This document shows, one piece after another, positions 1-64,000 of a stretch of DNA of 64,000 nucleotides (position 1 is the stretch's first letter; each line of letters opens with the position of its first letter). The translations under genes and the position numbers were made by a program. Origin of the DNA: an uncultured virus (IMG/VR IMGVR_UViG_3300042569_001792). Lineage: Duplodnaviria; Heunggongvirae; Uroviricota; Caudoviricetes. Location of the stretch: the IMG/VR virus record IMGVR_UViG_3300042569_001792, one strand, 5' to 3'. The notes beneath the pieces are model-generated. The model had not been told where the DNA came from. It saw only the letters and a list, made by a program, of their open reading frames with translations, and ran no database searches.

Positions 1-2
1 GT

Positions 3-1445
3 TTACAGAGAGGACTTCCTGTAAGTTGCTTTGGTAGTTATATACCAGACGACACAGCTAAGATTTTCAGTAAGGTAAGTGAAGTTGCAATGATGTCTAA
101 ATTCGCTGGTGGTACATCAGGGTATTTTGGTGATTTAAGAAAAAGAGGTAGTGAGGTTAAAGGTACTTCTGGTAATACAGAGGGACCTGTAAGGTTCATG
201 GAGTTATTCGATAAGACCGCTGATATTATTAGTCAAGGTTCTGCTAGAAGAGGAGCGTTTGCAGCTTATCTTCCTGTTGAGCATCCAGATATCGAAGAAT
301 TTCTTCAAATACGCGCTGTTGGAAATCCTATACAGAATATGAGTTTTGGAGTTACTATTTCTGACCAATGGATGAAAGAAATGGAAGAAGGGGACTCAGC
401 TAAAAGAAAAATATGGGGATCTATAATTCGTAAAAGATTTGAATCTGGTTATCCTTATATCTTTTTTACTGATACCGTTAATAATAATAAACCTAAAGTT
501 TATAAAGATAAAGGTTTAGATATTAAAGCTAGTAATTTGTGTTCTGAAATCTGTTTATCCTCAGATGAGGATAACTCTTTTGTTTGTGTTTTAATGTCTC
601 TTAATTTATTACACTGGGATAAAATTAAAGCTAATCCTAATATAATTAAAAATGCAATAATAATATTAGATTGCGTATGTGAAGAGTTTATTCAAAGATC
701 TGCTAATCTTAAACACATGGAATCCGCTCATAACTTTGCGAAGCAGCAAAGAGCTTTGGGTCTAGGTGGATTAGGATGGCACTCATTGTTACAAAGCAAG
801 ATGATTCCATTTGAATCAATCGAAGCTAAAATGTTGAACAATCAAATATGGAAGACTATAAGATCAGTAGCAGATGAAACAACTAAGTATCTTGCAGAAT
901 TACTTGGCGAGCCAGAATTACTAAAAGGCTATGGAAGACGTAACGCAACAACACTAGCGATAGCTCCAACTGTATCGTCTTCATTTATACTTGGACAGGT
1001 ATCGCAGAGTATAGAACCTGAAAATTCATGCTATTATATTAAAAAAACTGCAAAAGGTTCATTTACATATCAAAATCCATATCTAAAAGAATTGCTTATC
1101 AAGTATAATAAAGATATAGACGAAGTGTGGCAGTCAATTCTTGTTCACGGCGGTTCTGTTCAACATTTAGACTTCTTATCTGAATTAGAGAAAAGTGTTT
1201 TCAAGACATTTGGAGAAATAAGTCAAAAAGAAATTGTTATTCAAGCCTCTCAAAGACAAAAATTCATAGACCAATCGCAAAGTTTAAATTTAATGATTCC
1301 ATTAAAAACGGAAGCAAAGCAAGTAAGTCAATTATTAATTGAAGGATGGAAAATTGGAGTGAAAACTTTCTATTATCAAAGAAATGCAAGTCCATCTCAG
1401 AAGTTGCTAAGAGATATATTATCTTGCACAAGCTGTGAAGCTTAA
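3..1445 (+). CDS. nrdA: Ribonucleotide reductase class Ia alpha subunit (5' truncated by window)
   Basis: Frame open from base 3 (GLPVSCF); QGSARRGA, SNLCSEI, APTVSSS, TFYY and C-terminal CTSC motifs. Confidence 0.95.
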   Translation, partial: LQRGLPVSCFGSYIPDDTAKIFSKVSEVAMMSKFAGGTSGYFGDLRKRGSEVKGTSGNTEGPVRFMELFDKTADIISQGSARRGAFAAYLPVEHPDIEEFLQIRAVGNPIQNMSFGVTISDQWMKEMEEGDSAKRKIWGSIIRKRFESGYPYIFFTDTVNNNKPKVYKDKGLDIKASNLCSEICLSSDEDNSFVCVLMSLNLLHWDKIKANPNIIKNAIIILDCVCEEFIQRSANLKHMESAHNFAKQQRALGLGGLGWHSLLQSKMIPFESIEAKMLNNQIWKTIRSVADETTKYLAELLGEPELLKGYGRRNATTLAIAPTVSSSFILGQVSQSIEPENSCYYIKKTAKGSFTYQNPYLKELLIKYNKDIDEVWQSILVHGGSVQHLDFLSELEKSVFKTFGEISQKEIVIQASQRQKFIDQSQSLNLMIPLKTEAKQVSQLLIEGWKIGVKTFYYQRNASPSQKLLRDILSCTSCEA

Positions 1446-1467
1446 TACAGTTGTCAAACCCCAAAAT

Positions 1468-1496
1468 CTCTCCAGTAGGTAATTCCTGCTGGAGAG
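1468..1496 (+). terminator. Stem-loop after nrdA, probable terminator
   Basis: ctctccagtagg-taatt-cctgctggagag inverted repeat; weak U-tail. Confidence 0.55.
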
Positions 1497-1506
1497 TATT
1501 CTTATA

Positions 1507-2331
1507 ATGAATTATTTTTTTATATCAGATTATTTTCAAGAGCAGTATCCAAAGGGCGGTTCAGAGATTGCCGTAGAAGTTGTAATAAACGGATTAAAAG
1601 ATCGTGGCAAAAATGTTACCAAGATACATGCAAATAAATTCAACGATAGTATATTACAATCTAACTCGAAATTATTTGTATGTAATTTTACATTACTATC
1701 GGAAGACGCTAAGAACAAAATAATGGAGTATGGAAATTATAGTATTTACGAACATGATTTCAAAATGATTTCTACAAGAAATCCATGTAATTATCCTTTA
1801 CTTACAGCGCCAAAAGAGCATATAATAAACGAAGATTTTTATAAAAAAGCTGATAAAGTAATTGCTCAATGCGATAAGCATCTTGAAATTATAAATAGAA
1901 ATTTACAATTAGATAATTTGATATCGGCGAAAGGCAATCCATGGAATAATGATTCTTTGGATTTATTATCTAAATTATCCAAAGTTGAAAAAGAAGATGT
2001 GTATGCTATACTAAACTATTCAAATCCAATTAAAAATACAATTGGCACCTTAGAATTTGCGCGAACTAATAACCTTGATATAAGGTTAATAAGTCTTAGG
2101 CCACATGCAGAGTTTTTACTGGAACTAACAAAATATAAAGGGTTGATATTTCTACCTACTGTTTTTGAAACTTTCAGCAGAATTTCTTTTGAAGCTAGAT
2201 GTTTAGGACTGCAAATAATAGGAAATGAAAATATTGCATTTCTATATGAAGAGTCGTCACATTTAAAAGGTGATGAATTGATAGATCTCGCAAGAGAGAA
2301 TACTCAAAAAATAATAGATATATTTGAATAA
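1507..2331 (+). CDS. Glycosyltransferase, GT-B/GT4-like
   Basis: N-terminal GGSE and C-terminal ETFSRISFEARCLG motifs. Confidence 0.65.
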   Translation: MNYFFISDYFQEQYPKGGSEIAVEVVINGLKDRGKNVTKIHANKFNDSILQSNSKLFVCNFTLLSEDAKNKIMEYGNYSIYEHDFKMISTRNPCNYPLLTAPKEHIINEDFYKKADKVIAQCDKHLEIINRNLQLDNLISAKGNPWNNDSLDLLSKLSKVEKEDVYAILNYSNPIKNTIGTLEFARTNNLDIRLISLRPHAEFLLELTKYKGLIFLPTVFETFSRISFEARCLGLQIIGNENIAFLYEESSHLKGDELIDLARENTQKIIDIFE

Positions 2332-3052
2332 TATGATAATAGTCACAACTCTATATAATGCTGAAAAATATATTGCATTATGTTTATATAGTATTATGAA
2401 TCAAAGTTATAAAGATTTTAAATGCTATATTACAGATGATCTTTCAACTGATAATTCAGTAGCTATCGTAAAAGAGCTTATCAAAGATGATGATAGATTT
2501 ATATTAATTGAAAATAAAGAAAAGCATTATCAAGTTGGTAATTACGATCAAGTTATTAGAAATAATCCAAATATAAATGATAATGATATTATTGTTGAGG
2601 TAGATGGTGATGACTGGTTGCCAGATGAAGATGTTTTTAAAAGAATACATGATGTATATAAAAATGACGACGTGTGGATCACTAATGGTAGCTTTGTTTT
2701 TAGCAATGGCTCACAGGGATTTTCAAGAAAACAAGATATACCTTATTTAAGGGTATCATCATTTAGCGCCTCGCACATGAGAACATGGAGAGCTTTTCTT
2801 TGGAGAAATATCAAAGAAGACGATCTTAAAGATGAGACTGGCACTTACTGGTCAGCGGCTGGCGATACGTCTTTTATGTTTCCAATGCTGGAAATGGCCG
2901 GGGAAGAACATTATCATTTTTTAGAAGATATTAATTATGTTTACAATGATACGAATCCGTTGAATGAATATAAAGTAGATGGTTACAATGTCGCGCATAT
3001 AGGCCGAAAAGTAATGAGTAAGAAACCCTACCCTAGATATAATAAAATCTAA
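2324..3052 (+). CDS. Glycosyltransferase family 2
   Basis: YNAEKYI, DDLSTD, DGDD motifs. Confidence 0.9.
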   Translation: MNNMIIVTTLYNAEKYIALCLYSIMNQSYKDFKCYITDDLSTDNSVAIVKELIKDDDRFILIENKEKHYQVGNYDQVIRNNPNINDNDIIVEVDGDDWLPDEDVFKRIHDVYKNDDVWITNGSFVFSNGSQGFSRKQDIPYLRVSSFSASHMRTWRAFLWRNIKEDDLKDETGTYWSAAGDTSFMFPMLEMAGEEHYHFLEDINYVYNDTNPLNEYKVDGYNVAHIGRKVMSKKPYPRYNKI

Positions 3053-3058
3053 TTAGAT

Positions 3059-3859
3059 ATGATATATTGCAATTTAAAGGGCGGACTTGGTAATATTTTA
3101 TTTCAGATAGCAGCGACTAAATCAATGTCTATTGATAGAAATACTGATTGCTCATTTCCTAATTTAATTGAACATCTAAATAAACTTAATGAGGATAGTA
3201 TCTACAATCCAAATTTAAAACATAGTTTTGAATACCTAAATTTTTTACAAAATTTAAAAACGCAAGTTCCAACAACTCCATTAAAAACTTATGTATATCC
3301 ATTTGAGTATATAAATTATAATATATTAGACAATACATTTTTTATAGATGGATTTTTTCAAAGTGAAAAATATTTCAAACATAATAGAAAAGCTATTTTA
3401 GAGTATTTTTATGATTTTTCAATTTACGATACTGTTATAAATCAGAAATACGCTTTCGTTAGAGATATTAAATGCACAAGCATACATATTAGAAGGGGTG
3501 ATTATTTAAAATATCCAAACCATCATCCAGTACAGTCTTTGCAATATTATTTATCTTGTATCGAAATTCTAAAGTATGAAACTGAATTATTTTTAATTTT
3601 CAGTGATGACATTGAATGGTGCAAGAATAATATAAAAATTAAAAATGCAGTTTGCATTGAAAATGAAAAAGACTACATTGAACTTTATTTAATGTCTTTG
3701 TGTAAAAATAATATTGTATGCAATTCGTCGTTTTCTTGGTGGGGCGCTTGGTTAAATAGAAATGAAAATAAAATAGTTATTGGTCCAAAAATATGGTTCG
3801 GTAGTAACTTGCAGTATAATTCTAGTGACATACTGCCAGAAACATGGCATAAAATTTAA
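3059..3859 (+). CDS. Alpha-1,2-fucosyltransferase (GT11)
   Basis: GGLGN, GFFQSEKYF, HIRRGDY, FSDD, NSSFSWW motifs. Confidence 0.92.
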   Translation: MIYCNLKGGLGNILFQIAATKSMSIDRNTDCSFPNLIEHLNKLNEDSIYNPNLKHSFEYLNFLQNLKTQVPTTPLKTYVYPFEYINYNILDNTFFIDGFFQSEKYFKHNRKAILEYFYDFSIYDTVINQKYAFVRDIKCTSIHIRRGDYLKYPNHHPVQSLQYYLSCIEILKYETELFLIFSDDIEWCKNNIKIKNAVCIENEKDYIELYLMSLCKNNIVCNSSFSWWGAWLNRNENKIVIGPKIWFGSNLQYNSSDILPETWHKI

Positions 3860-3863
3860 AAAA

Positions 3864-4484
3864 ATGAGTAATTTATTTTTAGATGAGAAAGAATTGAGTA
3901 GATGGATTGCTGATAAAGGCGACTACACACATAATATAACTTATGATTTGAATGAAAATTCAATTGTAGTTGACCTTGGTGGTTATACAGGGATTTGGGC
4001 AGAGCAAATTATAGATAAATATAATCCAAATATATATATAGTAGAGCCGGTAATTGATTTTTATGAAAAAATAATTGACAAGTTTTCAAATAACAATAAG
4101 ATCCATTTATTAAATGTTGGGATTTCTACTGAAAATAAAAATGGATTTATTTTTATAGATGGTGACAGAACATCATCTAATTTAACTAAAGGCAAGTGTA
4201 TAGAGGTTGAATTCAATACTATTGATACAATTTTAAATAAATGGGGGTTAGATAATGTTGATTTATTACAAATTAATATTGAAGGCGATGAGTACCCACT
4301 TTTAGAAAATATGTTAGAAACTGGCTCTATAAATAAATTTAAAAACATACAAGTTCAGTTTCATCTAGGAATTGAAAATGATTTAGAAAGACGAGATAAA
4401 ATTAGAAAAGGTTTAGAAAAGAATAATTTTGCGGTAAAATTTGATTATCCGTTTGTTTGGGAATCTTGGTATAAAATAAATTAA
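3864..4484 (+). CDS. FkbM-family SAM methyltransferase
   Basis: VDLGGYTG, EP, INIEGDEY motifs; start moved to ATG 3864. Confidence 0.85.
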   Translation: MSNLFLDEKELSRWIADKGDYTHNITYDLNENSIVVDLGGYTGIWAEQIIDKYNPNIYIVEPVIDFYEKIIDKFSNNNKIHLLNVGISTENKNGFIFIDGDRTSSNLTKGKCIEVEFNTIDTILNKWGLDNVDLLQINIEGDEYPLLENMLETGSINKFKNIQVQFHLGIENDLERRDKIRKGLEKNNFAVKFDYPFVWESWYKIN

Positions 4485-4494
4485 AAAAATAAAA

Positions 4495-5256
4495 ATGACT
4501 GAAATATTAAAAAAAATTTTATTAGGTGCTGTTTCTAACGATAATGTAAGAAAATTCATTAACAATGAATTAAACGAAGAAGAAATTAAAAATTTAAGCG
4601 ACGCTGAAATACCAAATGATTTAGCAGAGTGGGTTGAATTCAAAGATTTGGGACCAGCCTTATCAATGATTGGATACAAAAGACTTACAAATTTAGAGCA
4701 TTTAGTTACAGATATTGTTAATAATAAAGTAGAAGGCTCTTTTATAGAAACTGGTGTTTGGAAAGGTGGCGCATGTATGTTTGTAAAGTATTTATTCAAT
4801 AAATATAATGTAAATAAAAAAGTATATGTTGCTGATTCATTTCAAGGATTACCAATACCAAATCCAGATAAATATCCAAAAGATTTAAATGATATACATC
4901 ATACTTATGATTTTTTGAAAATATCACAAAAAGATGTCAAAAATAATTTTTCTAAATTCAATTTGTTAGATGATAATGTTATTTTCTTAAAAGGATGGTT
5001 TTCTGAAACATTACCGAAGGTTGATGATAAATTTGCAATTATTAGATTAGATGGCGATATGTATGAATCAACTATGGATGCTTTAACAAATTTATATGAT
5101 AAGTTATCTATCAATGGGTATGTAATTATTGATGATTTTTCGTTCATAGCTTGTTCTGATGCTGTTAATGATTTTAGAAGAGATAATGGCATAGTAGATG
5201 AAATGATAAAAATAGACTCATCTTCTATATATTGGAAGAAAACAAAAAATAAATAA
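4495..5256 (+). CDS. TylF/MycF-family sugar O-methyltransferase
   Basis: ETGVWKGG, DSFQGLP, GWFSETLP, RLDGDMYEST motifs. Confidence 0.92.
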   Translation: MTEILKKILLGAVSNDNVRKFINNELNEEEIKNLSDAEIPNDLAEWVEFKDLGPALSMIGYKRLTNLEHLVTDIVNNKVEGSFIETGVWKGGACMFVKYLFNKYNVNKKVYVADSFQGLPIPNPDKYPKDLNDIHHTYDFLKISQKDVKNNFSKFNLLDDNVIFLKGWFSETLPKVDDKFAIIRLDGDMYESTMDALTNLYDKLSINGYVIIDDFSFIACSDAVNDFRRDNGIVDEMIKIDSSSIYWKKTKNK

Positions 5257-6113
5257 TGAAAAAATTTACAAGATTTAAACCTAATGACAACAGTCCAAAT
5301 TCTTTTGGATCTGGCTTCTTTTCAAATTATAGAATTGTATTGGAAAGCTTGATGTTGAATGATGGTAATATACACGGCATACCATATATTGATTGGGGTG
5401 AAACTGCCTGGGTAGAAGGATTCAATCCATTCGACGGAGATGTATTAGTTAAAAAAGAAAATCCATTTGATTATTGGTTTGACCAAATAATACCAATAAG
5501 TGATGATATAATAACTAACCCAGTAAATCAAGATAGGTTAACACTAATTAACCATGCGTATGATTATTTTCACGATAAGTATAATTTAGAAAAACAGCGC
5601 GAAATTGAAAGAAAGTATTTAAAAATAAAACAACCAATATTAGATAGAATAGATGAAATCTATAATAATGAACTAAAAAATCATACTGTTTTAGGCGTTA
5701 TAGCTAGGGGTTGCGAATTTAACTTCCATCATCCAAATTACGGCGTTTATTCTATTTACGAATATATCCAATCTATCAAATCAATATTAGAAAATAATCC
5801 AAACATAACTAAATTATTTTTAGTTAGTGAAGACTCTAATTACATTAAACTTTTAAAAGAAAGTTTTCCAAATTCATATTTTATTCCAGATGTTTTTAGA
5901 AGAACTGATGAGACAACAGAATATATGAATAGAGTTTTTCTATGGCCAAATGTAAGCACTAAACGCGAAAATCAAAACAAACTTTTGGGTGAAGAAACAA
6001 TAATACAAACAAAATTACTAGGTAAATGTGATTATTTATTTGGTATTCATAGTGGTGTTTTTGCCGGGGCTGTATTATGGGGAGAAAATATAAAAGAAAT
6101 TTTCAAAAAATAA
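5256..6113 (+). CDS. Putative NodZ/O-fucosyltransferase-like GT-B protein
   Basis: GFFSN, LGVIARG, LFLVSED, LLGKCDYL pattern of the fucosyltransferase superfamily; cluster context. Confidence 0.6.
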   Translation: MKKFTRFKPNDNSPNSFGSGFFSNYRIVLESLMLNDGNIHGIPYIDWGETAWVEGFNPFDGDVLVKKENPFDYWFDQIIPISDDIITNPVNQDRLTLINHAYDYFHDKYNLEKQREIERKYLKIKQPILDRIDEIYNNELKNHTVLGVIARGCEFNFHHPNYGVYSIYEYIQSIKSILENNPNITKLFLVSEDSNYIKLLKESFPNSYFIPDVFRRTDETTEYMNRVFLWPNVSTKRENQNKLLGEETIIQTKLLGKCDYLFGIHSGVFAGAVLWGENIKEIFKK

Positions 6114-6114
6114 T

Positions 6115-6645
6115 ATGATAAAAAAAATAGGTGACGATATAATCCTTGATGAAGATATTACAACAAAACAAGAGTTGATAATAAATGGCTCACATGTTGC
6201 TATAGATAAGGGATTTTATTGCACAGTAAATGCTACTATTGGTAGCTATGTTCATATTGGGCCTTACGTTACTATAATAGGAGGTAGTAATAGTTCATTC
6301 ACGGCTAAGGGTTTTAATAATGTAATGGCCGGGGCTAGGATCGTTTGTGGCTCGGATAGATTTGATGACTCTGGTTTATTTGGAGCTATGATACCAAGCG
6401 ACTTAAAGGGTACGCAAATAATAAAACCAATTGTTATGGAAGAATTTTCTAATATAGGGACTAATGCTATTGTATTGCCAGGCTCAATCCTTAGAAAGGG
6501 TGTTTTATTAACTGCCGGTAGCTTATTAATAGGGGATACCGAAGAGTGGGGAATTTACAAAGGAAATCCAGCAGTATTGGTAAAGAAAATTGACCCAACA
6601 AAGATAATAGAGAATGCGAAAAAAATAGGTTATAACGAAAATTAA
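6115..6645 (+). CDS. Hexapeptide-repeat O-acetyltransferase
   Basis: Left-handed beta-helix repeats (IGSYVHIG, IGTNAIV) and GNPA. Confidence 0.85.
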   Translation: MIKKIGDDIILDEDITTKQELIINGSHVAIDKGFYCTVNATIGSYVHIGPYVTIIGGSNSSFTAKGFNNVMAGARIVCGSDRFDDSGLFGAMIPSDLKGTQIIKPIVMEEFSNIGTNAIVLPGSILRKGVLLTAGSLLIGDTEEWGIYKGNPAVLVKKIDPTKIIENAKKIGYNEN

Positions 6646-6652
6646 AATAAAT

Positions 6653-7249
6653 ATGTCATTTGAAATTATTAGTAAATTTGAAGAAGAAGTGGCCAATTTC
6701 TTTGGTGCGACTTTTGCTGTTGCAGTTGATAGTTGCACCCATGGTATTGAATTATGTTTAAGATACACAGGAGAGATTAAAATAACCGTGCCTAAAAGAA
6801 CGTATCTTTCAGTTCCCTTTTTAGCAGAAAAAATGGGATTGGAGAGAGAATGGAGAGATGAAGAATGGGAAGATTATTATATTCTTAATTTTGGTAATAA
6901 AAAGATAATAGATGCCGCTGTTCTTTGGAAAAGGGATAGCTATATACCAAACACATTTATGTGTATTAGTTTTCAGTATCAAAAACATCTTTCATTAGGT
7001 AGGGGCGGCGTAATTTTACTTGACAATAAAGATGACTATACTATACTAAAAAAAATGTCTTATGATGGTAGATTACCAAACATTCCATGGAGAGATCAAA
7101 ATATTGATACAATCGGGTATCATTACTATATGACTCCTGAAACTGCTGAATTAGGATTAAAAAAATTAGAAAAAGCTATTAACACACCACCTAGAAAATG
7201 GGTAGTTACTGATTGGCCTGATTTAACAAAAATGGAAATATTTAAATAA
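6653..7249 (+). CDS. Short DegT/DnrJ/EryC1/StrS-family sugar aminotransferase
   Basis: FEEEVA, DSCT, IDAA, SFQYQKHLSLGRGG (PLP lysine); only 198 aa. Confidence 0.8.
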   Translation: MSFEIISKFEEEVANFFGATFAVAVDSCTHGIELCLRYTGEIKITVPKRTYLSVPFLAEKMGLEREWRDEEWEDYYILNFGNKKIIDAAVLWKRDSYIPNTFMCISFQYQKHLSLGRGGVILLDNKDDYTILKKMSYDGRLPNIPWRDQNIDTIGYHYYMTPETAELGLKKLEKAINTPPRKWVVTDWPDLTKMEIFK

Positions 7250-7252
7250 AAT

Positions 7253-9238
7253 ATGGAAAAGGAGAAAATAAATTATAAAGGTCGTAAGGCTTTTATTACA
7301 GGTATTAATGGACAGGACGGAAGTTACTTATCGGAGTATCTATTGAGCTTAGGCTACGAAGTTCATGGGATTATAAGAAGAAATTCAACAGTAGAATCGC
7401 AACAAAGTAGATTCAGCGAAGACATTAGACATAAACTTAATATTCACTACGGGGATTTACTAGACCAAGGTGGTATTGAAAGATTATTTGACCAGATACA
7501 GCCAGACGAAATTTACAACCTTGCGGCTCAAAGCCATGTTAGAATTAGTTTTGATATACCTCAATTTACAGTTCAAACAAATGCAATTGGCGTTCTTAAT
7601 GTTTTAGAAGCGTACAGACGTTCATGTCCAAAAGCTAGATTTTATCAAGCAAGTTCTTCTGAAATGTTTGGTAATTCCGTAGATTTAGATGGTTTTCAAA
7701 GAGAAACAACTCCTATGAATCCAGTTAGTCCTTATGGATGTTCTAAAGTTTTTGGCTATAATATTGTTAGGAATTATAGAAACGCTTATAAATTACATAC
7801 CTGTAATGGGATATTATTCAATCACGAGTCTCCACGAAGAGGATCTAACTTTGTAACTAATAAAGTTGTAAAAACCGCAGTTGAAATAAAACTGGGACTA
7901 ACTGATAAATTAGTATTAGGAAATATGGACTCTTATCGTGACTGGGGACATTCCAAAGATTATTGCATCGACTTAGATTCAAAATTACTAACACCATCTG
8001 GATATAAATTTAGACACGAACTTAATATAGGGGACGAGATAATAAATTATAATACGGATAAAGATATATGGGAGAAAGATATTATTGAAAAGATATATGA
8101 TGTAGAGCATAAGGGTAATATGTATGTATTTTCTGGAAATGGTTTTAGTCATAGATTTTCACCAAACCATAGAATTATTTATCAAAGAAAATCTAGCAAT
8201 AGCAAGAATTGGGGAGGGTGGTTAGAAACAACAGCAGAGAATATGTACGCTGCACTTAATGATACTAAATTAAGAGCTAAATATAACTATAGATTCCCAG
8301 GATTCGTAGGAATAAATAATAAAGATTACGATATAAATGATAATATGATAATACTTATTGGTTATTTGGCAACTGAAGGATGTTTGTCAAAATCTAAAAC
8401 TATAGGTGGCGGAATGCAATTATCTGTTAGTCAGAGTAGCAAAAAATATCTAAATCAATTAGTTGATTGTATCAACGCTTTGAAATTAAAATATAATAAA
8501 AGAGTTAGAGAGGATGGTGTTAATGAATTTATATTTAACGCAGAATCTAGGGACTTAATAATAGATTATTTTGATGGATTTGATATTCATGAATTACCAT
8601 CGTATATATATAATTTTTCTAAAAGACAGGCTCAGTTATTATTTGAAACAATGATGAATTGTGATGGATGCTGGAGTTCTATGACATACATATCAACACG
8701 CTTAAAACTAGCTAAACAATTTTATGATATTGCCAATTTAGCTAATTATCGCTGTAAAATAGTTAAAAGAAAATCTGGGACATATGATGTAAGCGTTTTC
8801 TCAAAAGCGAAGAAATCAGTTCATCAATACATTACAGACGTATCTGTTGAATATGTTGAAGAAAATATTTGGTGCGTAGAAACTCAAAAAAATAAAACAA
8901 TAATAACAGAAGGTATTAAAGGTAGATTTATATCTGGCAATTGTAAAGCAATGCACATGATAATAAATCATGATATACCAGACGATTTTGTTGTATCGAC
9001 AATGACAACACACTCAGTTAGAGAAATGGTAGAGTATGTGTTTGGAAAATTAGATTTAGACTATACAAAATATGTATACCAGGATCAGAAATTTTTAAGA
9101 GCAGAAGAGTTGAAATATTTAAAAGGTGATTCAACAAAAATAAGAGAAACATTAGGCTGGAAACCTGAGTATAGTTTTGAAACTCTTATGGATGATATGA
9201 TTAATGGATGGATGAATACTTTACAGAAAAAGATATGA
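7253..9238 (+). CDS. gmd: GDP-mannose 4,6-dehydratase containing an intein
   Basis: ITGINGQDGSYL, LAAQSHV, SPYGCSK, FNHESPRRG, RDWGH motifs. Confidence 0.95.
   Translation: MEKEKINYKGRKAFITGINGQDGSYLSEYLLSLGYEVHGIIRRNSTVESQQSRFSEDIRHKLNIHYGDLLDQGGIERLFDQIQPDEIYNLAAQSHVRISFDIPQFTVQTNAIGVLNVLEAYRRSCPKARFYQASSSEMFGNSVDLDGFQRETTPMNPVSPYGCSKVFGYNIVRNYRNAYKLHTCNGILFNHESPRRGSNFVTNKVVKTAVEIKLGLTDKLVLGNMDSYRDWGHSKDYCIDLDSKLLTPSGYKFRHELNIGDEIINYNTDKDIWEKDIIEKIYDVEHKGNMYVFSGNGFSHRFSPNHRIIYQRKSSNSKNWGGWLETTAENMYAALNDTKLRAKYNYRFPGFVGINNKDYDINDNMIILIGYLATEGCLSKSKTIGGGMQLSVSQSSKKYLNQLVDCINALKLKYNKRVREDGVNEFIFNAESRDLIIDYFDGFDIHELPSYIYNFSKRQAQLLFETMMNCDGCWSSMTYISTRLKLAKQFYDIANLANYRCKIVKRKSGTYDVSVFSKAKKSVHQYITDVSVEYVEENIWCVETQKNKTIITEGIKGRFISGNCKAMHMIINHDIPDDFVVSTMTTHSVREMVEYVFGKLDLDYTKYVYQDQKFLRAEELKYLKGDSTKIRETLGWKPEYSFETLMDDMINGWMNTLQKKI
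7964..8941 (+). mobile_element. 326-aa intein with LAGLIDADG homing endonuclease in gmd
   Basis: Begins CIDLDSKLLTPSG, block B SPNH, LIGYLATEG and MMNCDG motifs, ends FISGN followed by Cys. Confidence 0.9.
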
Positions 9239-9651
9239 AAAAAATATATTCAAAAGTAGAGCCAACTAAGTTGCTTCATATAATAAATAGATTAAGTGAG
9301 ATCGAATCAAGAAGAGAAATAGTTCCAGAGGATAATTTTATACAATGTGCAACTTTAAATATGCCAAAAGGTAAAACATTTCCACCTCACAAACATATAA
9401 CAAAAAAAAGAACTTACGAGAATCAGATAGCTCAAGAGTCTTGGGTTGTAATAAAAGGCAGCGTTAAATGTTTTCTTTATGACATAGATGATACTATAAT
9501 TAGTGAAGAGATACTTTTACCAGGTGACGCGAGTTTTACACTTTATGGTGGTCATACATATTTAATACTAGAAGATAATACTATAGTCTATGAGTATAAA
9601 ACTGGACCATACGAAGGTCAAAAATTAGATAAACAATTCATATCTCAGTAA
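9235..9651 (+). CDS. WbuC-like cupin-fold protein
   Basis: PHKH, QESW, GGH, EYKTGPY motifs; glycan cluster context. Confidence 0.7.
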   Translation: MKKIYSKVEPTKLLHIINRLSEIESRREIVPEDNFIQCATLNMPKGKTFPPHKHITKKRTYENQIAQESWVVIKGSVKCFLYDIDDTIISEEILLPGDASFTLYGGHTYLILEDNTIVYEYKTGPYEGQKLDKQFISQ

Positions 9652-9680
9652 TTAATTTCTTAAATTAAGTAGAATTAGTT

Positions 9681-9896
9681 ATGAGATATTTAATACAAAG
9701 CACTGATGACGACCTAGATTGTTACTATGTAACTTTAGATGAAAATAACTATATAGTAAAACATAGTCCAGTTGATATTGACGATCTAGTTTTAGACGAT
9801 CAAAACATAAAAAATATACTAAATACAAAGCCGGACATAGAGGATAGCTATTTTCAAATAGAGCCGTCTTATAGATTTAATGCCTGGAAAATATAA
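9681..9896 (+). CDS. Hypothetical protein
   Basis: ORF fits the gene array. Confidence 0.5.
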   Translation: MRYLIQSTDDDLDCYYVTLDENNYIVKHSPVDIDDLVLDDQNIKNILNTKPDIEDSYFQIEPSYRFNAWKI

Positions 9897-9902
9897 AAGA
9901 AA

Positions 9903-10670
9903 ATGGTCTTTTCTCATTCTGGAGATTTTAAAGATATAATATATTCTTTAGCTACTATAAAATATCTTGGTGGGGGAGAGTTAGTTTTATATCCGTCACT
10001 AAAAACTAGAATTATTTTTAATAAAAGGATATTTGATCTGATATATGAATTAATATCAAAACAAAATTATATTCAAGATGTAAGATTTACAGAAGAAAAT
10101 TCAGAAACTCCACTTGACACGTTTAGACATTGGCTTGGATGGTTCTCATTACCAGAATCCCACATGTATGCCTACGGAGTATCAAGAGAAAGTGCCTTAG
10201 AATTTTTAAACAAAAAATGGCTAGATATAGAATCAAAGGAGGATAGTAGGATTTTATTTGCATATACAAGAAGATTTGAATTTAATAAGCAATCATTTTG
10301 GAATCTTCCATATTTATTTAATAGCCCCTCTTTTATAGGTATCGAAGAAGACTACGATCATTTTAGATTAAGATCTAAATATAGATTTGAAGATATAATT
10401 ATAGCAAGAGATTTTAATCATTTAGCTGAAATAGTAGCCAACGCAAAAATGGTCATAGGAAACCCAACTGGAACATTAGCTTTAGCACAGTCGATGAATA
10501 TACCAACGATTTCTCTCGAAAGTCCTGGTCAAAAAACTTTAAGATTTAACCATACAAATACATTTAATTTATATGATTTTAATCCATTAATAGCTTACAA
10601 TCTTGATAAGTTTCTTAGATCGTATAATAAAAAAGTTGATAGAGAATTATTATTTAGAACTCTTACTTAA
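9903..10670 (+). CDS. GT9 (heptosyltransferase)-like protein
   Basis: SGDFKDIIYSL N-terminus; VIGNPTGTLALA resembles the GNDSG motif. Confidence 0.55.
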   Translation: MVFSHSGDFKDIIYSLATIKYLGGGELVLYPSLKTRIIFNKRIFDLIYELISKQNYIQDVRFTEENSETPLDTFRHWLGWFSLPESHMYAYGVSRESALEFLNKKWLDIESKEDSRILFAYTRRFEFNKQSFWNLPYLFNSPSFIGIEEDYDHFRLRSKYRFEDIIIARDFNHLAEIVANAKMVIGNPTGTLALAQSMNIPTISLESPGQKTLRFNHTNTFNLYDFNPLIAYNLDKFLRSYNKKVDRELLFRTLT

Positions 10671-11612
10671 TTTAAAGCAACTATAAGATTGATTGCTGCT
10701 AAAACAGCCCTTTTCATTAATTTTTTCAAATCCACCTGTAGTCCACCATATATAAGTTCCGAAAATAGTATCTTGTGTATAACCTACTACTCTAGGATTT
10801 TCTGCGTAAACTATACCATCTTTAAATTCCCATATATTCGATATATTTTCCACGGGTTTTTCCATATAATATATACCTTTAAATTTAGGCTCTGCTATTA
10901 ATTTTCTTAGCAAGAATTTACAGTGCATCCAAAAAATATCTCTATGTTTTGAATGATGGTGAGTTATATTTTCAAACTTCCATTTATCTTTATTTATTTG
11001 TTCACAATATTTAGTGTCAAAATTATTTCTAATTAATACAGCGTGTAAATTACCCTGGTCATCCGCGTTGTAATCCAAAGCATTCATATCATCCCAAGCT
11101 TTTAGAAAATCTAAACCTTTTTGATTACCTGGTACTCCGAATATACCAGCACATACTTCAAAATCTTTGTATTCATTTTTTTCATAATCAGTTAGCACTT
11201 CTGAACCAACATTAGGTATATTTCTATGAACTTTCCACCCCTCATTATCCATTAATAATATCTGATTACAGTCCCCCCAAAAATTCATTAGTTGATCGAA
11301 GTTTTTATAGTTAATTAGAACATCAGAGTCTAAATAAAGACAAAACTTATAATCAGTAATATTAATAAAATCTGTTATCTTTGGCTTAATACAATATATA
11401 TTAAACTTACTTTCAGCTTTATATCTTTTTTTTACATTTATTATCTTGACACGATCAATATTTGTGGTAAACTCATCTGTATCAGATAGAACTACTATTT
11501 CCCCACTGTAGTTAGTATAGTTTATTATAGATAAAATAGAGAAGAATGTCATCTCTTTGTGGAGTTGATTTCCGAAACAAATGAACCAAATTAAAAATTT
11601 ATCCTTTTTCAT
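10650..11612 (-). CDS. GT-A fold glycosyltransferase (GT8/GT77-like)
   Basis: YLDSDV (DxD), CAGIF, DDQG motifs; start moved to ATG 11612. Confidence 0.65.
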   Translation of the reverse strand: MKKDKFLIWFICFGNQLHKEMTFFSILSIINYTNYSGEIVVLSDTDEFTTNIDRVKIINVKKRYKAESKFNIYCIKPKITDFINITDYKFCLYLDSDVLINYKNFDQLMNFWGDCNQILLMDNEGWKVHRNIPNVGSEVLTDYEKNEYKDFEVCAGIFGVPGNQKGLDFLKAWDDMNALDYNADDQGNLHAVLIRNNFDTKYCEQINKDKWKFENITHHHSKHRDIFWMHCKFLLRKLIAEPKFKGIYYMEKPVENISNIWEFKDGIVYAENPRVVGYTQDTIFGTYIWWTTGGFEKINEKGCFSSNQSYSCFKLSKSSK

Positions 11613-11661
11613 AGTTACTATATAATTGTACAGCAAAATAGAAAAAGAGAAAAAAAAGTTC

Positions 11662-11689
11662 TTGACATCTCTCAAGAGGTGAGTAAGAT
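11662..11689 (+). promoter_or_regulatory. Sigma70-type promoter
   Basis: TTGACA-16-TAAGAT upstream of the beta-barrel gene. Confidence 0.55.
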
Positions 11690-11748
11690 AGACATGTAGC
11701 AAGAAATCGCTACAGAAAAACAAACAAAACAAAAACAAAATAATAAGT

Positions 11749-12240
11749 ATGATGAATAAAACTAAATCTATGTTAGCTGCGATGGTCGCATTTATAAGTC
11801 CAGTATTCGCTGGCACCCCCGCCGTTACCACGGTCACACCTCCTTCACCACTATCTGAATTAACCGCTAAGGCTTTCGCCTCTGTAGTTCTTGACGACAG
11901 TAATGAAGTTTATGGTGGTGGTTTAGCTCTCGAATCAAAGCTAGTTGGCGACCTATATGGTGAAGTATTTGCCACAGTTTTAGAAGACGAGGTTTATGGA
12001 GTTGGAGCTAATGCTCTTTATTACCTACCAGTTGCAGAGACTGTATCTCTATACGCTCTTGCTGGTGGTGCCTATGAGTTTGAATCAGACCAATGGGTAG
12101 TTAGAACTGGCGGTGGTGTTAAAGTCGCCCTCACCCAAACTGTAAGTCTATTTGCCGACGCGGCTTATAACTTTACAGTTGAAGATGAAGACAATGATGG
12201 TGCGGTATCTATTCGTGCTGGTGTTGGATTCAAATTCTAA
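11749..12240 (+). CDS. Outer-membrane beta-barrel protein (8-stranded OmpA/Ail-like)
   Basis: Signal peptide, alternating amphipathic strands, C-terminal AGVGFKF. Confidence 0.8.
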   Translation: MMNKTKSMLAAMVAFISPVFAGTPAVTTVTPPSPLSELTAKAFASVVLDDSNEVYGGGLALESKLVGDLYGEVFATVLEDEVYGVGANALYYLPVAETVSLYALAGGAYEFESDQWVVRTGGGVKVALTQTVSLFADAAYNFTVEDEDNDGAVSIRAGVGFKF

Positions 12241-12253
12241 TGATAAAAACGGA

Positions 12254-12289
12254 ACGTCACCTTAATGGCGTGACAGTGGGAGAGACTAC
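12254..12289 (+). ncRNA. Candidate two-hairpin RNA element
   Basis: ACGTCA/TGGCGT stem, GACA linker, GTGG-GAGAGA-CTAC stem; GC-rich in an AT-rich spacer. Confidence 0.35.
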
Positions 12290-12301
12290 ATATTTTTTTA
12301 T

Positions 12302-12751
12302 ATGGAGATAGAACAGAAAAGAGCGTTAGATTTTATGGTTGCGGCTAAACAGGAACTTCCTAATAAGCCAGTAGTTCCATCAGTAGAAATACGAAAACTT
12401 AGAGCAAGACTTTTATTAGAGGAAGTTTGCGAGCATGTAAATGGATTAGGTTTATCTGTACTTGATGAAAATGGTAATCAAGTTATACTAGATAATTTAA
12501 CATTTGTCGCAGACCAAGAACCAGATCTAATTGAAATTGTTGATGGCATCGCAGATATCAAAGTGATAGTAAATGGCACAGCTAATTCATGTGGAGTTGA
12601 TATGGAGCCTATAGATGTAGAAGTTTATAATACAAATATGGCTAAATTCGGTCCAGGTGGATATATGAGAGATGATGGTAAGTGGATCAAACCTTTACTT
12701 TGGCAAGCGCCAAATATAGAGGCTATACTAGAAGAGCAAAGAAATAAGTAA
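12302..12751 (+). CDS. MazG-like/PRA-PH nucleotide pyrophosphohydrolase
   Basis: LLLEEVCE, DGIAD, TNMAK, DGKWIKP motifs. Confidence 0.85.
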   Translation: MEIEQKRALDFMVAAKQELPNKPVVPSVEIRKLRARLLLEEVCEHVNGLGLSVLDENGNQVILDNLTFVADQEPDLIEIVDGIADIKVIVNGTANSCGVDMEPIDVEVYNTNMAKFGPGGYMRDDGKWIKPLLWQAPNIEAILEEQRNK

Positions 12752-12754
12752 TAT

Positions 12755-12919
12755 ATGTTTGACAAAGATCAAGCGAAGGAACTAACAGAAGATGTGACCA
12801 AGGAAATTATCGTTAGGTTTACAAAATCTGTAAATATGTCACAAGAAGAGGTTGACATACTCAAAAAGTGCATTAAATTGGAGTTGATGCAAGCCCTAAC
12901 AGGACAAGTAAATATTTAA
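12755..12919 (+). CDS. Small hypothetical protein (54 aa, not in ORF track)
   Basis: MFDKDQAKEL...GQVNI fills the gap between neighbouring genes. Confidence 0.5.
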   Translation: MFDKDQAKELTEDVTKEIIVRFTKSVNMSQEEVDILKKCIKLELMQALTGQVNI

Positions 12920-12930
12920 ATAATAAAGAA

Positions 12931-13281
12931 ATGAAACCAAATAATAAGACAAAGAAGGAAAGTAAGGAAGGATCGAAAGTAAAGACAATGCCAGTTAAAA
13001 AGGAAACAATTAAGAAGACAGTTGAAAAAGCAATCGCGCTAGATCTACCAATTCCTAATTCTAGGAAACTAGCAGAAGGAAACGATATAAATGAAATTGT
13101 ATCAAAACTAAAGAGTCATAAAGGTCGCTTTATAGGTATCTCAGTTAATCGAGTCAAGTCGGGTAATACATCGTACTGCGCAAAGGTAAAAAATATAACA
13201 GATAAAATGCTATTCTTCACAGATATGAAGTCAAAGCAAAATCTATCTGTAATGCTCGCTAATATTGTGAGCGTATCGTAA
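12931..13281 (+). CDS. Hypothetical basic protein
   Basis: ORF fits the gene array. Confidence 0.6.
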   Translation: MKPNNKTKKESKEGSKVKTMPVKKETIKKTVEKAIALDLPIPNSRKLAEGNDINEIVSKLKSHKGRFIGISVNRVKSGNTSYCAKVKNITDKMLFFTDMKSKQNLSVMLANIVSVS

Positions 13282-13292
13282 TTAACAAAAAC

Positions 13293-13327
13293 GGCAGCGT
13301 GAAATAATTCGTTAAAGTAACGCTGCC
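13293..13327. other. Intergenic inverted repeat
   Basis: ggcagcgt ... acgctgcc with a 19-nt loop. Confidence 0.45.
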
Positions 13328-13337
13328 AATTTATTCT

Positions 13338-13526
13338 ATGGACGGTCAAGAAAAATTTGATACCTGTATGTACCGATCAGCAGAAAAACACTTTTCATTT
13401 GAAACTCGCCGCTGTTGCGGCAAAGAACAAGCAGAAGGGTATCTTTGCTTCAAAAAACAAATAGAAGATGTAACTCCAGAAATATGTGAGTTATGTATCT
13501 ACTACCAACAAAAAAACAATGTCTGA
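13338..13526 (+). CDS. Small Cys-rich hypothetical protein
   Basis: 62 aa with six Cys. Confidence 0.5.
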   Translation: MDGQEKFDTCMYRSAEKHFSFETRRCCGKEQAEGYLCFKKQIEDVTPEICELCIYYQQKNNV

Positions 13527-14667
13527 CGTATCTTCAAGCGTATTAAAAAATTTCCTAACTAAAAATAAAGATCACCACTTTAATTCTAAAAAAGAATTAC
13601 CAAATTACAAAGTATCAACAGGTTCTAAAAGACTTGATATAAGAATGGGTGGTGGTTTTGGCCCAGGTATTCATCGTATTGGTGGAGCTTCCGAGGGTGG
13701 TAAAACAAGTCTATGTATTGACGTTGTAGCAAATGCTTTTGAAACAATACCAAATTGCAAATGTTTCTATATCAAAGCTGAGGGAAGATTAAGTGAAAAT
13801 ATACAAAGTCGCCGTGGATTGAAATTTGTTACATCTGCGGATGAGTGGGATAATCATACAGTATTCGTTTACAAGTCGAATGTATTTGAACCAACACTTC
13901 AAATCATAACTGATCTAATAAAAGAATCTAGCGACACAGTAATTATATTTATTGTTGATAGTGTTGACGGTCTAAATAGATCGGAAGATATCTTCAAGAA
14001 TTATAACGAAGCAAATCAAGTAGCAGGGACTCCATTACTATTAAAGATATTCTGCAAGAGAATGTCATTACCAATAACAGAGCTTAGACACATGTTGTTC
14101 TTAATAACACAAATAAGTGCTGATATTAAGATTGGGTATGCAAAAGAAACGCAAAAGACTGTTGCTGGTAGCGGCGGTAATGCAGCTATTCACTTTCCAG
14201 ATTGGATATTACAAATGGAGCCAACATTACAAAGTGATTATATTACATTGTCTGGTGAAACATCTGAAAATCAAATTAACCCAAATACGAATCCAATTCT
14301 AGGACATTGGGCCAAAGTTATAATCAAGAAATCTAGTAATGAATCTAGTGGTTATAAAGTCAAATATCCAGTTAGAAGAGGGGTCGTAGGAAAGTCCGCT
14401 GTATGGAATGAATATGAAGTTGGAGAATTCTTAAAAGAGTTTGAGTTCGTAGTAAAAGGTGGGGCTTGGATGAATTTTTCAGAAGCGGCCATTAATAAGA
14501 TGGTTGAGGCTGGATTGCAAGACGTTCCATCTAAAGTAAATGGAATGAAAGCTCTACAAAAATTACTTGATGATAGACAGGATATAACTAACTTCTGGTT
14601 AGATTACTATTCAAATATCTTGAGTTCCTTAAATAAAAAAGATGATATTCTACAATCTAAAGGGTAA
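13519..14667 (+). CDS. recA: RecA/UvsX-like recombinase
   Basis: STGSKRLD, Walker A GASEGGKT, IVDSV, GGNAAIHF, KGGAWM motifs. Confidence 0.85.
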   Translation: MSDVSSSVLKNFLTKNKDHHFNSKKELPNYKVSTGSKRLDIRMGGGFGPGIHRIGGASEGGKTSLCIDVVANAFETIPNCKCFYIKAEGRLSENIQSRRGLKFVTSADEWDNHTVFVYKSNVFEPTLQIITDLIKESSDTVIIFIVDSVDGLNRSEDIFKNYNEANQVAGTPLLLKIFCKRMSLPITELRHMLFLITQISADIKIGYAKETQKTVAGSGGNAAIHFPDWILQMEPTLQSDYITLSGETSENQINPNTNPILGHWAKVIIKKSSNESSGYKVKYPVRRGVVGKSAVWNEYEVGEFLKEFEFVVKGGAWMNFSEAAINKMVEAGLQDVPSKVNGMKALQKLLDDRQDITNFWLDYYSNILSSLNKKDDILQSKG

Positions 14668-15058
14668 GAAAGTAAAATGCTCTATAGGTAAATATAATAT
14701 TGATTGGGATGGAAAGTCGCCTAGCAAGTTTCAATTTGCCGTAAAGCAATTTTTCAAAGAATTCTGGAGTAATCATTTTTGCTTTGAAGAATTTCCTTGC
14801 GCTGGGACAAAACTTAGGATAGATATATTCAATCTAACAAAGAGGATAGCTGTGGAAGCTCATGGCGACCAACATGTTAGATTGAATAAATTCTTCCACA
14901 AAGATTCCCAGGATTTCTTTGACGCCATAACGCGAGATAGAGTTAAGGAAATTTGGTGTGAAAAAAATCAAATAAAGTTAATAGAAATATATCCAAAAGA
15001 TCTACCACTATCTATAGAAAAAATAATTGAAAAACATGGCAACATCCTTAGTATCTGA
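14642..15058 (+). CDS. PD-(D/E)xK (Vsr/DUF559-like) endonuclease
   Basis: LRIDIF, AVEAHGDQH, RDRVKEIWC, LIEI motifs. Confidence 0.7.
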   Translation: MIFYNLKGKKVKCSIGKYNIDWDGKSPSKFQFAVKQFFKEFWSNHFCFEEFPCAGTKLRIDIFNLTKRIAVEAHGDQHVRLNKFFHKDSQDFFDAITRDRVKEIWCEKNQIKLIEIYPKDLPLSIEKIIEKHGNILSI

Positions 15059-15587
15059 TTTTCCTTTAAGCAAAAGAATTAAAAATGCTTTATATGAAAA
15101 TAATATATTTACTATTGACGACCTAAAATCATTATCATTAGATAAATTAAAATCATTGGAGGGACTTGGAGACAAGTCCCTTCTTGAATTAAGAGAGTAT
15201 CTATATTTAAGTCATAAAATAGTATTTAAAAAAGAGAAAGTAGAAAAGAAAAAAGTAATAAAAGATTATCCCAGTTCTAAATTAATAGTAGAACATTTTC
15301 TAAGAAATACTCCGAATATAAATTGGTCTGCTCAATTAAAAATAGCAGATAGATTAATAGCGCAGTTCCCATTAGATTTTTTATTATCAGTCTCGCCTCC
15401 TCCTAACATATATAGTTTAGGATATTTTATCTCTGATTTTGGGCACAAGTATTTAACAGACAGAATGCCAGCAAGGTTAATAGTCGAAAAGGAAGAAAAA
15501 AAGGAAAGTATAATCGAAGAAGGTGAAGACTATACCCCAAAGGATCACAGTAAACCAAAACATCTAAGAGACTTCTTAGGAATTTAA
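15036..15587 (+). CDS. Protein with an N-terminal RNA polymerase alpha-CTD-like domain
   Basis: LSKRIKNAL..NIFTIDDL....L..LEGLGDKSLLEL matches the alpha-CTD pattern. Confidence 0.7.
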   Translation: MATSLVSDFPLSKRIKNALYENNIFTIDDLKSLSLDKLKSLEGLGDKSLLELREYLYLSHKIVFKKEKVEKKKVIKDYPSSKLIVEHFLRNTPNINWSAQLKIADRLIAQFPLDFLLSVSPPPNIYSLGYFISDFGHKYLTDRMPARLIVEKEEKKESIIEEGEDYTPKDHSKPKHLRDFLGI

Positions 15588-15588
15588 A

Positions 15589-17043
15589 ATGTCGCAATTT
15601 GTATCTTACGAAACGGAAAGAGTTTGTTTAGCAGCCTTATTAAAGGATAACAAACAAATACCAAATATAACAGCTTTTATTAAACCCGATCATTTCGTGC
15701 ATGTAATGCACCAAACTCTTTTTAATTTGATAGTATCAAGTTATCAAGATAAGGGAATAGTAGATGACACAATAGTTATAACAAAATCCCGTGCAATGGG
15801 ATTAAATGAAATAGATGGTATTGATATAAATAGCTATCTATATTCATTAAAAGCTATACCTGTTAATGAGGATTATGTAACAGAATATTTCCGAGAGTTG
15901 TATAAATACTACACTTTAAGAAAATGTTATAAGTCCCTTGGTAACGCTCAAAAGTTTATCTCAGCTAATTTAGAGAAGCCTATTCATGAAATCATTCCGA
16001 ATATAGAGAAGATGTTTAATGATGCCCTTACAATCAACGTATCTGAGGATGTAGAGTTCGTTGACTTATATGGGGACATGGAAGACGAGATAACAAGACG
16101 AGCCGATCTAGGTATCCCAGCGGCCCTTAAAACACCATATCCAATCTTTGAGAAATGGTATGGTGGATTATACTTTGGTGATATGTATGTCTTTGCAGCG
16201 CCCGCTAAGAAGGGTAAATCAACATTCCTAAACTATACAGCTTATGAGGTTGCAAAGAATCCAATAAACAACTGTAAGGTTCTTTATCTCGATACGGAAT
16301 TGGAATCTTGGCGAGTACAGTGTCGAAGTGCCGCCGCCTTAACCGATGTTAATGAATATTACTATAAGACAGGTAAGTTCAAAGAAAATCCTATTATGGT
16401 TAAAAAGGCGAATGATCTTTGGAATAAAAATCATAACATGAAAGGTCGAGTTACTCACGTTTATGTTGCTAATAAAAATATTGATGATATCATATCAATA
16501 TGTCGCCGCTGGTATTCAAGGTTTGTCAAGAAAGGTGAAGCTGCTTTGATAGTATATGACTACATGAAAATTACTGGTGAAAGTATTTCCGGTCACAATC
16601 AAGAATATCATGTCATGGGCGAGAAGTGTGATAGATTGAAAAAACTATCCTCAGATTTACCATTGACAACAGTATTAACTGCTATTCAAGTAAATGCACA
16701 GGGCGACATTGCAATGTCACAACGTATCAAATGGTTTGCCTCAAATGTTTATAGATTAGATCCAAAAACAATTGACGAGATAAATCAAGATGGTAAACAG
16801 TACGGATCTCATAAATTAATAGAAGTAGCGACACGAAATCAAGGCGAAGAAGCTAAGGGTATGAATAATTTAGTGAAAGTTCAGCTTGGTGATGGTAAGA
16901 TAGAATGGAAGCAAAATTTTATTAACTTTGATTTTAATAACTTCAAGGTTACAGAAGTTGGAACGTATGAAGAAGTATTGTCTGCAAAGGCGCAGCAATT
17001 AGATTTAGAAGAAGGAGATGAATATGATTCAGTCGATTTTTAA
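15589..17043 (+). CDS. dnaB: DnaB-like replicative helicase
   Basis: E..LAALL N-domain, APAKKGKS, LDTE, VYDY, AIQVN motifs. Confidence 0.88.
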   Translation: MSQFVSYETERVCLAALLKDNKQIPNITAFIKPDHFVHVMHQTLFNLIVSSYQDKGIVDDTIVITKSRAMGLNEIDGIDINSYLYSLKAIPVNEDYVTEYFRELYKYYTLRKCYKSLGNAQKFISANLEKPIHEIIPNIEKMFNDALTINVSEDVEFVDLYGDMEDEITRRADLGIPAALKTPYPIFEKWYGGLYFGDMYVFAAPAKKGKSTFLNYTAYEVAKNPINNCKVLYLDTELESWRVQCRSAAALTDVNEYYYKTGKFKENPIMVKKANDLWNKNHNMKGRVTHVYVANKNIDDIISICRRWYSRFVKKGEAALIVYDYMKITGESISGHNQEYHVMGEKCDRLKKLSSDLPLTTVLTAIQVNAQGDIAMSQRIKWFASNVYRLDPKTIDEINQDGKQYGSHKLIEVATRNQGEEAKGMNNLVKVQLGDGKIEWKQNFINFDFNNFKVTEVGTYEEVLSAKAQQLDLEEGDEYDSVDF

Positions 17044-17938
17044 TGTAAAAGATTTTTTAGTTTCAATTGGATATAAAATCCACGGCGAAACTTCTAGTCA
17101 TTATAGAATGAAACCAATATACAGATCAAGTAATAATGATTCTGTTTTATCTGTGGATAAGAAAACTGGATGGTTTACTGATTTCAAGACTGGTGATTCC
17201 GGCCCTTTATACAAATTAGTTTCAATTACTAAAAATATAAGTATTTACGAAGCTAAATTATTGGTTGGAGATACAGCGTCTAAAAAAGACGAAGAGGAAC
17301 CAAAAATGCAAATAGATATACCTTTAACTTTTAATAAAGAAGAAATTAAGGAGTTATTACCTTCTTACTATTTTTATAATAAAAGAGGTATATCGACAGA
17401 AACATTGAAATATTTTCAATCAGGATATTGCACTTATGGTAAAATGAGTGATAGATATGTATTTCCAATTTTCCATAAAAGCGGCGAGTTGAGAGGCTTG
17501 GCCGGTAGAGACGTAACAAATAAAAAAATTGCAAAGTGGAAAAATCTAGGTCATACAAAAGGCTGGGATTATCCATATTTTTTTAATAAAGAGTATATAA
17601 AAGAAGCGAATGAGATAATTCTAGTGGAAAGTATCGGTGATATGCTTGCATTATGGGAGTGTGGCATTAGAAACGTACTAGTCGCTTTCGGCACCAAGAT
17701 AGCACAAGAGACGCTTTTAACTATCATCTCGTCTAACCCGTCCCGTGTAATAATCAGCATGAATTTCGATTTACCGGACGAAACCGGCTTTTGCCCCGGC
17801 CAAGAAGCGGCCAAAAAGATAGAAAAAAAACTTGCAGTTTGGTTTAATACGAATAAGATATGTACATCGTTCCCTAACGGGAATGACTTTGGAAGTATGT
17901 CTAAAGATGAAATTTTACAATGGAAAGAAAAATTATGA
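17018..17938 (+). CDS. dnaG: DnaG-like primase
   Basis: KRGIS, RYVFPI, GR, KWKN, TOPRIM LVESIGD, FD motifs. Confidence 0.85.
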   Translation: MNMIQSIFNVKDFLVSIGYKIHGETSSHYRMKPIYRSSNNDSVLSVDKKTGWFTDFKTGDSGPLYKLVSITKNISIYEAKLLVGDTASKKDEEEPKMQIDIPLTFNKEEIKELLPSYYFYNKRGISTETLKYFQSGYCTYGKMSDRYVFPIFHKSGELRGLAGRDVTNKKIAKWKNLGHTKGWDYPYFFNKEYIKEANEIILVESIGDMLALWECGIRNVLVAFGTKIAQETLLTIISSNPSRVIISMNFDLPDETGFCPGQEAAKKIEKKLAVWFNTNKICTSFPNGNDFGSMSKDEILQWKEKL

Positions 17939-19440
17939 GTAATAAAGTTACCCCTGAGATTATAAAAGAAATAAAGAATAAAATCAACTCTGGCGTAGTT
18001 GAAACTGAGATAAGAAAATGGTTTAGAGAATATACCAATCTAAGAAAAAGTAGAGCTAATGAACTCTTTCTTTCTATTAAAAAAACAATAGATTCTGAAA
18101 ATAAATATCAATATAAATATTCAGATCTAGCGCCAGAAGTAAAGGTTCCCATAAAAAGTGCATCAGCTACATCTAATAGATATACCTACGATACTAATGC
18201 AGATACATATACTTTATATTTGAAATCTTATGAAACACCGCTGGTTATAACAGGAGCAAAACACAGGGCAATTTGTAGATCATATAGCCAAATTGGAGAG
18301 AACTTGAATTCATATCAAGTATGTGCTAAATATAATCTCACTCCAAAAATGTTCAATGAATATAAGACAATATTCAATTTGACAAAATTAAACGAACCTT
18401 TATCTGAGGAGGAAGTTAATCTTCAAAGTATCGAAGACAATGTAAGTTCATTGCTTGAAGATAAGCGTTTTAAGATTTTCAACGAATTTACTAAAAAGAG
18501 TTTAAATGAAATGGAAGCAGACGCAACTAAATGGAAATCATTTCAATTAAGATTTTTAGATCCAGTTTCTAATCTATTAGAATCTTGGACTCCACCAGCG
18601 TACCAACCTCACCCCTTCAAACCCTTACAAAAGATTGAAGATAAAACAATGTTAATAAATGTAGCTGACATTCACGTTGGAGCTAAAGCTGATGGTAGAT
18701 TCCTATATCGCCAAAAGAATTGGAATTCATCTGATTTAGCCGCAGCGATGAAAGACTACGCTCAGAAGATAGTTGACATTCTTAATTCCAGGCAGTATGG
18801 TTACAGTGACGCTGTAGTCACTCTTGGCGGCGACATAATACATACCTTGACAGGTCATACAGATAAAGGAACTAAACTAAACTACGAGTTTATAGAAGAA
18901 GATCAGGTTGATTTTGCTTTTAATATTCTAGTTCTATTTATAGAGAATATGCTATCTATATTCCCGACTGTATCCGTTAAATCAGTATCTGGAAACCACT
19001 CTAGCTTAGGCGACTATGTTGTGGCAAAAATGCTAGAAATATACTTCAAATCAGAAAATCGAATTCATTTCGAGATAACTAATCAAAGATATCTTCCATT
19101 CAAGATACATGATTCTCTATTCATACTTGACCACGGCTCCTCATTTAAGGGTGTTAAGTCAAAACTACCAAATAGAGGTTCTGGACGTAATTCATACATC
19201 CAAAGCATATTACTTGCTAGACCAGAATTACTAACAAATATAAATCAAAAATACTTCATAACAAATGATAAGCATCATTTTGAATATGAAGAACATACAG
19301 ATTTTGAAATGATACTTTGCCCAAGTATAGTCGGTGGTGATAGATATTCAGATTTACTTGGTTTTGGTTCAAGAGCCTCCCAATGCGTATTCACAGTAGA
19401 CAATACAGGAATTAAAGAGATAATAAAACTATACTTTTAA
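17935..19440 (+). CDS. Calcineurin-like metallophosphoesterase with N-terminal extension
   Basis: DIHVG, GGDII, GNH, HG, DKHH motifs. Confidence 0.7.
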   Translation: MSNKVTPEIIKEIKNKINSGVVETEIRKWFREYTNLRKSRANELFLSIKKTIDSENKYQYKYSDLAPEVKVPIKSASATSNRYTYDTNADTYTLYLKSYETPLVITGAKHRAICRSYSQIGENLNSYQVCAKYNLTPKMFNEYKTIFNLTKLNEPLSEEEVNLQSIEDNVSSLLEDKRFKIFNEFTKKSLNEMEADATKWKSFQLRFLDPVSNLLESWTPPAYQPHPFKPLQKIEDKTMLINVADIHVGAKADGRFLYRQKNWNSSDLAAAMKDYAQKIVDILNSRQYGYSDAVVTLGGDIIHTLTGHTDKGTKLNYEFIEEDQVDFAFNILVLFIENMLSIFPTVSVKSVSGNHSSLGDYVVAKMLEIYFKSENRIHFEITNQRYLPFKIHDSLFILDHGSSFKGVKSKLPNRGSGRNSYIQSILLARPELLTNINQKYFITNDKHHFEYEEHTDFEMILCPSIVGGDRYSDLLGFGSRASQCVFTVDNTGIKEIIKLYF

Positions 19441-19445
19441 TATAA

Positions 19446-20399
19446 ATGGTAAAACTTAGTGCTAGTAGAATAAAGACACTATTGTCTTGTAGCTGGATAT
19501 ATTGGTGTCGTTATATACTAAAATTACCATCAAAAGGTAATGATGGGGCGAACAGGGGGAATACTGTTCACCCTATATTAGAATGTTTACTTAGAGAGGA
19601 TCGTAAAGAATATGTTTATAAGATACTTAGCCTTGAAGATCCTTTCTGTATTCCATCAATTAAAAAATTAGCATATCTTCATGCTAAAAAACTAGAAGTC
19701 GCAAGTGACGAGAATATAAAGTTAATAAAAGACTTTATATTAACGGCTCTTAAATGTGACTTTTATTGTGAGGGAGCTTTAAAGGTTTATGCAGAAGAAG
19801 AGTTTGATTATAAAACAGATGATTACTGGATAGGTGGATTCATAGATAAGAAAGCTATATATGAAGATAGAGTAAAGATTGTTGACTATAAAACGTCTAA
19901 AGCTAAGTTTTCTCAAGAAGAAGCTGAGGCAAGTATCCAGGCTCTTATGTATGCGCTTGTTCAGACAAAGTATCATCCAGCCTTAACGCCGGAAGTTGAA
20001 TTCTTATTTTTGAAATTTAAAAAAGCTCCATTGCAAAAAGCAAATGTAAATCAATCATTATTAAATGGATTTGAGGAATACCTTAAATATATTTCTAAAC
20101 ATTTAAAAGATTTCTCTATTGAGAAAGCTATGTCTGATTTTGCGGCTAATGATAGAGAAAGAATGTGGCTATGTGGGAAGAGGTTAGGAGATCAAAAGAA
20201 AGATGGAAGTAGCGCGTGGACCTGCGAATATAAGTACCCTTATATTTATTTTGCCGCGAAAGATCAGCACGGTAAGGTTGTATCCACATCTAAAAATAAA
20301 AAAGATCTTGACAAATACTTAGAAAAGGGCTATAGTGTCGAACAGATGGAGTATGCGGGCTGCCCAAAATTCCATCGTTTATGGACCAATAAAAAATAA
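19446..20399 (+). CDS. PD-(D/E)xK exonuclease (RecB/Cas4-like)
   Basis: LSASR, GNTVH, GFID, DYKT, Q..MY motifs; several Cys. Confidence 0.8.
   Translation: MVKLSASRIKTLLSCSWIYWCRYILKLPSKGNDGANRGNTVHPILECLLREDRKEYVYKILSLEDPFCIPSIKKLAYLHAKKLEVASDENIKLIKDFILTALKCDFYCEGALKVYAEEEFDYKTDDYWIGGFIDKKAIYEDRVKIVDYKTSKAKFSQEEAEASIQALMYALVQTKYHPALTPEVEFLFLKFKKAPLQKANVNQSLLNGFEEYLKYISKHLKDFSIEKAMSDFAANDRERMWLCGKRLGDQKKDGSSAWTCEYKYPYIYFAAKDQHGKVVSTSKNKKDLDKYLEKGYSVEQMEYAGCPKFHRLWTNKK
20308..20336 (+). promoter_or_regulatory. Sigma70-type promoter
   Basis: TTGACA-17-TATAGT. Confidence 0.6.
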
Positions 20400-20403
20400 A
20401 AAA

Positions 20404-20697
20404 ATGGATAAAGAAAAGTTAAGAGAAATATTAAAATTTTCTCCAGAAGAGGGGCGAAATATAGTAAAAGGTAGTAATAAAGAATTTGAAACTATTTCAA
20501 ATGAAATTTCAGATGCAAGTAGATGGTCTCTGATGTATGATATCGTTATAAAGCGTTTGTGGGATGGTAAATTTTTTAAATCTGAATACAAAGTAGGGGC
20601 AACAGAACTTCAAGACGAGGGGCCTTACGAATATGATGATAAGGCAGTTTTTACAGAAGTCTTTCCAGTAGAAAAAATAGTTACTGTTTATGAATAA
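20404..20697 (+). CDS. Hypothetical phage protein
   Basis: ORF; start moved to ATG 20404. Confidence 0.6.
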   Translation: MDKEKLREILKFSPEEGRNIVKGSNKEFETISNEISDASRWSLMYDIVIKRLWDGKFFKSEYKVGATELQDEGPYEYDDKAVFTEVFPVEKIVTVYE

Positions 20698-20890
20698 CAA
20701 AGATATAGTAATTGGTTCAGAGTGGATTCCTAAAAATCAAAAATATCCTGTTCACTGGAAATTGACTGATATCTTCCATTCTGAAATGGGAAAAACTGCC
20801 GTTCAACTTGAGAAATATCAAGGTGGTAGAAACTCACCAGCAATAATAACAACAAAAAGATTGAGAAAGTTTTTTGAATTAGTTAGCTAA
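20690..20890 (+). CDS. Hypothetical protein
   Basis: Overlapping ORF in array. Confidence 0.5.
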   Translation: MNNKDIVIGSEWIPKNQKYPVHWKLTDIFHSEMGKTAVQLEKYQGGRNSPAIITTKRLRKFFELVS

Positions 20891-20894
20891 AGAT

Positions 20895-21107
20895 ATGAAA
20901 AGATATTTATTAATAGCTGGTTATGATTCCTCTCCACAATGCGATATAACAAAGTTGATAGATTCATTTGTCTCTTTTGAGCAGGCGATGGAAGAAGTAA
21001 AAGCTATTGAAAAAGAAGGTGAGAAAAAAATATATGAAATACGCGGCAAGCAATACGACTGGTATTGTATAGACAGAATGTTCACAACCGGTTATACAAA
21101 AGAATGA
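20895..21107 (+). CDS. Hypothetical protein
   Basis: ORF in array. Confidence 0.5.
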   Translation: MKRYLLIAGYDSSPQCDITKLIDSFVSFEQAMEEVKAIEKEGEKKIYEIRGKQYDWYCIDRMFTTGYTKE

Positions 21108-21583
21108 TAGGAATAGCAGCAGTAAACCGTTTAGGTGGAATTGGTCTTAATAACAAGCTACCTTGGCCTAAAGTATCAGAGGATCTTAAATTTTTTAAGG
21201 AAATAACTCTTAATAAAAATATAATAGTCGGAAATACTACATATAAACACTTACCAAAATTACCAAATAGATATATAAAGATTCTTACCCAGGATAAAAA
21301 TCTAGTTGGAACAGTAGGTGATAATTTTGAATATTTTGATCTATGGCAATTTGAGGATTTAAATCATTTTCTAATATGGTCAGAAGATGATATTGTATGT
21401 GGCGGCGCAATGGTATATAATTTACTTATGCCGCTTTGTAATGAATTCTATTTGACATTTATAAATGACGATACAGTATGTGATACATACTTCCCAATGG
21501 AAGTCTTTAATAAGATTTTTAAGAATAGTGAGTTAATAAAAGAGATAGACGGCGGACATAAAATAATAAAATACAGCAGATGA
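21104..21583 (+). CDS. folA: Dihydrofolate reductase
   Basis: IGLNNKLPW, DLKFFK, LPNR, CGGAMVY, DTYFP motifs; ATGA overlap at 21104. Confidence 0.92.
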   Translation: MIGIAAVNRLGGIGLNNKLPWPKVSEDLKFFKEITLNKNIIVGNTTYKHLPKLPNRYIKILTQDKNLVGTVGDNFEYFDLWQFEDLNHFLIWSEDDIVCGGAMVYNLLMPLCNEFYLTFINDDTVCDTYFPMEVFNKIFKNSELIKEIDGGHKIIKYSR

Positions 21584-22437
21584 ATAACGCAGATAAAGAA
21601 TACTTTAGATTAGTTAATAAAATATTAAATGAGGGTTCATGGGAAACAAATAGAACTGGAGTAAATTGCCTAACAATTACTGGATTCATGTTTGAACATG
21701 ATATGTCAGAAGGTTTCCCGCTACTAACAAGTAGAAAATTACCCTTTATTAGCACTAAAGTTGAATTAGAGTTTTTTATTAAAGGTCTTAGAAGTAAAAA
21801 ATGGCTACAAGATAGAGGTTGTCATTTTTGGGATAATTGGTGCAATCCACAAAAAGTTCCTTATGGTAACGATGAAGAAACTAAGAAAAAGATGCTTGAA
21901 GAAGATGATCTTGGTTTAATATACGGCACGCAATGGAGAGGATTCGCCTCGCCGGAAGATACGTCTGGATATCATGTAGATCAGTTAAAGAATGTTGTAG
22001 ATACTCTTAAAACTAATCCCCAGGACAGGAGAATGATAATTTCCGCCTGGAATCCATTGGTTTTACCACACGCAGCCCTCCCATCCTGTCATTACAATAC
22101 ACAGGTAACAGTTACTGATGGTAAATTAAATTTACTTTGGAATCAAAGAAGTGTAGACGTTTGCTGCAATCAATCTATTACTACTTACGCACTTTTACTT
22201 CATTTACTTGCCAAAGAGGGAGGATTTAAAGAAGGTAAGTTAATAGGATTCTTAGCTAATTGTCATATTTATGAAAATCACATCGAACAAGTTAAAAAAC
22301 AGTTGACACAGGAAACTTTCGTGCTACCTTCTGTAGAGACAGCTAATTTCACGTCGATATTTGATTGGTCCTATAAAGATAGTGTATTAAAAGATTACAA
22401 GTATAGCGACCCAATAAAATACGAGGTGGCGGTCTAG
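21580..22437 (+). CDS. thyA: Thymidylate synthase ThyA (atypical active-site segment)
   Basis: NRTG, FPLLT, YGTQWR, DRR, ALPSCH, QRSVD, HIYENH motifs. Confidence 0.9.
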   Translation: MNNADKEYFRLVNKILNEGSWETNRTGVNCLTITGFMFEHDMSEGFPLLTSRKLPFISTKVELEFFIKGLRSKKWLQDRGCHFWDNWCNPQKVPYGNDEETKKKMLEEDDLGLIYGTQWRGFASPEDTSGYHVDQLKNVVDTLKTNPQDRRMIISAWNPLVLPHAALPSCHYNTQVTVTDGKLNLLWNQRSVDVCCNQSITTYALLLHLLAKEGGFKEGKLIGFLANCHIYENHIEQVKKQLTQETFVLPSVETANFTSIFDWSYKDSVLKDYKYSDPIKYEVAV

Positions 22438-22445
22438 TATAATAT

Positions 22446-22519
22446 AGCCCTTTAGTTTAACGGTAAAACATCTGAATTTGGCTCAGAGGTTGCTGGTTCG
22501 ATTCCAGCAGGGGCTTCCA
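22446..22519 (+). tRNA. tRNA-Gln(TTG)
   Basis: Cloverleaf: AGCCCTT/AGGGGCT acceptor, tctga-ATTTGGC-tcaga anticodon arm, GGTTCGATTCC, encoded CCA. Confidence 0.92.
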
Positions 22520-22539
22520 ACATTACTTAATAATCTAAA

Positions 22540-22773
22540 ATGTCTAAAAAATCTGATATAAATACCTTCGATATACCTAAATTATTTCTAAAAAGACTGT
22601 GTGATGGTATATTAGAAAATTGGGCTGACTCTACAAATATAAATGGTTACAGTCAGTGTCTTTATTGCGGATGTCTTAAATCACATGATTGGCCCGACTT
22701 AAACATTTACGAAGAAGAACATAAAGAAGATTGCCCAACTATTGTTGTAAAAAGTGTTTATAAATATTTATAA
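22540..22773 (+). CDS. Small putative Zn-binding protein
   Basis: CxxC and HxxxC motifs. Confidence 0.5.
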   Translation: MSKKSDINTFDIPKLFLKRLCDGILENWADSTNINGYSQCLYCGCLKSHDWPDLNIYEEEHKEDCPTIVVKSVYKYL

Positions 22774-22777
22774 AAAA

Positions 22778-22810
22778 ATCTGCCAAGATTTCTCAAGGCA
22801 GATCGTTTTA
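22778..22810. terminator. Probable bidirectional terminator
   Basis: atctgcc...ggcagat stem flanked by A and T runs between convergent genes. Confidence 0.55.
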
Positions 22811-22828
22811 TTATTTAAACCTTAATTA

Positions 22829-23098
22829 TCAAGGTTCAACAGGAGCGCCACCTTCCTCAGATTCATCAGGGGTATCTGTTGGAGTAGGAGCGAGAGCTTC
22901 GGCAAGCTCGGCTAGTTTAGTATCAACCGCTTTATCAGCTTCTTGAAGTCCGGTTACAACAGAAACAAGTTCTGCATTAGCGGATTGAAGTGGTTCTAGT
23001 TGACTAAGAGCATCCTTTACAGTTGCTTGCATAGTTTTGAGTGCGGTTATAGCACTGTCTAGGATAGATACAGCTTCGGCAGTAGTATAGTCTGACAT
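22829..23098 (-). CDS. Acidic coiled-coil protein
   Basis: MSDYTTAEAV...; heptad pattern, Pro/Glu-rich tail; A-rich leader at 23098. Confidence 0.65.
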   Translation of the reverse strand: MSDYTTAEAVSILDSAITALKTMQATVKDALSQLEPLQSANAELVSVVTGLQEADKAVDTKLAELAEALAPTPTDTPDESEEGGAPVEP

Positions 23099-23217
23099 AT
23101 TATTATTTGTTTTTTGTTTTAGGATTACTTGTATTTGACGTAACCTGTCTGCAATTTTAGGAAAAAGGAGACTGAAAAGATAGAATTTCATGTTACAATG
23201 ATAATTACACTGAAAAA

Positions 23218-23766
23218 ATGATAAAAATTACATACAAACCAAATCCATTACGTCCATTTGTTGAAATAGGAAGTGTGGAGACTAGTCTAATACTAAATAC
23301 AGTTTTAGCGGAAAATTTAACAAATTATATAGCCGATCTAAAACCTTTCTTCCAAAAAGGCGAGATAAAAGAAAAGATCAAAAAAGAAATAATAGACTTT
23401 ACATTTATCGACCGTCTAACTAAAGATGCGGAAGAATTCACAAGTGTTTTAATAACATCTTTAAAAGATAAACATTCTGGAGATTGCACCTCAGTACCAT
23501 GTACCTGCCCAAAATGTTACATAGAAGATATTTTAGGTATAGACACTTTGTCGCATTTTAAAGATCCGGCGGGTAAATACAAAAAAAATCATATGCTATA
23601 TAATATTCAACTTAAAGTTAGCGAACTTATAAAGAAAAAAGTTGATACTAATTCTATAGAATTCTTAGATGAATTAATTAAATCTTTCGACAAAGATGAC
23701 GAAGAAAGTAAAACGATACATAGTCTTTTACTAAATCATAAAGACAAAGTAAAAAATGACACTTAA
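23218..23766 (+). CDS. Hypothetical protein with Cys/His metal motif
   Basis: HSGDCTSVPCTCPKC. Confidence 0.55.
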   Translation: MIKITYKPNPLRPFVEIGSVETSLILNTVLAENLTNYIADLKPFFQKGEIKEKIKKEIIDFTFIDRLTKDAEEFTSVLITSLKDKHSGDCTSVPCTCPKCYIEDILGIDTLSHFKDPAGKYKKNHMLYNIQLKVSELIKKKVDTNSIEFLDELIKSFDKDDEESKTIHSLLLNHKDKVKNDT

Positions 23767-24055
23767 ATTTAAAAATATCGGATCATACTATCATGATTCT
23801 AGCAATCCAAATTATAAAAAACTTACTTTATGGTTTTGTTTTGATGAAAATAATAATAACCGAGAAAACGCCGATTACTATGTAATTTTTGACGAGGGTT
23901 ATAAATCTCAAGCTAGTAGAATAAAAATTAAGAAAAAAGGAGAAGAGGTTAGATATATTGAAAATGTTACTTATGGTTTTGAGTTTGATAAGAACCATAA
24001 AGATAGCACACCAACTATAAAATTATCTTGGACTGAAATAGAAAGTAAAAAATGA
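23756..24055 (+). CDS. Hypothetical protein
   Basis: ORF in array. Confidence 0.5.
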   Translation: MTLKFKNIGSYYHDSSNPNYKKLTLWFCFDENNNNRENADYYVIFDEGYKSQASRIKIKKKGEEVRYIENVTYGFEFDKNHKDSTPTIKLSWTEIESKK

Positions 24056-24804
24056 GAATCCCACTATTTAAAACTACCAATTCAATTGGTAAATCAATAA
24101 TACAATACGGTGCAGATAAAGATCCAGATCCAAACGGCGCGCCGTATTTAGAATACCTATGTAAGAAAAATAATATAACCGACTGCTTTATAGTAGAAGA
24201 TTCTATTAGTAGTATCGTAGGAATTCACCAAGCCTTATCTAAATTCAATATAAATATGAATTTTGGCTTGCAGTTAAATTTTGTAAATGACGTTTCTTTA
24301 GACAATTCATCTTTACATAAAAATATAGTTTTCGCCACAGGAGATTCTTATAAGAGCTTAATAAAATTATCTACATTAGCTCATGTGAAATATAGTCACA
24401 AAAATGTTCCTAGAATAGATTATAATATACTGCACGATAATATGCACGAGGATTTTATCCTCGCGATTCCGTTCTATGACAGCTTTCTCGCAAACAATCT
24501 CTTGACATTCCAAAACTGTGTGGTAGATTACCGTAATATAAGACCGATAGTATTCCTAGAAGAGAACGGACTTCCGTTCGATTATTTAATAAGAGACGCT
24601 GCGATAAATTTCGCAAAAGACTCTAACTTAGATATATGGGAAACTAAAACTGTTTTATACGAAAATAAAAGTGACTTTTTGGCTTGGCAAACTAGAAAGT
24701 TAATGGAGAGAAAATCATTTGGAACCGGAAATACATTGAGTAAACCTAATTTAGATCATTGTGGATCAAATGAATTTTGCATAGAAGCTATAACAAATAA
24801 CTAA
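24052..24804 (+). CDS. Stand-alone degenerate PHP domain of DNA polymerase III alpha
   Basis: SYKSLIKLST, PRIDY..L and TKTVLYENKSD resemble DnaE-PHP GY.NL.KL.S, PRID..LL and TNDVHY...D. Confidence 0.7.
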   Translation: MRIPLFKTTNSIGKSIIQYGADKDPDPNGAPYLEYLCKKNNITDCFIVEDSISSIVGIHQALSKFNINMNFGLQLNFVNDVSLDNSSLHKNIVFATGDSYKSLIKLSTLAHVKYSHKNVPRIDYNILHDNMHEDFILAIPFYDSFLANNLLTFQNCVVDYRNIRPIVFLEENGLPFDYLIRDAAINFAKDSNLDIWETKTVLYENKSDFLAWQTRKLMERKSFGTGNTLSKPNLDHCGSNEFCIEAITNN

Positions 24805-24809
24805 AAAAA

Positions 24810-25397
24810 ATGAACGAAGATAATCTTGTTACATATAATACTCAGACAGGTCAGGTAGAGTTTTTGAATAAAACAGTAACTGATAAATCTTTTGATGATT
24901 ATTTAATGAATACAGTTACTAATGAAGAATTAGGGCTTAAACAAGGTAGCGATACCATTGCGTCAGGCTATAATAAATCTATAGATTATGTTGAGGAATA
25001 CTTAAAAGAATATCCAGCAATACCAATGTATGTTGGTGATGATCCTATTTTCCCAACTCTTGTCGAAAACGATAAGATAAGACATAAAATGCAGCAAAGT
25101 ATTAACGATACAGTGGAAGCTGCGAAAAAATATTACTTTTCAAATGAAGGGGTAGTGCAAATAGAACCAACAGGAGATAATGTAAAAGTTGTAGATAGTG
25201 AAGTTGAAAATATTGCATATCAAAATTCTGAAAATTTACAGTATCTTAAATTTCCAAATATAAGTGTAGATCTTTCAAAACTATCATTAAAAGAAGTTAC
25301 CGAGTATTTTAAACAATGCAATCCTATTCCTATAAAAAGAGACTCTGTTGCGGAGTTTGAGAAAAATTCGCTGAATCGTAGATACTCAGTATCCTAA
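24810..25397 (+). CDS. Hypothetical protein
   Basis: ORF in array. Confidence 0.55.
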   Translation: MNEDNLVTYNTQTGQVEFLNKTVTDKSFDDYLMNTVTNEELGLKQGSDTIASGYNKSIDYVEEYLKEYPAIPMYVGDDPIFPTLVENDKIRHKMQQSINDTVEAAKKYYFSNEGVVQIEPTGDNVKVVDSEVENIAYQNSENLQYLKFPNISVDLSKLSLKEVTEYFKQCNPIPIKRDSVAEFEKNSLNRRYSVS

Positions 25398-25398
25398 A

Positions 25399-26064
25399 AT
25401 GTCTAAAAATAGTAAAGATTTACTTAGGTTTCAACCTAATAATAGAATTGTATTTGACTTTGAATCGTTTAGCCTACAGCTAGGCGACGAAAGGTTAAAT
25501 AGACCATGGCAAATAGGATGGCTAGTTATTGAAAATAATAAGATAGTTCAAGCAAATGAAGATTGGATATATTGGGATGACATTGATGATGTTATGTCAA
25601 AAGAGGCCGCGCAAATAACAGGATTCAATAAATCAGTTTATCTAAAGAAAGCCCAGGATTCTATAAGTATATTAAGTAAATTTAATGAATTTTTTTACGA
25701 TAAAGATTATCTTATCCTAGCCGCAAATCCTCATGGATTCGATGTTTACTTACATAACTTGTGGCAAAGATTTCACGGATTGAAAACAGATTTTTCTTAC
25801 TTAGAAAGATTAATATGTATTCAAAATCTACATAAAGCTAAAGTATTAGAATCAAAACTACCGAATTTAAGAACGAAAGAGTGGGCGTGCTTTAATTATA
25901 AGCTATATAACTACAAAGAAAGAGGATTAAAAACTAATTTGAAATTTCTTGCAGAGGAGTATGACGTACCTTATGACGAAACAAAGCATCACGTTTCAGC
26001 TTTATACGACGTAGAATTGACCGATGATATTTTCAAGAAACAAATATTTAAGATAGAAGTTTAA
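25399..26064 (+). CDS. DEDDh 3'-5' exonuclease (Pol III epsilon-like)
   Basis: FDFES, N..GFD, H..ALYD motifs; next to dnaE. Confidence 0.8.
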   Translation: MSKNSKDLLRFQPNNRIVFDFESFSLQLGDERLNRPWQIGWLVIENNKIVQANEDWIYWDDIDDVMSKEAAQITGFNKSVYLKKAQDSISILSKFNEFFYDKDYLILAANPHGFDVYLHNLWQRFHGLKTDFSYLERLICIQNLHKAKVLESKLPNLRTKEWACFNYKLYNYKERGLKTNLKFLAEEYDVPYDETKHHVSALYDVELTDDIFKKQIFKIEV

Positions 26065-26065
26065 A

Positions 26066-27844
26066 ATGTTCAAACCGTTAAATTTAGAATTAAATGGAGT
26101 AAGACTTCCAGAATTCAAATTACCAGAAAAAGCTAGAAAAGATTTTAATATATCATTAGATAATAATGAAGACATACTTCATGAATTAGCTAGAATAGGT
26201 TTTAAGAACAAATCTGAAAGAGGCTTAATACCTAAAGATAAGATTAAGGAATACGGCGATAGAGCTAAATATGAATTATCATGTCTAAAGCAAACAGGCT
26301 TTATCGACTACATTCTTCTTGTATGGGACGTTTGTTATTATGCGAGAAGTAATAATATTGCGTTAGGGCCAGGCCGAGGTTCAGCGGCTGGTAGTTTAAT
26401 AAACTATTTAATTGGCATCACAGATATTGATCCAATCAAATATAATCTGTATTTCGAGCGATTTATATCATTAAGCCGCGCTCAATCAAAAGTAGTAAAT
26501 GGAATAACGTACCTAACAGGTAGCTTACCCGATATTGATCTTGACTTTGGTGATGAAGATAGACAAAAGGTAATTCATTATCTTAGCGAAAAGTATAACG
26601 GTAACTTTGTTAAATTATGTACTGTTCAAACTTTAAGTTCAAAAATAGTAATAAAAGAAACTTTTAAGATAGTTAAAGGAGCAAATGAAACTGATGCAAA
26701 AATTGTTTCAAGTTACGTTCCGTCACTATTTGGTAAGAATTACTCTTTAGGTAAATGTTACGAGGAAGTTTCAGAGTTTAAGAAATTTGCAGATGAGAAT
26801 CAGTTAGTATATTCAATCGCAAATAAACTATCTGATGGTATTAAATCATTCGGGTCGCACGCATCTGCTTATTTACTTACATTAGAAAATCTTAATGATA
26901 TTATACCATGTCAATTAGGATCGGCGGATGACACTGGCGAAAATGAAGTTATATCATCTTATGACATGTACACGGCGGGCGATATAGCAATTAAGATGGA
27001 TTTATTAGGGGTGTCTTCTATAAATCTAATTCATAATATAGCTAAAAGAGTTAATAAGCCAGTAGAAAGTATAGATATTAATGATTACGAGACAATCTAT
27101 AAATATCTTCAAAATCTATCTTTACCTTATGATTTATTTCAGATTAGCGGCGACGCAGCTATAAGAGGTTTAGCTAAAATAAAACCAAAAGATATCAATC
27201 ACTTATCTGGTGTTTTAGCTATTTGCCGACCCGGCGCGTTGTCATTCGTTGATGACTACGCGGACTATGTTAATTATGGAACGTATAAATCTTTACATCC
27301 AATTTTTGATGAGTGTCTAAAAGAAACAGGGGGTCTATGCTTATACCAAGAGCAGTTAATGGCTATGGTTAATAAAATGGGCTTCTCGTTAAAAGAGGCT
27401 GATGACATTAGACGTATTGTAGGTAAGAAGAAAACCGAAGAAATAAAAGAGTGGGAAGGTAAGATTCATAAAAGAGCCGAGGAAACTAAAATTCCTTCTG
27501 GAGCCGCAGATGTATTATGGCCCATTGCTTTAAGTAGTGCGGACTATAGTTTTAACAAATGTTTAGATGTTAATTGCGAAGTAGAAACTCCAGACGGGAA
27601 GAAAAAACTATACGAACTATCTGAGGGTGATTTAGTAAAAGGTTATAACAAAAAAACAGGAAAAGATGAATTTAATAATATTAAAAATATATGGAAGAAC
27701 AAAAAATTTGTTTACGAAATAGAAACTGAAGATGGTAAAAAAATAAAATCCTCATTGGAACATAAATTTTTATGTGAGGATATGGTAATGAGACCGTTGA
27801 AAGATATCATGATTAATAAATATAAATTATGTGTTATATCTTAA
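26066..27844 (+). CDS. dnaE: DNA polymerase III alpha catalytic part fused to split-intein N-half
   Basis: GPGRGSAAGSL, FERF, PDIDLD, HASA, KMDLLG, YQEQ, YSFNK then intein CLDVN. Confidence 0.95.
   Translation: MFKPLNLELNGVRLPEFKLPEKARKDFNISLDNNEDILHELARIGFKNKSERGLIPKDKIKEYGDRAKYELSCLKQTGFIDYILLVWDVCYYARSNNIALGPGRGSAAGSLINYLIGITDIDPIKYNLYFERFISLSRAQSKVVNGITYLTGSLPDIDLDFGDEDRQKVIHYLSEKYNGNFVKLCTVQTLSSKIVIKETFKIVKGANETDAKIVSSYVPSLFGKNYSLGKCYEEVSEFKKFADENQLVYSIANKLSDGIKSFGSHASAYLLTLENLNDIIPCQLGSADDTGENEVISSYDMYTAGDIAIKMDLLGVSSINLIHNIAKRVNKPVESIDINDYETIYKYLQNLSLPYDLFQISGDAAIRGLAKIKPKDINHLSGVLAICRPGALSFVDDYADYVNYGTYKSLHPIFDECLKETGGLCLYQEQLMAMVNKMGFSLKEADDIRRIVGKKKTEEIKEWEGKIHKRAEETKIPSGAADVLWPIALSSADYSFNKCLDVNCEVETPDGKKKLYELSEGDLVKGYNKKTGKDEFNNIKNIWKNKKFVYEIETEDGKKIKSSLEHKFLCEDMVMRPLKDIMINKYKLCVIS
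27560..27841 (+). mobile_element. Split intein N-fragment (94 aa)
   Basis: Block A CLDVNCEVETPDG, block B SSLEHKF, then stop. Confidence 0.9.
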
Positions 27845-28718
27845 TATGAGTATAGTAGTGACCTATTTTTAAACCATGTACAGTTGTATAGGGAAGATTA
27901 TATTCTTTGGCGAGTAGATAGCATCTCTCACCATTTTTTAATCTTAACTTAATTTCTCTTACTAAATCTTCGGTTAGCTTACCTTTTCTGTTTTTATAGC
28001 ACATTTCTTTTAATATACCCTCAATATCATCACTTGCTTTAATATGATCCCATGTTTTGCCAGACTTTACATTACTAATTACAGTTGTAGATACATTATA
28101 CATAGAAGCTAATTCCTTTAAAGTAACACCTTCGCTTAATTTTGTTTTTATCTCAAGAACTGTAACATTAGTTAATTTTGAAGACTCTGAATTCTCACCA
28201 GTGTGTCTTTGTCTAATCTTCTCCCTAGACTCATTTGAGAAAAAACTTGGCTTTATATCCCCAACTTTAGATTTTATATTATAACCACAACCATCATCAG
28301 CAAACGGTTTATATTCATTTAAATAAAATTGCTCTCTTTTTCTTAAATCATCCTGGTTTCCGTTAAATAATTCTAATATATAAAATTTATAAATTTTAAC
28401 TCCGTGAGTTTTAATTGAATTAAATAATTTATAATTTATCCTGTTACTCTTTGAATTTATAAAAACTTGTTTATAATTTTTAAATCTTCTCCACAAGTTG
28501 ATAGAACTTCCTATATATATCTTTTTATCCAATGTATTATACCAGCAGTAAACCCCTCCATTATTTGATAGGCATTTTTTAACGTCTATCATATTATCAA
28601 ATGTTATATTTACTGTTGGCATATTGGAGCCATCTGATAATGAAACACTATCTGTAGGAGTCGAGAAAACATCAAACATTAGGTTATATTTATGATATTC
28701 TAAAATATTATTATTCAT
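27834..28718 (-). CDS. GIY-YIG homing endonuclease with C-terminal HTH repeats
   Basis: GVYCW...IYIGSS..LWRR, REQFYL, GYNI; lies between the intein halves. Confidence 0.9.
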   Translation of the reverse strand: MNNNILEYHKYNLMFDVFSTPTDSVSLSDGSNMPTVNITFDNMIDVKKCLSNNGGVYCWYNTLDKKIYIGSSINLWRRFKNYKQVFINSKSNRINYKLFNSIKTHGVKIYKFYILELFNGNQDDLRKREQFYLNEYKPFADDGCGYNIKSKVGDIKPSFFSNESREKIRQRHTGENSESSKLTNVTVLEIKTKLSEGVTLKELASMYNVSTTVISNVKSGKTWDHIKASDDIEGILKEMCYKNRKGKLTEDLVREIKLRLKNGERCYLLAKEYNLPYTTVHGLKIGHYYTHIKI

Positions 28719-28753
28719 ATAACAATTATACACAGAAACTTATTAAACCAGTA

Positions 28754-29932
28754 ATGAAATTTGTAAAAATAAAAAGAATAACGCCAATTGAAGAAGTTGA
28801 TACAATAGACATTGAAGTTGATTCCGAGGATCATAACTTCTATTGTAATGATATAGTTGTATCAAATAGTCACAGCATGAGCTATAGCGTAATAGCAGCT
28901 TTAACTGTTTATTATAAATTCAACTACCCTAAAGAATTTTTTGTTGAATCGCTTAATATAGCGAAAAATAAACCAGACTTCACAGCTAGATTCTCTAAAA
29001 TAGAAAGAGAATTAAAGTATTTTGGAATTAAGTTATTAAGACCAGATATATTACATTCTAAAGAAAATTTTGAGATAGAAGGCGATAATATAAGATACGC
29101 TTTCTCTGCGATTAAAGGCATTGCAGATAGAGCTATAAGTGGGTTAAAAGTATTCTTAGATACCAAACATAGTAATAAGTTTGAAGTATTTCAAACAGCT
29201 AAAAATACTAAATTATCAACGCCAAAACTATCTGCTTTAATACAATCTGGAATGTTAAATTCCTTATCTGAAAATAGATCATTGACAGTTCTTGAATCTC
29301 AGATATGGTCACAATTAAATGATAGAGAAAGGGATTATTGCTTAACTAATGGAGCTAATTACAATTTTGATTTGATAAAGATGCTTCGAGATTATAATTC
29401 CTGGATGGGTGACAATGGAAAAAAGATAGGCAGAGAATCGAGATTAGAGACTATTCGCAAAAACACTTCTAAATATATGCAAATATATGGAAAGAACAGT
29501 AAGTATCCAGATTTTGCAGCGTATATGTATGAGAAGACTTTACTCGGATATTCATTCTCTATTCAACTTCGTGATTTATTTATAAAAGATAATCCTAAAT
29601 TAGTTCAAATCCAAGACTTGCAAGATATGTCTGAAAGGACTAAAATAGAAATAGTTGCAACTGTAGATGAAGTAATAAAAGGTATAAGTAAGGCAAAAAA
29701 TAATCCTTACATGAAACTTAATATAGGTGACGAGACGGGAACTTATTCAGCTATGATTATGAAAGAGAAACTTGAAAGTTTCCTATCTTTAAGTGTAGCT
29801 CCAGATGAAGAAGATATTATTTTCATTCAAGGATCAAAAGGCCCTGACATAATATGGATAGATAAGATGGAAGTTCAAAGTCACAAGATTTATTTCAATG
29901 CAAGAGAATTGAGAAAAGAGTTGCAGAATTGA
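28754..29932 (+). CDS. dnaE: Split-intein C-half (38 aa) fused to the DnaE C-terminal part
   Basis: MKFVKIKRI...DIEV..HNFYCNDIVVSN/SHSMSY; AIKGI HhH, EKTLLG, OB-fold DETG. Confidence 0.95.
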   Translation: MKFVKIKRITPIEEVDTIDIEVDSEDHNFYCNDIVVSNSHSMSYSVIAALTVYYKFNYPKEFFVESLNIAKNKPDFTARFSKIERELKYFGIKLLRPDILHSKENFEIEGDNIRYAFSAIKGIADRAISGLKVFLDTKHSNKFEVFQTAKNTKLSTPKLSALIQSGMLNSLSENRSLTVLESQIWSQLNDRERDYCLTNGANYNFDLIKMLRDYNSWMGDNGKKIGRESRLETIRKNTSKYMQIYGKNSKYPDFAAYMYEKTLLGYSFSIQLRDLFIKDNPKLVQIQDLQDMSERTKIEIVATVDEVIKGISKAKNNPYMKLNIGDETGTYSAMIMKEKLESFLSLSVAPDEEDIIFIQGSKGPDIIWIDKMEVQSHKIYFNARELRKELQN

Positions 29933-29949
29933 AATAAAAAGTGTATAGT
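29921..29949 (+). promoter_or_regulatory. Sigma70-type promoter
   Basis: TTGCAG-17-TATAGT upstream of the SSB-like gene. Confidence 0.5.
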
Positions 29950-30016
29950 ATAGTACAATAATATATAGCGTAAAAACTATAAACAGCAAAAACAAACAAA
30001 AAAAGACAAAAATAAT

Positions 30017-30673
30017 ATGGCACTAGGAAGAAACGGTAATATAGACGGCAAGTTAATTATCCTTCAAGCACGTCTCAAAGACGCTGACGGAAATAAAACA
30101 AAACCTTATTTTAGCATCAGTGATAAGGTTGATGGTAGTTGGGTTCAAAGATCAGAAACCACAGATAGATTCTCTGGAACCTTAAAGAAGTTCCTTGTTA
30201 AAACAAAAGATGTTTATCGCGATGGTAAGGTCGTAGATAAGATGAATCTATTAGATGTTTATGTTGAAGATGGTGATGAAACCTATTTAGCTTCATTTAC
30301 ATTCAAGATTTCAACTCGTGGATTAATGAATAGACTATTAAATCTAACATCCCCTGAGAATGTTCAAATATCTCTTTGGCAGGATGATAAAGGATATGAG
30401 GTTCTAACTCTTCGTCAAAACGATCAGGTTGTTAAGGCTAAGTATTCTAAAGAGGAAGTTCCATCCCCTCCAGAAGTTAAGATTCGCGGCAGTTTGGTCA
30501 GAGACTATTTTGAAGTAGATCAATTCTTCATTGATAAGATAAATAGCTTTAGCTTTGCAAAAAGTGAGCCAGTAGAAGTAAAAAATGGGGCGGTAAAATC
30601 CACTCCTAAGGAAGAGTTGTCTAAAAAAACAACAGCTCTAACTGATATTCCAGAAGACGATATTCCCTTCTAA
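30017..30673 (+). CDS. Putative single-stranded DNA-binding protein
   Basis: Acidic C-terminal EDDIPF tail; follows dnaE. Confidence 0.65.
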   Translation: MALGRNGNIDGKLIILQARLKDADGNKTKPYFSISDKVDGSWVQRSETTDRFSGTLKKFLVKTKDVYRDGKVVDKMNLLDVYVEDGDETYLASFTFKISTRGLMNRLLNLTSPENVQISLWQDDKGYEVLTLRQNDQVVKAKYSKEEVPSPPEVKIRGSLVRDYFEVDQFFIDKINSFSFAKSEPVEVKNGAVKSTPKEELSKKTTALTDIPEDDIPF

Positions 30674-30681
30674 TCAAATCT

Positions 30682-30708
30682 AGCGAGGGGAGAAATCCCC
30701 TCGCTTTT
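30682..30708 (+). terminator. Rho-independent terminator
   Basis: agcgagggga-gaaa-tcccctcgct followed by T run. Confidence 0.8.
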
Positions 30709-30710
30709 AT

Positions 30711-30784
30711 GGCAGGGTCGTCAAGTGGTAAGACAGAAGTCTGCAAAACTTCCATCGCGGGTTCGATTCCCGCCTCTGCCTCCA
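30711..30784 (+). tRNA. tRNA-Cys(GCA)
   Basis: GGCAGGG/CTCTGCC acceptor, gaagt-CTGCAAA-acttc arm, GGTTCGATTCC, U73, CCA. Confidence 0.95.
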
Positions 30785-30802
30785 TCTTTATTCAAAATAG
30801 AT

Positions 30803-32725
30803 ATGAAAAAGAAGAAAATATTATTTAATAGCAATTTCAGTAAATTCTCTACTGGATTTGGGAGACACGCCAGGGCTATATTAACACGCTTATTTAAAAC
30901 AGGTAAATATGAGATAATAGAGTATAGCGCCGGGCCATTACTTTATAGCGACAATAGATGTAAATCTGTTCCCTGGAAATGCTATGGTGCATTGCCAGAT
31001 AGTCAAAAAGAAAGAGAAACAGTAGCGAGAAATGAATTAGAAGCTCGCTTAATAAGTTACGGTCATTATTATATAGACAAGATCGTAAATGAACATAAAC
31101 CAGATGTAGCTATCTTTGTTGAAGATATTTGGGGTGTAAACGGTTATTGGGACAAAAATTGGTTTAATAAAATAAACTCTATAGTATGGACTCCTGTTGA
31201 TTCATTACCAGTTCATCCTATATTAGAAGCGTCCGCTGGAAAGATTAAGAATCTTTGGGTTAAAGCAGATTTTGCTAAGAAAGCATTACATGATATGGGT
31301 CATACCCATGTTCAAACATGGCCCGCTATTATAGATCAAGATCCATTCTTTCCATTAGATGAAGAGTCGAGAAATTATTATCGCAAATTATTTAAATTAG
31401 ATGATTGTTTTGTAATTGGTTTTGTTTTTAGGAATCAGTTGCGTAAATTAGTTGGATCTCTTTTCGATGGTTTTAAAAAGTTTAAAGAAGAACAGCTTAA
31501 AATAAATCCTAATTTTAAAGCAAAGGTATTGCTACATACATTTTGGGACGAATCAGAAGGTTGGAATATACCTCAGTTAATAAAGCAAGTTGGACTAAGT
31601 AATGAAGATGTAGTCACGACCTATATATGTAGAAATTGCCACAAAATAACAGTAAATCATTATGCAGGGCAAAATCTTGAATGTGTGTCTTGCGGCGCTA
31701 AAAATTCGGTTTCAAATCCAAGTGTAGATTATGGACTAACAGAAGGTGAACTAAATGTTATTTATAACGTAATGGATTATTATTGCCATCCTATGACATC
31801 AGGTGGCTTTGAAATTCCAATGCTAGAAGCGTCATTAGCTGGAGTTCCTTTAGGGACTTGTCCTTATGCTTGCGGCGAAATATACACAGAAAACAAAAAT
31901 GTTTATCCATTTGATATTTCGTTCTATAGAGAAAGAAATAGTAATTTCTGGAAATCTCAACCTTCAATAGAATCTATAGCAAAATCTATGACTCGTTTTT
32001 ATGAGATGGGTAGAGATAAAAGAAAAGAAATTGGACAGGGAATGAGAGAATGGGCTATATCTAATTTTAATCCAGATACCGAAGTTAAAAAACTAGAGGA
32101 ATTTATAGATTCACTTCCAGAAGCGGACCATGATTTTAATAGTACGCCGAATCCAGAATATCCCTTTATAGATATTGAAAATAATATAGACTTTATAAAA
32201 AGCCTATACAATAATATCTTAAAGATAGATATGCCGGAAGATAATGAGGAATTCCAAAATATTATAAAAAATATAAATAATGGAGTAAGTCATGAATCAG
32301 TTTACAACGAGTTTACAAAACACGCTAAACATTTATTACAGGCAAATGAAAAGATAGATTTCAAATCTTTATTTGATGACAACGGTAATAAGAGATTGTT
32401 ATATATTATGCCTAAAAGTTTGGGTGATTGTTATATGAGCCTAGCCGTTTTAGATAGCATTAAAAAGACATATAATGAAGGATGGGATATTTATGTGGCA
32501 ACAGAACCTAGATATTTTGAAGTATTCGCACATTTAGATTACGTTAAGAATATAATAACTTATGACAAATGGATGGATGAGTATGGTCCGCTTGAAGGAA
32601 TTGGATTAAATAAAGGAGTTGTTGACGTTGCATTTAAACCATACTTAATAACACAATATATGCTAAGTCATATCCATAATGGGTTAGATATAGATACATT
32701 ACAAACAGAAGAGACAAATGTCTAA
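30803..32725 (+). CDS. GT4 glycosyltransferase with Zn-ribbon insert and C-terminal GT9-like domain
   Basis: TGFG, RNQLRK, GGFEIPMLEA, CRNC..CVSC, SLGD motifs; start moved past the tRNA. Confidence 0.8.
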   Translation: MKKKKILFNSNFSKFSTGFGRHARAILTRLFKTGKYEIIEYSAGPLLYSDNRCKSVPWKCYGALPDSQKERETVARNELEARLISYGHYYIDKIVNEHKPDVAIFVEDIWGVNGYWDKNWFNKINSIVWTPVDSLPVHPILEASAGKIKNLWVKADFAKKALHDMGHTHVQTWPAIIDQDPFFPLDEESRNYYRKLFKLDDCFVIGFVFRNQLRKLVGSLFDGFKKFKEEQLKINPNFKAKVLLHTFWDESEGWNIPQLIKQVGLSNEDVVTTYICRNCHKITVNHYAGQNLECVSCGAKNSVSNPSVDYGLTEGELNVIYNVMDYYCHPMTSGGFEIPMLEASLAGVPLGTCPYACGEIYTENKNVYPFDISFYRERNSNFWKSQPSIESIAKSMTRFYEMGRDKRKEIGQGMREWAISNFNPDTEVKKLEEFIDSLPEADHDFNSTPNPEYPFIDIENNIDFIKSLYNNILKIDMPEDNEEFQNIIKNINNGVSHESVYNEFTKHAKHLLQANEKIDFKSLFDDNGNKRLLYIMPKSLGDCYMSLAVLDSIKKTYNEGWDIYVATEPRYFEVFAHLDYVKNIITYDKWMDEYGPLEGIGLNKGVVDVAFKPYLITQYMLSHIHNGLDIDTLQTEETNV

Positions 32726-33881
32726 ATTACTTACAACATACGCAAATTATTGCGGAATAAAACTTCCAAAAGAAGCGCCAAAATTCCCAACATGCTACTA
32801 CCCTATTCCAGACAAGAAATATATAACAATACATATAGGGGCGGGTCATGATGCTAGAAGATACGATTACTATCAAGAGGTAGTTAATTTACTAAAACCT
32901 ATATTAGATAAGAATAATATAGATATAGTCCAAATAGGAACGAAAGATGAACAGAATTTAGATCACGCAATATGTATAAAAAATGATTTAAGTTTAAGAC
33001 AATCAGCTTTTATAATTGCAAATGGAATTTGTCACATAGGATCAGATTCATGTTGGGCGCATATAGGTGGTTCTATGAATATACCTGTACTTTCCTTGTA
33101 TTCAAACGCCCCTCTTGAGGTATCATCCCCTTATTACAAGCTAAAACATATAGCATTAGATGCTGATAGAAAAGATAAAAAATGGTCTTATAGTGCAGTG
33201 GAAAATCCAAAAACTATAAATACCATAAAACCAGAAGATGTAGTTAAATCAACATTAGAACTCCTTAATATACAACATGACGTAAGTATAAAAACTCATT
33301 TTATTGGTGAGCAATATAATAGCAATCAAGTTGATATAATTCCAGATTATCCTGTAGATGGAACTAAATTTACCAATTATAAAATCTTAATAAGAGGCGA
33401 CGTTGTATGTAACTATAATGCTATTGGTCACATATTAAATTATTATCCAGCGGGACTTGTCTTAAATAAGCCAATTCCAATAGATATACTAAATAGATTT
33501 AAGAGTAAGATAAAAGTTATTTACTATATAATAGATAGTAATTATAATAAGGATTTCATATCTAAGCTACATACGTCTGGTATTAAATATCACCTATTGA
33601 CAGAGATGGATGGAGATGAATTAAATAATATAAAGCTAGATTTATTTGATTTCAATCCGGTAAGTAAAAAAATATTGTTCGACAAATCTAAAATAAAACC
33701 TGAATTTTTATTCAAAACTAATAGATTGTTTAATAGTAACAATAAATTCTATGCAAGTGTTTACCACTACACATTGGATCAACCGTTCAATGGCGAGCCA
33801 ATGTTGGTCGGAAAGGCTATAGATTATCCAAGTTTCCTAGACTCTTGCGAAAGTTATTATTTTTTTGAGAAAAGTGTTTGA
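32718..33881 (+). CDS. GT9 (heptosyltransferase)-like protein
   Basis: ITIH.GA, VQIG, IGSDSCWAHIG, PVLSLY motifs. Confidence 0.7.
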   Translation: MSKLLTTYANYCGIKLPKEAPKFPTCYYPIPDKKYITIHIGAGHDARRYDYYQEVVNLLKPILDKNNIDIVQIGTKDEQNLDHAICIKNDLSLRQSAFIIANGICHIGSDSCWAHIGGSMNIPVLSLYSNAPLEVSSPYYKLKHIALDADRKDKKWSYSAVENPKTINTIKPEDVVKSTLELLNIQHDVSIKTHFIGEQYNSNQVDIIPDYPVDGTKFTNYKILIRGDVVCNYNAIGHILNYYPAGLVLNKPIPIDILNRFKSKIKVIYYIIDSNYNKDFISKLHTSGIKYHLLTEMDGDELNNIKLDLFDFNPVSKKILFDKSKIKPEFLFKTNRLFNSNNKFYASVYHYTLDQPFNGEPMLVGKAIDYPSFLDSCESYYFFEKSV

Positions 33882-33905
33882 CAAGCTAACAGCATAAACT
33901 ATAAT
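33878..33905 (+). promoter_or_regulatory. Sigma70-type promoter, probably leaderless transcript
   Basis: TTGACA-16-TATAAT; ATG 5 nt after the -10 box. Confidence 0.7.
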
Positions 33906-33910
33906 ACATT

Positions 33911-34243
33911 ATGAGATTACAACAATTTTTCAATAAGGCTAGTAAATGGTGCCAAGGGCATTATGCCTTAAATAAGCAGGGCAAGTCAATAGGCTTAACA
34001 TCACATTATCCAACAGATGAGATGGACTATTTACGCGAGATAGAGTCAATGAGCTTGTATGGGGCTATAGCCCTATTCTACGCGCAGTATAGCGATGGTA
34101 GGGATCAAATAGTCAGAAGACTAAAGATAGCCATAAATCGCCACACAGGCAAGAATTTGACCATAGCAGCATTTAACGATGACTCTCAAACAACCTTTGA
34201 AGATATTCAAAAGGTAATAAAATTTGCAGTAGCATTAAGATAA
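33911..34243 (+). CDS. Hypothetical phage protein
   Basis: ORF directly behind a promoter. Confidence 0.6.
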   Translation: MRLQQFFNKASKWCQGHYALNKQGKSIGLTSHYPTDEMDYLREIESMSLYGAIALFYAQYSDGRDQIVRRLKIAINRHTGKNLTIAAFNDDSQTTFEDIQKVIKFAVALR

Positions 34244-34247
34244 TAAT

Positions 34248-35066
34248 ATGGGGAGAAGAAAAAAAGAAGATATAGAATCGGAAAAGCCGGTAGAGTTAGC
34301 TCAAACTAATTCAACAACCTGCACTATAGATAAAACAGAATACCTTGGGGATAGAACAAGTATAAGAAATTATCTAGGATTGCTTAAAAATTTAGAATAT
34401 CATTATGATGAGTTTGGATACATAAATTGGAGGCAGATGATAAATCCCAAGCACGTTGTATTAAATAAATACGCATACGCAAAGGATGGTGTCGATGTTA
34501 TGGCTTTATCTCAAGATGAGCAAGAAAAGTTACTGGTTAATGCTAGTGAAGACAGAAAGTTAATTAAATTAATTGGATTTAGAGAACTAGCAAAGATAAG
34601 GGGATTCTTGAATGTTAGACATGATATTGTATATAGAGATCCTACTAGCGTAGCGGCATCTTGTACTATTGATTGGATTCCAAATTTTGAATGTTCTAAT
34701 GTTTCGACTTACTCTACAATAGCAAATGCAAGTGTTGAAAACGTCGATAACAACTTTACTCCATTCTTAGAAAGTATAGCATGTAATAGAGCGTTCGTCA
34801 GAACAGTAAGAGAGTTTCTTAATATACCAATTCTAGGACAGGATGAAATCAAGAATGATGAAAATGTTAATATCAATAAATCTCCAACAGCACATAGAAT
34901 GCTTGGTGAATGGATGACAGCTAACAACTTCTCATTTGAACATATACTTGCCGCGTTGAATCGTAATGGAATAGAGTTAAAAGAGGACTGGGTAAATCTC
35001 GATGTATTACCAACACCAGTAGTTATTACTGCGTTGGAGTTAATATCGAAAAAGCAAAAAGACTAA
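34248..35066 (+). CDS. Possible Rad52/Sak-like ssDNA annealing protein
   Basis: Beta-beta-beta-alpha pattern ending SIACNRAFVRTVREFLNI; weak. Confidence 0.4.
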   Translation: MGRRKKEDIESEKPVELAQTNSTTCTIDKTEYLGDRTSIRNYLGLLKNLEYHYDEFGYINWRQMINPKHVVLNKYAYAKDGVDVMALSQDEQEKLLVNASEDRKLIKLIGFRELAKIRGFLNVRHDIVYRDPTSVAASCTIDWIPNFECSNVSTYSTIANASVENVDNNFTPFLESIACNRAFVRTVREFLNIPILGQDEIKNDENVNINKSPTAHRMLGEWMTANNFSFEHILAALNRNGIELKEDWVNLDVLPTPVVITALELISKKQKD

Positions 35067-35067
35067 A

Positions 35068-35628
35068 ATGAAAAGCAAGTTCTCACATAATAAATACCTA
35101 CTAGAACAATATAAAGTAACTAAAGATAATAGATTTAAAAATGAATTTATTAACAAAAACATACCTTTAGTTAAACAGATTATTGATCGTAGGTTTAAAT
35201 ATCCAAATTATTTTGATGATTTACTTCAAGAAGGTAGATTGGCTCTAAGTAAAGCGATGGAAAAGTACGATCCAGAAAGAGGTAGTATATCTACGCTTTG
35301 CTACTACTCTGTTATGAATAGATTGAAGACATTTATGTCTAAGACTAATATTTACGGCGGAAGAAAAATGAGATTAGAGCCGTTAGATAACTCAGATGAA
35401 ATACTACTAGCAATACCAGTAGAAAATGTTAAAAATATTTCAGTGCTTGAGGAATTAATAAATGAGCTACCAATAGAAGAAAAGGATTTAATTAGAAGTC
35501 GATTTGGATTTGATGGTAAACAAAAGATAGGTAAAATATCTCATAAAGAATTAGCGGCCTGGGAATCTCTCAAGTCTTTAATTAAACAAAAAGGGTATTC
35601 ATCTATTGATCTTATTCAAGAGACTTAA
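35068..35628 (+). CDS. Sigma-70 family RNA polymerase sigma factor
   Basis: NIPLV, DDLLQEG.LAL.KA.EKYDPERG (region 2), LP..EK.LI..RFG (region 4). Confidence 0.88.
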   Translation: MKSKFSHNKYLLEQYKVTKDNRFKNEFINKNIPLVKQIIDRRFKYPNYFDDLLQEGRLALSKAMEKYDPERGSISTLCYYSVMNRLKTFMSKTNIYGGRKMRLEPLDNSDEILLAIPVENVKNISVLEELINELPIEEKDLIRSRFGFDGKQKIGKISHKELAAWESLKSLIKQKGYSSIDLIQET

Positions 35629-36000
35629 TAATTCGTTATCTAGTTCAGATATATCACCAAAGGTATCCCTGGCCCAGTCTAATGTATATTTTTGGTGGTA
35701 TTCTGATCTATCTCTTTGAAAAAAACAAACCTCTCTAAATCCAGCAACTAAAGCGGCGGCGGCTACATGATGCTCTGATTGAATATAATTATCAACACTT
35801 ATAATAAGTGGCCACATATCAATTCTAGGTATATTAACAAAATGATTATAATATTCATTCATTTGCTTGCAACATTTAAATGTATTAGCCTCGCCTATAA
35901 TTTTTATTAAATAGCTAAAATCAATACCTTTTAATGCTAAAGTATAACAAGGAATAGAATAATCTTCATTCTGCTCTAAATAATTTTTTAAATCAAACAT
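35599..36000 (-). CDS. Hypothetical protein
   Basis: ORF; ATG 36000 preceded by the TGTA.AAT motif. Confidence 0.55.
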   Translation of the reverse strand: MFDLKNYLEQNEDYSIPCYTLALKGIDFSYLIKIIGEANTFKCCKQMNEYYNHFVNIPRIDMWPLIISVDNYIQSEHHVAAAALVAGFREVCFFQRDRSEYHQKYTLDWARDTFGDISELDNELLSLLNKINR

Positions 36001-36018
36001 ATACAATTTTACAACAAT

Positions 36019-36285
36019 ATGAAAGAAGTACACGAAGTAGTAATAAAAGATCTCCAGGATAAATTTGGAGACGAATGGTCGCCTATATATAGGCTTGCAG
36101 TCGGTCACTCATTAGCAATCCATGATTTTGCGACAGTTTTTGACCTAGATGGTCAGAAAGTGCTTGCAATTGCCAGCACCATCGCTAGACTAGTGGGGGC
36201 GAACCATGCTCAAAAAGCTCAGGACGAGATTGAAAAATTCCTTGGGGAGATCGACAAGGCAAACCTAGATGATAAAGATATCTAA
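36019..36285 (+). CDS. Hypothetical protein
   Basis: ORF in array. Confidence 0.55.
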   Translation: MKEVHEVVIKDLQDKFGDEWSPIYRLAVGHSLAIHDFATVFDLDGQKVLAIASTIARLVGANHAQKAQDEIEKFLGEIDKANLDDKDI

Positions 36286-36307
36286 ACAAAATAACTAAAT
36301 AAAAAAA

Positions 36308-36691
36308 ATGCTAGAAGAAAAAGAAAAAGACACCTTACTATACACATTAGTGGCCGGGATGACTAATGTATATATGCAAACCTTAAAGTGTGAGTCTCAG
36401 GAAGAATTTCATGCACTGTATTCCGGGCTAGGAAATATGCTCAATTTCACAAGCAAATTAACGGAATTGATTTTATCATCAGATGAGTCTAAGGAATTTC
36501 CAGAGAGTATTCAAAATATACTTCATGAGGTTGTATCCAATGAATTAAAATCTCTAAAAGGTAATGTAACCCTAGATATAAATCAAGCTGCTACTATGAA
36601 GAAATATACAGATTCTTTAGAAGGAATCCTTGCGAAAATGAAACCATCAGATACAGTTAAAGAAGAACCTCAAATTGTAACTCTTACCTAA
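36308..36691 (+). CDS. Hypothetical protein
   Basis: ORF in array. Confidence 0.55.
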   Translation: MLEEKEKDTLLYTLVAGMTNVYMQTLKCESQEEFHALYSGLGNMLNFTSKLTELILSSDESKEFPESIQNILHEVVSNELKSLKGNVTLDINQAATMKKYTDSLEGILAKMKPSDTVKEEPQIVTLT

Positions 36692-36693
36692 AA

Positions 36694-37572
36694 ATGATAC
36701 CACAGATTCCACTCACTGAAATATGTAGATTGAGTTGTCATTTTCATAAAATGCTTCACAAATTCGGTGGGTGGAATTCTGGTATGATTTTCCATGAAAA
36801 TAGTTTTTTATTCGCTTGTAGAAATGAAACAAGTAGATTTAATAATAAATACTTTAATAGACCCACCCCGCCGGAATTGAGATGGGAAAGATATGTGCCT
36901 TCTTTAATACATTTAGATGGAGACGGAAAGTTTATAAAAACAGATCAAACTCTTACAATTCCAAACGAATCACTAGAAGATGTAAGGTTATTTAAATTAA
37001 ATAACGAAATATTCCTAACCGGAACTAAAAGACTCGATAAAGGAGTTACCCAATTTTTAGCTAAATTAATTGATAATAATGTATATTTTCTTCCGTTTAA
37101 TCATAAATACAAACCTAATCAAAAAAACTGGATACCAATAGTATTTAATAATACTATTTATTTCGAGCAGTCTATATCAAATCCAAGGATAATACTTAAA
37201 TATGATAAGGGAAATTTAATTGAAATAAGTAAAACGGAAGGTGGGCTAAATCTAAGGGGTAATTGTAGTCCGATAGATATAGGAGATAAGTTATTAAACT
37301 TTTACCATTACTATACAGGACCGAGTGGGTATTTTGATAGAGTATATGTTCAATATGTGGCTTACCTAGATAAGCATCCGCCATTTAATATCCAAAAAGT
37401 ATTTGGACCTTTCAAGTTTCAGCCAGGCGCAGAAAATAGAATACAGTTCCACACAGGACTAGATATAGTCGGTGATGATATTTATTTTTCCTACGGTGTA
37501 GAGGATTCTGACAATGTATTTGCTAAAATAAATAAAGACTTATTTATTCAATTTATCGAAAATACTACTTAG
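36694..37572 (+). CDS. Five-bladed beta-propeller glycosidase-like protein (GH130/GH43-like)
   Basis: N.G, LEDVRL, QKNWIP, LRG, FSYGVED motifs. Confidence 0.65.
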   Translation: MIPQIPLTEICRLSCHFHKMLHKFGGWNSGMIFHENSFLFACRNETSRFNNKYFNRPTPPELRWERYVPSLIHLDGDGKFIKTDQTLTIPNESLEDVRLFKLNNEIFLTGTKRLDKGVTQFLAKLIDNNVYFLPFNHKYKPNQKNWIPIVFNNTIYFEQSISNPRIILKYDKGNLIEISKTEGGLNLRGNCSPIDIGDKLLNFYHYYTGPSGYFDRVYVQYVAYLDKHPPFNIQKVFGPFKFQPGAENRIQFHTGLDIVGDDIYFSYGVEDSDNVFAKINKDLFIQFIENTT

Positions 37573-38106
37573 TGAAGATGTCATTTTGACAAATGTTGCT
37601 ATAGCCCCGCCCAAACTCATAAGTAGAATACTTCCAATTGTAATAATTGACTTTAAATTATCCCTTACTATGTCACCTAATTTAATAACAGGTTTTACAA
37701 CAATATCATTTTGAACAGCTTCAACCTTAAATCTACCGGAATTAGGTAACGGAGTTACCCACTTGATAAAGAATGACGAATCATCTTCTTTAATAAGTCT
37801 TATATCAATCTTAACCCATACTGTATAGCCGCTTTTATTTAGATATCTCTTAACCATAGAGTATCCATCAAAGTCTCCATTTAAGCAGCCTTTATACATT
37901 TCTGAGCCAGCTTCTAAATCATCTGGATGAGTTATACTTTGAAAATTTTTCTTAGTTAATTCTAAAATAGTATAGCCCAATAACTTTGAAAAAGATTCAT
38001 TGACTTTTAACAAATTTCCCTTACTGTCCACTATAGCCTGAGGTATAGGGGACTCATCGAAAAATAAGTCAATATAGTTTTCAAGTGATAAGTTTTTAAT
38101 ACCCAT
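37540..38106 (-). CDS. PAS-domain protein with C-terminal transmembrane helix
   Basis: VNESFSKLLGY, ITHPDD, KRYLNKSG..VW; hydrophobic C-terminus. Confidence 0.85.
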   Translation of the reverse strand: MGIKNLSLENYIDLFFDESPIPQAIVDSKGNLLKVNESFSKLLGYTILELTKKNFQSITHPDDLEAGSEMYKGCLNGDFDGYSMVKRYLNKSGYTVWVKIDIRLIKEDDSSFFIKWVTPLPNSGRFKVEAVQNDIVVKPVIKLGDIVRDNLKSIITIGSILLMSLGGAIATFVKMTSSLSSIFDKLNK

Positions 38107-38132
38107 GGATATAATTACACATAAAATATAAA

Positions 38133-38732
38133 ATGATAAAATACGAGGAAAAATTAAAAGAATCAAAAGTTCTTGAGGCGTTGAGAGAGGTTGGCATTCC
38201 AGTAGTAGATGATTGGGGTGAATATTATCTCCCGGATAAAATTTATGGTAATATAATGATTTATTCCGAGAATATATTAAATGCTATAAATTCCGATAAA
38301 CCTAATTCAGAATTAAGTTTTATTAAAGATGATGTTGATAATTTCTTTTCTTTTATATTCTTTAAAACAAAATCCGATCCAAAGTTGGGTTATCTTGAGA
38401 TTAGTATAAGATATGATAATAAAAACCTTGTTAGTCGTTTTATACAATTAAGTAAAATAAATCAAAATGAGCCAATGCTTTTTAAGAATCTTATGATGCT
38501 TTCAGAGGGGGCTATAATTAATTTAATGACACTTCCTCTTACAAAAGATTATATTGATATATTAAGAACAAAAGATGAGAAATATATAGGGGCCATTAAA
38601 GAAAAATTTGATTATGCTTATACTATAGATGGAGAGAGGGAAATGGTAGAAAATCGTAGAAAAGCTTATTTAGAATTACTTGATAATTCAAATCCACGTT
38701 TAGCTAAATTAATAAAGGAAATTGTAATATGA
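38133..38732 (+). CDS. Hypothetical protein
   Basis: ORF in array. Confidence 0.55.
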   Translation: MIKYEEKLKESKVLEALREVGIPVVDDWGEYYLPDKIYGNIMIYSENILNAINSDKPNSELSFIKDDVDNFFSFIFFKTKSDPKLGYLEISIRYDNKNLVSRFIQLSKINQNEPMLFKNLMMLSEGAIINLMTLPLTKDYIDILRTKDEKYIGAIKEKFDYAYTIDGEREMVENRRKAYLELLDNSNPRLAKLIKEIVI

Positions 38733-39079
38733 GAATATTAAAAATAAGGTACTGGGATAGCGATAAAAAAGAATTAGTTTATCCAAAACATAAAGATTCT
38801 TTTCAATTAGATTTTGAAAAAGAAAGTATAATGGTTTACACTGGATTGCAAGATTCAGTTGGTCAAGATATTTGGGACGGAGATATTGTAACCTTTGTTC
38901 ATAAAGTTACCTTATTTAAGGATATAAAATTCCTAGACGAAAAGAAAGGCGTAGTTGTTTATAATCAAGCGATAGGATCTTTTGAAGTTGAAGTTGTCGA
39001 AAATGGAGTAACAATGTTTTATCCTTTAACTGATGTTGTAAATAGAGGTGTTGTAATAGGTAATGTTTTCAACAAATGA
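38729..39079 (+). CDS. YopX-family phage protein
   Basis: KIRYWD, YTGLQD..G..IWDGDIV, VIGNVF motifs. Confidence 0.85.
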   Translation: MRILKIRYWDSDKKELVYPKHKDSFQLDFEKESIMVYTGLQDSVGQDIWDGDIVTFVHKVTLFKDIKFLDEKKGVVVYNQAIGSFEVEVVENGVTMFYPLTDVVNRGVVIGNVFNK

Positions 39080-39492
39080 AAATAATATCTCACAGGGGTA
39101 ACTTAAACGGCCCGGACCAATTCTTAGAAAATAATCCATTCCATATACAAGATTTGATAAAGAAAAATCTTGACGTGGAAATAGATGTGTGGTATCTTTC
39201 CGAGGGATACTTCCTGGGCCACGACGAGCCTATCTATAAAATAGACGAGTCCTTACTAGAGAGTGATAAATTATGGTGTCATGCTAAGAATTTAGCGGCG
39301 CTATATAAAATGCTCAAAAATTCAAAAATACATTGTTTTTGGCACGAAGAGGATGATTTCACAATAACATCGAAAGGGTATATCTGGACTTATCCAGAAA
39401 AAGAGGTAACAGACATGTCGATTATAGTTTCTAATAATAAGGTTACAAAAAACTGCTACGGTGTTTGCACAGACTTTATAAACATTCCATGA
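39076..39492 (+). CDS. GDPD/PLC-like phosphodiesterase
   Basis: IISHRGN, EN, VEIDV, LGHD, HAKN, CTD motifs. Confidence 0.7.
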   Translation: MKIISHRGNLNGPDQFLENNPFHIQDLIKKNLDVEIDVWYLSEGYFLGHDEPIYKIDESLLESDKLWCHAKNLAALYKMLKNSKIHCFWHEEDDFTITSKGYIWTYPEKEVTDMSIIVSNNKVTKNCYGVCTDFINIP

Positions 39493-39968
39493 AAAAACAA
39501 ATTTTTATAGACACTGAAACAACTGGGTTAAATCCGAAAAAAGATAAAATCACCCAATTGGCTTACCTTTATTTCGAGAATGGTAAAAAGAAAGACAGTG
39601 GAAACTTAAAAGGGGGTGGTATATACAAAAGTTTTCTAAAATCTTTAGATAAATTTGTTGACAAGTTTCAGAAAGGTGATAAGATGTACTTCGTGGGGCA
39701 CAACAGCCACTTCGATTCGGACTTCATAAGAGAGATGTTTGCTAAAAATGGAAATAATTTTTATGGATCGTATTTTTATAATCCAGTTGTTTGCACAATA
39801 ATGATCGCGTCTTACAAGGCGATGTTGAAAAACAAAAGACCAGAAGATTTCACACTTCTCGGTTTATGTAAGTTTTTCAAAATAAAAGTCGATGAGAATA
39901 AGCTACATGACGCACTCTACGATATAACTAAAACTAGAGAGTTGTATTTAAAATTAACCAAATGGTAA
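39489..39968 (+). CDS. DEDDh 3'-5' exonuclease
   Basis: IDTETTG, GHN..FD, HDALYD motifs. Confidence 0.88.
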   Translation: MKKQIFIDTETTGLNPKKDKITQLAYLYFENGKKKDSGNLKGGGIYKSFLKSLDKFVDKFQKGDKMYFVGHNSHFDSDFIREMFAKNGNNFYGSYFYNPVVCTIMIASYKAMLKNKRPEDFTLLGLCKFFKIKVDENKLHDALYDITKTRELYLKLTKW

Positions 39969-39972
39969 GAAA

Positions 39973-40674
39973 ATGAATAATATAGTTTTGTATGGAGATA
40001 CTCACGGATATCTCAAAAGAATGATAGATAAAATCCACAGAAATCATGAAAATAGTTATATTATTCATGTTGGGGATTTCGGGGCTTATAATGAGAGCCG
40101 GATTGAAAAAGATTATTTAAGACACCTTCAAATAGCTTTAGCTGAGAAAAATTGCGTCTTGTATGTAATAAGAGGTAATCATGATAATCCTAGTAGATTT
40201 TTGAAATTCCACCATCCATACGATTTTCCTAACATATATTTTGTTCCAGATTATTCAGAATTAAATCTACTAGGAAAGAAAATTCTATTAGTTGGTGGTG
40301 GTATTAGCATTGATCGACATAGACGAACAGAAGGTGAAGATTACTGGAAAGACGAGAAGTTTAAATTCGATCCTAATTATGAGTATATAGATTATGATCT
40401 AGTTGTAACTCATTCAAGGCCGAGTAGTTGCAATTGTAAAAAAGGTTTTAAAGATATCCAGCATTATATAGACGAGGATACGGATTTATTCGCTGAATTA
40501 ATTGAAGAAGGTGAAGAGATTGATAAACTTTATCAAAAAACCAAGAGTCCCGACTGGACCTTTGGGCACCTCCATGTCAGCTATACCGAAAAAGTGGAAA
40601 ATACTAATTTTAGGTGCCTTAATATTGACGAAGATTACCTCTATTATTCAAACAAACCAATGTTCCAAACATGA
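39973..40674 (+). CDS. Metallophosphoesterase
   Basis: GDTHG, GDFG, RGNHD, THS, GHLH motifs. Confidence 0.88.
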   Translation: MNNIVLYGDTHGYLKRMIDKIHRNHENSYIIHVGDFGAYNESRIEKDYLRHLQIALAEKNCVLYVIRGNHDNPSRFLKFHHPYDFPNIYFVPDYSELNLLGKKILLVGGGISIDRHRRTEGEDYWKDEKFKFDPNYEYIDYDLVVTHSRPSSCNCKKGFKDIQHYIDEDTDLFAELIEEGEEIDKLYQKTKSPDWTFGHLHVSYTEKVENTNFRCLNIDEDYLYYSNKPMFQT

Positions 40675-40779
40675 GTGAAGAAATTAAAGGAGCAGAAAAT
40701 TATAAATCCTTAACCGAGATAGATAATCTTCGTTTGGATTATTACAAAAAGAATCCAGAATTAATAGTTCACTTAGATA
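40671..40779 (+). pseudogene. Orphaned 5' fragment homologous to the start of gene 42055
   Basis: YKSLTEIDNLRLDYYKKNPELI matches YQSLIEINNLRLEYYKKNPELI; then runs into the antisense of tnpB. Confidence 0.75.
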
Positions 40780-41980
40780 TTGAAAAATATTCTAAATGTT
40801 TTTTCCTGCTTCGCGGACCAACGCAATCGTCAGACTCCACAGGCTCAAAGGGCGAACTCAACCCCGATAATCTAATTCCTTCTTTTAGGATATTTTGTGC
40901 AGCATTTAAATCTCTCGAATGTTTAGCCCCACATGATATACAACCCCACTCACGATCTTTTAATTCAAGATTTTCATTTTTCACTCCACATTTTCCACAT
41001 AATTTACTAGATGGGAAAAATCGGTCAATCTGAATTAAATCTCTACCAAGCCAATTAGCCTTGTAGGATAGAATCTGTTTGAATTGATAAATTGAAAGTT
41101 CTTGAATAGAGCGAGCTAGGTTATGGTTTCTCATCATTCCTTTAACATTTAAATCTTCAATTACAACAAGTTGATTTTCCTTGAGAATTGAATTGACTAC
41201 AGAATGAAGATAAAAATTTTTGATATTTGTTAATTTTTCATGAAATCTGGCTAGTTTGATTCTAGCTTTATGAAAGTTTTTACTGTCTTTGACCTTCTTT
41301 GATAAATTCCTTTGTAATTTTGCAAGTTTTTTAGAATGAGAGCGGATTAGTTTCAGATTTTCATATTCTTTACCATTAGAGTCAATTATAAAAGATTTTA
41401 TTCCAATATCCAAACCCACTTTATTCTCATTTTTAGGTAGTTTTTCCGATTCTGGTAGGTCGATCAATACTGAAAATTCATATTTTCCTGATTTTGTTTT
41501 AGTTAAAGTTCCAGAAAGAATCTTATCTTGAAATTTATTTAGTAGTTTTTCATCTCTAATAGAACATTTGAAGTGAATATCTTTAAGTGGTTTTATAATA
41601 TTTATTCTATTCCCACGAATCGAGGAAATTGCATCAACTGGAAATCTACAACTTTGCTTGCTATCTCTTTTAGATTTAAATTTAGGAAATCCAGCTCCAT
41701 TACGAAAAAAAGATTTATATGCAACTTCTAAATTTATTAAAGTTTGTTGAAGAACCTTAGAATGAACATCTTTTAACCATTTAGTTTCTTCCTGATTTTT
41801 TAGATGAGTTAAAAATTTACCACACTCTCCTAAAGAAGTTGATTTACTCTCTTCTTGATATCTTTTAATCTTAAAGGCTAAACAAGCGTTATAGGCAAAA
41901 CGACAAGATCCAAGAAGTTGAGAGATATAATTTTCCTGATTCTCTGAGGGATAGAGTCGTATTTTAATTGCTTTAATCAT
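40769..41980 (-). mobile_element. tnpB: TnpB RNA-guided endonuclease (IS200/IS605/IS1341-type), no tnpA nearby
   Basis: KAIKIRLYP HTH, GFPKFK, RuvC GLDIG / VIEDL / RDLNAA, Zn finger CGKC..CISC. Confidence 0.95.
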
Positions 41981-42054
41981 CTAGTATGTATTTACATACA
42001 AAATATAGATTAGTGAAATTTATTTCAATATCTTACAATTATTTTCAATAAATT

Positions 42055-42489
42055 ATGAATTCAATTAACAATACTAAAGAATACCAGTCACTGATTGAGA
42101 TAAATAATCTTCGCCTAGAATATTATAAGAAAAATCCAGAACTGATATTAGATTCAACCGATTGGCGTTCGGTTGCTGTATGTGCTTTTTGTTATCATGA
42201 AATTCCATTAGATCATCTTTCATTGAGAAGTTCTTTTAGAGATCCTAGATATCAAAATCATAAAGATTGTTACATCCCTAAATGCCCAGGATGTAATTAC
42301 TCTCCAACAGATAGCACTTATTTAAAATGTGGAACAACTGTTTATAGTAAAATTCCTTATTTAGTGATAAGATCCCGGTCACATATCATAGAAAAGAATA
42401 TAAAGAAGAATTTCTTTGGTAAAGTTGTAGAAACGTCAATAAAGAAAATTGACGAAATAGAGATACTAGAAGATCACTCAAAGATATGA
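42055..42489 (+). CDS. Hypothetical Zn-finger-like protein
   Basis: CAFC and CPGC motifs. Confidence 0.65.
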   Translation: MNSINNTKEYQSLIEINNLRLEYYKKNPELILDSTDWRSVAVCAFCYHEIPLDHLSLRSSFRDPRYQNHKDCYIPKCPGCNYSPTDSTYLKCGTTVYSKIPYLVIRSRSHIIEKNIKKNFFGKVVETSIKKIDEIEILEDHSKI

Positions 42490-43121
42490 AATATAGAAAA
42501 TATCCTAGGACATTTCATTTTCCATTTTCAGAAGGAGTTTCTAGTGACGATAAAATTCAAGATAATCTAAGTCTCTTAAAAGATGATATAGTTATTAGCC
42601 TTAAACTTGACGGTGAGAACACGAATTTGTACAATGACTATATTCACGCCCGCAGTTTAGACAGTCGAAATCATCCATCAAGAGATTGGGTGAAAAAATT
42701 CCACGCAGAAATTAAACATAATATTCCCGAGAATTTTAGAATCTGCGGCGAAAATCTATATGCGAAGCATAGTATTTATTATGATAATCTGCCGAGCTAT
42801 TTTCTAGTATTTTCAATATGGGATGGCGATACTTGTTTAAGCTGGGACGACACTATCGAATATAGTAAATTACTTAACTTAAAATTAGTTCCAGTTATTT
42901 TCAATGGAAAATTTGAAGGTTCCGTAGAAGATTTCCAAAGATTTTTAAAAGAATCTCTTGACACAGAGGGGAATGAGGGGTATGTTGTGCGGAGGAGAGA
43001 TAGCTTCTCTATAAACGAGTTCCCAACCAGTGTTATTAAATATGTTCGTAAAAATCACGTTCAAACAGATAATCACTGGATGAGCCAGAAAATAATCCCA
43101 AATAAATTAAAAAATGTATAA
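42486..43121 (+). CDS. RNA ligase family protein (Rnl2-like)
   Basis: KYPRTFH, KLDGEN, GE, EGYVVR, KYVR motifs. Confidence 0.88.
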   Translation: MKYRKYPRTFHFPFSEGVSSDDKIQDNLSLLKDDIVISLKLDGENTNLYNDYIHARSLDSRNHPSRDWVKKFHAEIKHNIPENFRICGENLYAKHSIYYDNLPSYFLVFSIWDGDTCLSWDDTIEYSKLLNLKLVPVIFNGKFEGSVEDFQRFLKESLDTEGNEGYVVRRRDSFSINEFPTSVIKYVRKNHVQTDNHWMSQKIIPNKLKNV

Positions 43122-43800
43122 ATTTATTATAGATACAAATTCTTATGCTGGCAACTTTGAGAGAGAAATGTGCGCTTATCTTATCGGCGAGACTAGTCAA
43201 TGTGAAAATAAAAGATCTGTTAGTTGGGAATTAACTAAAGCCTTTAAAAAGGAAAATATTGATAATTTATCTTTTGATAATGTTTGTTCTGTTATTTCTG
43301 ATGAAGATGGATCATGTCCTAGACCTTATAGTATAGAAATTACCCCAGGGTGGTTTAATGATGGAATGGATAATTGTTATAAGGAAAATAATTACTGCGA
43401 AAAAGATGCTTTGAAAAAATATTATGAAACAGTAAAAGATTATAAAATAGAGCTTATTTCACAAGTAGAGCAGATAAAAACTCGCCTAGAAAACGGAGAG
43501 GAAGTGTCCGTCTGGACAGTAGATTACTGCAACCGAGATATATTGAATTATAAAAAAGAAATAGAACAGGCAAGAAATCTAAAAAAGATAAAAAAATTCC
43601 CAGCTTACTATAGCGTTGCGATCTTTTTTAAAACTAAGCCAAGCCAAGTTCAAATAGACTTAATGAAAGCTAGGGCGATTAAATTCAAGGAAAACTTAAA
43701 AATACTTGGAGAGTATCAGGCAGACCGTATGAAAGGTTTTGAAATTTTAGGTTTTCGCTTGATTAAAGAGGAGATAGTAAAAACAGAAATAGAAGTTTAA
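43114..43800 (+). CDS. Hypothetical phage protein
   Basis: Long ORF in array. Confidence 0.6.
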   Translation: MYKFIIDTNSYAGNFEREMCAYLIGETSQCENKRSVSWELTKAFKKENIDNLSFDNVCSVISDEDGSCPRPYSIEITPGWFNDGMDNCYKENNYCEKDALKKYYETVKDYKIELISQVEQIKTRLENGEEVSVWTVDYCNRDILNYKKEIEQARNLKKIKKFPAYYSVAIFFKTKPSQVQIDLMKARAIKFKENLKILGEYQADRMKGFEILGFRLIKEEIVKTEIEV

Positions 43801-43928
43801 TTCATTGTTATTTTTATTCTTTTTTCACTTTATCTTAAACAATTTAAATAACCTTACTATAAGCAATTTATACGATTTAGTAGTCGTGACATTGATAATA
43901 ACAACCATATTGATAGTAACAACATTTC

Positions 43929-44399
43929 ATGGAGACAATTGAAGAACAGAAGTTATCAGATTCGGACGCCTCTAATATAGAGCATATAAATGATGTAAGA
44001 AGATTGTTGACTGTTTGTATTATGGAGATACATAAAAGATCAACCGATCACGACGCTTCTAAATTGCAAAGTCCAGAGCGAGAAGTATTCGGGAGATACT
44101 ATTCTGAGTTGATTCAAACAGAATATGGAACGCCTGAATATGAAGCATTATTAAGTAAGGTGCAGCCAGCAATAGATCATCATTACGCCCATAATAGACA
44201 TCATCCGCAATTTCATAAAAATGGTGTTAATGATATGGATCTAATAGACATTCTTGAAATGTTAATAGATTGGATAGCATCATCAGGCAGAACTAAAAAT
44301 GGAAATATTCGCAAATCGTTAGAAGTGAACAAAGATAGATATAAAATCTCAGATCAGTTGATGACTATATTGGAAAACACAGTTAAACATTATTTTTAA
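43929..44399 (+). CDS. HD-like (DUF5662-type) protein
   Basis: HI..V, HDASK, HHYAHNRHHP, EMLIDW motifs. Confidence 0.75.
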   Translation: METIEEQKLSDSDASNIEHINDVRRLLTVCIMEIHKRSTDHDASKLQSPEREVFGRYYSELIQTEYGTPEYEALLSKVQPAIDHHYAHNRHHPQFHKNGVNDMDLIDILEMLIDWIASSGRTKNGNIRKSLEVNKDRYKISDQLMTILENTVKHYF

Positions 44400-44400
44400 T

Positions 44401-44628
44401 ATGGATTTAGAAGAAATTTGGAAAAAATATGCCGAAGAACGTGGAATACTAGGTAGATACGACAAAGACTACCTAAATACTTTAAGGTCAGTTTTTATGG
44501 CCGGTGCCCGCGAAGCCATAGAAGAAACTAAAACAATTTTTGTTGACAATTTCGGATCTTGTGCTACCTTCTCAGAAGACACAGCTAAGAAAAAGCTAAA
44601 GGATTACAAAATCATCCCAATGTTATAA
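44401..44628 (+). CDS. Hypothetical protein
   Basis: ORF in array. Confidence 0.5.
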   Translation: MDLEEIWKKYAEERGILGRYDKDYLNTLRSVFMAGAREAIEETKTIFVDNFGSCATFSEDTAKKKLKDYKIIPML

Positions 44629-44629
44629 T

Positions 44630-45037
44630 ATGAAAATGCTAAAAGCGAAAGATATAAAACACTTCTCAACAACTGAGTTGTTTTCAGTTTCGGCTCTATT
44701 GATGCAGCCACGGATAGATACAAAAAAGAATTTTCTTGAAACCTTTGATGGTTCCCTAGTTTCTGAGAATCAGTATAAAAAAATAAAAGAAATAAATACA
44801 GGCGATACATTATCTGTAGATGTATTTCAAAAAGGTGGGGCCGTTAGAGTATCTGCTTATCTCGATAAATTTAATAGATTCGTAAATATATCAAGTAATA
44901 ATGTTCGCGGAAGGGTTCTTGATTTTGTAAATGGAAAGGTCATAGTTCAGATAAGCTCAATTGGTCAAGCGGGCCTTCATGTACCCGCGATATTTGAAAG
45001 AATCTATTGTCCCATAAACTCAATAACTAAAATTTAA
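44630..45037 (+). CDS. Hypothetical protein
   Basis: ORF in array. Confidence 0.55.
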   Translation: MKMLKAKDIKHFSTTELFSVSALLMQPRIDTKKNFLETFDGSLVSENQYKKIKEINTGDTLSVDVFQKGGAVRVSAYLDKFNRFVNISSNNVRGRVLDFVNGKVIVQISSIGQAGLHVPAIFERIYCPINSITKI

Positions 45038-45038
45038 T

Positions 45039-45476
45039 ATGTTAAAATCATTAACAGATTCTTTAGAATTAAAAAAAGAAATAGAATCTTTAGATTCAGT
45101 TTCGTTATTGAAGTTAAATAAAGAATTGGGAATTCCTAACAGATTGCGAACTAAATATAACTCACAAACTTTAACAAAAGCATGTACGCATCTTGAAGAA
45201 GATAGAAAAGTAATAAAAGACTTTTTAGATAAAAAAAAATCCGACAGTGTTATCACAAAAGAGGTTCTTTTAAACAGCTTTTTTCAAACATTCTTAACAC
45301 CTATAACAAATGTTCCAAAACATATCTCCGTTTATGGGAAAGTAATGTATAAGCAAAATATTAAGTATGAAAAAAATGTATTTTACAATATAAAGATTAC
45401 TAGAGTTGAAGGAGATTATACGGTAGTTAAGCCGGGAGAAAGAGTTTTCGCAGGACCAAAGCACATAACATTATGA
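45039..45476 (+). CDS. Hypothetical protein
   Basis: ORF in array. Confidence 0.55.
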   Translation: MLKSLTDSLELKKEIESLDSVSLLKLNKELGIPNRLRTKYNSQTLTKACTHLEEDRKVIKDFLDKKKSDSVITKEVLLNSFFQTFLTPITNVPKHISVYGKVMYKQNIKYEKNVFYNIKITRVEGDYTVVKPGERVFAGPKHITL

Positions 45477-46051
45477 CAGTTGATAAAACAGTAAATTATT
45501 TTGTAGAACAGAAAAAAGAACTTTTTACCGAGTTGAAGAAATTATCAACAGTAGATTTATCTAAATTATGGTTTAAAATACATAAAGAAAAATTATTGGA
45601 AAAGAGACAGTATCTATTAAATTATTTAATTGAATCTCCAAGGATAAGTAAGGGTTGTTTAAAGGAGTTTCAACCAAAGATAGATCCAGATACTAAAAGT
45701 CTCAAAGTTGGTAATATTTATTTTATAAAAATGACCACTAACGAAGGTTTTGCTAAGATTAGGAAGATTGATGGGAATTATTCAGAGGTTGAATGGCTTA
45801 CAGAATTCATAGCTGAGAAAAAGATGATAGAATATGCCGTTCCGAATGGATGTATTTATGATTTAAACAGCACGCTTTTAAATAAAGTTATTAGCTTCAG
45901 AACTAGCTATGCTCCATTTGAAATAAAGAATCAAATAGTAGTCGGCATTAGAGATAAAACACTTGTAGTAGTAAGGGATGGTGATTTAGGTATGATAAGA
46001 GATGTGAATATAAGTAAAGTATTAACAATTTCAAAAAATAATGCTACATAA
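45473..46051 (+). CDS. Hypothetical protein
   Basis: ORF in array. Confidence 0.55.
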   Translation: MTVDKTVNYFVEQKKELFTELKKLSTVDLSKLWFKIHKEKLLEKRQYLLNYLIESPRISKGCLKEFQPKIDPDTKSLKVGNIYFIKMTTNEGFAKIRKIDGNYSEVEWLTEFIAEKKMIEYAVPNGCIYDLNSTLLNKVISFRTSYAPFEIKNQIVVGIRDKTLVVVRDGDLGMIRDVNISKVLTISKNNAT

Positions 46052-46138
46052 AATGGTAAAATTATTCAAAACATTGTTAGGTAAATTGTATAAAAAACAA
46101 ACAATAAACAGTTCTGATTACAAAGAGGAGGATGACAC

Positions 46139-46423
46139 ATGGAGACAATAGAATCGTTAAGGAAAAAAGGGGTAAAAGTAAGGGTATCTCATTATAGGAG
46201 GCCAGTTCTAACAATTGGATCAGCAACCGTAAAACCAGATATCTTTTTGTTAGAGTCTGAAATAAGACGATTAGGATTAAATTTCAATCCATCTGGAGGG
46301 TACACGGAACTCTTAATAACAGAAGATGGCATAGATTATACTCTTAGATCGAGATGTAAAAATACCGATTCTTATAATAAAAAAATTGGAGTTCAATTAG
46401 CATTGGATAAAATAAATCTTTAA
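46139..46423 (+). CDS. Hypothetical phage protein
   Basis: GG.T and C...DSYNKKIG..LA motif, similar to ORF 57287. Confidence 0.6.
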   Translation: METIESLRKKGVKVRVSHYRRPVLTIGSATVKPDIFLLESEIRRLGLNFNPSGGYTELLITEDGIDYTLRSRCKNTDSYNKKIGVQLALDKINL

Positions 46424-46503
46424 AAATACATAGTGGGTTGATGAGGGAGGGGAATGATAATACTATTAATTGTATTAGGCTTTTTATTTGGTTGGAGGAG
46501 TGA

Positions 46504-46704
46504 ATGAATAAAATAAAAGTATCAAGTAAGAAAGTATTGATAAAAATACTTATAGAAAATGGTTACGAGCATGTTGGAGGAACTAAACATGAAAAGTGGA
46601 CAAATGGAGTTATTTCAGTTTATGTCCCTAGACATGAAAAGAATTTCTCAAGAATGTGCGCGGAAAGAATATTGAAAACAGCAAAAATTGACTTGCAGGA
46701 TTAG
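46504..46704 (+). CDS. HicA-family toxin-like protein
   Basis: 66 aa; L.ENGY, GGTKH, VPRH, ILK.A pattern. Confidence 0.75.
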   Translation: MNKIKVSSKKVLIKILIENGYEHVGGTKHEKWTNGVISVYVPRHEKNFSRMCAERILKTAKIDLQD

Positions 46705-46720
46705 AAATCCATGCTATATT
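46693..46720 (+). promoter_or_regulatory. Sigma70-type promoter
   Basis: TTGCAG-16-TATATT with extended TG. Confidence 0.5.
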
Positions 46721-46746
46721 GAAACATAAACCTACAATAAAATGAC

Positions 46747-47985
46747 ATGACAATTTGGATTGAAAAATATAATAGAGAATTGGAGAATCATATCAACGAT
46801 ATAATTGAAGATTTGTCAGAAGATTCTGAGTTCAATAAACAGACTAGACTCGTCAGATATTATAGTGGTGTATATCCAGAATTCTTTAAAGACTATAAGG
46901 TGTGCAGTTACTTTAACTGTCTAATGCCAAAGGAAAAACTACAGGCATATTTCTCTGATTGGGGTTCATTTCAACTCAATCAACCTACATACGTTTGTAA
47001 AAAAATAGCTCACAGAGTTATATTTTTTGACGATATAAATAAACAGTATTTTCATAACAACAATTCAGTTGTTCTTGAATTAGAAGAGAACGGAAAAAGG
47101 ACTAAATATTTAACCCATTATAACTATGCTAAAGATTTAAAGGATAAGCAAGAATTATTTTATGATAAAATGAAGAGTAAATACACAAACTATGAATTTG
47201 ATTACCCCGCATTCTCTAACACTTACAAAGGTTCTCCTCGGTTCTGGAAACTTCCAGAAAAACAAGAGGTTTACGGAATCGAACTTGAACTAAGATTTAA
47301 GAGTTATCCGCACAAACTTGATTTCGCGCAATCTATCAAAAATAGTATGCGCCCATGGATATGTGAAAAAGACGGATCATTAGACGACGGTAGCCCAGAA
47401 GGGCCTAGCTTAGAATTAATTGGCCCCCCTTTATCGTTAGATGAATTAAAAGAGTCTGTAGATAATATAGGGGAACTTTTAACAGAGCATAAAGCGTCGA
47501 AACCGAACAATACATACGCGCTCCATATTACAACAAATATTAACAATGCCAAGAATCCTATTTTAGCCGGAGCAAGATTTATGGCAATAATAAATGATGA
47601 AAAGTATAGGGATTTCTGGACTAAAGCCGCCGGAAGGCCAGACTCTTATAATCCAAATACAGGTAAGAGTTACGCACAATGGCTAAAGGTTGGTAAAAAC
47701 ATTCAGGATTTAATGAGTCCTTCCTTTTGGAACCCAAGATGGGCGCAAAAGCCTATAGATCATTATTACGCCACATTCCTTCGTAAAGGCGGGACAAGTA
47801 TTGAGACTCGTATATTTAAATCTTCAATAACTCCGTCTTTAATCAAGAATAGAATTTCCCTTATAGCTTACTTATGGAGATTTGCAAAATCAAATGAAAG
47901 TATGGACAACTGGATAGACTATATATCTTGTCAGAATAAGTTTCTAACCTCTTATTTGAAAAAAAATCAAATGATTCCTGCTTGA
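46747..47985 (+). CDS. Putative amidoligase (COOH-NH2 ligase, GS/GCS-like fold), copy 1
   Basis: YGIELEL, EKDGSL, LELIGPP, LHIT, IETRIF motifs. Confidence 0.82.
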   Translation: MTIWIEKYNRELENHINDIIEDLSEDSEFNKQTRLVRYYSGVYPEFFKDYKVCSYFNCLMPKEKLQAYFSDWGSFQLNQPTYVCKKIAHRVIFFDDINKQYFHNNNSVVLELEENGKRTKYLTHYNYAKDLKDKQELFYDKMKSKYTNYEFDYPAFSNTYKGSPRFWKLPEKQEVYGIELELRFKSYPHKLDFAQSIKNSMRPWICEKDGSLDDGSPEGPSLELIGPPLSLDELKESVDNIGELLTEHKASKPNNTYALHITTNINNAKNPILAGARFMAIINDEKYRDFWTKAAGRPDSYNPNTGKSYAQWLKVGKNIQDLMSPSFWNPRWAQKPIDHYYATFLRKGGTSIETRIFKSSITPSLIKNRISLIAYLWRFAKSNESMDNWIDYISCQNKFLTSYLKKNQMIPA

Positions 47986-48009
47986 CTTTCTGAGAATCCA
48001 TGGTAGAGT
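47982..48009 (+). promoter_or_regulatory. Sigma70-type promoter
   Basis: TTGACT-16-TAGAGT with extended TG. Confidence 0.55.
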
Positions 48010-48040
48010 AACATTAACAACAACAAGACTTCAAAATAAA

Positions 48041-48928
48041 ATGTGTGTAATCGTACTTAAAGAAGAAAACGGTAAATTAAATTCCTCTATTTTTGACCAA
48101 TGCTGGGCAAGAAATGGAGACGGTGGTGGATATGTAGCTATCCATAACGGCAAGGTTATAATGGAGAAGGGTATTATGAATAAGGACGAGTTCCTTAAAA
48201 AAGTAAAACCATTCTTCAACAAAGGCTCTCAACTTATTCTACATTTTAGAATCCAGAGTCGAGGCGGAGTTTCAGTTAATTTAACTCACCCATTTGACTG
48301 CTCTCAGGAAGGTTCTAAAACTAAACGGTATCTATTCCATAACGGAACGGTTAAAGCTATATCTGCACTAAGCGTAGGTGAATCAGATACATCTACCTTA
48401 GCTAATTGGTTAAAAGTTTTAAGCGACGAAGATTGTAAAAAAATGCTTGAAAACTTAGTGAGTAAGGGGCATGGTAGATTCGTGTTTGTTGTGGGAACAA
48501 AGATATATCATTGGGGCGACGAAGAGAGTGTGGAGAAAAAGAAAGTTTGGTATTCAAATACTAGACATGAATTGTTTAATCCAGCGAAAGATAAGCGACC
48601 CACAATGGGAGATGGGTGTGAAGGGGATTTCTTTGGATTAGGTGGATTTCGTGGTGGTCATCATAACGATTATGATGATATGTATCATCGTCACACTCAA
48701 CAATATTCTAGTTTAACTGAATTAGAAGAAGCTAAGAAAATTATCATAAACGATATTCTAAAAATAGAGAGCATCAATACTGGTATTATTCCATCTGAAT
48801 ACGATGAATGGAAAGAAGAGATAATTAAAGATTACGAACTATTAAAACTCACAACAGAAACACTAAAATCAATTAAAAATTCCACTTCAAAAACCCCATT
48901 GATAGATTACTTCCTAGCCACACCTTAA
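48041..48928 (+). CDS. Class II (Ntn) glutamine amidotransferase
   Basis: Cys2 nucleophile, NGDGGG, HFR..SRG, HPF, HNGT, SDT motifs. Confidence 0.9.
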   Translation: MCVIVLKEENGKLNSSIFDQCWARNGDGGGYVAIHNGKVIMEKGIMNKDEFLKKVKPFFNKGSQLILHFRIQSRGGVSVNLTHPFDCSQEGSKTKRYLFHNGTVKAISALSVGESDTSTLANWLKVLSDEDCKKMLENLVSKGHGRFVFVVGTKIYHWGDEESVEKKKVWYSNTRHELFNPAKDKRPTMGDGCEGDFFGLGGFRGGHHNDYDDMYHRHTQQYSSLTELEEAKKIIINDILKIESINTGIIPSEYDEWKEEIIKDYELLKLTTETLKSIKNSTSKTPLIDYFLATP

Positions 48929-48949
48929 TACTAACAAATAAAAAACAAA

Positions 48950-50332
48950 ATGAATACAAGTACAATGCTATCCGACGATCCAATCTTCTCCATTCTTGGA
49001 CAAAAGAAACCTGTAAAGGTAATTGATCCTTCGATTTATACAGAATCATTTATTAAAGCTGTCGCCACAAAGGTAGTTAAAGGCAAGCCGCTAAATGAAG
49101 ATGAATTGACATATTTGTCAATAGACCCATCTAAATGCAAAAATGAATGGGTAGAATTTGTCCGAGATAGATTCCAAGGACATAATATTCCTAAAAATGC
49201 AGCACAGGAAATTTATTCTACTGGCATTGATAATGGTAATGGTAGAAACGGATTGGCTTATACATTAAAATCCAAGATAAATGACCATATTAAAAATAGT
49301 TCGGTATTTTTCGACGAACTAGTTGGAAAGTACCTATACGATTTCTCTGTAGTTCCTTATATTGACAAGAATTGGAATCTTAAACACACAAGTTCCAATA
49401 CAGCCAATCATTATCATAATAATGGGAAACTCCACAATTCCTTAATTGCACGGAATCAAAGTGTTTTCACAGAAAATCCATCTCATTTTAAGGAGCATAG
49501 CCCTGGAAATAATAAAAGTTTTGTCAAACCCACTGGAGAGGCATTTGGCATTGAGATTGAAATGAGCTTCAAACCCAATACTGGCGACCAATATATAGGC
49601 GCGGCAAATAAACTTAACTTCGCTAATTGGGTTCATGACAATTATCCTAATTGGATTTGTGAAAGAGACGGTTCACTTGAAGAAGGTAATAAAGGTAATG
49701 CTGGTTTATGTGGACTAGAATTAGTTTCACCACCACTAACTTTTGACGAAGCTATTACTAACCTACCTATTATCTTGGATAAGGCTCGTTCTCTTGGAGC
49801 TAAGGCATTTATTCCCAATAATGAATTCTTTGGAATTCACGTCACCACAAATCTATACGGGAAGACTGCGACAAAAACGGGCGATAAGATTGTTTACCTT
49901 GTTAATAACAAGATATTTAGGGAGTTTTGGTACGCTTGCGCTAAACGTAACGGACTCGCGATCAATAAATTTGCTCCATTTATGAATGATCTAAGTCTTG
50001 GATCTGCCTTAAAGTCTCAATCAGGCGGTGAGCATTATCGCTCAGTTAATCCAAGGGGTTCTGGCGCTTTAGAGATAAGAATTTTTAGATCAACAGTTGC
50101 ATTCCCAGGAATCCATGCTATACTAGAGTTAGTTAAGATTACGCAAGATTATTGTATGAACGTAACTAATAATTCTAGCCTAGACTCTCCAAGGGAGTTT
50201 ATGGATTATATTAAAGGTAATATGTCTAAGAATCTTGAATCTTGGCTTACTGGTAACGGTGCATTACAAATCCTAGAGATTCTATCTAATCTAAACGTAA
50301 GTAATATCAATAACTCAACATTTGAAGCCTAA
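48950..50332 (+). CDS. Putative amidoligase, copy 2
   Basis: FGIEIEM, ERDGSL, LELVSPP, GIHVT, LEIRIFRS motifs. Confidence 0.85.
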   Translation: MNTSTMLSDDPIFSILGQKKPVKVIDPSIYTESFIKAVATKVVKGKPLNEDELTYLSIDPSKCKNEWVEFVRDRFQGHNIPKNAAQEIYSTGIDNGNGRNGLAYTLKSKINDHIKNSSVFFDELVGKYLYDFSVVPYIDKNWNLKHTSSNTANHYHNNGKLHNSLIARNQSVFTENPSHFKEHSPGNNKSFVKPTGEAFGIEIEMSFKPNTGDQYIGAANKLNFANWVHDNYPNWICERDGSLEEGNKGNAGLCGLELVSPPLTFDEAITNLPIILDKARSLGAKAFIPNNEFFGIHVTTNLYGKTATKTGDKIVYLVNNKIFREFWYACAKRNGLAINKFAPFMNDLSLGSALKSQSGGEHYRSVNPRGSGALEIRIFRSTVAFPGIHAILELVKITQDYCMNVTNNSSLDSPREFMDYIKGNMSKNLESWLTGNGALQILEILSNLNVSNINNSTFEA

Positions 50333-50335
50333 TCT

Positions 50336-51520
50336 ATGACTGGACAATTAATTCATAAACCTATAGGGGTAGAACTGACAAAAGAAAAGTTACAGAAATG
50401 TTTCAAAAACAATGAGCGTTATATATCCGTAGCGTTTTCATTTGAAAAGAACGGTACTAAATACTGGAATAAGTATCAATTTGAAAAACTATCTCTTCTT
50501 GAAGCTGATGATTGTTTTGACAATTTAATTAGTAAAGATAGTGATTGTATTATCTTCTTTAATGGTGCTTACAATATGAAACCAGCGGAGTTACCATTCT
50601 ATGCTATAGAAGCGAGGAAAGATTGGTTTTGGTATGCCTTAGAGGGTATATGCAGTACGTTTCCAACAAGTAGTGAGGGGGATTGTTTTTATAATAATTT
50701 CCTTAAAACTATAAGCCCCGAAGGTGCTTATTCATTATGGAAGAAATTAGGTGAATCAAATAAGATTGGTCGGACTATTGGTATTAAACAAGGTATTGTA
50801 TCAAGATTCGGTACTTGGATAGAAGAGGATGGTATATTCTATTCCAATACAGATCATAACAAAAAACCGTTTGAATATGGTTATCAAGGTACTTCTCATC
50901 GTGGTTATACTACTCCTACAACAACAGCAAAGGTAGACAATATATCTTCATTAAATTATCCAGAAGTTCATACTATTGGCGAGGGGCTTTTAGCAGCAAA
51001 AGCTGGAGAAGGATTGCTAAAATACTATACATTGTTTCATACTTATCCAAACTTGGTTTATATAGACGACGTAACATCTGAAAAGTATAAAAAAGCTGGA
51101 TTAATGCCTATGGATTTTGTAAAGTTGGTTCAAACAGAAGATTCGACAATACACGCTCCAGGTTTAGATTATCTAAAGTCCTGTCTATCTACATATAAGA
51201 AAGTAATCATTACAGTTGTAAGATTTATAAATTGTGAAAAGACCAATAGGACCGAGGCAATTATTGAAATATCTAACGAGCCTAAGATAGAAAAAAATGA
51301 AGAAGTGGTAACTCTTAAACCAGGTCAGAAAAAATATATATTAACAAAGTTAAATGTAGCATTAGTGATGGCGGAAAATGACTGTGATGAAGCCGTCGCA
51401 ATGGAACTAATTAGAGAGGGTCATAGCTTCGCAGACGAATTATCCGCTCGGGAAGACTGTTTTCTTATAGAAAGAGCAAAAGAACATAAAATCACAGGAT
51501 GGATTTCAATCCACTCATAA
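50336..51520 (+). CDS. Degenerate class II GATase-like multidomain protein
   Basis: N-terminus .IHKP.G and GTWIEEDGIFYSNT echo ORF 48041; catalytic Cys2 absent. Confidence 0.45.
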   Translation: MTGQLIHKPIGVELTKEKLQKCFKNNERYISVAFSFEKNGTKYWNKYQFEKLSLLEADDCFDNLISKDSDCIIFFNGAYNMKPAELPFYAIEARKDWFWYALEGICSTFPTSSEGDCFYNNFLKTISPEGAYSLWKKLGESNKIGRTIGIKQGIVSRFGTWIEEDGIFYSNTDHNKKPFEYGYQGTSHRGYTTPTTTAKVDNISSLNYPEVHTIGEGLLAAKAGEGLLKYYTLFHTYPNLVYIDDVTSEKYKKAGLMPMDFVKLVQTEDSTIHAPGLDYLKSCLSTYKKVIITVVRFINCEKTNRTEAIIEISNEPKIEKNEEVVTLKPGQKKYILTKLNVALVMAENDCDEAVAMELIREGHSFADELSAREDCFLIERAKEHKITGWISIHS

Positions 51521-51537
51521 ACTAAACAAAAAAAACT

Positions 51538-52281
51538 ATGAAAATAAAACTAAGAACCCCTCATATCACACCAAGATCAATAAAAGATATCTTCCCTAAG
51601 GTCAAAGGAAAAGGTTCTGTATTGATTCGCTTCGGAGCGTCTAAAAAATCCAAGCAAGAACCCGCTGATATTACTATCAATACACTCGAAGCTATTAAGA
51701 CTAATGCGGATAAAATCCGAATGAAGGAAATTTTTAAGGAAAATGATATTCCTTCTCCAGATTTTGCCCCAAATACAAACGAAGGTCGTCAATACTTTAA
51801 GGACAACAAATACAATGTTGTTTACAAAAAGAGATATCATCATGGTGGGATTGGAATGGAATTGGTCCCACTAGACCAAATTGATAAGTTTGGAGACGGT
51901 CAATATAATGGTGGTATTTTGGAGCGTAGGTTAAATGTAAAGAGGGAGTGGAGAATCCACGCTTGTCCTGCATTAAATTTAACTTTTTCTGTTGAAAAAC
52001 GCAAAAGGTATGATAAGCTACATGAAGTTGTGCGAAACAATGACAACTGCGTATTCAAGGTAAATTTTGAAATCCCTGAAAATTGGAATACTGCTTTAGA
52101 AATGGCTCTAAAAGCTGTTTCAGTAATGAAGCTTGACGTTGGTGCTGTCGATTTAGTATGGACAGGTAAAAACTATTATGTCATAGAAACTAATTCCGGT
52201 CCCGGTATGGGAGATCAAACTTCTCAATGGTATGCAGATACTCTAGCTCAACTAATCGAACATAAGAAAAACAATCAGTAA
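51538..52281 (+). CDS. ATP-grasp ligase
   Basis: DK, K..HHGGIG, EWRIH, GAVD, ETNSGPG motifs. Confidence 0.88.
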   Translation: MKIKLRTPHITPRSIKDIFPKVKGKGSVLIRFGASKKSKQEPADITINTLEAIKTNADKIRMKEIFKENDIPSPDFAPNTNEGRQYFKDNKYNVVYKKRYHHGGIGMELVPLDQIDKFGDGQYNGGILERRLNVKREWRIHACPALNLTFSVEKRKRYDKLHEVVRNNDNCVFKVNFEIPENWNTALEMALKAVSVMKLDVGAVDLVWTGKNYYVIETNSGPGMGDQTSQWYADTLAQLIEHKKNNQ

Positions 52282-52312
52282 ACAAAAAAAACAATAAACA
52301 ACAAATAAAAAA

Positions 52313-53224
52313 ATGAAGAACTTAATTACAATTGGCTCTGATCCTGAAATGGTAGTATTTAAAGAAGATCGGCCTGTGTGCGCTATCCCTGTTGTTGATT
52401 TTCACGGCAAGGAAGATAAGTTGGTTTTCAATGAACATGACACTCTTTACTATGATAATGCTCTAGTTGAGGGTACTATTAAACCAGCGGAGGATGGAGA
52501 AGAACTTGTTCATAGCTTCCGTTCCCTTTATGGTCATAGTTCTGGCTATCTAGCTGAAAAGGGAGCGCAATTAATGGCTTTTGCTTCCGTTAATTTCGAT
52601 GCAAATGAATTACTCCAATTCCCTAAGGCTCTGGAATTTGGCTGCGATCCAGAAGTAGATATGTGGGAAAATGTATTATGCCCCCCTCCATTTTGTGATC
52701 CTATGTCCGGTTTTCGTTCTGCCGGTGGTCATATTCACATTGGTCGTAAAGATTATAAAACCGCTGATGAAAATAGCTTTCTTATGAATTATGAGAGTAA
52801 ATCTCATTTCACAAGGGCGATGGATCTAATTGTCGGAACCGCCCTTACTGCTATTGAAAATGATCCATCTGCTCCCAAGCGTAAAGAACTATACGGTAAA
52901 GCAGGTCGCGCTCGTTTTGAACTCCCTTATGGAGTTGAATATAGAACTCCTTCTAATGGATGGACTGCTATGCCAGAAAAAGTAAGATTAGTCCATGATC
53001 TTACAATGTTTGCTGTTGACTTCTTCGGAAACAATGCTACAGTATTTGATGGAGGAAAGGAGTATCCATTTAATACAGTTATTGATATTATCAATAGTGG
53101 GGACCAAAAGGCGGCTATGGAAATTATTCCATCACTTCCACATAAGGAATTTATTCCTAGACTAATGGAACTAGCTAATCTAAAACATGAGCCGCGAGTA
53201 GCCGTAAATTACGGAGGATTCTAA
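52313..53224 (+). CDS. phiEco32-like COOH-NH2 ligase type 2
   Basis: IGSDPE, DN..VE, FGCDP, RSAGGHIHIG, LYGKAG, YGVEYRTPSN motifs. Confidence 0.92.
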   Translation: MKNLITIGSDPEMVVFKEDRPVCAIPVVDFHGKEDKLVFNEHDTLYYDNALVEGTIKPAEDGEELVHSFRSLYGHSSGYLAEKGAQLMAFASVNFDANELLQFPKALEFGCDPEVDMWENVLCPPPFCDPMSGFRSAGGHIHIGRKDYKTADENSFLMNYESKSHFTRAMDLIVGTALTAIENDPSAPKRKELYGKAGRARFELPYGVEYRTPSNGWTAMPEKVRLVHDLTMFAVDFFGNNATVFDGGKEYPFNTVIDIINSGDQKAAMEIIPSLPHKEFIPRLMELANLKHEPRVAVNYGGF

Positions 53225-53252
53225 TAATTAAACAACATAACTGAAATATAAA

Positions 53253-54008
53253 ATGAAAATCTCAATTAATCTAAATAACGGTGGTTTTGCCCAGATTTAT
53301 AGTTCGGGGCCAGTATTCGGCTTTGTATCAGAAAAGGGGGAGCATTGCCACCCTTTTTATTTCTGCAAAGATTTTATGAATGATGCTATTGCAGCACAGG
53401 TCAACGGTAAGAATATGGGTATCTATGGATTTAATCATGATCCAAAAAAGCATCCTAATCTTGACCTATCAAAAACACGGATTGTCTTTTCAAATAAAAA
53501 TGATAAACAAATGGCGGATAGAATTCCAGCGATTCAGGATATCTTGAATCAAGCCTGTAAACTACTAAAACTTACAAAATGTAAAGTTGAAAATGTAGGT
53601 ACTCATGGAGATTATAAAGATGTATTATATATAACAGGTTCTAAAGATTGGATGGTTGGCGGACCAGCAATGTCCCTTTTAACTCTATTAGTTAGGGTCG
53701 GGGCAGTACACACACCTGGAAACAACATTATGAATACACTAGAGTCTGTAATGAAGGGTGAAATTAAGCCTTATGGTAGTAATGATGCGAGTTATATCAA
53801 ATCATCTATCGACGGAATTAAGTTCTTGTTTGAAAATGGATTTTCCGCCTTAGGTGATATGTCTAAGAATTACGATCCAAATATCTCAATTGGAACTATT
53901 CATAATACTGGTATTGTTGGATATTCAAATACCCTACGCAATCCAAAGTCAACTAGCAATTTCCCACATTGGGCAGAATATATTGAAAGTAAAAAAGTAA
54001 CAGTTTAA
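53253..54008 (+). CDS. Conserved hypothetical protein, paralog of 58020 and 58777
   Basis: CKDF, TGSKDW...P..SL.TLL.R, IHN.GI motifs. Confidence 0.65.
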   Translation: MKISINLNNGGFAQIYSSGPVFGFVSEKGEHCHPFYFCKDFMNDAIAAQVNGKNMGIYGFNHDPKKHPNLDLSKTRIVFSNKNDKQMADRIPAIQDILNQACKLLKLTKCKVENVGTHGDYKDVLYITGSKDWMVGGPAMSLLTLLVRVGAVHTPGNNIMNTLESVMKGEIKPYGSNDASYIKSSIDGIKFLFENGFSALGDMSKNYDPNISIGTIHNTGIVGYSNTLRNPKSTSNFPHWAEYIESKKVTV

Positions 54009-54031
54009 TCGAATCTAAAATAAAATAAAAT

Positions 54032-54691
54032 ATGAAAAATCTATTTGTAGTTGGTGGTAGTAATGGGTACGCTAATTGGGTGCTTCCTCTTGGATTCCAG
54101 ATAACCCAAAATGCAGATGAAGCTGACCTATTTCTTTTTACTGGTGGGGAAGATGTAAATCCTGCTTTGTATAATCAACCAGTCGGAAGACATACTTATT
54201 TCACAAATAGGGATGTTCTTGAAAAGAAGTATTTTGAATATGCTCTAAATGCCAATAAGCCAATGATGGGTGTTTGTCGTGGGTTGCAATTTCTAACCGT
54301 AATGGCCGGGGGTAAATTAATTCAAGATATGAATCACCCAGGATATCATGAGTTTGTAGCTAATACAGGTGAACGTATGTATATTAATTCGCTCCATCAC
54401 CAAATGGCTTTAGTCGATCCGAGTGTTACTAAATTAGTTGATGGCGAGGATTATGAATTAATCGCCTGGACTGAACGACTATCTAAATATCATCTTGACG
54501 GACATGATTTGAATTATGGCTTCCCGGGTAATTTTAAAGAGCCGGAGGTTCTATTTTTCCCTAAGATTAAAGCCTGGGGAGTGCAAGGCCATCCAGAAAT
54601 GTTATTTAGTGGGAATAGAGGTGGGATGGAATTTAAGGATACAATTTCATTTCTGCAAAATTCACTAACTAACTGTTTAAATCTAAAGTAA
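54032..54691 (+). CDS. Class I glutamine amidotransferase / peptidase C26, copy 1
   Basis: GGEDV, GVCRGLQ, NSLHHQ, QGHPE motifs. Confidence 0.92.
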   Translation: MKNLFVVGGSNGYANWVLPLGFQITQNADEADLFLFTGGEDVNPALYNQPVGRHTYFTNRDVLEKKYFEYALNANKPMMGVCRGLQFLTVMAGGKLIQDMNHPGYHEFVANTGERMYINSLHHQMALVDPSVTKLVDGEDYELIAWTERLSKYHLDGHDLNYGFPGNFKEPEVLFFPKIKAWGVQGHPEMLFSGNRGGMEFKDTISFLQNSLTNCLNLK

Positions 54692-54695
54692 AGCT

Positions 54696-55154
54696 ATGCC
54701 GCTTGATATAGATAAATTGTATAAAGATTATTTAGAAAAACCTTTCTTTGCACAGGATATTCGAGGCAGTATCTACTTTTGTGATTTTATGAAAAGAAAT
54801 ATTAACGCAAAAGGAGATTATTGGCTAGTAGATAGTTATGATGTTTATGGTAGATGTGCAAAGTTTACTATGAATTCGGATTATTTAGATCTTTATACAA
54901 AGCCATTAATTATCTCGAATAATAAACATAATAATATGCTTTTACTTGCGGATAAATGTGGTAATATCTTATTAACAACAAAAGAGGATTTTAAAGATGG
55001 TGCTTATACTGCTTTATATTATGTAGATATAGTTGATAGTAAAGAATATAAAGTTGGTGATACTGATTATTATACATTTTGTCCAAATGGGGAATCAGGA
55101 TTTGAAATATTGCCACCGGCATTTAAGATAAGGGTAGATTTTAACCATAAGTAA
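54696..55154 (+). CDS. Hypothetical protein
   Basis: ORF; C-terminal ILPPAFKIRV motif shared with four other ORFs. Confidence 0.55.
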   Translation: MPLDIDKLYKDYLEKPFFAQDIRGSIYFCDFMKRNINAKGDYWLVDSYDVYGRCAKFTMNSDYLDLYTKPLIISNNKHNNMLLLADKCGNILLTTKEDFKDGAYTALYYVDIVDSKEYKVGDTDYYTFCPNGESGFEILPPAFKIRVDFNHK

Positions 55155-55159
55155 ATCAA

Positions 55160-55510
55160 ATGTCAGAAACAAAAAGAATAGCAGTTTACGGAACCTTAAA
55201 AAGAGGTTTTTATAATTACGATAGATTTAATCATTTTTACGAATTTAAGTTTGTAGGATCAGAACGGATCAAAGGATTTTCTCTTTATGATTTGGGTCAT
55301 TATCCAGCGGCAGTTGAATCAGATCCAGAAAACGAAATTACAATAGAAATCTTTGATGTTTCGCCCGCATGTTATAAATCGTTGCATGAAATGGAAATTT
55401 CAGCAGGATATGTAAAAAAAGAAGTTGCAACATCTCATGGCTGTGCTATACTATGGGCATACGAAAATGAACCAAGATACAGCAAGCTAATAGAATCAGG
55501 AATATACTAA
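55160..55510 (+). CDS. Gamma-glutamylcyclotransferase (AIG2-like)
   Basis: VYGTLKRG, YP, L..ME...Y motifs. Confidence 0.9.
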   Translation: MSETKRIAVYGTLKRGFYNYDRFNHFYEFKFVGSERIKGFSLYDLGHYPAAVESDPENEITIEIFDVSPACYKSLHEMEISAGYVKKEVATSHGCAILWAYENEPRYSKLIESGIY

Positions 55511-55511
55511 G

Positions 55512-55919
55512 ATGTTTTTTGAATATCATCAGAATTTATATGTTGTATGCTCTTATATTGATTATAGAGATAAAACTATTAAGTCTGCTTTAGATGGTCA
55601 GTCTATGTCAATAGAGTGCTACATGATTTCGAGAATGACAGTCTCGCCGACTTATGTATCAAGACATGATGTAGAAAGACATATAGAAAAATTCAATAGC
55701 TATGTAATTCCAGATATCGAAAAGCCTAATTTAGTCTTAAATAAAGATGGACTTTTAGCCTTTATGATTAGATGCTTCACAACAAATCCAAGTCAAAAAA
55801 CTTTAATAGTTTTAGATCCGAATATTAATTCTAATCTACGGGTAGGTCAAAGAATAACACTAGATACATCATCGTTACAAAGAGTCCCCAATAAACTAAA
55901 AATTGAAATAAAAAAATAG
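55512..55919 (+). CDS. Hypothetical protein
   Basis: ORF; C-terminal RVPNKLKIEI. Confidence 0.55.
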   Translation: MFFEYHQNLYVVCSYIDYRDKTIKSALDGQSMSIECYMISRMTVSPTYVSRHDVERHIEKFNSYVIPDIEKPNLVLNKDGLLAFMIRCFTTNPSQKTLIVLDPNINSNLRVGQRITLDTSSLQRVPNKLKIEIKK

Positions 55920-55920
55920 T

Positions 55921-56622
55921 ATGAAACAAATCTCAATCGTAGGAAATGTAAATGGAGAAGATCAACTATGGCTCAACCGGGCTTATGTTAATTACTTTTC
56001 CCAATATGGAAATGTATCTATTGTCGATCCATTCTCTAATGAAGTAAAAGAAACCGATCTATTAGTTCTACCAGGTGGTAGTGACGTTAATCCAGCAAGA
56101 TACAACACTCCATGGCTGCCGATTATCAGTCTTCCAAATCGGGCTTACGAGTATTTTGATGAAGTAATACTTCCTCATTATGTCAAGTCAAATACTCCTA
56201 TTTTTGGAATTTGTCGCGGTCTTCAAACACTTAATGTATTGTTTGGCGGTACGTTAAAGCCACATTGTAATGAACCAACATCACATTCAGATGGAAGTAT
56301 AGCGCATTGGGTAAAAGACGTTGAAACAGAGGAGCTATTTAAATGCTCGTCGAACCATCACCAAGCAATTGACCAATTAGCTGATGGATTCTTAATCACT
56401 GCGGTTGGATACCCTATTACTAATGACAATAAAAAGGGAGCTATACTTGATCCAAAGTCTAAGCAGCTAGAAATTGAAGGGATTCGCCACGCAAATCTAC
56501 CTATTAGAGCAGTTCAATTTCATCCAGAGAAGAATTTTAATGGAAAGTCTTGTATCAAGATTAATGACAAGTTTGTTGAGCCGCAAATACTAGAACTTCT
56601 TAACTATCAAAAACCACAATGA
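55921..56622 (+). CDS. Class I glutamine amidotransferase / peptidase C26, copy 2
   Basis: PGGSDV, GICRGLQ, NHHQ, QFHPE motifs. Confidence 0.92.
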   Translation: MKQISIVGNVNGEDQLWLNRAYVNYFSQYGNVSIVDPFSNEVKETDLLVLPGGSDVNPARYNTPWLPIISLPNRAYEYFDEVILPHYVKSNTPIFGICRGLQTLNVLFGGTLKPHCNEPTSHSDGSIAHWVKDVETEELFKCSSNHHQAIDQLADGFLITAVGYPITNDNKKGAILDPKSKQLEIEGIRHANLPIRAVQFHPEKNFNGKSCIKINDKFVEPQILELLNYQKPQ

Positions 56623-57203
56623 GACCACCTTATTTAACATTTATTCATTATAAATATGATGACAACGAAGACTTTAAAAGAGTAACTTGTTTTGCTGGCA
56701 TGGATCTATCCTCACTAAAATCTGTTAGATTTTATATAGATGATTGTTTAGGTCGATCAGATGTAGATAAATATTTTGATTTTCTAAAATCCGTATTTGA
56801 TATTGAATTTGGATTTGTATTTAATACAGCCCCAAAAATCGTTAAGAACGGGAATATGGAAAATGTAGTAGATGTTTCTTTGGACTTATCTTCATATAGT
56901 CGAGTACAGTGTCTAACTATACTAACATTACTAAGATATGTTCAGGAATTTCCCGAGATAGTGGAAAAAACAACAGAAAATGAGGCGAATTGGGAATCTT
57001 TTAAAGATGGCCATAAACACTGGAATGAAATTAGAAAGGGTACGGAAACAAAAGTTAAGTACGATAATGCTTATGGACATGGAATAGCTTGTACTGACTA
57101 TACCAAAGGTCATTTCATGCAAGATAATTTCTGTTCATTAGAAAAGTTTAAATTAAACTTTAGTAAAGCTCTAACAGGGTATGTTAAAAACCTTTTCCAA
57201 TAA
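56619..57203 (+). CDS. Hypothetical protein
   Basis: CFA, LTLLRY..E.P, GHG motifs. Confidence 0.55.
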   Translation: MRPPYLTFIHYKYDDNEDFKRVTCFAGMDLSSLKSVRFYIDDCLGRSDVDKYFDFLKSVFDIEFGFVFNTAPKIVKNGNMENVVDVSLDLSSYSRVQCLTILTLLRYVQEFPEIVEKTTENEANWESFKDGHKHWNEIRKGTETKVKYDNAYGHGIACTDYTKGHFMQDNFCSLEKFKLNFSKALTGYVKNLFQ

Positions 57204-57210
57204 AAAACTC

Positions 57211-57238
57211 TTGACTTCTTTAAAAACTGTGCTATAAT
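57211..57238 (+). promoter_or_regulatory. Sigma70-type promoter
   Basis: TTGACT-16-TATAAT with extended TG. Confidence 0.75.
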
Positions 57239-57286
57239 TACAAATCGAAACAATCCACAACAAACCAACAATAGAAAAACAAAAAT

Positions 57287-57616
57287 ATGAATAAGACACT
57301 AACTACAAAAATCATCAATAAAAACGGTAAGCGGCTTGGATTTATGGTCGCTACAAAAAACGAGAATAATGAAGTCCTGCTTGGATTTTCGCTATGCTGC
57401 AAGAAAGATAAGTTTAATTATGATCGCGGTCTTCATATCGCTACAAACCGCTCTTTCAAGGGAGTAACAAAATTCCCTCATAGTCTAAAGAGTAAGGTGG
57501 CTAATTTCCATGGTCGTTGTGTTAAGTATTTTAAGGATGCTGCGGTGCCATCTATGGAAATGTTTACATTTGTAAATACGAAGGAAGAAAACGAAGAAGA
57601 AAAACAAGGCGAATGA
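57287..57616 (+). CDS. Hypothetical phage protein
   Basis: GFSLC...DKFN...G..IA..R motif. Confidence 0.6.
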   Translation: MNKTLTTKIINKNGKRLGFMVATKNENNEVLLGFSLCCKKDKFNYDRGLHIATNRSFKGVTKFPHSLKSKVANFHGRCVKYFKDAAVPSMEMFTFVNTKEENEEEKQGE

Positions 57617-58017
57617 AATTAAATATCTCTGTCGAGGATCGACTTACTGCGGGCATAATCCTATTCGGCCCGGAAGTTAAGCCTATAATGGATAACGAAT
57701 TTGATATTAAAGGCTCCTACGCTTTTATTAGAAATAACCAGTTATTTATCATTGGTATGCACGTTCGTCCGTATAAAATGACGGATGGATTCAGTAAAGT
57801 CGATCCTCGCAGGGATCGTAACTTAAAAGTTACAAAATCCGAACTAAGATTCTTAAAAGAGAAACATAAGAAAGGTTTCTCGATTATTCCAGAATCTGTG
57901 GAATATATTAAAGGCAAGTTTAGAGTGATTCTAGCTATTGGCAAACCATTGAAAAAATGGGATAAAAGATCAAAGGAAAAGGAAAGAGAATCCGAAAAAG
58001 AAATGAAGGAGTATTAA
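57613..58017 (+). CDS. smpB: SsrA-binding protein SmpB
   Basis: AGIIL.G.EVK, SYA.I, HVRPY, DPRRDR.L, GFSIIP, K.WDKR..K.RE motifs. Confidence 0.88.
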   Translation: MKLNISVEDRLTAGIILFGPEVKPIMDNEFDIKGSYAFIRNNQLFIIGMHVRPYKMTDGFSKVDPRRDRNLKVTKSELRFLKEKHKKGFSIIPESVEYIKGKFRVILAIGKPLKKWDKRSKEKERESEKEMKEY

Positions 58018-58019
58018 TT

Positions 58020-58775
58020 ATGGTATATTTTTTTCAAGTTGATAAGGACGGTGATGTTTTAAATTGGGATGATGTTGAATGGGATGATTGTGATGATTCA
58101 GATCATCTAAAAGAAGATAGTTGTAGAGCTAGAAGGCACCAACTTATCTTTAGATATATGAATTCTAATAGTAAGAAACTTATAAAGACCAAAACAGTCT
58201 TGGGTATAACAACTAATAGCTCAGAAGCGGATATTAAAAGATGTGTCAAAATTCTTAATGAGTTAGAGGAGAAAGTTGGTTTAAGTAAAACAACTTATAA
58301 AAAGTCTGCAATAAGCAATAAACAGTTTGTAGTTAAAGGCGAGGTCTGGAAAAGATATATCTTTACTGGAAGTAAATTATGGAGTATTGCGCCGCCAACT
58401 CATAGCCTTTATACGTTACTAATTAGATTGTTGGTCGATGGTGGTGAAAAAATGCCAGCTAATTTTAAGATAGGGGTATCAGAATTACTATATGATTTTC
58501 GTTTTTTGACTGACCACTGTGAATATAACAAGATCTATAATGAAATTATCCCCTTCACCTCTAGTATTGGAGAAATATTCGGGTCTAGTATAACTAGAAA
58601 TTACAAGATAAATATTAATAATTTGAATGATGAGGATATCTATAATTTTGAATGGGATATTCATAATTTTGGAATTCAATCATTTTTGTATGAGTATTAC
58701 CCAGACGACAATGAGAAATTCACAAAAAAAGCAAAAAAATGGTTCTCTAAATATAAACAAATAATAAAACAATAA
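58020..58775 (+). CDS. Hypothetical protein, paralog of 58777 and 53253
   Basis: CRARRH, GSKLWSIAPP.HSLYTLLIR, IHNFGI motifs. Confidence 0.7.
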   Translation: MVYFFQVDKDGDVLNWDDVEWDDCDDSDHLKEDSCRARRHQLIFRYMNSNSKKLIKTKTVLGITTNSSEADIKRCVKILNELEEKVGLSKTTYKKSAISNKQFVVKGEVWKRYIFTGSKLWSIAPPTHSLYTLLIRLLVDGGEKMPANFKIGVSELLYDFRFLTDHCEYNKIYNEIIPFTSSIGEIFGSSITRNYKININNLNDEDIYNFEWDIHNFGIQSFLYEYYPDDNEKFTKKAKKWFSKYKQIIKQ

Positions 58776-58776
58776 C

Positions 58777-59502
58777 ATGGACACTTACTTTTACTACTTT
58801 ACAATTGACAAAGATAACGGAATTCTGCCTTTTTACTACAGTGATAAAGAATACCCAGGCTTAAATAAAAATACCTGCCGGGCAAGGCGGCATGAAATTT
58901 ACCATTACTATTTCAAAAATGATATTAAAGATGTATCAATTAAAGATACTCTGGTTGGTATTGGAACGCCAAGTGTGAATTTAGAAAATGTGATTTCCAA
59001 TCTACATAGATTTGAAGATATCGTTGGAATAAGGAGATCTAAAATTGAAAAATTTGAAAATGGTGGCTCCCCACTTACTCCAGATTGTGTTCAATATAAA
59101 GTTACGGGTAGCTATTGGTGGGGAATTGCCCCGCCGATTCATAGTCTTTATACTTTGCTAATTAGACTTTTAGTTAGGATTGAACAAAATATTTCAGGTA
59201 AGGTATTTAATATTGGTGAAGACGATCTTGATTTTATTATTACAAATGATAAAGCGGAGTATGATAGAATTAAATCGCGTATCCTACCATTAATGAAAAA
59301 CGTAAAAAAGATCTTTCCTAAAAATAAGAAAGAGAATTATGTTTATTCAACTAACGAAAGTGCCCAAGGTAACATACATAATTTTGGTATAGAAATTTTT
59401 ATGAGAGATAGTCCTCCTGCATATTTCTTAAAGGAGGAAAGAGATAAAATAAAGGAATTACAAGATAAATTTAAAGAAGTTCTTGACTTTCATCAGAAGT
59501 GA
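58777..59502 (+). CDS. Hypothetical protein, paralog of 58020 and 53253
   Basis: CRARRH, GSYWWGIAPP.HSLYTLLIR, IHNFGI motifs. Confidence 0.7.
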   Translation: MDTYFYYFTIDKDNGILPFYYSDKEYPGLNKNTCRARRHEIYHYYFKNDIKDVSIKDTLVGIGTPSVNLENVISNLHRFEDIVGIRRSKIEKFENGGSPLTPDCVQYKVTGSYWWGIAPPIHSLYTLLIRLLVRIEQNISGKVFNIGEDDLDFIITNDKAEYDRIKSRILPLMKNVKKIFPKNKKENYVYSTNESAQGNIHNFGIEIFMRDSPPAYFLKEERDKIKELQDKFKEVLDFHQK

Positions 59503-59510
59503 TGTATAGT
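59483..59510 (+). promoter_or_regulatory. Sigma70-type promoter, probably leaderless transcript
   Basis: TTGACT-16-TATAGT; ATG 5 nt downstream. Confidence 0.65.
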
Positions 59511-59515
59511 ACAAC

Positions 59516-59878
59516 ATGTCAAGAAAAGATCATCTACAGAAACTAATTTCGTGGGCCAAACATCATAAAGAGTTTTTGCAAATGAGACGGCAGTTTCATG
59601 TTGCCGCAATTTATAAAAGAAATAAACTAATATCTATTGCGACGAATAGTTTGAAAAGTCACCCATTAATGGCTGGATTTTATCCAGACTATCCAGGAAT
59701 GGGATTGCACGCAGAACTTGCGGCGATTATTCAAGCTGGAATTGACGGCGACTTCACGAAAAAAAGTCTTTATGTGATTAGAATTGACAATAATGGAAAT
59801 CTGGCTAATAGTAAACCGTGTATATATTGCCAGAGATTGATAGATAAACTAAAATTCAAAAGTGTAGAACACTCATAA
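59516..59878 (+). CDS. Cytidine/dCMP deaminase-superfamily protein
   Basis: HAE and KPCIYC zinc motifs. Confidence 0.85.
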   Translation: MSRKDHLQKLISWAKHHKEFLQMRRQFHVAAIYKRNKLISIATNSLKSHPLMAGFYPDYPGMGLHAELAAIIQAGIDGDFTKKSLYVIRIDNNGNLANSKPCIYCQRLIDKLKFKSVEHS

Positions 59879-59887
59879 ATTTAACAC

Positions 59888-60264
59888 GGGGGTGAATGGA
59901 CAGATAATAAATACATACAAATAAGAACGCAAGCAGTGGATGATTCGTTGGCCACTTAAAAAATCGAATCAAAAAAGAAAAGACGAAACAAACATTGATA
60001 GTCTTATGGCACAGGCTGAAGCGATCTTCGCTAATCCAGATGCCTATCTCGCCGAAAGCGAGGTTTCCGCTAAAACCGAGGCTTACGCTTTAGTTTGAGT
60101 GAAATAAATCTAAAGAAATTTCTCTTTATACTTTAGATTATTTAAAAGAGAACCCGCCTAGAAATAGGATATTCAGACATGAAGAAAAAAATGTAAACGC
60201 TTGTAATTCGGTCTTATAGTTTTGTTTATTAAAAGGGGGGTTCGATTCCTCCCCACCTCCACCA
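59888..60264 (+). ncRNA. ssrA: tmRNA (SsrA)
   Basis: GGGGGTG/CACCTCC-A-CCA acceptor with G3:U, T-arm GGTTCGATTCC, helix 2 pairings, PK1 (agtgg/ccact, tgattcg/cgaatca), tag frame ending YALV-stop; smpB nearby. Confidence 0.9.
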
Positions 60265-60278
60265 ATTTCAAAAACAGC

Positions 60279-60306
60279 TTGACTTTCTGTAAAGCTGTGG
60301 TATAAT
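60279..60306 (+). promoter_or_regulatory. Sigma70-type promoter, probably leaderless transcript
   Basis: TTGACT-16-TATAAT with extended TG; ATG 6 nt downstream. Confidence 0.75.
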
Positions 60307-60312
60307 ACAAAC

Positions 60313-61203
60313 ATGCACAAATTATCTCTCTGTTGTATCCATAATGGTCTGTCCAAACAAGGCCACTCATTTAAGACAATGACCTTTAAAAAGTTTGCTT
60401 CTATGAATAGAAGTATGGCTATTAAAGAATTATCGTCTATTTATCTAAATAATCTTTCTGTAACTTGGCGGATTATTAATGAGTGTGTCGCTAATGGTTG
60501 GCATTATAGGGTAAGTAGTTCATTATTTCCATTACTTACATTTCCAGAGGCAAGTATTTGTCTTGAAGATATGCCCGGCTTTAATCAGATTCTAGTTCAA
60601 TTAGAAAGAATTAGAAATACAGTAGTTAGCTCTGGCATTAAACTATCCTCTCATCCAGATCAATTTAATGTTTTAGCCTCTTTTAATCCTAAAGTAGTTA
60701 AAGCTACAGTTGATGAGCTTAGTTTCCATGGGTGGCTACTGACTATGATGGGCGGTGAATCGAACTATTCCTGCCCAATTAATATTCACATGAATACATA
60801 TAAAGGCGACCTAAAGGATATCGCCCGTAGTTTCAGAGATAATTTCAATCTACTTGACGATAGTGTCAAAAGTCGTTTAGTTCTCGAGAACGAAGACAAA
60901 CCTAATTCTTGGTCAACTAAAGAGCTTATTGACTGTCACGATATTCTAAAAGTGCCAATTACATTCGATAATCTACATTGGCAACTTAATCAAAAAGGTA
61001 TGTCCGAGGAAGATGCCTTTCATTCTTCTTATCAAACTTGGGATACAGTTCCAAGATTTCACTTTAGCGGCAGCGAGGGTAAATTAAATCCTCGGGCGCA
61101 CGCAGATATGCCAAGTAATACTCCAAATAATTTTGGGCGTGATGTTATATGGGATGTAGAATTTAAAGCTAAGGAACTTGCACTTAAATGGATTCAAAAG
61201 TAA
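60313..61203 (+). CDS. uvdE: UV-damage endonuclease
   Basis: YRVSS.LFP, HPDQF, NIH, LENED, FDNLH, HAD, EFKAKE motifs. Confidence 0.92.
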   Translation: MHKLSLCCIHNGLSKQGHSFKTMTFKKFASMNRSMAIKELSSIYLNNLSVTWRIINECVANGWHYRVSSSLFPLLTFPEASICLEDMPGFNQILVQLERIRNTVVSSGIKLSSHPDQFNVLASFNPKVVKATVDELSFHGWLLTMMGGESNYSCPINIHMNTYKGDLKDIARSFRDNFNLLDDSVKSRLVLENEDKPNSWSTKELIDCHDILKVPITFDNLHWQLNQKGMSEEDAFHSSYQTWDTVPRFHFSGSEGKLNPRAHADMPSNTPNNFGRDVIWDVEFKAKELALKWIQK

Positions 61204-61631
61204 ATATAAAAGGGGGGGAGATTTTGTATAATCCACATTCTAATTTATTTTCTATGTATATAGAAAAAATGAATGGGTTTTATAGAATGATATCATTATT
61301 TGATAAGCAAGATGAAAATTCTCTTCATTTAGAAATAAATCACCAATACACTATCAGTAAATATCTCTTTGATGATCTATTAACTCTAAGTGAGATTAAA
61401 ATTCCAAAGAATATTTATCTCTCCAATCATGCAGATAAGGGGATTTATCTTGGATTTAATAAGAATACAAACAATGCTTATTTAATAGCGATTAGTTGTC
61501 CGGGAAGCCCACACCAATTAAATTATACAGTAAATCTTTTTGATAGATACATATTACATATAAGTAGTAGAAATTTAATTTCTGATTATTATCAAATTGC
61601 GCCAAAGAAATTCAAATATAAAATAAAATGA
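61188..61631 (+). CDS. Hypothetical protein
   Basis: ORF; C-terminal IAPKKFKYKI. Confidence 0.55.
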   Translation: MDSKVNIKGGEILYNPHSNLFSMYIEKMNGFYRMISLFDKQDENSLHLEINHQYTISKYLFDDLLTLSEIKIPKNIYLSNHADKGIYLGFNKNTNNAYLIAISCPGSPHQLNYTVNLFDRYILHISSRNLISDYYQIAPKKFKYKIK

Positions 61632-61831
61632 CCTTCAAAAGATTAAAAAGATTGTTGACAAGTGCTAAAATATGTGCTATGATACCAGTAGACAAAGCAC
61701 CGAAGGAAATAAAAGAACTTTATCCAGAATCTAAAGGATTTATTATCTGCCCAGTCGGTGAAGAGATAGATGAAGCGTTTAAGAAAGAATCAACCGTTCT
61801 GGATGGATTAGCAATATGGGGAGCAAAGTAA
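61628..61831 (+). CDS. Hypothetical protein
   Basis: ORF; contains an internal TTGACA-17-TATGAT. Confidence 0.45.
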   Translation: MTFKRLKRLLTSAKICAMIPVDKAPKEIKELYPESKGFIICPVGEEIDEAFKKESTVLDGLAIWGAK

Positions 61832-61832
61832 A

Positions 61833-62234
61833 ATGAGATTAATCAAAAAAAAGGGTAGTGTCTATCTCATAGATTGTCTTGAGTATGGATTAAATATAAG
61901 TAAACATACCTTAGTTTTAAAACAAGGTAAAGACGGTTTATTTAGATTAGTTTTATTTAGTCGCAAACAATATGAAGATGTAGAATATGTCCCAGAATTG
62001 ATAATATCAAACGATCAATGTGCAAATTTTAGGATTTGCTATAGTATCCACGGAAGCGTTCTTCTTATATTTAAAAGTCCAGAAGGAGAATTGAAAAGTA
62101 TAACTTTTTTTGAATGTAAAAGTTACACAAAAGAAGACCACCATTTAATTGTGAATAAATTGATGGATACTAATGCAATGACAGTTGCGCCAAATAAATT
62201 AAAGGTGAGGATACCAATACAAAATAACCTATGA
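61833..62234 (+). CDS. Hypothetical protein
   Basis: ORF; C-terminal VAPNKLKVRI. Confidence 0.55.
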   Translation: MRLIKKKGSVYLIDCLEYGLNISKHTLVLKQGKDGLFRLVLFSRKQYEDVEYVPELIISNDQCANFRICYSIHGSVLLIFKSPEGELKSITFFECKSYTKEDHHLIVNKLMDTNAMTVAPNKLKVRIPIQNNL

Positions 62235-62689
62235 TTGATAAAATTAAAATTGGAGATATGTTTACATATTCTGATTTGAAAAATATATACATGATTACTC
62301 ACTTAGATTTAATATCTAAGAATATACAGGCAATGTATATAGGACATTCAGAAAAAGGTAAATATACATTAAAGAGCATACCTTATGTTATGAGTCCAGT
62401 TGCGGCAATGATTTTTTGCAAAAAAGGAGAAGTTGAAATGGAAATAACTCAGGCCGAAAGAGAATCACAGTATGAAATACCACATATTTTGGATAAAAGA
62501 TACCCCAAAATAGTATTCTATAAATTTAATGGAGATCCATTTCTAATGGTAAAAAATGCTCATCAAGGAAGCCGAATGTATAATATGATTTCATTATCAA
62601 ATCCAGGAAATAATTTCATCTTGCCGGAGTCTCGAATGAACGACTATGAACTAGCACCATGTAACACAACATTAAAAATAAAAAGCTAA
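62231..62689 (+). CDS. Hypothetical protein
   Basis: ORF; C-terminal LAPCNTTLKI. Confidence 0.55.
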   Translation: MIDKIKIGDMFTYSDLKNIYMITHLDLISKNIQAMYIGHSEKGKYTLKSIPYVMSPVAAMIFCKKGEVEMEITQAERESQYEIPHILDKRYPKIVFYKFNGDPFLMVKNAHQGSRMYNMISLSNPGNNFILPESRMNDYELAPCNTTLKIKS

Positions 62690-62695
62690 TATACT

Positions 62696-62920
62696 ATGTA
62701 CCAACCACCCACACCAGATAATCTAATACAACAACGGACAAATATTGACAAAGAAAGTCGCATAATAATCTGGCTTACTGGATGCCTATATAAAAATCAA
62801 AAAGTGCGGACAACAAGTAAAAAGATAGCCGAGCTTTTTAACAAAAGGGGCTGGGATATTGAGGAACTAGGCGAAGAAGGTTATAATATAAAATATCCAG
62901 CAAAGTTTAATTTGGATTGA
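62696..62920 (+). CDS. Hypothetical protein
   Basis: ORF in array. Confidence 0.5.
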   Translation: MYQPPTPDNLIQQRTNIDKESRIIIWLTGCLYKNQKVRTTSKKIAELFNKRGWDIEELGEEGYNIKYPAKFNLD

Positions 62921-62921
62921 T

Positions 62922-63437
62922 ATGAAAAAACACGAAGACTATATCACCCATATTTCAAATAAAGAAGACGCTCCATATTTATATGGGAAGCATTTTCCCG
63001 TAAATATGCGTTTATTCAAAACATCGCCAGAATACAAAGCAATTATTCTGAGTATGTGTTCTTATATTAGAGAGCTTTGCCTAGATGTTAAAGAGGGGTA
63101 TAAAAAACCCCATGGAATGAGTTCAGCAAATGCTGGATTAGCATTTAATATCATCGGTATCACAAGAAATAGAAATTCTAAACAAGAATATTGTGAAATA
63201 ATGATAAATCCAGAAATTCTTGATTGCTCTAAAGATATGGTAGAATCTATGAGTAATTGTGGAAGTATTAATTTAGAAAAGCCTATTAAGATAAAAAGAT
63301 ATTCAGAAGTTAAAGTGGGATATTTCAATGAAAACGGAGAATATCTTTGCAAGATATTTGATAGGGAGAATGGCTCTCTTACTATTCAACATGAAATAGA
63401 TCATAATTTAGGAATACTGATAACTGATAGAGTTTAA
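62922..63437 (+). CDS. def: Peptide deformylase-like protein
   Basis: MINPEI, C.S, KRY, QHEIDH..GILI.DR; motifs 1 and 2 divergent. Confidence 0.8.
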   Translation: MKKHEDYITHISNKEDAPYLYGKHFPVNMRLFKTSPEYKAIILSMCSYIRELCLDVKEGYKKPHGMSSANAGLAFNIIGITRNRNSKQEYCEIMINPEILDCSKDMVESMSNCGSINLEKPIKIKRYSEVKVGYFNENGEYLCKIFDRENGSLTIQHEIDHNLGILITDRV

Positions 63438-63496
63438 AAATAAAATTAGTTAAAAAAAGAACTTGCACTCCTCTCGTTCTGTAGTAATGTACTCAC

Positions 63497-64000
63497 ATGA
63501 CAAAGTATCATCAAGCATTCAATTCAGTAGTTGGTCAAGACGAAGCTAAACAATTACTATCTCTCTCCATTCAGTCGGGCGTAAATAATGGGCGGATGTT
63601 GTCGCCTCTTATTGAGGCACCAGCAGGAGTCGGTAAAACAAAAATTTCAGACGCTTATATTCAAGCATTAGCGGATGAAGGTATTCCCACTCTACGTTAT
63701 TCTTCCCCGGAAGAATTCAGATCAGAGGGCGAGGCTTATGACCAATTTGTTCATACTATCTGTAACGAAGAAAAATACGCTATCTTTATTGATGAAATCC
63801 ACCTGATTGATAATCGTAAAACAGTCAGAATGGAAAGAATTAAGGCTTTTCTTATGAAAGCTTTAGATAAAGAAAACAATGGTAAGCCAATCCGATTCGA
63901 TGAAGACAATATTGTCTATTTTGATAGGAGTCGCGGAAGTATCGTTCTTGCAACTAACTTTCCGCATAAATTGGATTCAAGCGGAGCGTTTCAAAGTCGC
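63497..64000 (+). CDS. RuvB-like AAA+ ATPase (3' truncated by window, not in ORF track)
   Basis: F..VVGQ, Walker A APAGVGKT, Walker B FIDEIH, LATN, SR. Confidence 0.75.
   Translation, partial: MTKYHQAFNSVVGQDEAKQLLSLSIQSGVNNGRMLSPLIEAPAGVGKTKISDAYIQALADEGIPTLRYSSPEEFRSEGEAYDQFVHTICNEEKYAIFIDEIHLIDNRKTVRMERIKAFLMKALDKENNGKPIRFDEDNIVYFDRSRGSIVLATNFPHKLDSSGAFQSR

Follow-up and report, generated by a model that had tools for sequence, protein, structure and literature searches.

A lake-water phage carries an enlarged amidoligase cassette that may write and erase glutamyl (iso)peptide tags in the cytoplasm

Positions 46747–57203 of the window (the whole 64,000-nucleotide stretch of IMG/VR record IMGVR_UViG_3300042569_001792, from an uncultured member of the Caudoviricetes) hold a cluster of 13 tightly packed plus-strand open reading frames (ORFs) that form a lineage-specific enlargement of the phiEco32/PaP3/LUZ24-type amidoligase cassette and that we tentatively, with a little under even confidence, take to encode a cytoplasmic glutamyl (iso)peptide writer/eraser set, for which a C-terminus would be the likeliest substrate. 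The genes are separated by no more than 55 nt, one pair overlaps by 4 nt, and the products are two Amidoligase_2 ligases, a RimK-like ATP-grasp ligase, a COOH-NH2 ligase type 2, a class II (Ntn) hydrolase and its degenerate paralogue, two peptidase C26 enzymes, one GGACT cyclotransferase and four proteins without an assigned family (Table 1). A preliminary description of this DNA had counted four ligases, the same number of amide-cleaving enzymes, one degenerate copy and some unknown ORFs; the family, profile and PDB matches show this inventory to be correct, and the extent it gave coincides exactly with the 13 ORFs called. The catalytic motifs, whose possible loss that description had raised, are intact in all eight enzymes by alignment and profile.

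Table 1. Features of the cluster and of its downstream flank (L003 is a distant metagenomic relative)
Feature	Position	Strand	Basis	Identity to L003 counterpart
Amidoligase_2 paralogue 1 (glutamine-synthetase-fold carboxylate-amine ligase)	46747..47985	+	Pfam PF12224 E 1.6e-4	45%
Class II (Ntn) glutamine amidotransferase-type hydrolase, stand-alone, N-terminal Cys	48041..48928	+	family profile	56%
Amidoligase_2 paralogue 2	48950..50332	+	Pfam PF12224 E 7.6e-7	48%
Degenerate Ntn paralogue (394 aa)	50336..51520	+	hhalign vs Ntn family 97.6%, E 2.9e-12	
RimK-like ATP-grasp ligase	51538..52281	+	Pfam RimK 8.3e-6; phrog_2599 4.4e-24	71%
COOH-NH2 ligase type 2 (phiEco32-like, GCS2-related)	52313..53224	+	PF14395 9.7e-9; phrog_3815 7.7e-40	
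251-aa protein	53253..54008	+	weak structural hint: glutamine-synthetase/PafA-type ligase fold	
Peptidase C26/class I GATase-type gamma-glutamyl hydrolase, copy 1	54032..54691	+	PF07722 6.2e-21; phrog_7218 3.5e-32	
152-aa protein	54696..55154	+	no family match	28–30% (positional counterpart)
GGACT/AIG2-type gamma-glutamyl(amine) cyclotransferase	55160..55510	+	PF06094 2.1e-14; PDB 1v30 1.8e-13	50%
135-aa protein, fast-evolving	55512..55919	+	no family match	19% (positional counterpart)
Peptidase C26/class I GATase-type gamma-glutamyl hydrolase, copy 2	55921..56622	+	PF07722 1.2e-23	56%
194-aa protein	56619..57203	+	no family match; start overlaps C26 copy 2 stop by 4 nt	42% (C-terminal half)
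Near-consensus sigma70-type promoter-like site	57211-57238	+	TTGACT, 16 nt, TG-TATAAT; within the spacer (83 nt) downstream of the cluster	

The two Amidoligase_2 paralogues are 28% identical (E 7e-22), and the motifs GIExE, CExDGSL, LELxxPP, HxTxN and ExRIFxS are invariant in all four sequences aligned, both paralogues included; the PF12224 match of paralogue 1 scores 22.1 bits against a cut-off of 22. This paralogue also has an N-terminal extension of ~170 aa to which no function is assigned. The C-terminal half of the ATP-grasp protein matches the RimK models of Pfam and NCBIfam; the protein has all ATP/Mg motifs (K59, GxG 104–106, ExR 137–139, D205 and ExN 217–219 are invariant in five of five sequences), its top partial NCBIfam matches are CofF, RimK and MptN, and it is predicted to add L-glutamate to a carboxylate. 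All its scores fall well short of the equivalog cut-offs; against the family model of rimK, whose product poly-alpha-glutamylates the C-terminus of ribosomal protein S6, it reaches 28.8 bits where the cut-off is 143.4, as befits a relative and not an orthologue. The GxDPE, HxH and EYR motifs of the COOH-NH2 ligase are invariant across PaP3, ECBP2, cr108_1 and L003, and tblastn matched this enzyme to 302 phage records, every one at less than 60% identity.

Pfam alone gives the stand-alone Ntn protein only E 0.015, whereas the profile of its family (28 sequences) matches the PurF glutaminase domain 1ao0 at E 3.4e-6. Residues C2, H68, R70, H100-N101, T103 and S115-D116 are invariant in that profile and G102 is present in at least 90% of it; the family retains the full PurF-type glutamine-binding set, and the protein is predicted to be active. 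The Ntn gene is immediately preceded by an Amidoligase_2 gene in five of eight IMG/VR loci with Ntn homologues (a sixth has one within 1.3 kb), in PaP3, in ECBP2, and twice in the present cluster. This arrangement and the residue set speak for a proposal that concerns the role of the Ntn genes and not the whole cluster, namely that Ntn serves the amidoligase encoded upstream as its glutaminase subunit, passing ammonia through a channel to an acyl-phosphate, so that the core reaction would turn a carboxylate into a carboxamide and would not be a peptide ligation. We nonetheless find it very unlikely, for two reasons. Across the loci and proteins examined, Ntn occurs fused to GGACT (in two of the eight IMG/VR loci and in P0078), which supports a hydrolase role, but in no case to an amidoligase. 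And the Ntn copy of the second pair has neither the nucleophile nor the glutamine-binding residues, so that the paralogue 2 amidoligase, for one, cannot rely on ammonia channelled to it.

That second copy reads Thr for Cys2, F/N for H68/R70 and LEG for HNG, and judged by these substitutions it has lost the nucleophile and the glutamine-binding residues; its Thr2 is absent from more distant full-length relatives. The protein is probably a non-catalytic binding or adaptor protein, with an Ntn-like part (~5–176), a predicted PDZ-like domain (~212–318) and then a helical tail. The PDZ-like domain was seen by none of the sequence methods applied; it comes from one AF2 model built from five sequences, in which pLDDT is 47–87 across the domain and the N-terminal half failed. 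In that model the best VIA-align match is 4yo1 (Z 10.5, rmsd 2.7, 93 aligned), all 50 of the 50 matches listed are PDZ domains or PDZ-bearing proteases, and the top Foldseek matches are likewise all PDZ (probability up to 1.00, best E 0.019). PDZ domains bind the free C-termini of peptides, and ligases of the RimK-like family, one of which is encoded next door, add glutamate to C-terminal carboxylates; on these grounds the likeliest substrate would be the C-terminus of a peptide or protein, whether of host or phage. The PDZ-bearing protein was not found in PaP3, ECBP2, cr108_1 or the eight IMG/VR loci, so this lineage-confined protein may say little about the cassette in general.

Both C26 copies, which are 31% identical to each other, have the CRGLQ, HHQ and HPE motifs and match PDB 3fij (6.9e-12 for copy 1 and 1.3e-7 for copy 2), and in the GGACT protein YGTL and the Glu within EIxxGY align with 1v30. 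The solved proteins matched by the C26 copies (3fij and 7d4r) are PuuD-like, and their best NCBIfam match, a partial one, is gamma-glutamyl-CDP-amidate hydrolase. Pathways in which glutamate is attached and then removed are familiar from PuuA/PuuD, EgtA/EgtC and BtrJ/BtrG. These matches favour a small-molecule pathway, in which the product would be a free gamma-glutamyl compound (a glutathione-like peptide, a gamma-glutamyl amine or a polyamine conjugate), or glutamate would serve as a transient carrier or protecting group later removed by C26, Ntn and GGACT, and the host metabolite pool would be reshaped. The predicted cytoplasmic location of all the proteins (below) agrees with such a pathway, as does the failure to find a conserved Pup-like ORF in the cluster. 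Iyer, Burroughs and Aravind (2008, Biol Direct 3:45), who described the Amidoligase_2-type family, note bacterial neighbourhoods in which the GS-fold ligase is accompanied by either a GATase-like thiol peptidase or a gamma-glutamyl cyclotransferase of the Aig2 type. Seeing no small Pup-like ORF beside the ligase, they prefer glutathione-like peptide metabolites to conjugation of proteins. Those are two-gene cellular neighbourhoods, whereas the phage cluster has both partners together plus three further ligases. We regard the small-molecule pathway as rather unlikely here: the cluster consists of ligases and amidohydrolases only, family searches of it found no oxidoreductase, transferase or transporter for processing or exporting a metabolite, four ligases are many for a simple conjugate, and the modelled PDZ-like domain and the RimK-like ligase point more to peptide ends.

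In the writer/eraser set that we favour, the ligases would act in succession to join glutamate, or a glutamate-linked unit, to an amine or carboxyl end by amide bonds of the alpha- and gamma-carboxyls, and the hydrolases would prepare, trim or reverse such bonds by deamidation of Gln to Glu, removal of gamma-glutamyl groups and release of 5-oxoproline. The amidoligase and Ntn pair would be the functional core, duplicated here, and the second Ntn copy would have turned into a non-catalytic binding module joined to the PDZ-like domain. Since all 13 proteins lack signal peptides and membrane helices, they are inferred to be cytoplasmic, and direct action on the mature cell wall is weakened; the preliminary description had named the cell wall among the possible targets. 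Peptidoglycan precursors in the cytoplasm are another matter: their peptide stem might be amidated or extended, so that the wall is changed and superinfection blocked, a prediction stated for phiEco32 by later papers, which attribute it to Iyer et al. 2009. The stem peptide has a gamma-D-glutamyl bond and free carboxylates, and an Ntn glutaminase beside an ATP-dependent ligase could amidate a carboxylate. However, the 13 proteins lack any Mur-ligase domain, just as they lack signal peptides and membrane segments, and the Ntn-GGACT fusions suit bond cutting better than ammonia supply; we consider this quite unlikely.

Among the proteins without a family, the 251-aa protein has homologues only in three other sequences and L003, and hhalign gave no match between it and the cluster's own ligases. 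A wide VIA-align search with its AF2 model (pLDDT 69.8, pTM 0.78) placed PafA, Dop, GCS or GS in 10 of the 11 top matches, at Z values of just 4.0–5.8; PafA (5.8) and Dop (5.6) rank first, values below the aligner's usual noise level. The fold so suggested lacks the metal-binding ExE strand. The Pup-PafA/Dop system resembles the cluster in its workings only, in that a GS-fold ligase bonds an amine to the gamma-carboxylate of glutamate and has a deamidase/eraser partner; unlike that system, the cluster has no Pup-like small ORF with a conserved C-terminal Gln/Glu and no proteasome genes. The 194-aa protein ends in Gln, a residue that its L003 counterpart does not retain.

The preliminary description had also seen in the cluster an enlarged relative of the phiEco32-type cassette, and five shared enzyme families support this. 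The cassette was predicted in 2009 (Iyer et al. 2009, as reported by citing papers), and, in line with that description, no experimental product of it was found in the published literature. PaP3 (orf48, 46, 45, 43 and 42) and ECBP2 (0085, 0083, 0082, 0079 and 0075) carry, respectively listed, a COOH-NH2 ligase, an Amidoligase_2, a class II GATase, a RimK-like ATP-grasp and a GGCT/GGACT on one strand beside replication genes, with adjacencies similar to ours (amidoligase beside GATase-II, ATP-grasp with GGCT). Protein identity to this type of cassette (PF14395) is just 25–32% where detectable, gene order differs, and Ntn is a stand-alone 295-aa protein here but 517–667 aa long there. The duplicated amidoligase and Ntn pair, the two C26 genes, the pseudo-Ntn/PDZ-like protein and the four lineage-specific unknowns are additions, to which the partner ORFs of PaP3 and ECBP2 have no detectable relation. 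The crAss-like phage cr108_1, which differs in host lineage and genome type, has in gp028–gp034 an ATP-grasp (26% identical), a C26-type "glutamine amidotransferase" (gp031, 40% identical to C26 copy 1) adjoining a COOH-NH2 ligase, and a larger GATase; a second C26, GGACT and Amidoligase_2 were neither annotated nor detected there.

Co-conservation of the genes, on which the preliminary description had made its proposal depend, is found in L003, where 12 of the 13 have BLASTP counterparts in the same order at 28–71% protein identity. The 13th, encoding the 135-aa protein, has no L003 match at E 1e-3 and only a positional counterpart, with an N-terminal MFF common to both. The carrier, a lake-water phage of low GC content and large size (at least about 120 kb), is real and recurrent: half or more of the sampled words occur in each of 20 lake or freshwater runs, of which 16 carry no flag as a possible source, and contigs from four of these runs cover the cluster almost without differences. 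The cluster sits among replication and nucleotide-metabolism genes (ThyA-like, DHFR, dCMP deaminase and RNR), a setting that would suit the attachment of glutamyl or amino groups to the bases or nucleotides of phage DNA as a way to evade restriction. However, no base-hydroxymethylase/kinase/transferase set adjoins it and, to our knowledge, no enzyme family of the cluster is a DNA-modifying family, which makes this hardly credible. The sigma70-type promoters previously reported upstream do not exceed chance (64 sites in 45000–60500 vs 67.4 ± 7.2 in shuffles), and the scan of that interval found no near-consensus site immediately before 46747. A single consensus-grade intergenic site is present near the cluster; it follows the cluster (11 of 12 consensus matches, extended -10 element) and is one of just three intergenic sites in the whole window with the pattern TTGAC-N16-19-TAnAAT. 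This site is probably the start of the next unit, and would thus mark the downstream boundary of the cluster.

What is new here, besides the 13 proteins that all do without signal peptide or membrane helix and the Ntn-GGACT fusions in relatives, is the tandem duplication of the amidoligase and Ntn pair and a second, nucleophile-less Ntn with a predicted PDZ-like domain. If the substrate is indeed the C-terminus of a peptide or protein, the cluster would be a writer/eraser set for glutamyl (iso)peptide tags.

Thirteen plus-strand ORFs, separated by gaps of at most 55 nt, occupy positions 46747–57203, and the preliminary description was right to count among them four ligases and four amide-cleaving enzymes; all eight are recognisable by Pfam, PHROG, PDB or family-profile comparison and are listed in the table below with other features of the window and their counterparts in L003, a distant metagenomic locus.

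Features of the window, the assignments on which they rest, and their counterparts in locus L003 (percentages are amino acid identity)
Feature	Coordinates	Strand	Assignment	L003 counterpart
Sugar-nucleotide/glycosyltransferase block	2.3–9.2 kb			
GDP-mannose 4,6-dehydratase ORF (661 aa)	7253–9238			
DnaE-type polymerase, two ORFs	26066–29932			
GIY-YIG endonuclease	27834–28733	opposite to DnaE		
TnpB/IS605 OrfB-type gene	40769–41980	-	OrfB_IS605 2e-25; Cas12f1-like TNB 3.2e-20	
94-aa ORF	46139–46423	+		
HicA-like ORF (66 aa)	46504–46704	+	phrog_353 'toxin' 4.2e-9	73%
Amidoligase 1	46747–47985	+	Amidoligase_2, E 1.6e-4	45%
Class II (Ntn) GATase-type enzyme	48041–48928	+	28-member family profile vs PurF glutaminase domain 1ao0, 3.4e-6	56%
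Amidoligase 2	48950–50332	+	Amidoligase_2, E 7.6e-7	48%
394-aa protein	50336–51520	+	degenerate Ntn, predicted PDZ-like domain	33%
RimK-like ATP-grasp	51538–52281	+	phrog_2599 4.4e-24	71%
A-rich spacer	52282–52312			
COOH-NH2 ligase type 2	52313–53224	+	PF14395 9.7e-9, 35.3 bits vs cut-off 25; phrog_3815 7.7e-40	59%
251-aa protein	53253–54008	+		41%
Peptidase C26, copy 1	54032–54691	+	6.2e-21	59%
152-aa protein	54696–55154	+		28%
GGACT	55160–55510	+	2.1e-14; PDB 1v30 1.8e-13	50%
135-aa ORF	55512–55919	+		position only, 19%
Peptidase C26, copy 2	55921–56622	+	1.2e-23	56%
194-aa protein	56619–57203	+		42%, C-terminal 81 residues only
Promoter-like site	57211–57238			
SmpB	57613–58017	+	Pfam 4.8e-28	17049–17453
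tmRNA, full-length	59888–60264	+	Rfam RF00023, 65.6 bits vs gathering score 47	18438–18798

A check of catalytic residues, proposed in the preliminary description, found the sequence motifs intact in all eight enzymes; the motifs are the catalytic ones of their families, and their conservation was computed here. The two amidoligases are paralogues (28% identity, E 7e-22) and share GIExE, CExDGSL, LELxxPP, HxTxN and ExRIFxS with their two L003 orthologues. The COOH-NH2 ligase has GxDPE, HxH and EYR in common with the reference phages PaP3, ECBP2 and crAss-like cr108_1 and with L003, and the ATP-grasp protein, for which phmmer gave no PDB match at E 0.01, belongs to a set of five sequences that all keep Lys59, GxG, ExR, Asp205 and ExN. 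CRGLQ, HHQ and HPE are present in both C26 copies, which thus have the Cys-His-Glu triad in a nucleophile elbow (CRGxQ ... HPE); both match the PuuD-like structure 3fij, in an alignment that spans all three motifs for copy 1 and CRGLQ and HHQ for copy 2. GGACT retains YGTL and the aligned Glu of 1v30. Pfam by itself barely detects the Ntn enzyme (GATase_4, E 0.015). When its family of 28 sequences is aligned to PurF, Cys2, His68, Arg70, His100-Asn101 and Ser115-Asp116 are invariant and Gly102 is found in at least 90%; by residue conservation, the enzyme has the N-terminal Cys nucleophile, the glutamine-binding Arg and Asp, and the Asn-Gly oxyanion hole of class II.

The first four genes run amidoligase, Ntn, amidoligase, Ntn-like, and on sequence grounds the two-gene amidoligase + Ntn unit is tandemly duplicated; the pair behaves as a unit able to duplicate. 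Among eight IMG/VR loci with an Ntn homologue, Amidoligase_2 is directly upstream of the Ntn gene in five (L007, with two copies, L008, L009, L011 and L012) and within 1.3 kb of it in L013; in L006 it is a COOH-NH2 ligase gene that lies two genes 5′ of the Ntn gene, and neither ligase was detected near the Ntn gene of L010. In L010 (10001–11080), L013 (10001–10960) and protein P0078, Ntn and GGACT are domains of one fused polypeptide; one IMG/VR contig with the fusion is 205 kb long, and a GenBank record labels the matching CDS a cyclotransferase. Because its fusion partner is a second gamma-glutamyl-cutting enzyme and not a ligase, the Ntn enzyme probably hydrolyses gamma-glutamyl or glutamine amides. 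The alternative role, as an ammonia-donating amidotransferase subunit serving the amidoligase, is one against which these fusions count, and on that sub-question we hold it to be distinctly improbable. A complex prediction for amidoligase 1 (residues 140–412) and the Ntn domain (residues 1–200) scored 0.00 and gave no call either way.

The second Ntn copy, in the 394-aa protein, has diverged strongly. Only five homologues of this protein were found among 5.8 billion clustered proteins. Its residues 5–176 are homologous to the Ntn family (hhalign 97.6%, E 2.9e-12), yet despite the homologous fold the class II residues are lost, with Thr in place of Cys2, Phe and Asn in place of His68 and Arg70, and Leu-Glu-Gly where the family has His-Asn-Gly. 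When 1.84 billion representatives were searched exhaustively with a profile, 47 proteins came up at E ≤1e-3, 7 of them full-length, and 46 of the 47 could be compared at the start: 22 begin Met-Cys, 3 begin Met-Thr-Gly-Gln, and the remaining 21 carry neither Cys nor Thr as second residue, with Met-Cys occurring ten residues in for one of them. All 6 of the nearest sequences have Thr2, whereas 4 full-length relatives at greater distance have Lys or Gly there. We read the domain as catalytically dead because of these replacements and the absence of Thr2 from the distant relatives, which also makes Thr2 an unlikely Ntn nucleophile, with a small chance that it serves as one in the nearest orthologues.

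In the AlphaFold2 (AF2) model of the 394-aa protein, residues 1–216 have pLDDT <50, so that the Ntn homology comes from hhalign only, and residues about 212–318 have pLDDT 47–87. This second region matched PDZ domains only when compared with 48,161 chains by VIA-align: all 50 rows listed are PDZ domains or PDZ-bearing proteases, six rows have Z ≥8, and the best is DegQ 4yo1 (Z 10.5, rmsd 2.7 Å, 93 residues aligned). Foldseek ranked PDZ domains of HtrA, DegP, Ctp and RseP at the top; its probability reached 1.00, but its best E was only 0.019. Sequence methods detected no PDZ domain in the 394-aa protein: Pfam PDZ matched neither it nor 15 relatives, and a PDB profile search gave, over this region, only a weak DegP-like chain (E 0.83). 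From a model of moderate confidence, then, the protein is predicted to carry a PDZ-like domain.

The phage amidoligase cassette is said to have been described computationally by Iyer et al. in 2009. The kinship with phiEco32-type phages proposed in the preliminary description stands, since five families are shared, and by gene content the cluster is an enlarged form of that cassette. PaP3 has the five families in one block (orf48 COOH-NH2 ligase, orf46 amidoligase, orf45 GATase-II, orf43 ATP-grasp and orf42 GGCT), as does ECBP2 (genes 0085, 0083, 0082, 0079 and 0075), and the Amidoligase_2 + Ntn adjacency that occurs twice here is the arrangement of PaP3 orf46/45 and ECBP2 0083/0082. The RimK-like ATP-grasp and GGACT genes lie in the same same-strand block of a genome whose phage context comes from its RNR, DnaE, DnaB, primase and ThyA genes. 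With tblastn the COOH-NH2 ligase matched 302 GenBank phage records, all at <60% identity (best 32.6%). In cr108_1 a C26-type gene adjoins the COOH-NH2 ligase gene, and its product shares 40% identity with C26 copy 1. HMMs of the lineage-specific proteins found L003 only, with no match in PaP3, ECBP2, cr108_1 or the eight IMG/VR loci. We found no experimental characterisation, product or target of the cassette in the papers retrieved.

L003 was the only metagenomic locus matched by a profile of the 394-aa protein and its homologues, and it is the one relative with sufficient flanking DNA for comparison of gene order. It is collinear with window positions 46.1–58 kb, and the co-conservation that the preliminary description called for was found there: 12 of the 13 ORFs have same-order BLASTP counterparts, the 13th (the 135-aa ORF) has one by position only, and L003 contains one additional 104-aa ORF. 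Directly upstream of the cluster are the 94-aa and HicA-like ORFs, the latter being the best-conserved protein of the region; its Pfam HicA score is under the cut-off. Strong GGAGG ribosome-binding sites precede both ORFs; in front of the cluster genes the leaders are A-rich and lack GGAGG. The sigma70-type promoters placed upstream in the preliminary description were not borne out, as there are 64 promoter-like sites vs 67.4 ± 7.2 in shuffled sequences, and the only consensus-grade intergenic promoter-like site nearby lies just 3′ of the cluster.

The window is low in GC (about 29–37% in 2-kb bins), its genes are nearly all on the plus strand, and its content is that of a large tailed phage, with ribonucleotide reductase, ThyA-like, DHFR, DnaE, DnaB and primase genes together with genes for a sigma-70 region 2 protein, RNA ligase, UvdE, peptide deformylase and a TnpB that lies amid the plus-strand phage arm. 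The DnaE-type polymerase is split into two ORFs, with an intein-splicing segment at the end of the first and the GIY-YIG gene between them. The GDP-mannose 4,6-dehydratase ORF, which has a LAGLIDADG-like insertion that is probably an intein, comes last in a block that also includes GT2, GT11, TylF-type methyltransferase, NodZ-like, hexapeptide transferase and DegT-type aminotransferase genes. Near-identical DNA occurs in 20 metagenome runs from lake or freshwater sites, and 16 of the 20 carry no flag as a possible source; in four of the runs contigs cover the cluster, with 1 difference listed, and the longest record is 121 kb. The A-rich spacer shows a depth spike (31–85 in its bin vs about 2–12 in flanking bins), a low-complexity artefact in which it draws the poly-A loose ends of unrelated contigs. 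By megablast the cluster had no DNA-level match among GenBank phages, tblastn of amidoligase 2 against phages gave none at 1e-3, and IMG/VR scans with single proteins and the A1 profile gave none; the cluster is absent from the nearest virus record (G001), and PADLOC matched no defence family among 16 proteins.

What might these enzymes do together? We infer every chemical step, and the target, from the enzymes, their motifs and linkage, and the fold prediction. Our tentative preference, held at slightly less than an even chance, is that the ligases would attach glutamate-type units by alpha and gamma amide linkages and the hydrolases would deamidate, trim or erase those linkages, and that in this lineage the substrate would probably be a free peptide or protein C-terminus, because it would be presented by the pseudo-Ntn/PDZ-like protein. 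A free gamma-glutamyl metabolite is a rather doubtful alternative product; a 2008 paper (Iyer, Burroughs and Aravind, Biol Direct 3:45) from the group behind the 2009 prediction connects the Amidoligase_2-type family either with a GATase-like thiol peptidase or with an Aig2 cyclotransferase and prefers glutathione-like metabolites for it, and the PDZ-like domain points instead to a C-terminus. Modification of nucleic acid seems to us extremely improbable.

Papers citing the 2009 prediction speak of cell-wall modification that blocks superinfection, and a cell-wall target was also among those in the preliminary description. That part of its interpretation is weakened: none of the 13 cluster proteins has a Mur_ligase Pfam domain or an N-terminal signal-like segment, and no 19-residue Kyte–Doolittle window exceeds 1.6, the sole exception being a borderline helix inside the 251-aa protein, buried in the model. 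The chemistry would be cytoplasmic, since signal segments and membrane helices are lacking, and peptidoglycan modification of the MurT/GatD or Mur-ligase type is disfavoured for want of a Mur ligase domain and of envelope targeting; modification of cytoplasmic peptidoglycan precursors we consider improbable.

The 251-aa protein has 3 homologues besides that in L003, and its AF2 model (pLDDT 69.8, pTM 0.78) gives a hint only of a ligase-like fold. PafA, Dop, gamma-glutamylcysteine ligases and glutamine synthetases make up 10 of the top 11 rows, at Z 4.0–5.8 (PafA 5.8, Dop 5.6), which is under the aligner's stated noise level, and the ExE strand position reads FGFVS. Foldseek gave nothing below E 0.012, hhalign of the family against the cluster's amidoligases and COOH-NH2 ligase and a PDB profile search gave no match, and the ESM Atlas offered no usable match for either the 251-aa or the 194-aa protein. 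A pupylation-like system was rejected, as no conserved small ORF ends in Gln/Glu and the PafA/Dop likeness is weak and without sequence support; the 194-aa protein was rejected as a Pup-like tag because its C-terminal Gln is absent from the L003 counterpart.

Genes for tmRNA (missed by ARAGORN) and SmpB lie 0.4–3 kb downstream of the cluster, and directly after it in L003; both have been reported in huge phages (PMC7162821). A 52-aa "ORF" (59940–60098) was rejected as a protein gene, being the tmRNA tag frame, which is conserved as protein between the window and L003 (NPDAYL core; endings AYALV and ALATA). The tag would be unusually long, about 30–38 residues, if the resume codon sits as in the Rfam alignment. 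The cluster could be imagined as a protein C-terminus editing machine coupled to the phage's own ribosome-rescue module, in which the PDZ-like pseudo-amidase would select free C-terminal tails, perhaps written by tmRNA/SmpB, the ligases would glutamylate or isopeptide-link them and the hydrolases would erase the mark, so that tagged proteins would be kept from host proteases or delivered to them; this is a speculation to which we assign a very small probability.

The amidoligase cassette occurs in hundreds of phages and has been without a known product since its 2009 computational description. On that long-open question the enlarged cluster offers handles in the duplicated core, the Ntn–GGACT fusion and the probably dead Ntn copy with the PDZ-like domain it is predicted to have gained, which is a concrete bait for substrate fishing. 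If the substrate is indeed a protein C-terminus, phages would possess a means of host takeover based on glutamylation-type chemistry and comparable to ADP-ribosylation.

Follow-up and report, generated by a model that had tools for sequence, protein, structure and literature searches.

In the bacterial tmRNA–SmpB systems represented by 7ABZ/7AC7/6Q98, 4V8Q and 2CZJ (E. coli and T. thermophilus), the surface offered to SmpB is described as the elbow of the tmRNA, i.e., the D-loop and the variable-loop linker (PMC3968760; PMC8363625). According to the E. coli cryo-EM account, G19 of the tmRNA, held by C18, stacks on SmpB Leu90–92 and Trp122 of the protein lies in a pocket of A15, U17 and A334, while His22 contacts A1493 and A790 in the decoding centre, Tyr24 is placed between A86 and G87, the bases preceding the resume codon, and Gly132 is the hinge of the tail (PMC8363625).

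Complete ssrA genes are also carried by lytic-type phages such as the Bxz1-like mycobacteriophages, Bacillus phage G and the marine phage Melnitz, and the tmRNA of such phages has been proposed to sustain translation after its takeover by the phage or to serve for protein tagging (PMC4131195, PMC12484599, PMC9004378). A tmRNA was reported by ARAGORN in 402 of 18,146 phage genomes (PMC9004378) and an SmpB-like tblastn match is present in 57 of 50,697 phage records, none of which is a classic tmRNA phage; the Mycobacterium and Bacillus phage records gave no SmpB-like match by tblastn, and the word SmpB is absent from the phage G paper. These figures bear out the original prediction in so far as it held that phage tmRNAs are usually not accompanied by smpB, and the tmRNA phages devoid of this gene must depend on the SmpB of their host. 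On the other hand, the combination of the two genes is not without precedent, since the huge-phage genes described in Al-Shayeb 2020 (PMC7162821) include tmRNAs and SmpB and since both genes are found in LR756504.1 and in Prevotella phage Lak-A2 (MK250019.1), with SmpB detected by tblastn and the tmRNA scoring 65.2 and 58.2 bits, respectively. Phages having both tmRNA and SmpB being already known, what is new in the case described here are the altered positions, including sites of RNA–protein contact.

The window, i.e., the whole stretch of 64,000 nucleotides analysed (IMG/VR record IMGVR_UViG_3300042569_001792), is likely of phage origin; its genes include phage-type replication and nucleotide-metabolism functions, with neither capsid nor terminase among them. 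The nearest record is an IMG/VR virus fragment of 41.6 kb with about 20% completeness, from which the source can be estimated to be a large lake-water phage with a genome of about 200 kb, and at least half of the sequence words of the stretch are contained in 17 lake or freshwater DNA runs. The same two components as in bacteria are encoded here, and the locus probably represents a functional phage-encoded trans-translation module that is selectively maintained, whose RNA is detected in RNA libraries and whose partners have adapted to each other.

The smpB and tmRNA genes lie on the same strand (+) within one 3-kb block, 1,870 nt apart, as expected from the initial claim of a distance below 2 kb and a tmRNA of 377 nt, whereas in LR756504 and Lak-A2 they are separated by about 260–280 kb. 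A promoter-like TTGACT-16-TATAAT with a TG (57211..57238, +; 11 of 12 consensus matches) is located upstream of the block, and a second site of the same type (60279..60306, +; also 11 of 12, with TG) closes it before a UvdE gene; as the scan returned 20 sites overall against 17.5 expected by chance, the former is to be taken as a lead. The stop of the first ORF (57287..57616, +; 109 aa, no family) overlaps the start of smpB (ATGA), and a homologue of this ORF precedes smpB in the related contig L001 too. The smpB gene (57613..58017, +; 134 aa) is followed by two paralogues (58020..58775, +, 251 aa and 58777..59502, +, 241 aa; 32% identity, E 1e-31), the first of which found no family in Pfam, PHROG and NCBIfam searches, while the second has no named relative in the structure atlas, whose own model of it is poor (pLDDT 0.35). 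Next comes a small cytidine/dCMP-deaminase-like gene (59516..59878, +; 120 aa; PF00383, 27.6 bits with a cut-off of 25) that stops 10 nt 5′ of the tmRNA gene (ssrA; 59888..60264, +; 377 nt, CCA encoded).

Over its entire length (59888–60264, +; model positions 1–374) the tmRNA matches Rfam RF00023 with 65.6 bits (E 2.3e-23), to be compared with a gathering threshold of 47 bits and with the 150–176 bits of 11 complete Verrucomicrobiales tmRNAs, whereas ARAGORN, whose tmRNA routine missed it, reported as the only genes of the window a tRNA-Gln and a tRNA-Cys; its identification as a tmRNA is thus upheld by the former search and not by the latter. Like a bacterial tmRNA, the phage RNA has a tRNA-like domain with alanine identity, helix H2, PK1, a tag frame and further pseudoknots. 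The sequence contains a 7-bp acceptor stem GGGGGUG/CACCUCC with a G3:U pair, a discriminator A and the encoded CCA, so that the alanine identity first proposed from G3:U and A73 is indeed retained and alanine charging can be predicted. As aligned on the Rfam model and compared with E. coli and Verrucomicrobiaceae tmRNAs, the 5′ portion (59888..59905, +) consists of the acceptor strand (59888–94, containing the G of G3:U) and a shortened D-loop, AAUGGACAGA, followed by the U that opens helix H2. The D-loop reads GGACAGAU (59898–59905) where the Rfam consensus has GGaUUCGAC, and the linker preceding the T arm reads AAAA (60231–60234) where the consensus has GGAC; both deviations had been noticed beforehand and are confirmed by the consensus. 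The loop is two to three bases shorter than in bacteria and, with respect to E. coli, U16 is replaced by C, U17 by A and C21 by U and C18 is absent, G19 and A20 being kept. The 3′ portion (60231..60264, +) comprises the linker, a T arm whose stem GGGGGG/CCUCCC has 6 bp and whose loop reads UUCGAUU, the 3′ acceptor strand CACCUCC, A73 and the CCA. Retained are therefore the T loop and, in the D-loop, the GG, unlike the standard 5-bp T stem and the D-loop UUCGAC. Thirteen nucleotides separate the T loop from the discriminator, instead of the 12 found in E. coli, in four Verrucomicrobiales tmRNAs and in Lak-A2, and the resulting acceptor/T stack of 13 rather than 12 bp might disturb the delivery by EF-Tu.

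The pseudoknot PK1 (59935..59970, +), upstream of the resume codon, is made of the two stems AGUGG/CCACU and GAUUCG/CGAAUC and is identical to that of Verrucomicrobiaceae tmRNAs at 36–37 of 41 positions (88–90%); in stem 1 two pairs differ, each changed on both sides in a compensatory manner that preserves the pairing, and the exact 27-nt pattern of PK1 occurs in 12 Verrucomicrobiales genomes only. These similarities suggest that the phage tmRNA probably descends from a tmRNA of Verrucomicrobiaceae type, in which it differs from those of LR756504 and Lak-A2; no spacer-like match to the phage was found in 145 Verrucomicrobiaceae genomes. The 5′ tRNA-like part with the D-loop, normally the most conserved portion of a tmRNA, is identical to the Verrucomicrobiaceae sequences at just 8–10 of 20 positions (40–50%). 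The molecule is AT-shifted throughout (38% GC as against 53–56% in Verrucomicrobiaceae tmRNAs), the GC content of the phage being 30–35%.

The tag reading frame (59985..60098, +) begins with the resume codon GAA at 59985 (GAC at 59982, one codon earlier, according to Rfam), counts 37–38 codons with the hydrophobic end AYALV and is closed by a TGA (60096–60098) placed in an H5-like hairpin; the A and G at −4/−3 before the resume codon are kept. Its length exceeds the range of 8–35 given for tmRNA tags (PMC3968760), and while the Verrucomicrobiaceae tags have 9–10 residues and end with LALAA, this one ends with YALV; LR756504 is also long-tagged, with 24 residues and an Asp resume codon. A second pseudoknot (60108..60152, +), with stems AUCUAAAG/CUUUAGAU and UUCUCUUU/AAAGAGAA, is our own tentative pairing derived from sequence and folds, and by the same means two small hairpins can be drawn 3′ of it, at the places of PK3 and PK4.

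A 363-nt contig from a freshwater metatranscriptome run spans 59901–60262 and a 200-nt contig from the RNA library of a second study spans 59922–60119; in both runs the depth is zero in the neighbouring bins (59554–59874 and from 60303), the tmRNA alone being covered, with the qualification that contigs of two runs reveal neither the ends, nor the strand, nor the level of the RNA and could derive from DNA carry-over. Eight of the ten substitutions of the variant RNA contig fall inside the tag frame, three of them at synonymous third positions (codon changes Q>E, E>N and S>T, and silent changes in A, Y and A codons).

The protein product of the 134-aa ORF matches Pfam PF01668 with 98.3 bits (cut-off 27; residues 4–132 on profile positions 10–138 of 143) and falls short of both NCBIfam equivalog cut-offs (98.3 vs 119.1 for TIGR00086; 97.9 vs 130 for NF003843), so that its assignment to SmpB is endorsed by the former and withheld by the latter. 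Since the scores of tmRNA and SmpB are both far above the family thresholds, chance can be disregarded. An AF2 model of the protein (pLDDT 83.7) yielded 21 Foldseek matches at E≤0.001, all SmpB, and superimposes on T. thermophilus SmpB 4v8q with VIA Z 17.6 and an rmsd of 1.9 Å over 115 residues (model 1–116, chain 8–126); at the level of the model, the SmpB barrel fold with helices and C-terminal helix is confirmed. Comparison with contig L001 (29.5 synonymous and 10.5 non-synonymous differences, dN/dS 0.066) indicates that smpB is under strong purifying selection.

Which positions have changed can be seen in an alignment of 82 sequences, namely seven clade members (the phage SmpB, five close relatives and one at 53% identity, all of them short at the N-terminus and carrying the P/L substitutions) and 75 others. 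The N-terminal Asn-Lys-Lys-Ala residues (motif N-[KR]-[KR]-A...[HFY].[YF]) are missing; the absence of the N.KA..Y segment, already pointed out in the original prediction, is evident from the Asn, present in 74/75 non-clade SmpBs and in 0/7 of the clade. With reference to E. coli the replacements are His22>Leu, Tyr24>Ile (Tyr or Phe in 72/75 others, Ile in 6/7 clade members), Lys89>Asn (Lys in 66/75, Asn in 7/7), Leu91>Lys (Leu in 74/75, Lys or Cys in 7/7) and Gly132>Pro (Gly in 64/75, Pro in 7/7), whereby the RKLLL patch reads RNLKV. The string GKPLKKWDKR is present as had been stated; nothing is inserted in it, the length being unchanged and E. coli G132 and K133 being replaced by P and L, and the DKR is retained in all seven clade members. 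The tail after DKR has 15 residues here and 15–16 in the clade, against a median of 20 (range 13–25). With bacterial SmpB the protein shares the barrel fold together with the central loop and Tyr55, as well as DKR and a basic helical tail. The SmpBs of LR756504 and Lak-A2 keep N.KA..Y and RKLL, unlike this distinct short clade. Segments held to be functionally significant are lost, with conservation of the barrel, also from the naturally reduced SmpBs of endosymbionts (Carsonella, Hodgkinia, hemoplasmas and Tremblaya) as described by Hudson et al. 2014 (PMC4131195). There, however, the genomes are decaying and the loss concerns the central loop, the C-terminal tail or the two of them, or else extends from both ends as far as the barrel, whereas the phage protein, under strong selection, preserves loop and tail and loses N-terminal residues only. 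Its identity is 29–32% to Verrucomicrobiaceae SmpBs and up to about 43% to others, so that, unlike the tmRNA, it is no nearer to the former; the two genes have therefore different histories and are nonetheless adjacent.

That the tmRNA might be an attP-type remnant of an insertion into the ssrA of a host, with smpB as a passenger and neither gene functional for the phage, is very improbable. Prophages do frequently use ssrA as their integration site, its commonest neighbour being described as smpB (PMC4131195), and a number of SmpB-bearing phage records consist of prophage ends (Staphylococcus, Klebsiella; match at the record end); here, however, the tmRNA gene is complete from its 5′ end to the CCA, a Pfam scan of 75 ORFs shows no integrase family, the tmRNA 3′ end has no second copy in the window (one match with up to three mismatches), and neither the selection on smpB nor the fact that the tmRNA is Verrucomicrobiaceae-like and the SmpB is not would be expected of such a relic.

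The changes of the RNA had been surmised to sit where SmpB binds and, given that the published contacts are with the elbow, this proves correct. The missing N-terminal segment, on the other hand, belongs by the E. coli cryo-EM account to the side of His22 and Tyr24, facing decoding centre and pre-resume bases and not the D-loop; the D-loop-facing change of SmpB, overlooked at first, is in the Leu90–92 patch. Both sides of this interface are thus altered, the tmRNA lacking C18 and having A for U17 and the SmpB having Leu91 and Lys89 replaced. Such coincident changes (C18 loss, U17>A and GGAC>AAAA in the RNA; RKLLL>RNLKV in the protein), the location of the genes in one same-strand block and the far greater divergence of the 5′ tRNA-like part compared to PK1 make it plausible that pairing is exclusive, with the tmRNA of the phage as the sole ligand of the phage SmpB and with a private rescue channel from which the host SmpB is shut out. 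In this strict form the proposal is unlikely to hold, because the conserved G19, A20, A15, A334 and D-loop GG may still allow binding of host SmpB, because a single lineage gives no statistics, and because LR756504 (whose D-loop, like that of Lak-A2, is non-consensus) combines a deviant D-loop and T loop with an SmpB having a canonical N-terminus and RKLL, which implies that a changed elbow alone does not require a changed SmpB. Still more doubtful is an extended version, in which the SmpB with its rebuilt G19 patch and without its N-terminal residues would recognise only the remodelled tRNA-like domain and the 38-residue, non-LAA tag would remain unread by ClpXP-type recognition, so that the phage would keep host ribosomes cycling after cuts by host nucleases in mRNAs or tRNAs and decide the fate of the products; the two paralogues and the small deaminase lying between smpB and ssrA might then be part of this pathway as well.

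It is also improbable that each gene supplements the host pool independently, in partnership with the component of the host, and that AT-drift and fast phage evolution account for the divergence with no mutual adaptation involved. The AT shift of the whole tmRNA and the great distance between the genes in LR756504 and Lak-A2, which means that linkage is not required, speak for it, as do the many translation genes of huge phages that are thought to sustain the host machinery (PMC7162821). Drift, however, explains neither why PK1 remained nearly identical while the D-loop changed, nor why near-invariant SmpB positions were replaced at so low a dN/dS, nor why two genes of different histories lie side by side.

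The altered or lost SmpB residues (His22, Tyr24, Gly132, Asn) matter on the E. coli ribosome and the function could therefore be weakened or altered. An SmpB deprived of the residues for decoding-centre contact and frame selection, His22 and Tyr24, and a tag ending with YALV, when ClpX is described as reading LAA (PMC3968760), might even suit an interfering device: the pair, or one of its members, would titrate host SmpB or tmRNA, or would occupy stalled ribosomes adding a tag unread by proteases, with the result that truncated products escape destruction or that host quality control is disabled. A precedent is mycobacteriophage DS6A, whose tmRNA derivative, consisting of the tRNA-like domain only, may act on the host system and inhibits tmRNA in E. 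coli (PMC4131195, PMC11915505). This possibility is nevertheless rated as quite remote: DS6A has neither tag frame nor SmpB, whereas the RNA described here is full length, and a decoy would have no need of a conserved, stop-terminated frame in which synonymous changes occur, nor of the DKR, Tyr55 and tail of the SmpB.

A functional module with a co-adapted pair probably remains the better reading of these sequences, notwithstanding the ARAGORN miss and the SmpB scores under both equivalog cut-offs; as one tmRNA of this clade was compared, the putative co-adaptation is that of one lineage. On this reading the tmRNA keeps the known necessities, i.e., alanine identity, CCA, T loop, D-loop GG, G19/A20, H2, PK1, the A and G at −4/−3 and a tag frame with its stop in a hairpin, while its SmpB-facing elbow has been rebuilt and its tag has grown to 37–38 residues ending with YALV. 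During infection the mutually adapted partners would free ribosomes of the host that have stalled, with the phage in control, marking the released products with a tag different from that of the host; a role against host nucleases is conceivable.

Since this tmRNA is missed by ARAGORN, the program used in published phage surveys, the number of such tmRNA–SmpB pairs is probably underestimated. A possible lead is offered by the PK1 match, which points to the Verrucomicrobiaceae as host of this uncultured lake phage or as donor of its tmRNA. With near-universal residues (the N-terminal Asn, His22, Tyr24, Leu91 and Gly132) gone from a gene under strong selection, the locus would show, as an experiment made by nature, which features are dispensable in SmpB and in the tmRNA elbow. 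Should the pair turn out to be mutually specific, it would constitute a ready-made orthogonal system for ribosome rescue and tagging, and evidence that large phages take over, beyond tRNA supply, the quality control of translation.

The smpB gene (57613–58017) and the tmRNA gene ssrA (59888–60264) share the plus strand and are 1,870 nt apart. The 134-aa product of the former scores 98.3 bits with the Pfam SmpB model (cut-off 27), which upholds its identification though both NCBIfam equivalog cut-offs are unmet (98.3 vs 119.1 and 97.9 vs 130). The latter is matched over the full length of the Rfam tmRNA model (65.6 bits against a gathering score of 47, E 2.3e-23), and the original prediction of a tmRNA is thereby borne out; on the whole window ARAGORN calls no tmRNA, its entire output consisting of tRNA-Gln (22446) and tRNA-Cys (30711).

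The sequence and its Rfam alignment reveal an acceptor stem GGGGGUG/CACCUCC that includes G3:U, the discriminator A73, an encoded CCA, the first pseudoknot (PK1) at 59935–59970 and, at 60108–60152, a second pseudoknot with two small hairpins after it. The T loop reads UUCGAUU, the GG of the D-loop is retained, A-U pairs maintain helix H2 and the stop of the tag frame sits within a hairpin. On the same grounds the predicted deviations are confirmed, with GGACAGAU as the D-loop and AAAA as the linker preceding the T arm. In E. coli numbering (based on the ssrA of locus L035), A15, G19, A20 and A334 are retained, U16 is replaced by C, U17 by A, C21 by U and G333 by A, and C18 is absent. The place of C335 is taken by a G whose partner is an additional C inserted at the junction of T stem and acceptor stem, which brings the T stem to six pairs; the spacing from T loop to discriminator is 13 nt, as opposed to 12 in E. 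coli, four Verrucomicrobiales tmRNAs and the huge phage Lak-A2. Minimum-energy folds of mini tRNA-like constructs were informative for the T arm alone.

A 27-nt PK1 pattern with two free positions, scanned through one genome per species (185,579 species), was found at 12 loci, every title being Verrucomicrobiales (Prosthecobacter, Brevifollis and Verrucomicrobiaceae MAGs); all 12 are tmRNAs (106–176 bits, the lowest-scoring one being truncated by a contig end). Aligned with five of them, the phage tmRNA is identical at 36–37 of 41 positions of PK1, at 8–10 of the first 20 nt of the tRNA-like domain and in 149–167 of about 390–403 columns of the whole molecule. The only PK1 difference that matters is the change from CGAGG/CCUCG to AGUGG/CCACU, in which the stem is kept because both sides changed in two pairs. 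Verrucomicrobiaceae tmRNAs, by contrast with the phage RNA, possess a canonical GGUUUCGAC D-loop, a GGAC linker, a 5-bp T stem and tags of 9–10 residues ending in LALAA. The near-identity of PK1, taken together with this comparison, argues that the phage tmRNA descends from one of the Verrucomicrobiaceae type; PK1 would have remained frozen and the elbow, normally the most conserved part of a tmRNA, would have been rebuilt.

Abundant bacterial public contigs match 59938–59976 only and then run on into ordinary tags. When 44001–64000 was compared by blastn with 145 genomes of the Verrucomicrobiaceae family, 82 matched, 81 of them through PK1 alone and the remaining one through a weak 36-nt match; this search, which covered 20 of the 64 kb, yielded no spacer-like match. 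The host is probably a Verrucomicrobiaceae lineage, PK1 being the sole basis of this assignment and the GC contents being widely different.

The resume codon expected by position is GAA at 59985, whose counterpart in the aligned Verrucomicrobiaceae genes is GCA; Rfam places the codon one codon upstream (GAC, 59982) in the identical frame, and A and G occupy positions −4 and −3 before the resume codon, as in E. coli. This frame comprises 37–38 codons, stops at TGA (60096–60098) and ends in AYALV, the known tags ranging from 8 to 35 residues according to a review (PMC3968760). Another open frame, which follows AUAGUC (the upstream motif also seen in E. coli ssrA), would specify a basic peptide. 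A metatranscriptome contig carrying a variant tmRNA differs at 10 positions, eight of which lie within the tag; in the 59985 frame its changes read Q>E, Ala synonymous, Tyr synonymous, Ala synonymous, E>N and S>T, whereas in the other frame they are non-synonymous. This substitution pattern favors the 59985 frame, and the alternative was rejected.

The protein belongs to a small group of its own. A HMMER search of 1.84 billion representatives produced 2,805 matches at E ≤ 0.001 and a single one at E ≤ 1e-30, namely P0006, a 134-aa protein (53% identical) encoded on a 154,672-bp contig, and a word-index search retrieved five close relatives (80–99% identity, 134–135 aa). The window SmpB and these six, the seven clade members, were aligned with 75 other best matches (82 of 155 sequences, much longer or cut ones being excluded). 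The short N-terminus is common to all seven: the column of E. coli Tyr24 is preceded by four residues in the clade (eight in P0006) as opposed to at least 10 in the 75 others. The N-terminal Asn, present in 74 of the 75, is found in none of the clade; the Tyr24 column contains Y/F in 72 of the others and Ile in six of the seven, and that of His22 H/F/Y in 58 others and L/I/E in the clade. Further on, Lys89 (66 of 75) is Asn in all seven, Leu91 (74 of 75) is Lys in six and Cys in one, and Gly132 (64 of 75) is invariably Pro. Retained, on the other hand, are the DKR motif, Tyr55, the central loop and a basic tail of 15–16 residues. The AF2 model is confident (pLDDT 83.7) and superposes on residues 8–126 of T. 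thermophilus SmpB (Z 17.6, rmsd 1.9 Å) and on E. coli SmpB starting at residue 18–19; the fold is predicted to be whole, with the first residues alone missing. After the SmpB chains, the best structural matches of this model (m8433dd05bccb against the PDB) are N-terminal domains of Cas12f-type nucleases (Z about 7–8), a likeness probably due to a mere shared barrel arrangement.

Compared with the 93% identical gene of the related contig L001, smpB displays 29.5 synonymous and 10.5 non-synonymous differences (dN/dS 0.066), which argues for a working gene and not a relic. Its product is 29–32% identical to five Verrucomicrobiaceae SmpBs, no higher than to many others, and the histories of protein and RNA would therefore differ. 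Neither protein scans of viral contigs with the window SmpB, P0005 and P0006 nor pattern scans of viral contigs with the tmRNA 3′ end and PK1 found any relative, and blastn of 56000–62000 and of the tmRNA against phage records gave no match; a metagenome scan yielded nothing beyond a 1.2-kb smpB contig and a single distant locus.

Whether the changes in RNA and protein meet can be judged from the residue-level contacts of a single source, the E. coli cryo-EM study PMC8363625. In that study, G19 is stacked on the conserved Leu90-Leu91-Leu92 patch, where C18 keeps it in place, a pocket formed by A15, U17 and A334 accommodates Trp122, His22 touches first A1493 and then A790, Tyr24 is positioned between A86 and G87 ahead of the resume codon and the tail hinges on Gly132. 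The phage SmpB has RNLKV in place of the Leu patch, and the phage tmRNA has lost C18 and changed U17. That the changes coincide on both faces of one contact would be the best argument for co-adaptation, albeit within one lineage. The original prediction had instead paired the N-terminal loss of SmpB with the RNA elbow, a pairing that these E. coli structures do not suggest, since they place the loss at the ribosome and the message-like part, not at the D-loop. Caution on co-adaptation comes from the huge phage LR756504, in which D-loop and T loop are deviant and yet SmpB is canonical. Its tmRNA (L008 1501–2114, minus strand) sits in a small tRNA cluster, 12 nt away from a tRNA gene, and both its T loop (UGUCGUAA) and its D-loop (no GG) are off consensus. 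Strict orthogonality of the window pair seems unlikely.

Near-consensus promoter-like sites at 57211–57238 and 60279–60306, in a scan that overall was not above chance, flank ORF109, smpB, two paralogues, a deaminase-like gene and ssrA. Searches of Pfam, PHROGs, NCBIfam and the atlas assigned the tandem paralogues (58020–59502; 251 and 241 aa, 32% identical) to no family; in contig L001, too, smpB is followed by the start of the first. The 120-aa cytidine/dCMP-deaminase-like gene (59516–59878; PF00383, 27.6 bits; HAE and PCxxC motifs) terminates 10 nt short of the tmRNA 5′ end, and its product may act on either nucleotides or RNA.

Among the 24 runs listed, 17 lake or freshwater DNA runs contain at least half of the words of the stretch (five of these may be its source). 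In RNA data compared over 57200–60400, a freshwater metatranscriptome run provided one 363-nt contig over 59901–60262 (depth 23.6) and a run of a second study, labelled RNA-Seq, an identical 200-nt contig over 59922–60119. Depth was zero in both runs in the flanking bins 59554–59874 and from 60303, and cover of the protein genes in both libraries was nil or consisted of low-identity scraps, the uncovered part proving nothing. The picture fits a stable, tmRNA-sized RNA, the contigs indicating neither ends nor level and DNA carry-over being possible.

The window (30–35% GC) has most of its coding capacity on the plus strand (19,089 of 22,176 residues in ORFs of at least 70 aa). Its phage-type replication and nucleotide genes encode a ribonucleotide reductase, a UvsX-like recombinase, a DnaB-like helicase, a primase, a PolIII-alpha-type polymerase interrupted by an intein and a homing endonuclease, a thymidylate synthase, a DHFR, a sigma factor and an RNA ligase; genes for a capsid or a terminase are absent from the 64 kb. 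The nearest virus record (G001) is a 41.6-kb IMG/VR fragment rated ~20% complete, pointing to a genome of roughly 200 kb; smpB and ssrA are both absent from this ~20% fragment. On these grounds the DNA is likely that of a phage, the window by itself being no proof. The polymerase (26066–29932) is split into two ORFs, with an intein-splicing match at the end of the first and a GIY-YIG endonuclease gene (27834–28733) between them on the opposite strand. A sugar-modification cluster (2324–9238) includes a 661-aa GDP-mannose 4,6-dehydratase gene (7253–9238) with a mid-gene LAGLIDADG match, probably an intein, and a TnpB/IS605 OrfB-type gene (Cas12f-like TNB domain; 40769–41980) is among the few on the minus strand. 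A metallophosphoesterase (39973–40674) and the RNA ligase (42486–43121; PF09414, 110.6 bits), 2 kb apart, could be an RNA-repair pair, which would suit the defense against host RNA nucleases envisaged originally. Directly upstream of the smpB block, a cluster (48950–56622) comprises an amidoligase, a RimK-like ATP-grasp gene (PHROG label "ribosomal protein S6 glutaminyl transferase"), a phiEco32-like COOH-NH2 ligase, two class-I glutamine amidotransferase/peptidase C26 genes and a gamma-glutamyl cyclotransferase. A peptide deformylase gene (62922–63437; PF01327, 60.8 bits), translation-linked too, lies 2.7 kb downstream of the tmRNA. The AAA gene at 63497–64000 was considered as a private Clp-type protease and rejected, its resemblance being to the RuvB or clamp-loader type; no protease gene was seen in the 64 kb.

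According to Hudson et al. 2014 (PMC4131195), ssrA occurs in Bxz1-type mycobacteriophages and phage G, and smpB on bacterial chromosomes and one plasmid only; Buchholz et al. 2022 (PMC9004378) report tmRNA in 402 of 18,146 phage genomes by ARAGORN, and Al-Shayeb et al. 2020 (PMC7162821) name tmRNAs and SmpB among huge-phage genes. By tblastn, 57 of 50,697 phage records contain SmpB-like matches, every one below 60% identity, among them 15 Lak phages, five uncultured huge phages, 18 unannotated faecal fragments and several prophage-end records; a tmRNA above threshold was found in two of five huge-phage records tested (LR756504 and Lak-A2), and one more gave a weak match next to a group I intron. 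In the 735-kb huge phage LR756501.1 (L014, 716888–720231), a weak tmRNA match (21.1 bits; L014 1272–1503) abuts a strong group I intron match (96.1 bits; 1501–1844), both on the minus strand, an arrangement that looks like an intron form of tmRNA; the same phage carries an SmpB-like gene as well. The finding of a phage with both partners is real and of a kind already known from LR756504, Lak-A2 and Al-Shayeb et al. 2020. In the literature collection searched, no publication was found that describes a phage SmpB-tmRNA pair as orthogonal or co-adapted.

What is new is the close linkage of smpB and ssrA and the failure of ARAGORN on the phage tmRNA, together with, as judged from sequence comparison, the apparently traceable Verrucomicrobiaceae origin of the RNA, a seemingly rebuilt elbow whose counterpart is a matching change in the SmpB patch, a clade of SmpBs apparently devoid of residues thought near-universal and a predicted tag that is non-LAA and very long. 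We consider it reasonably likely that the two genes constitute a working phage rescue module. A long tag is likewise encoded by the tmRNA of LR756504 (24 residues, with an Asp resume codon), and large-phage tmRNAs may share the trait of long private tags.
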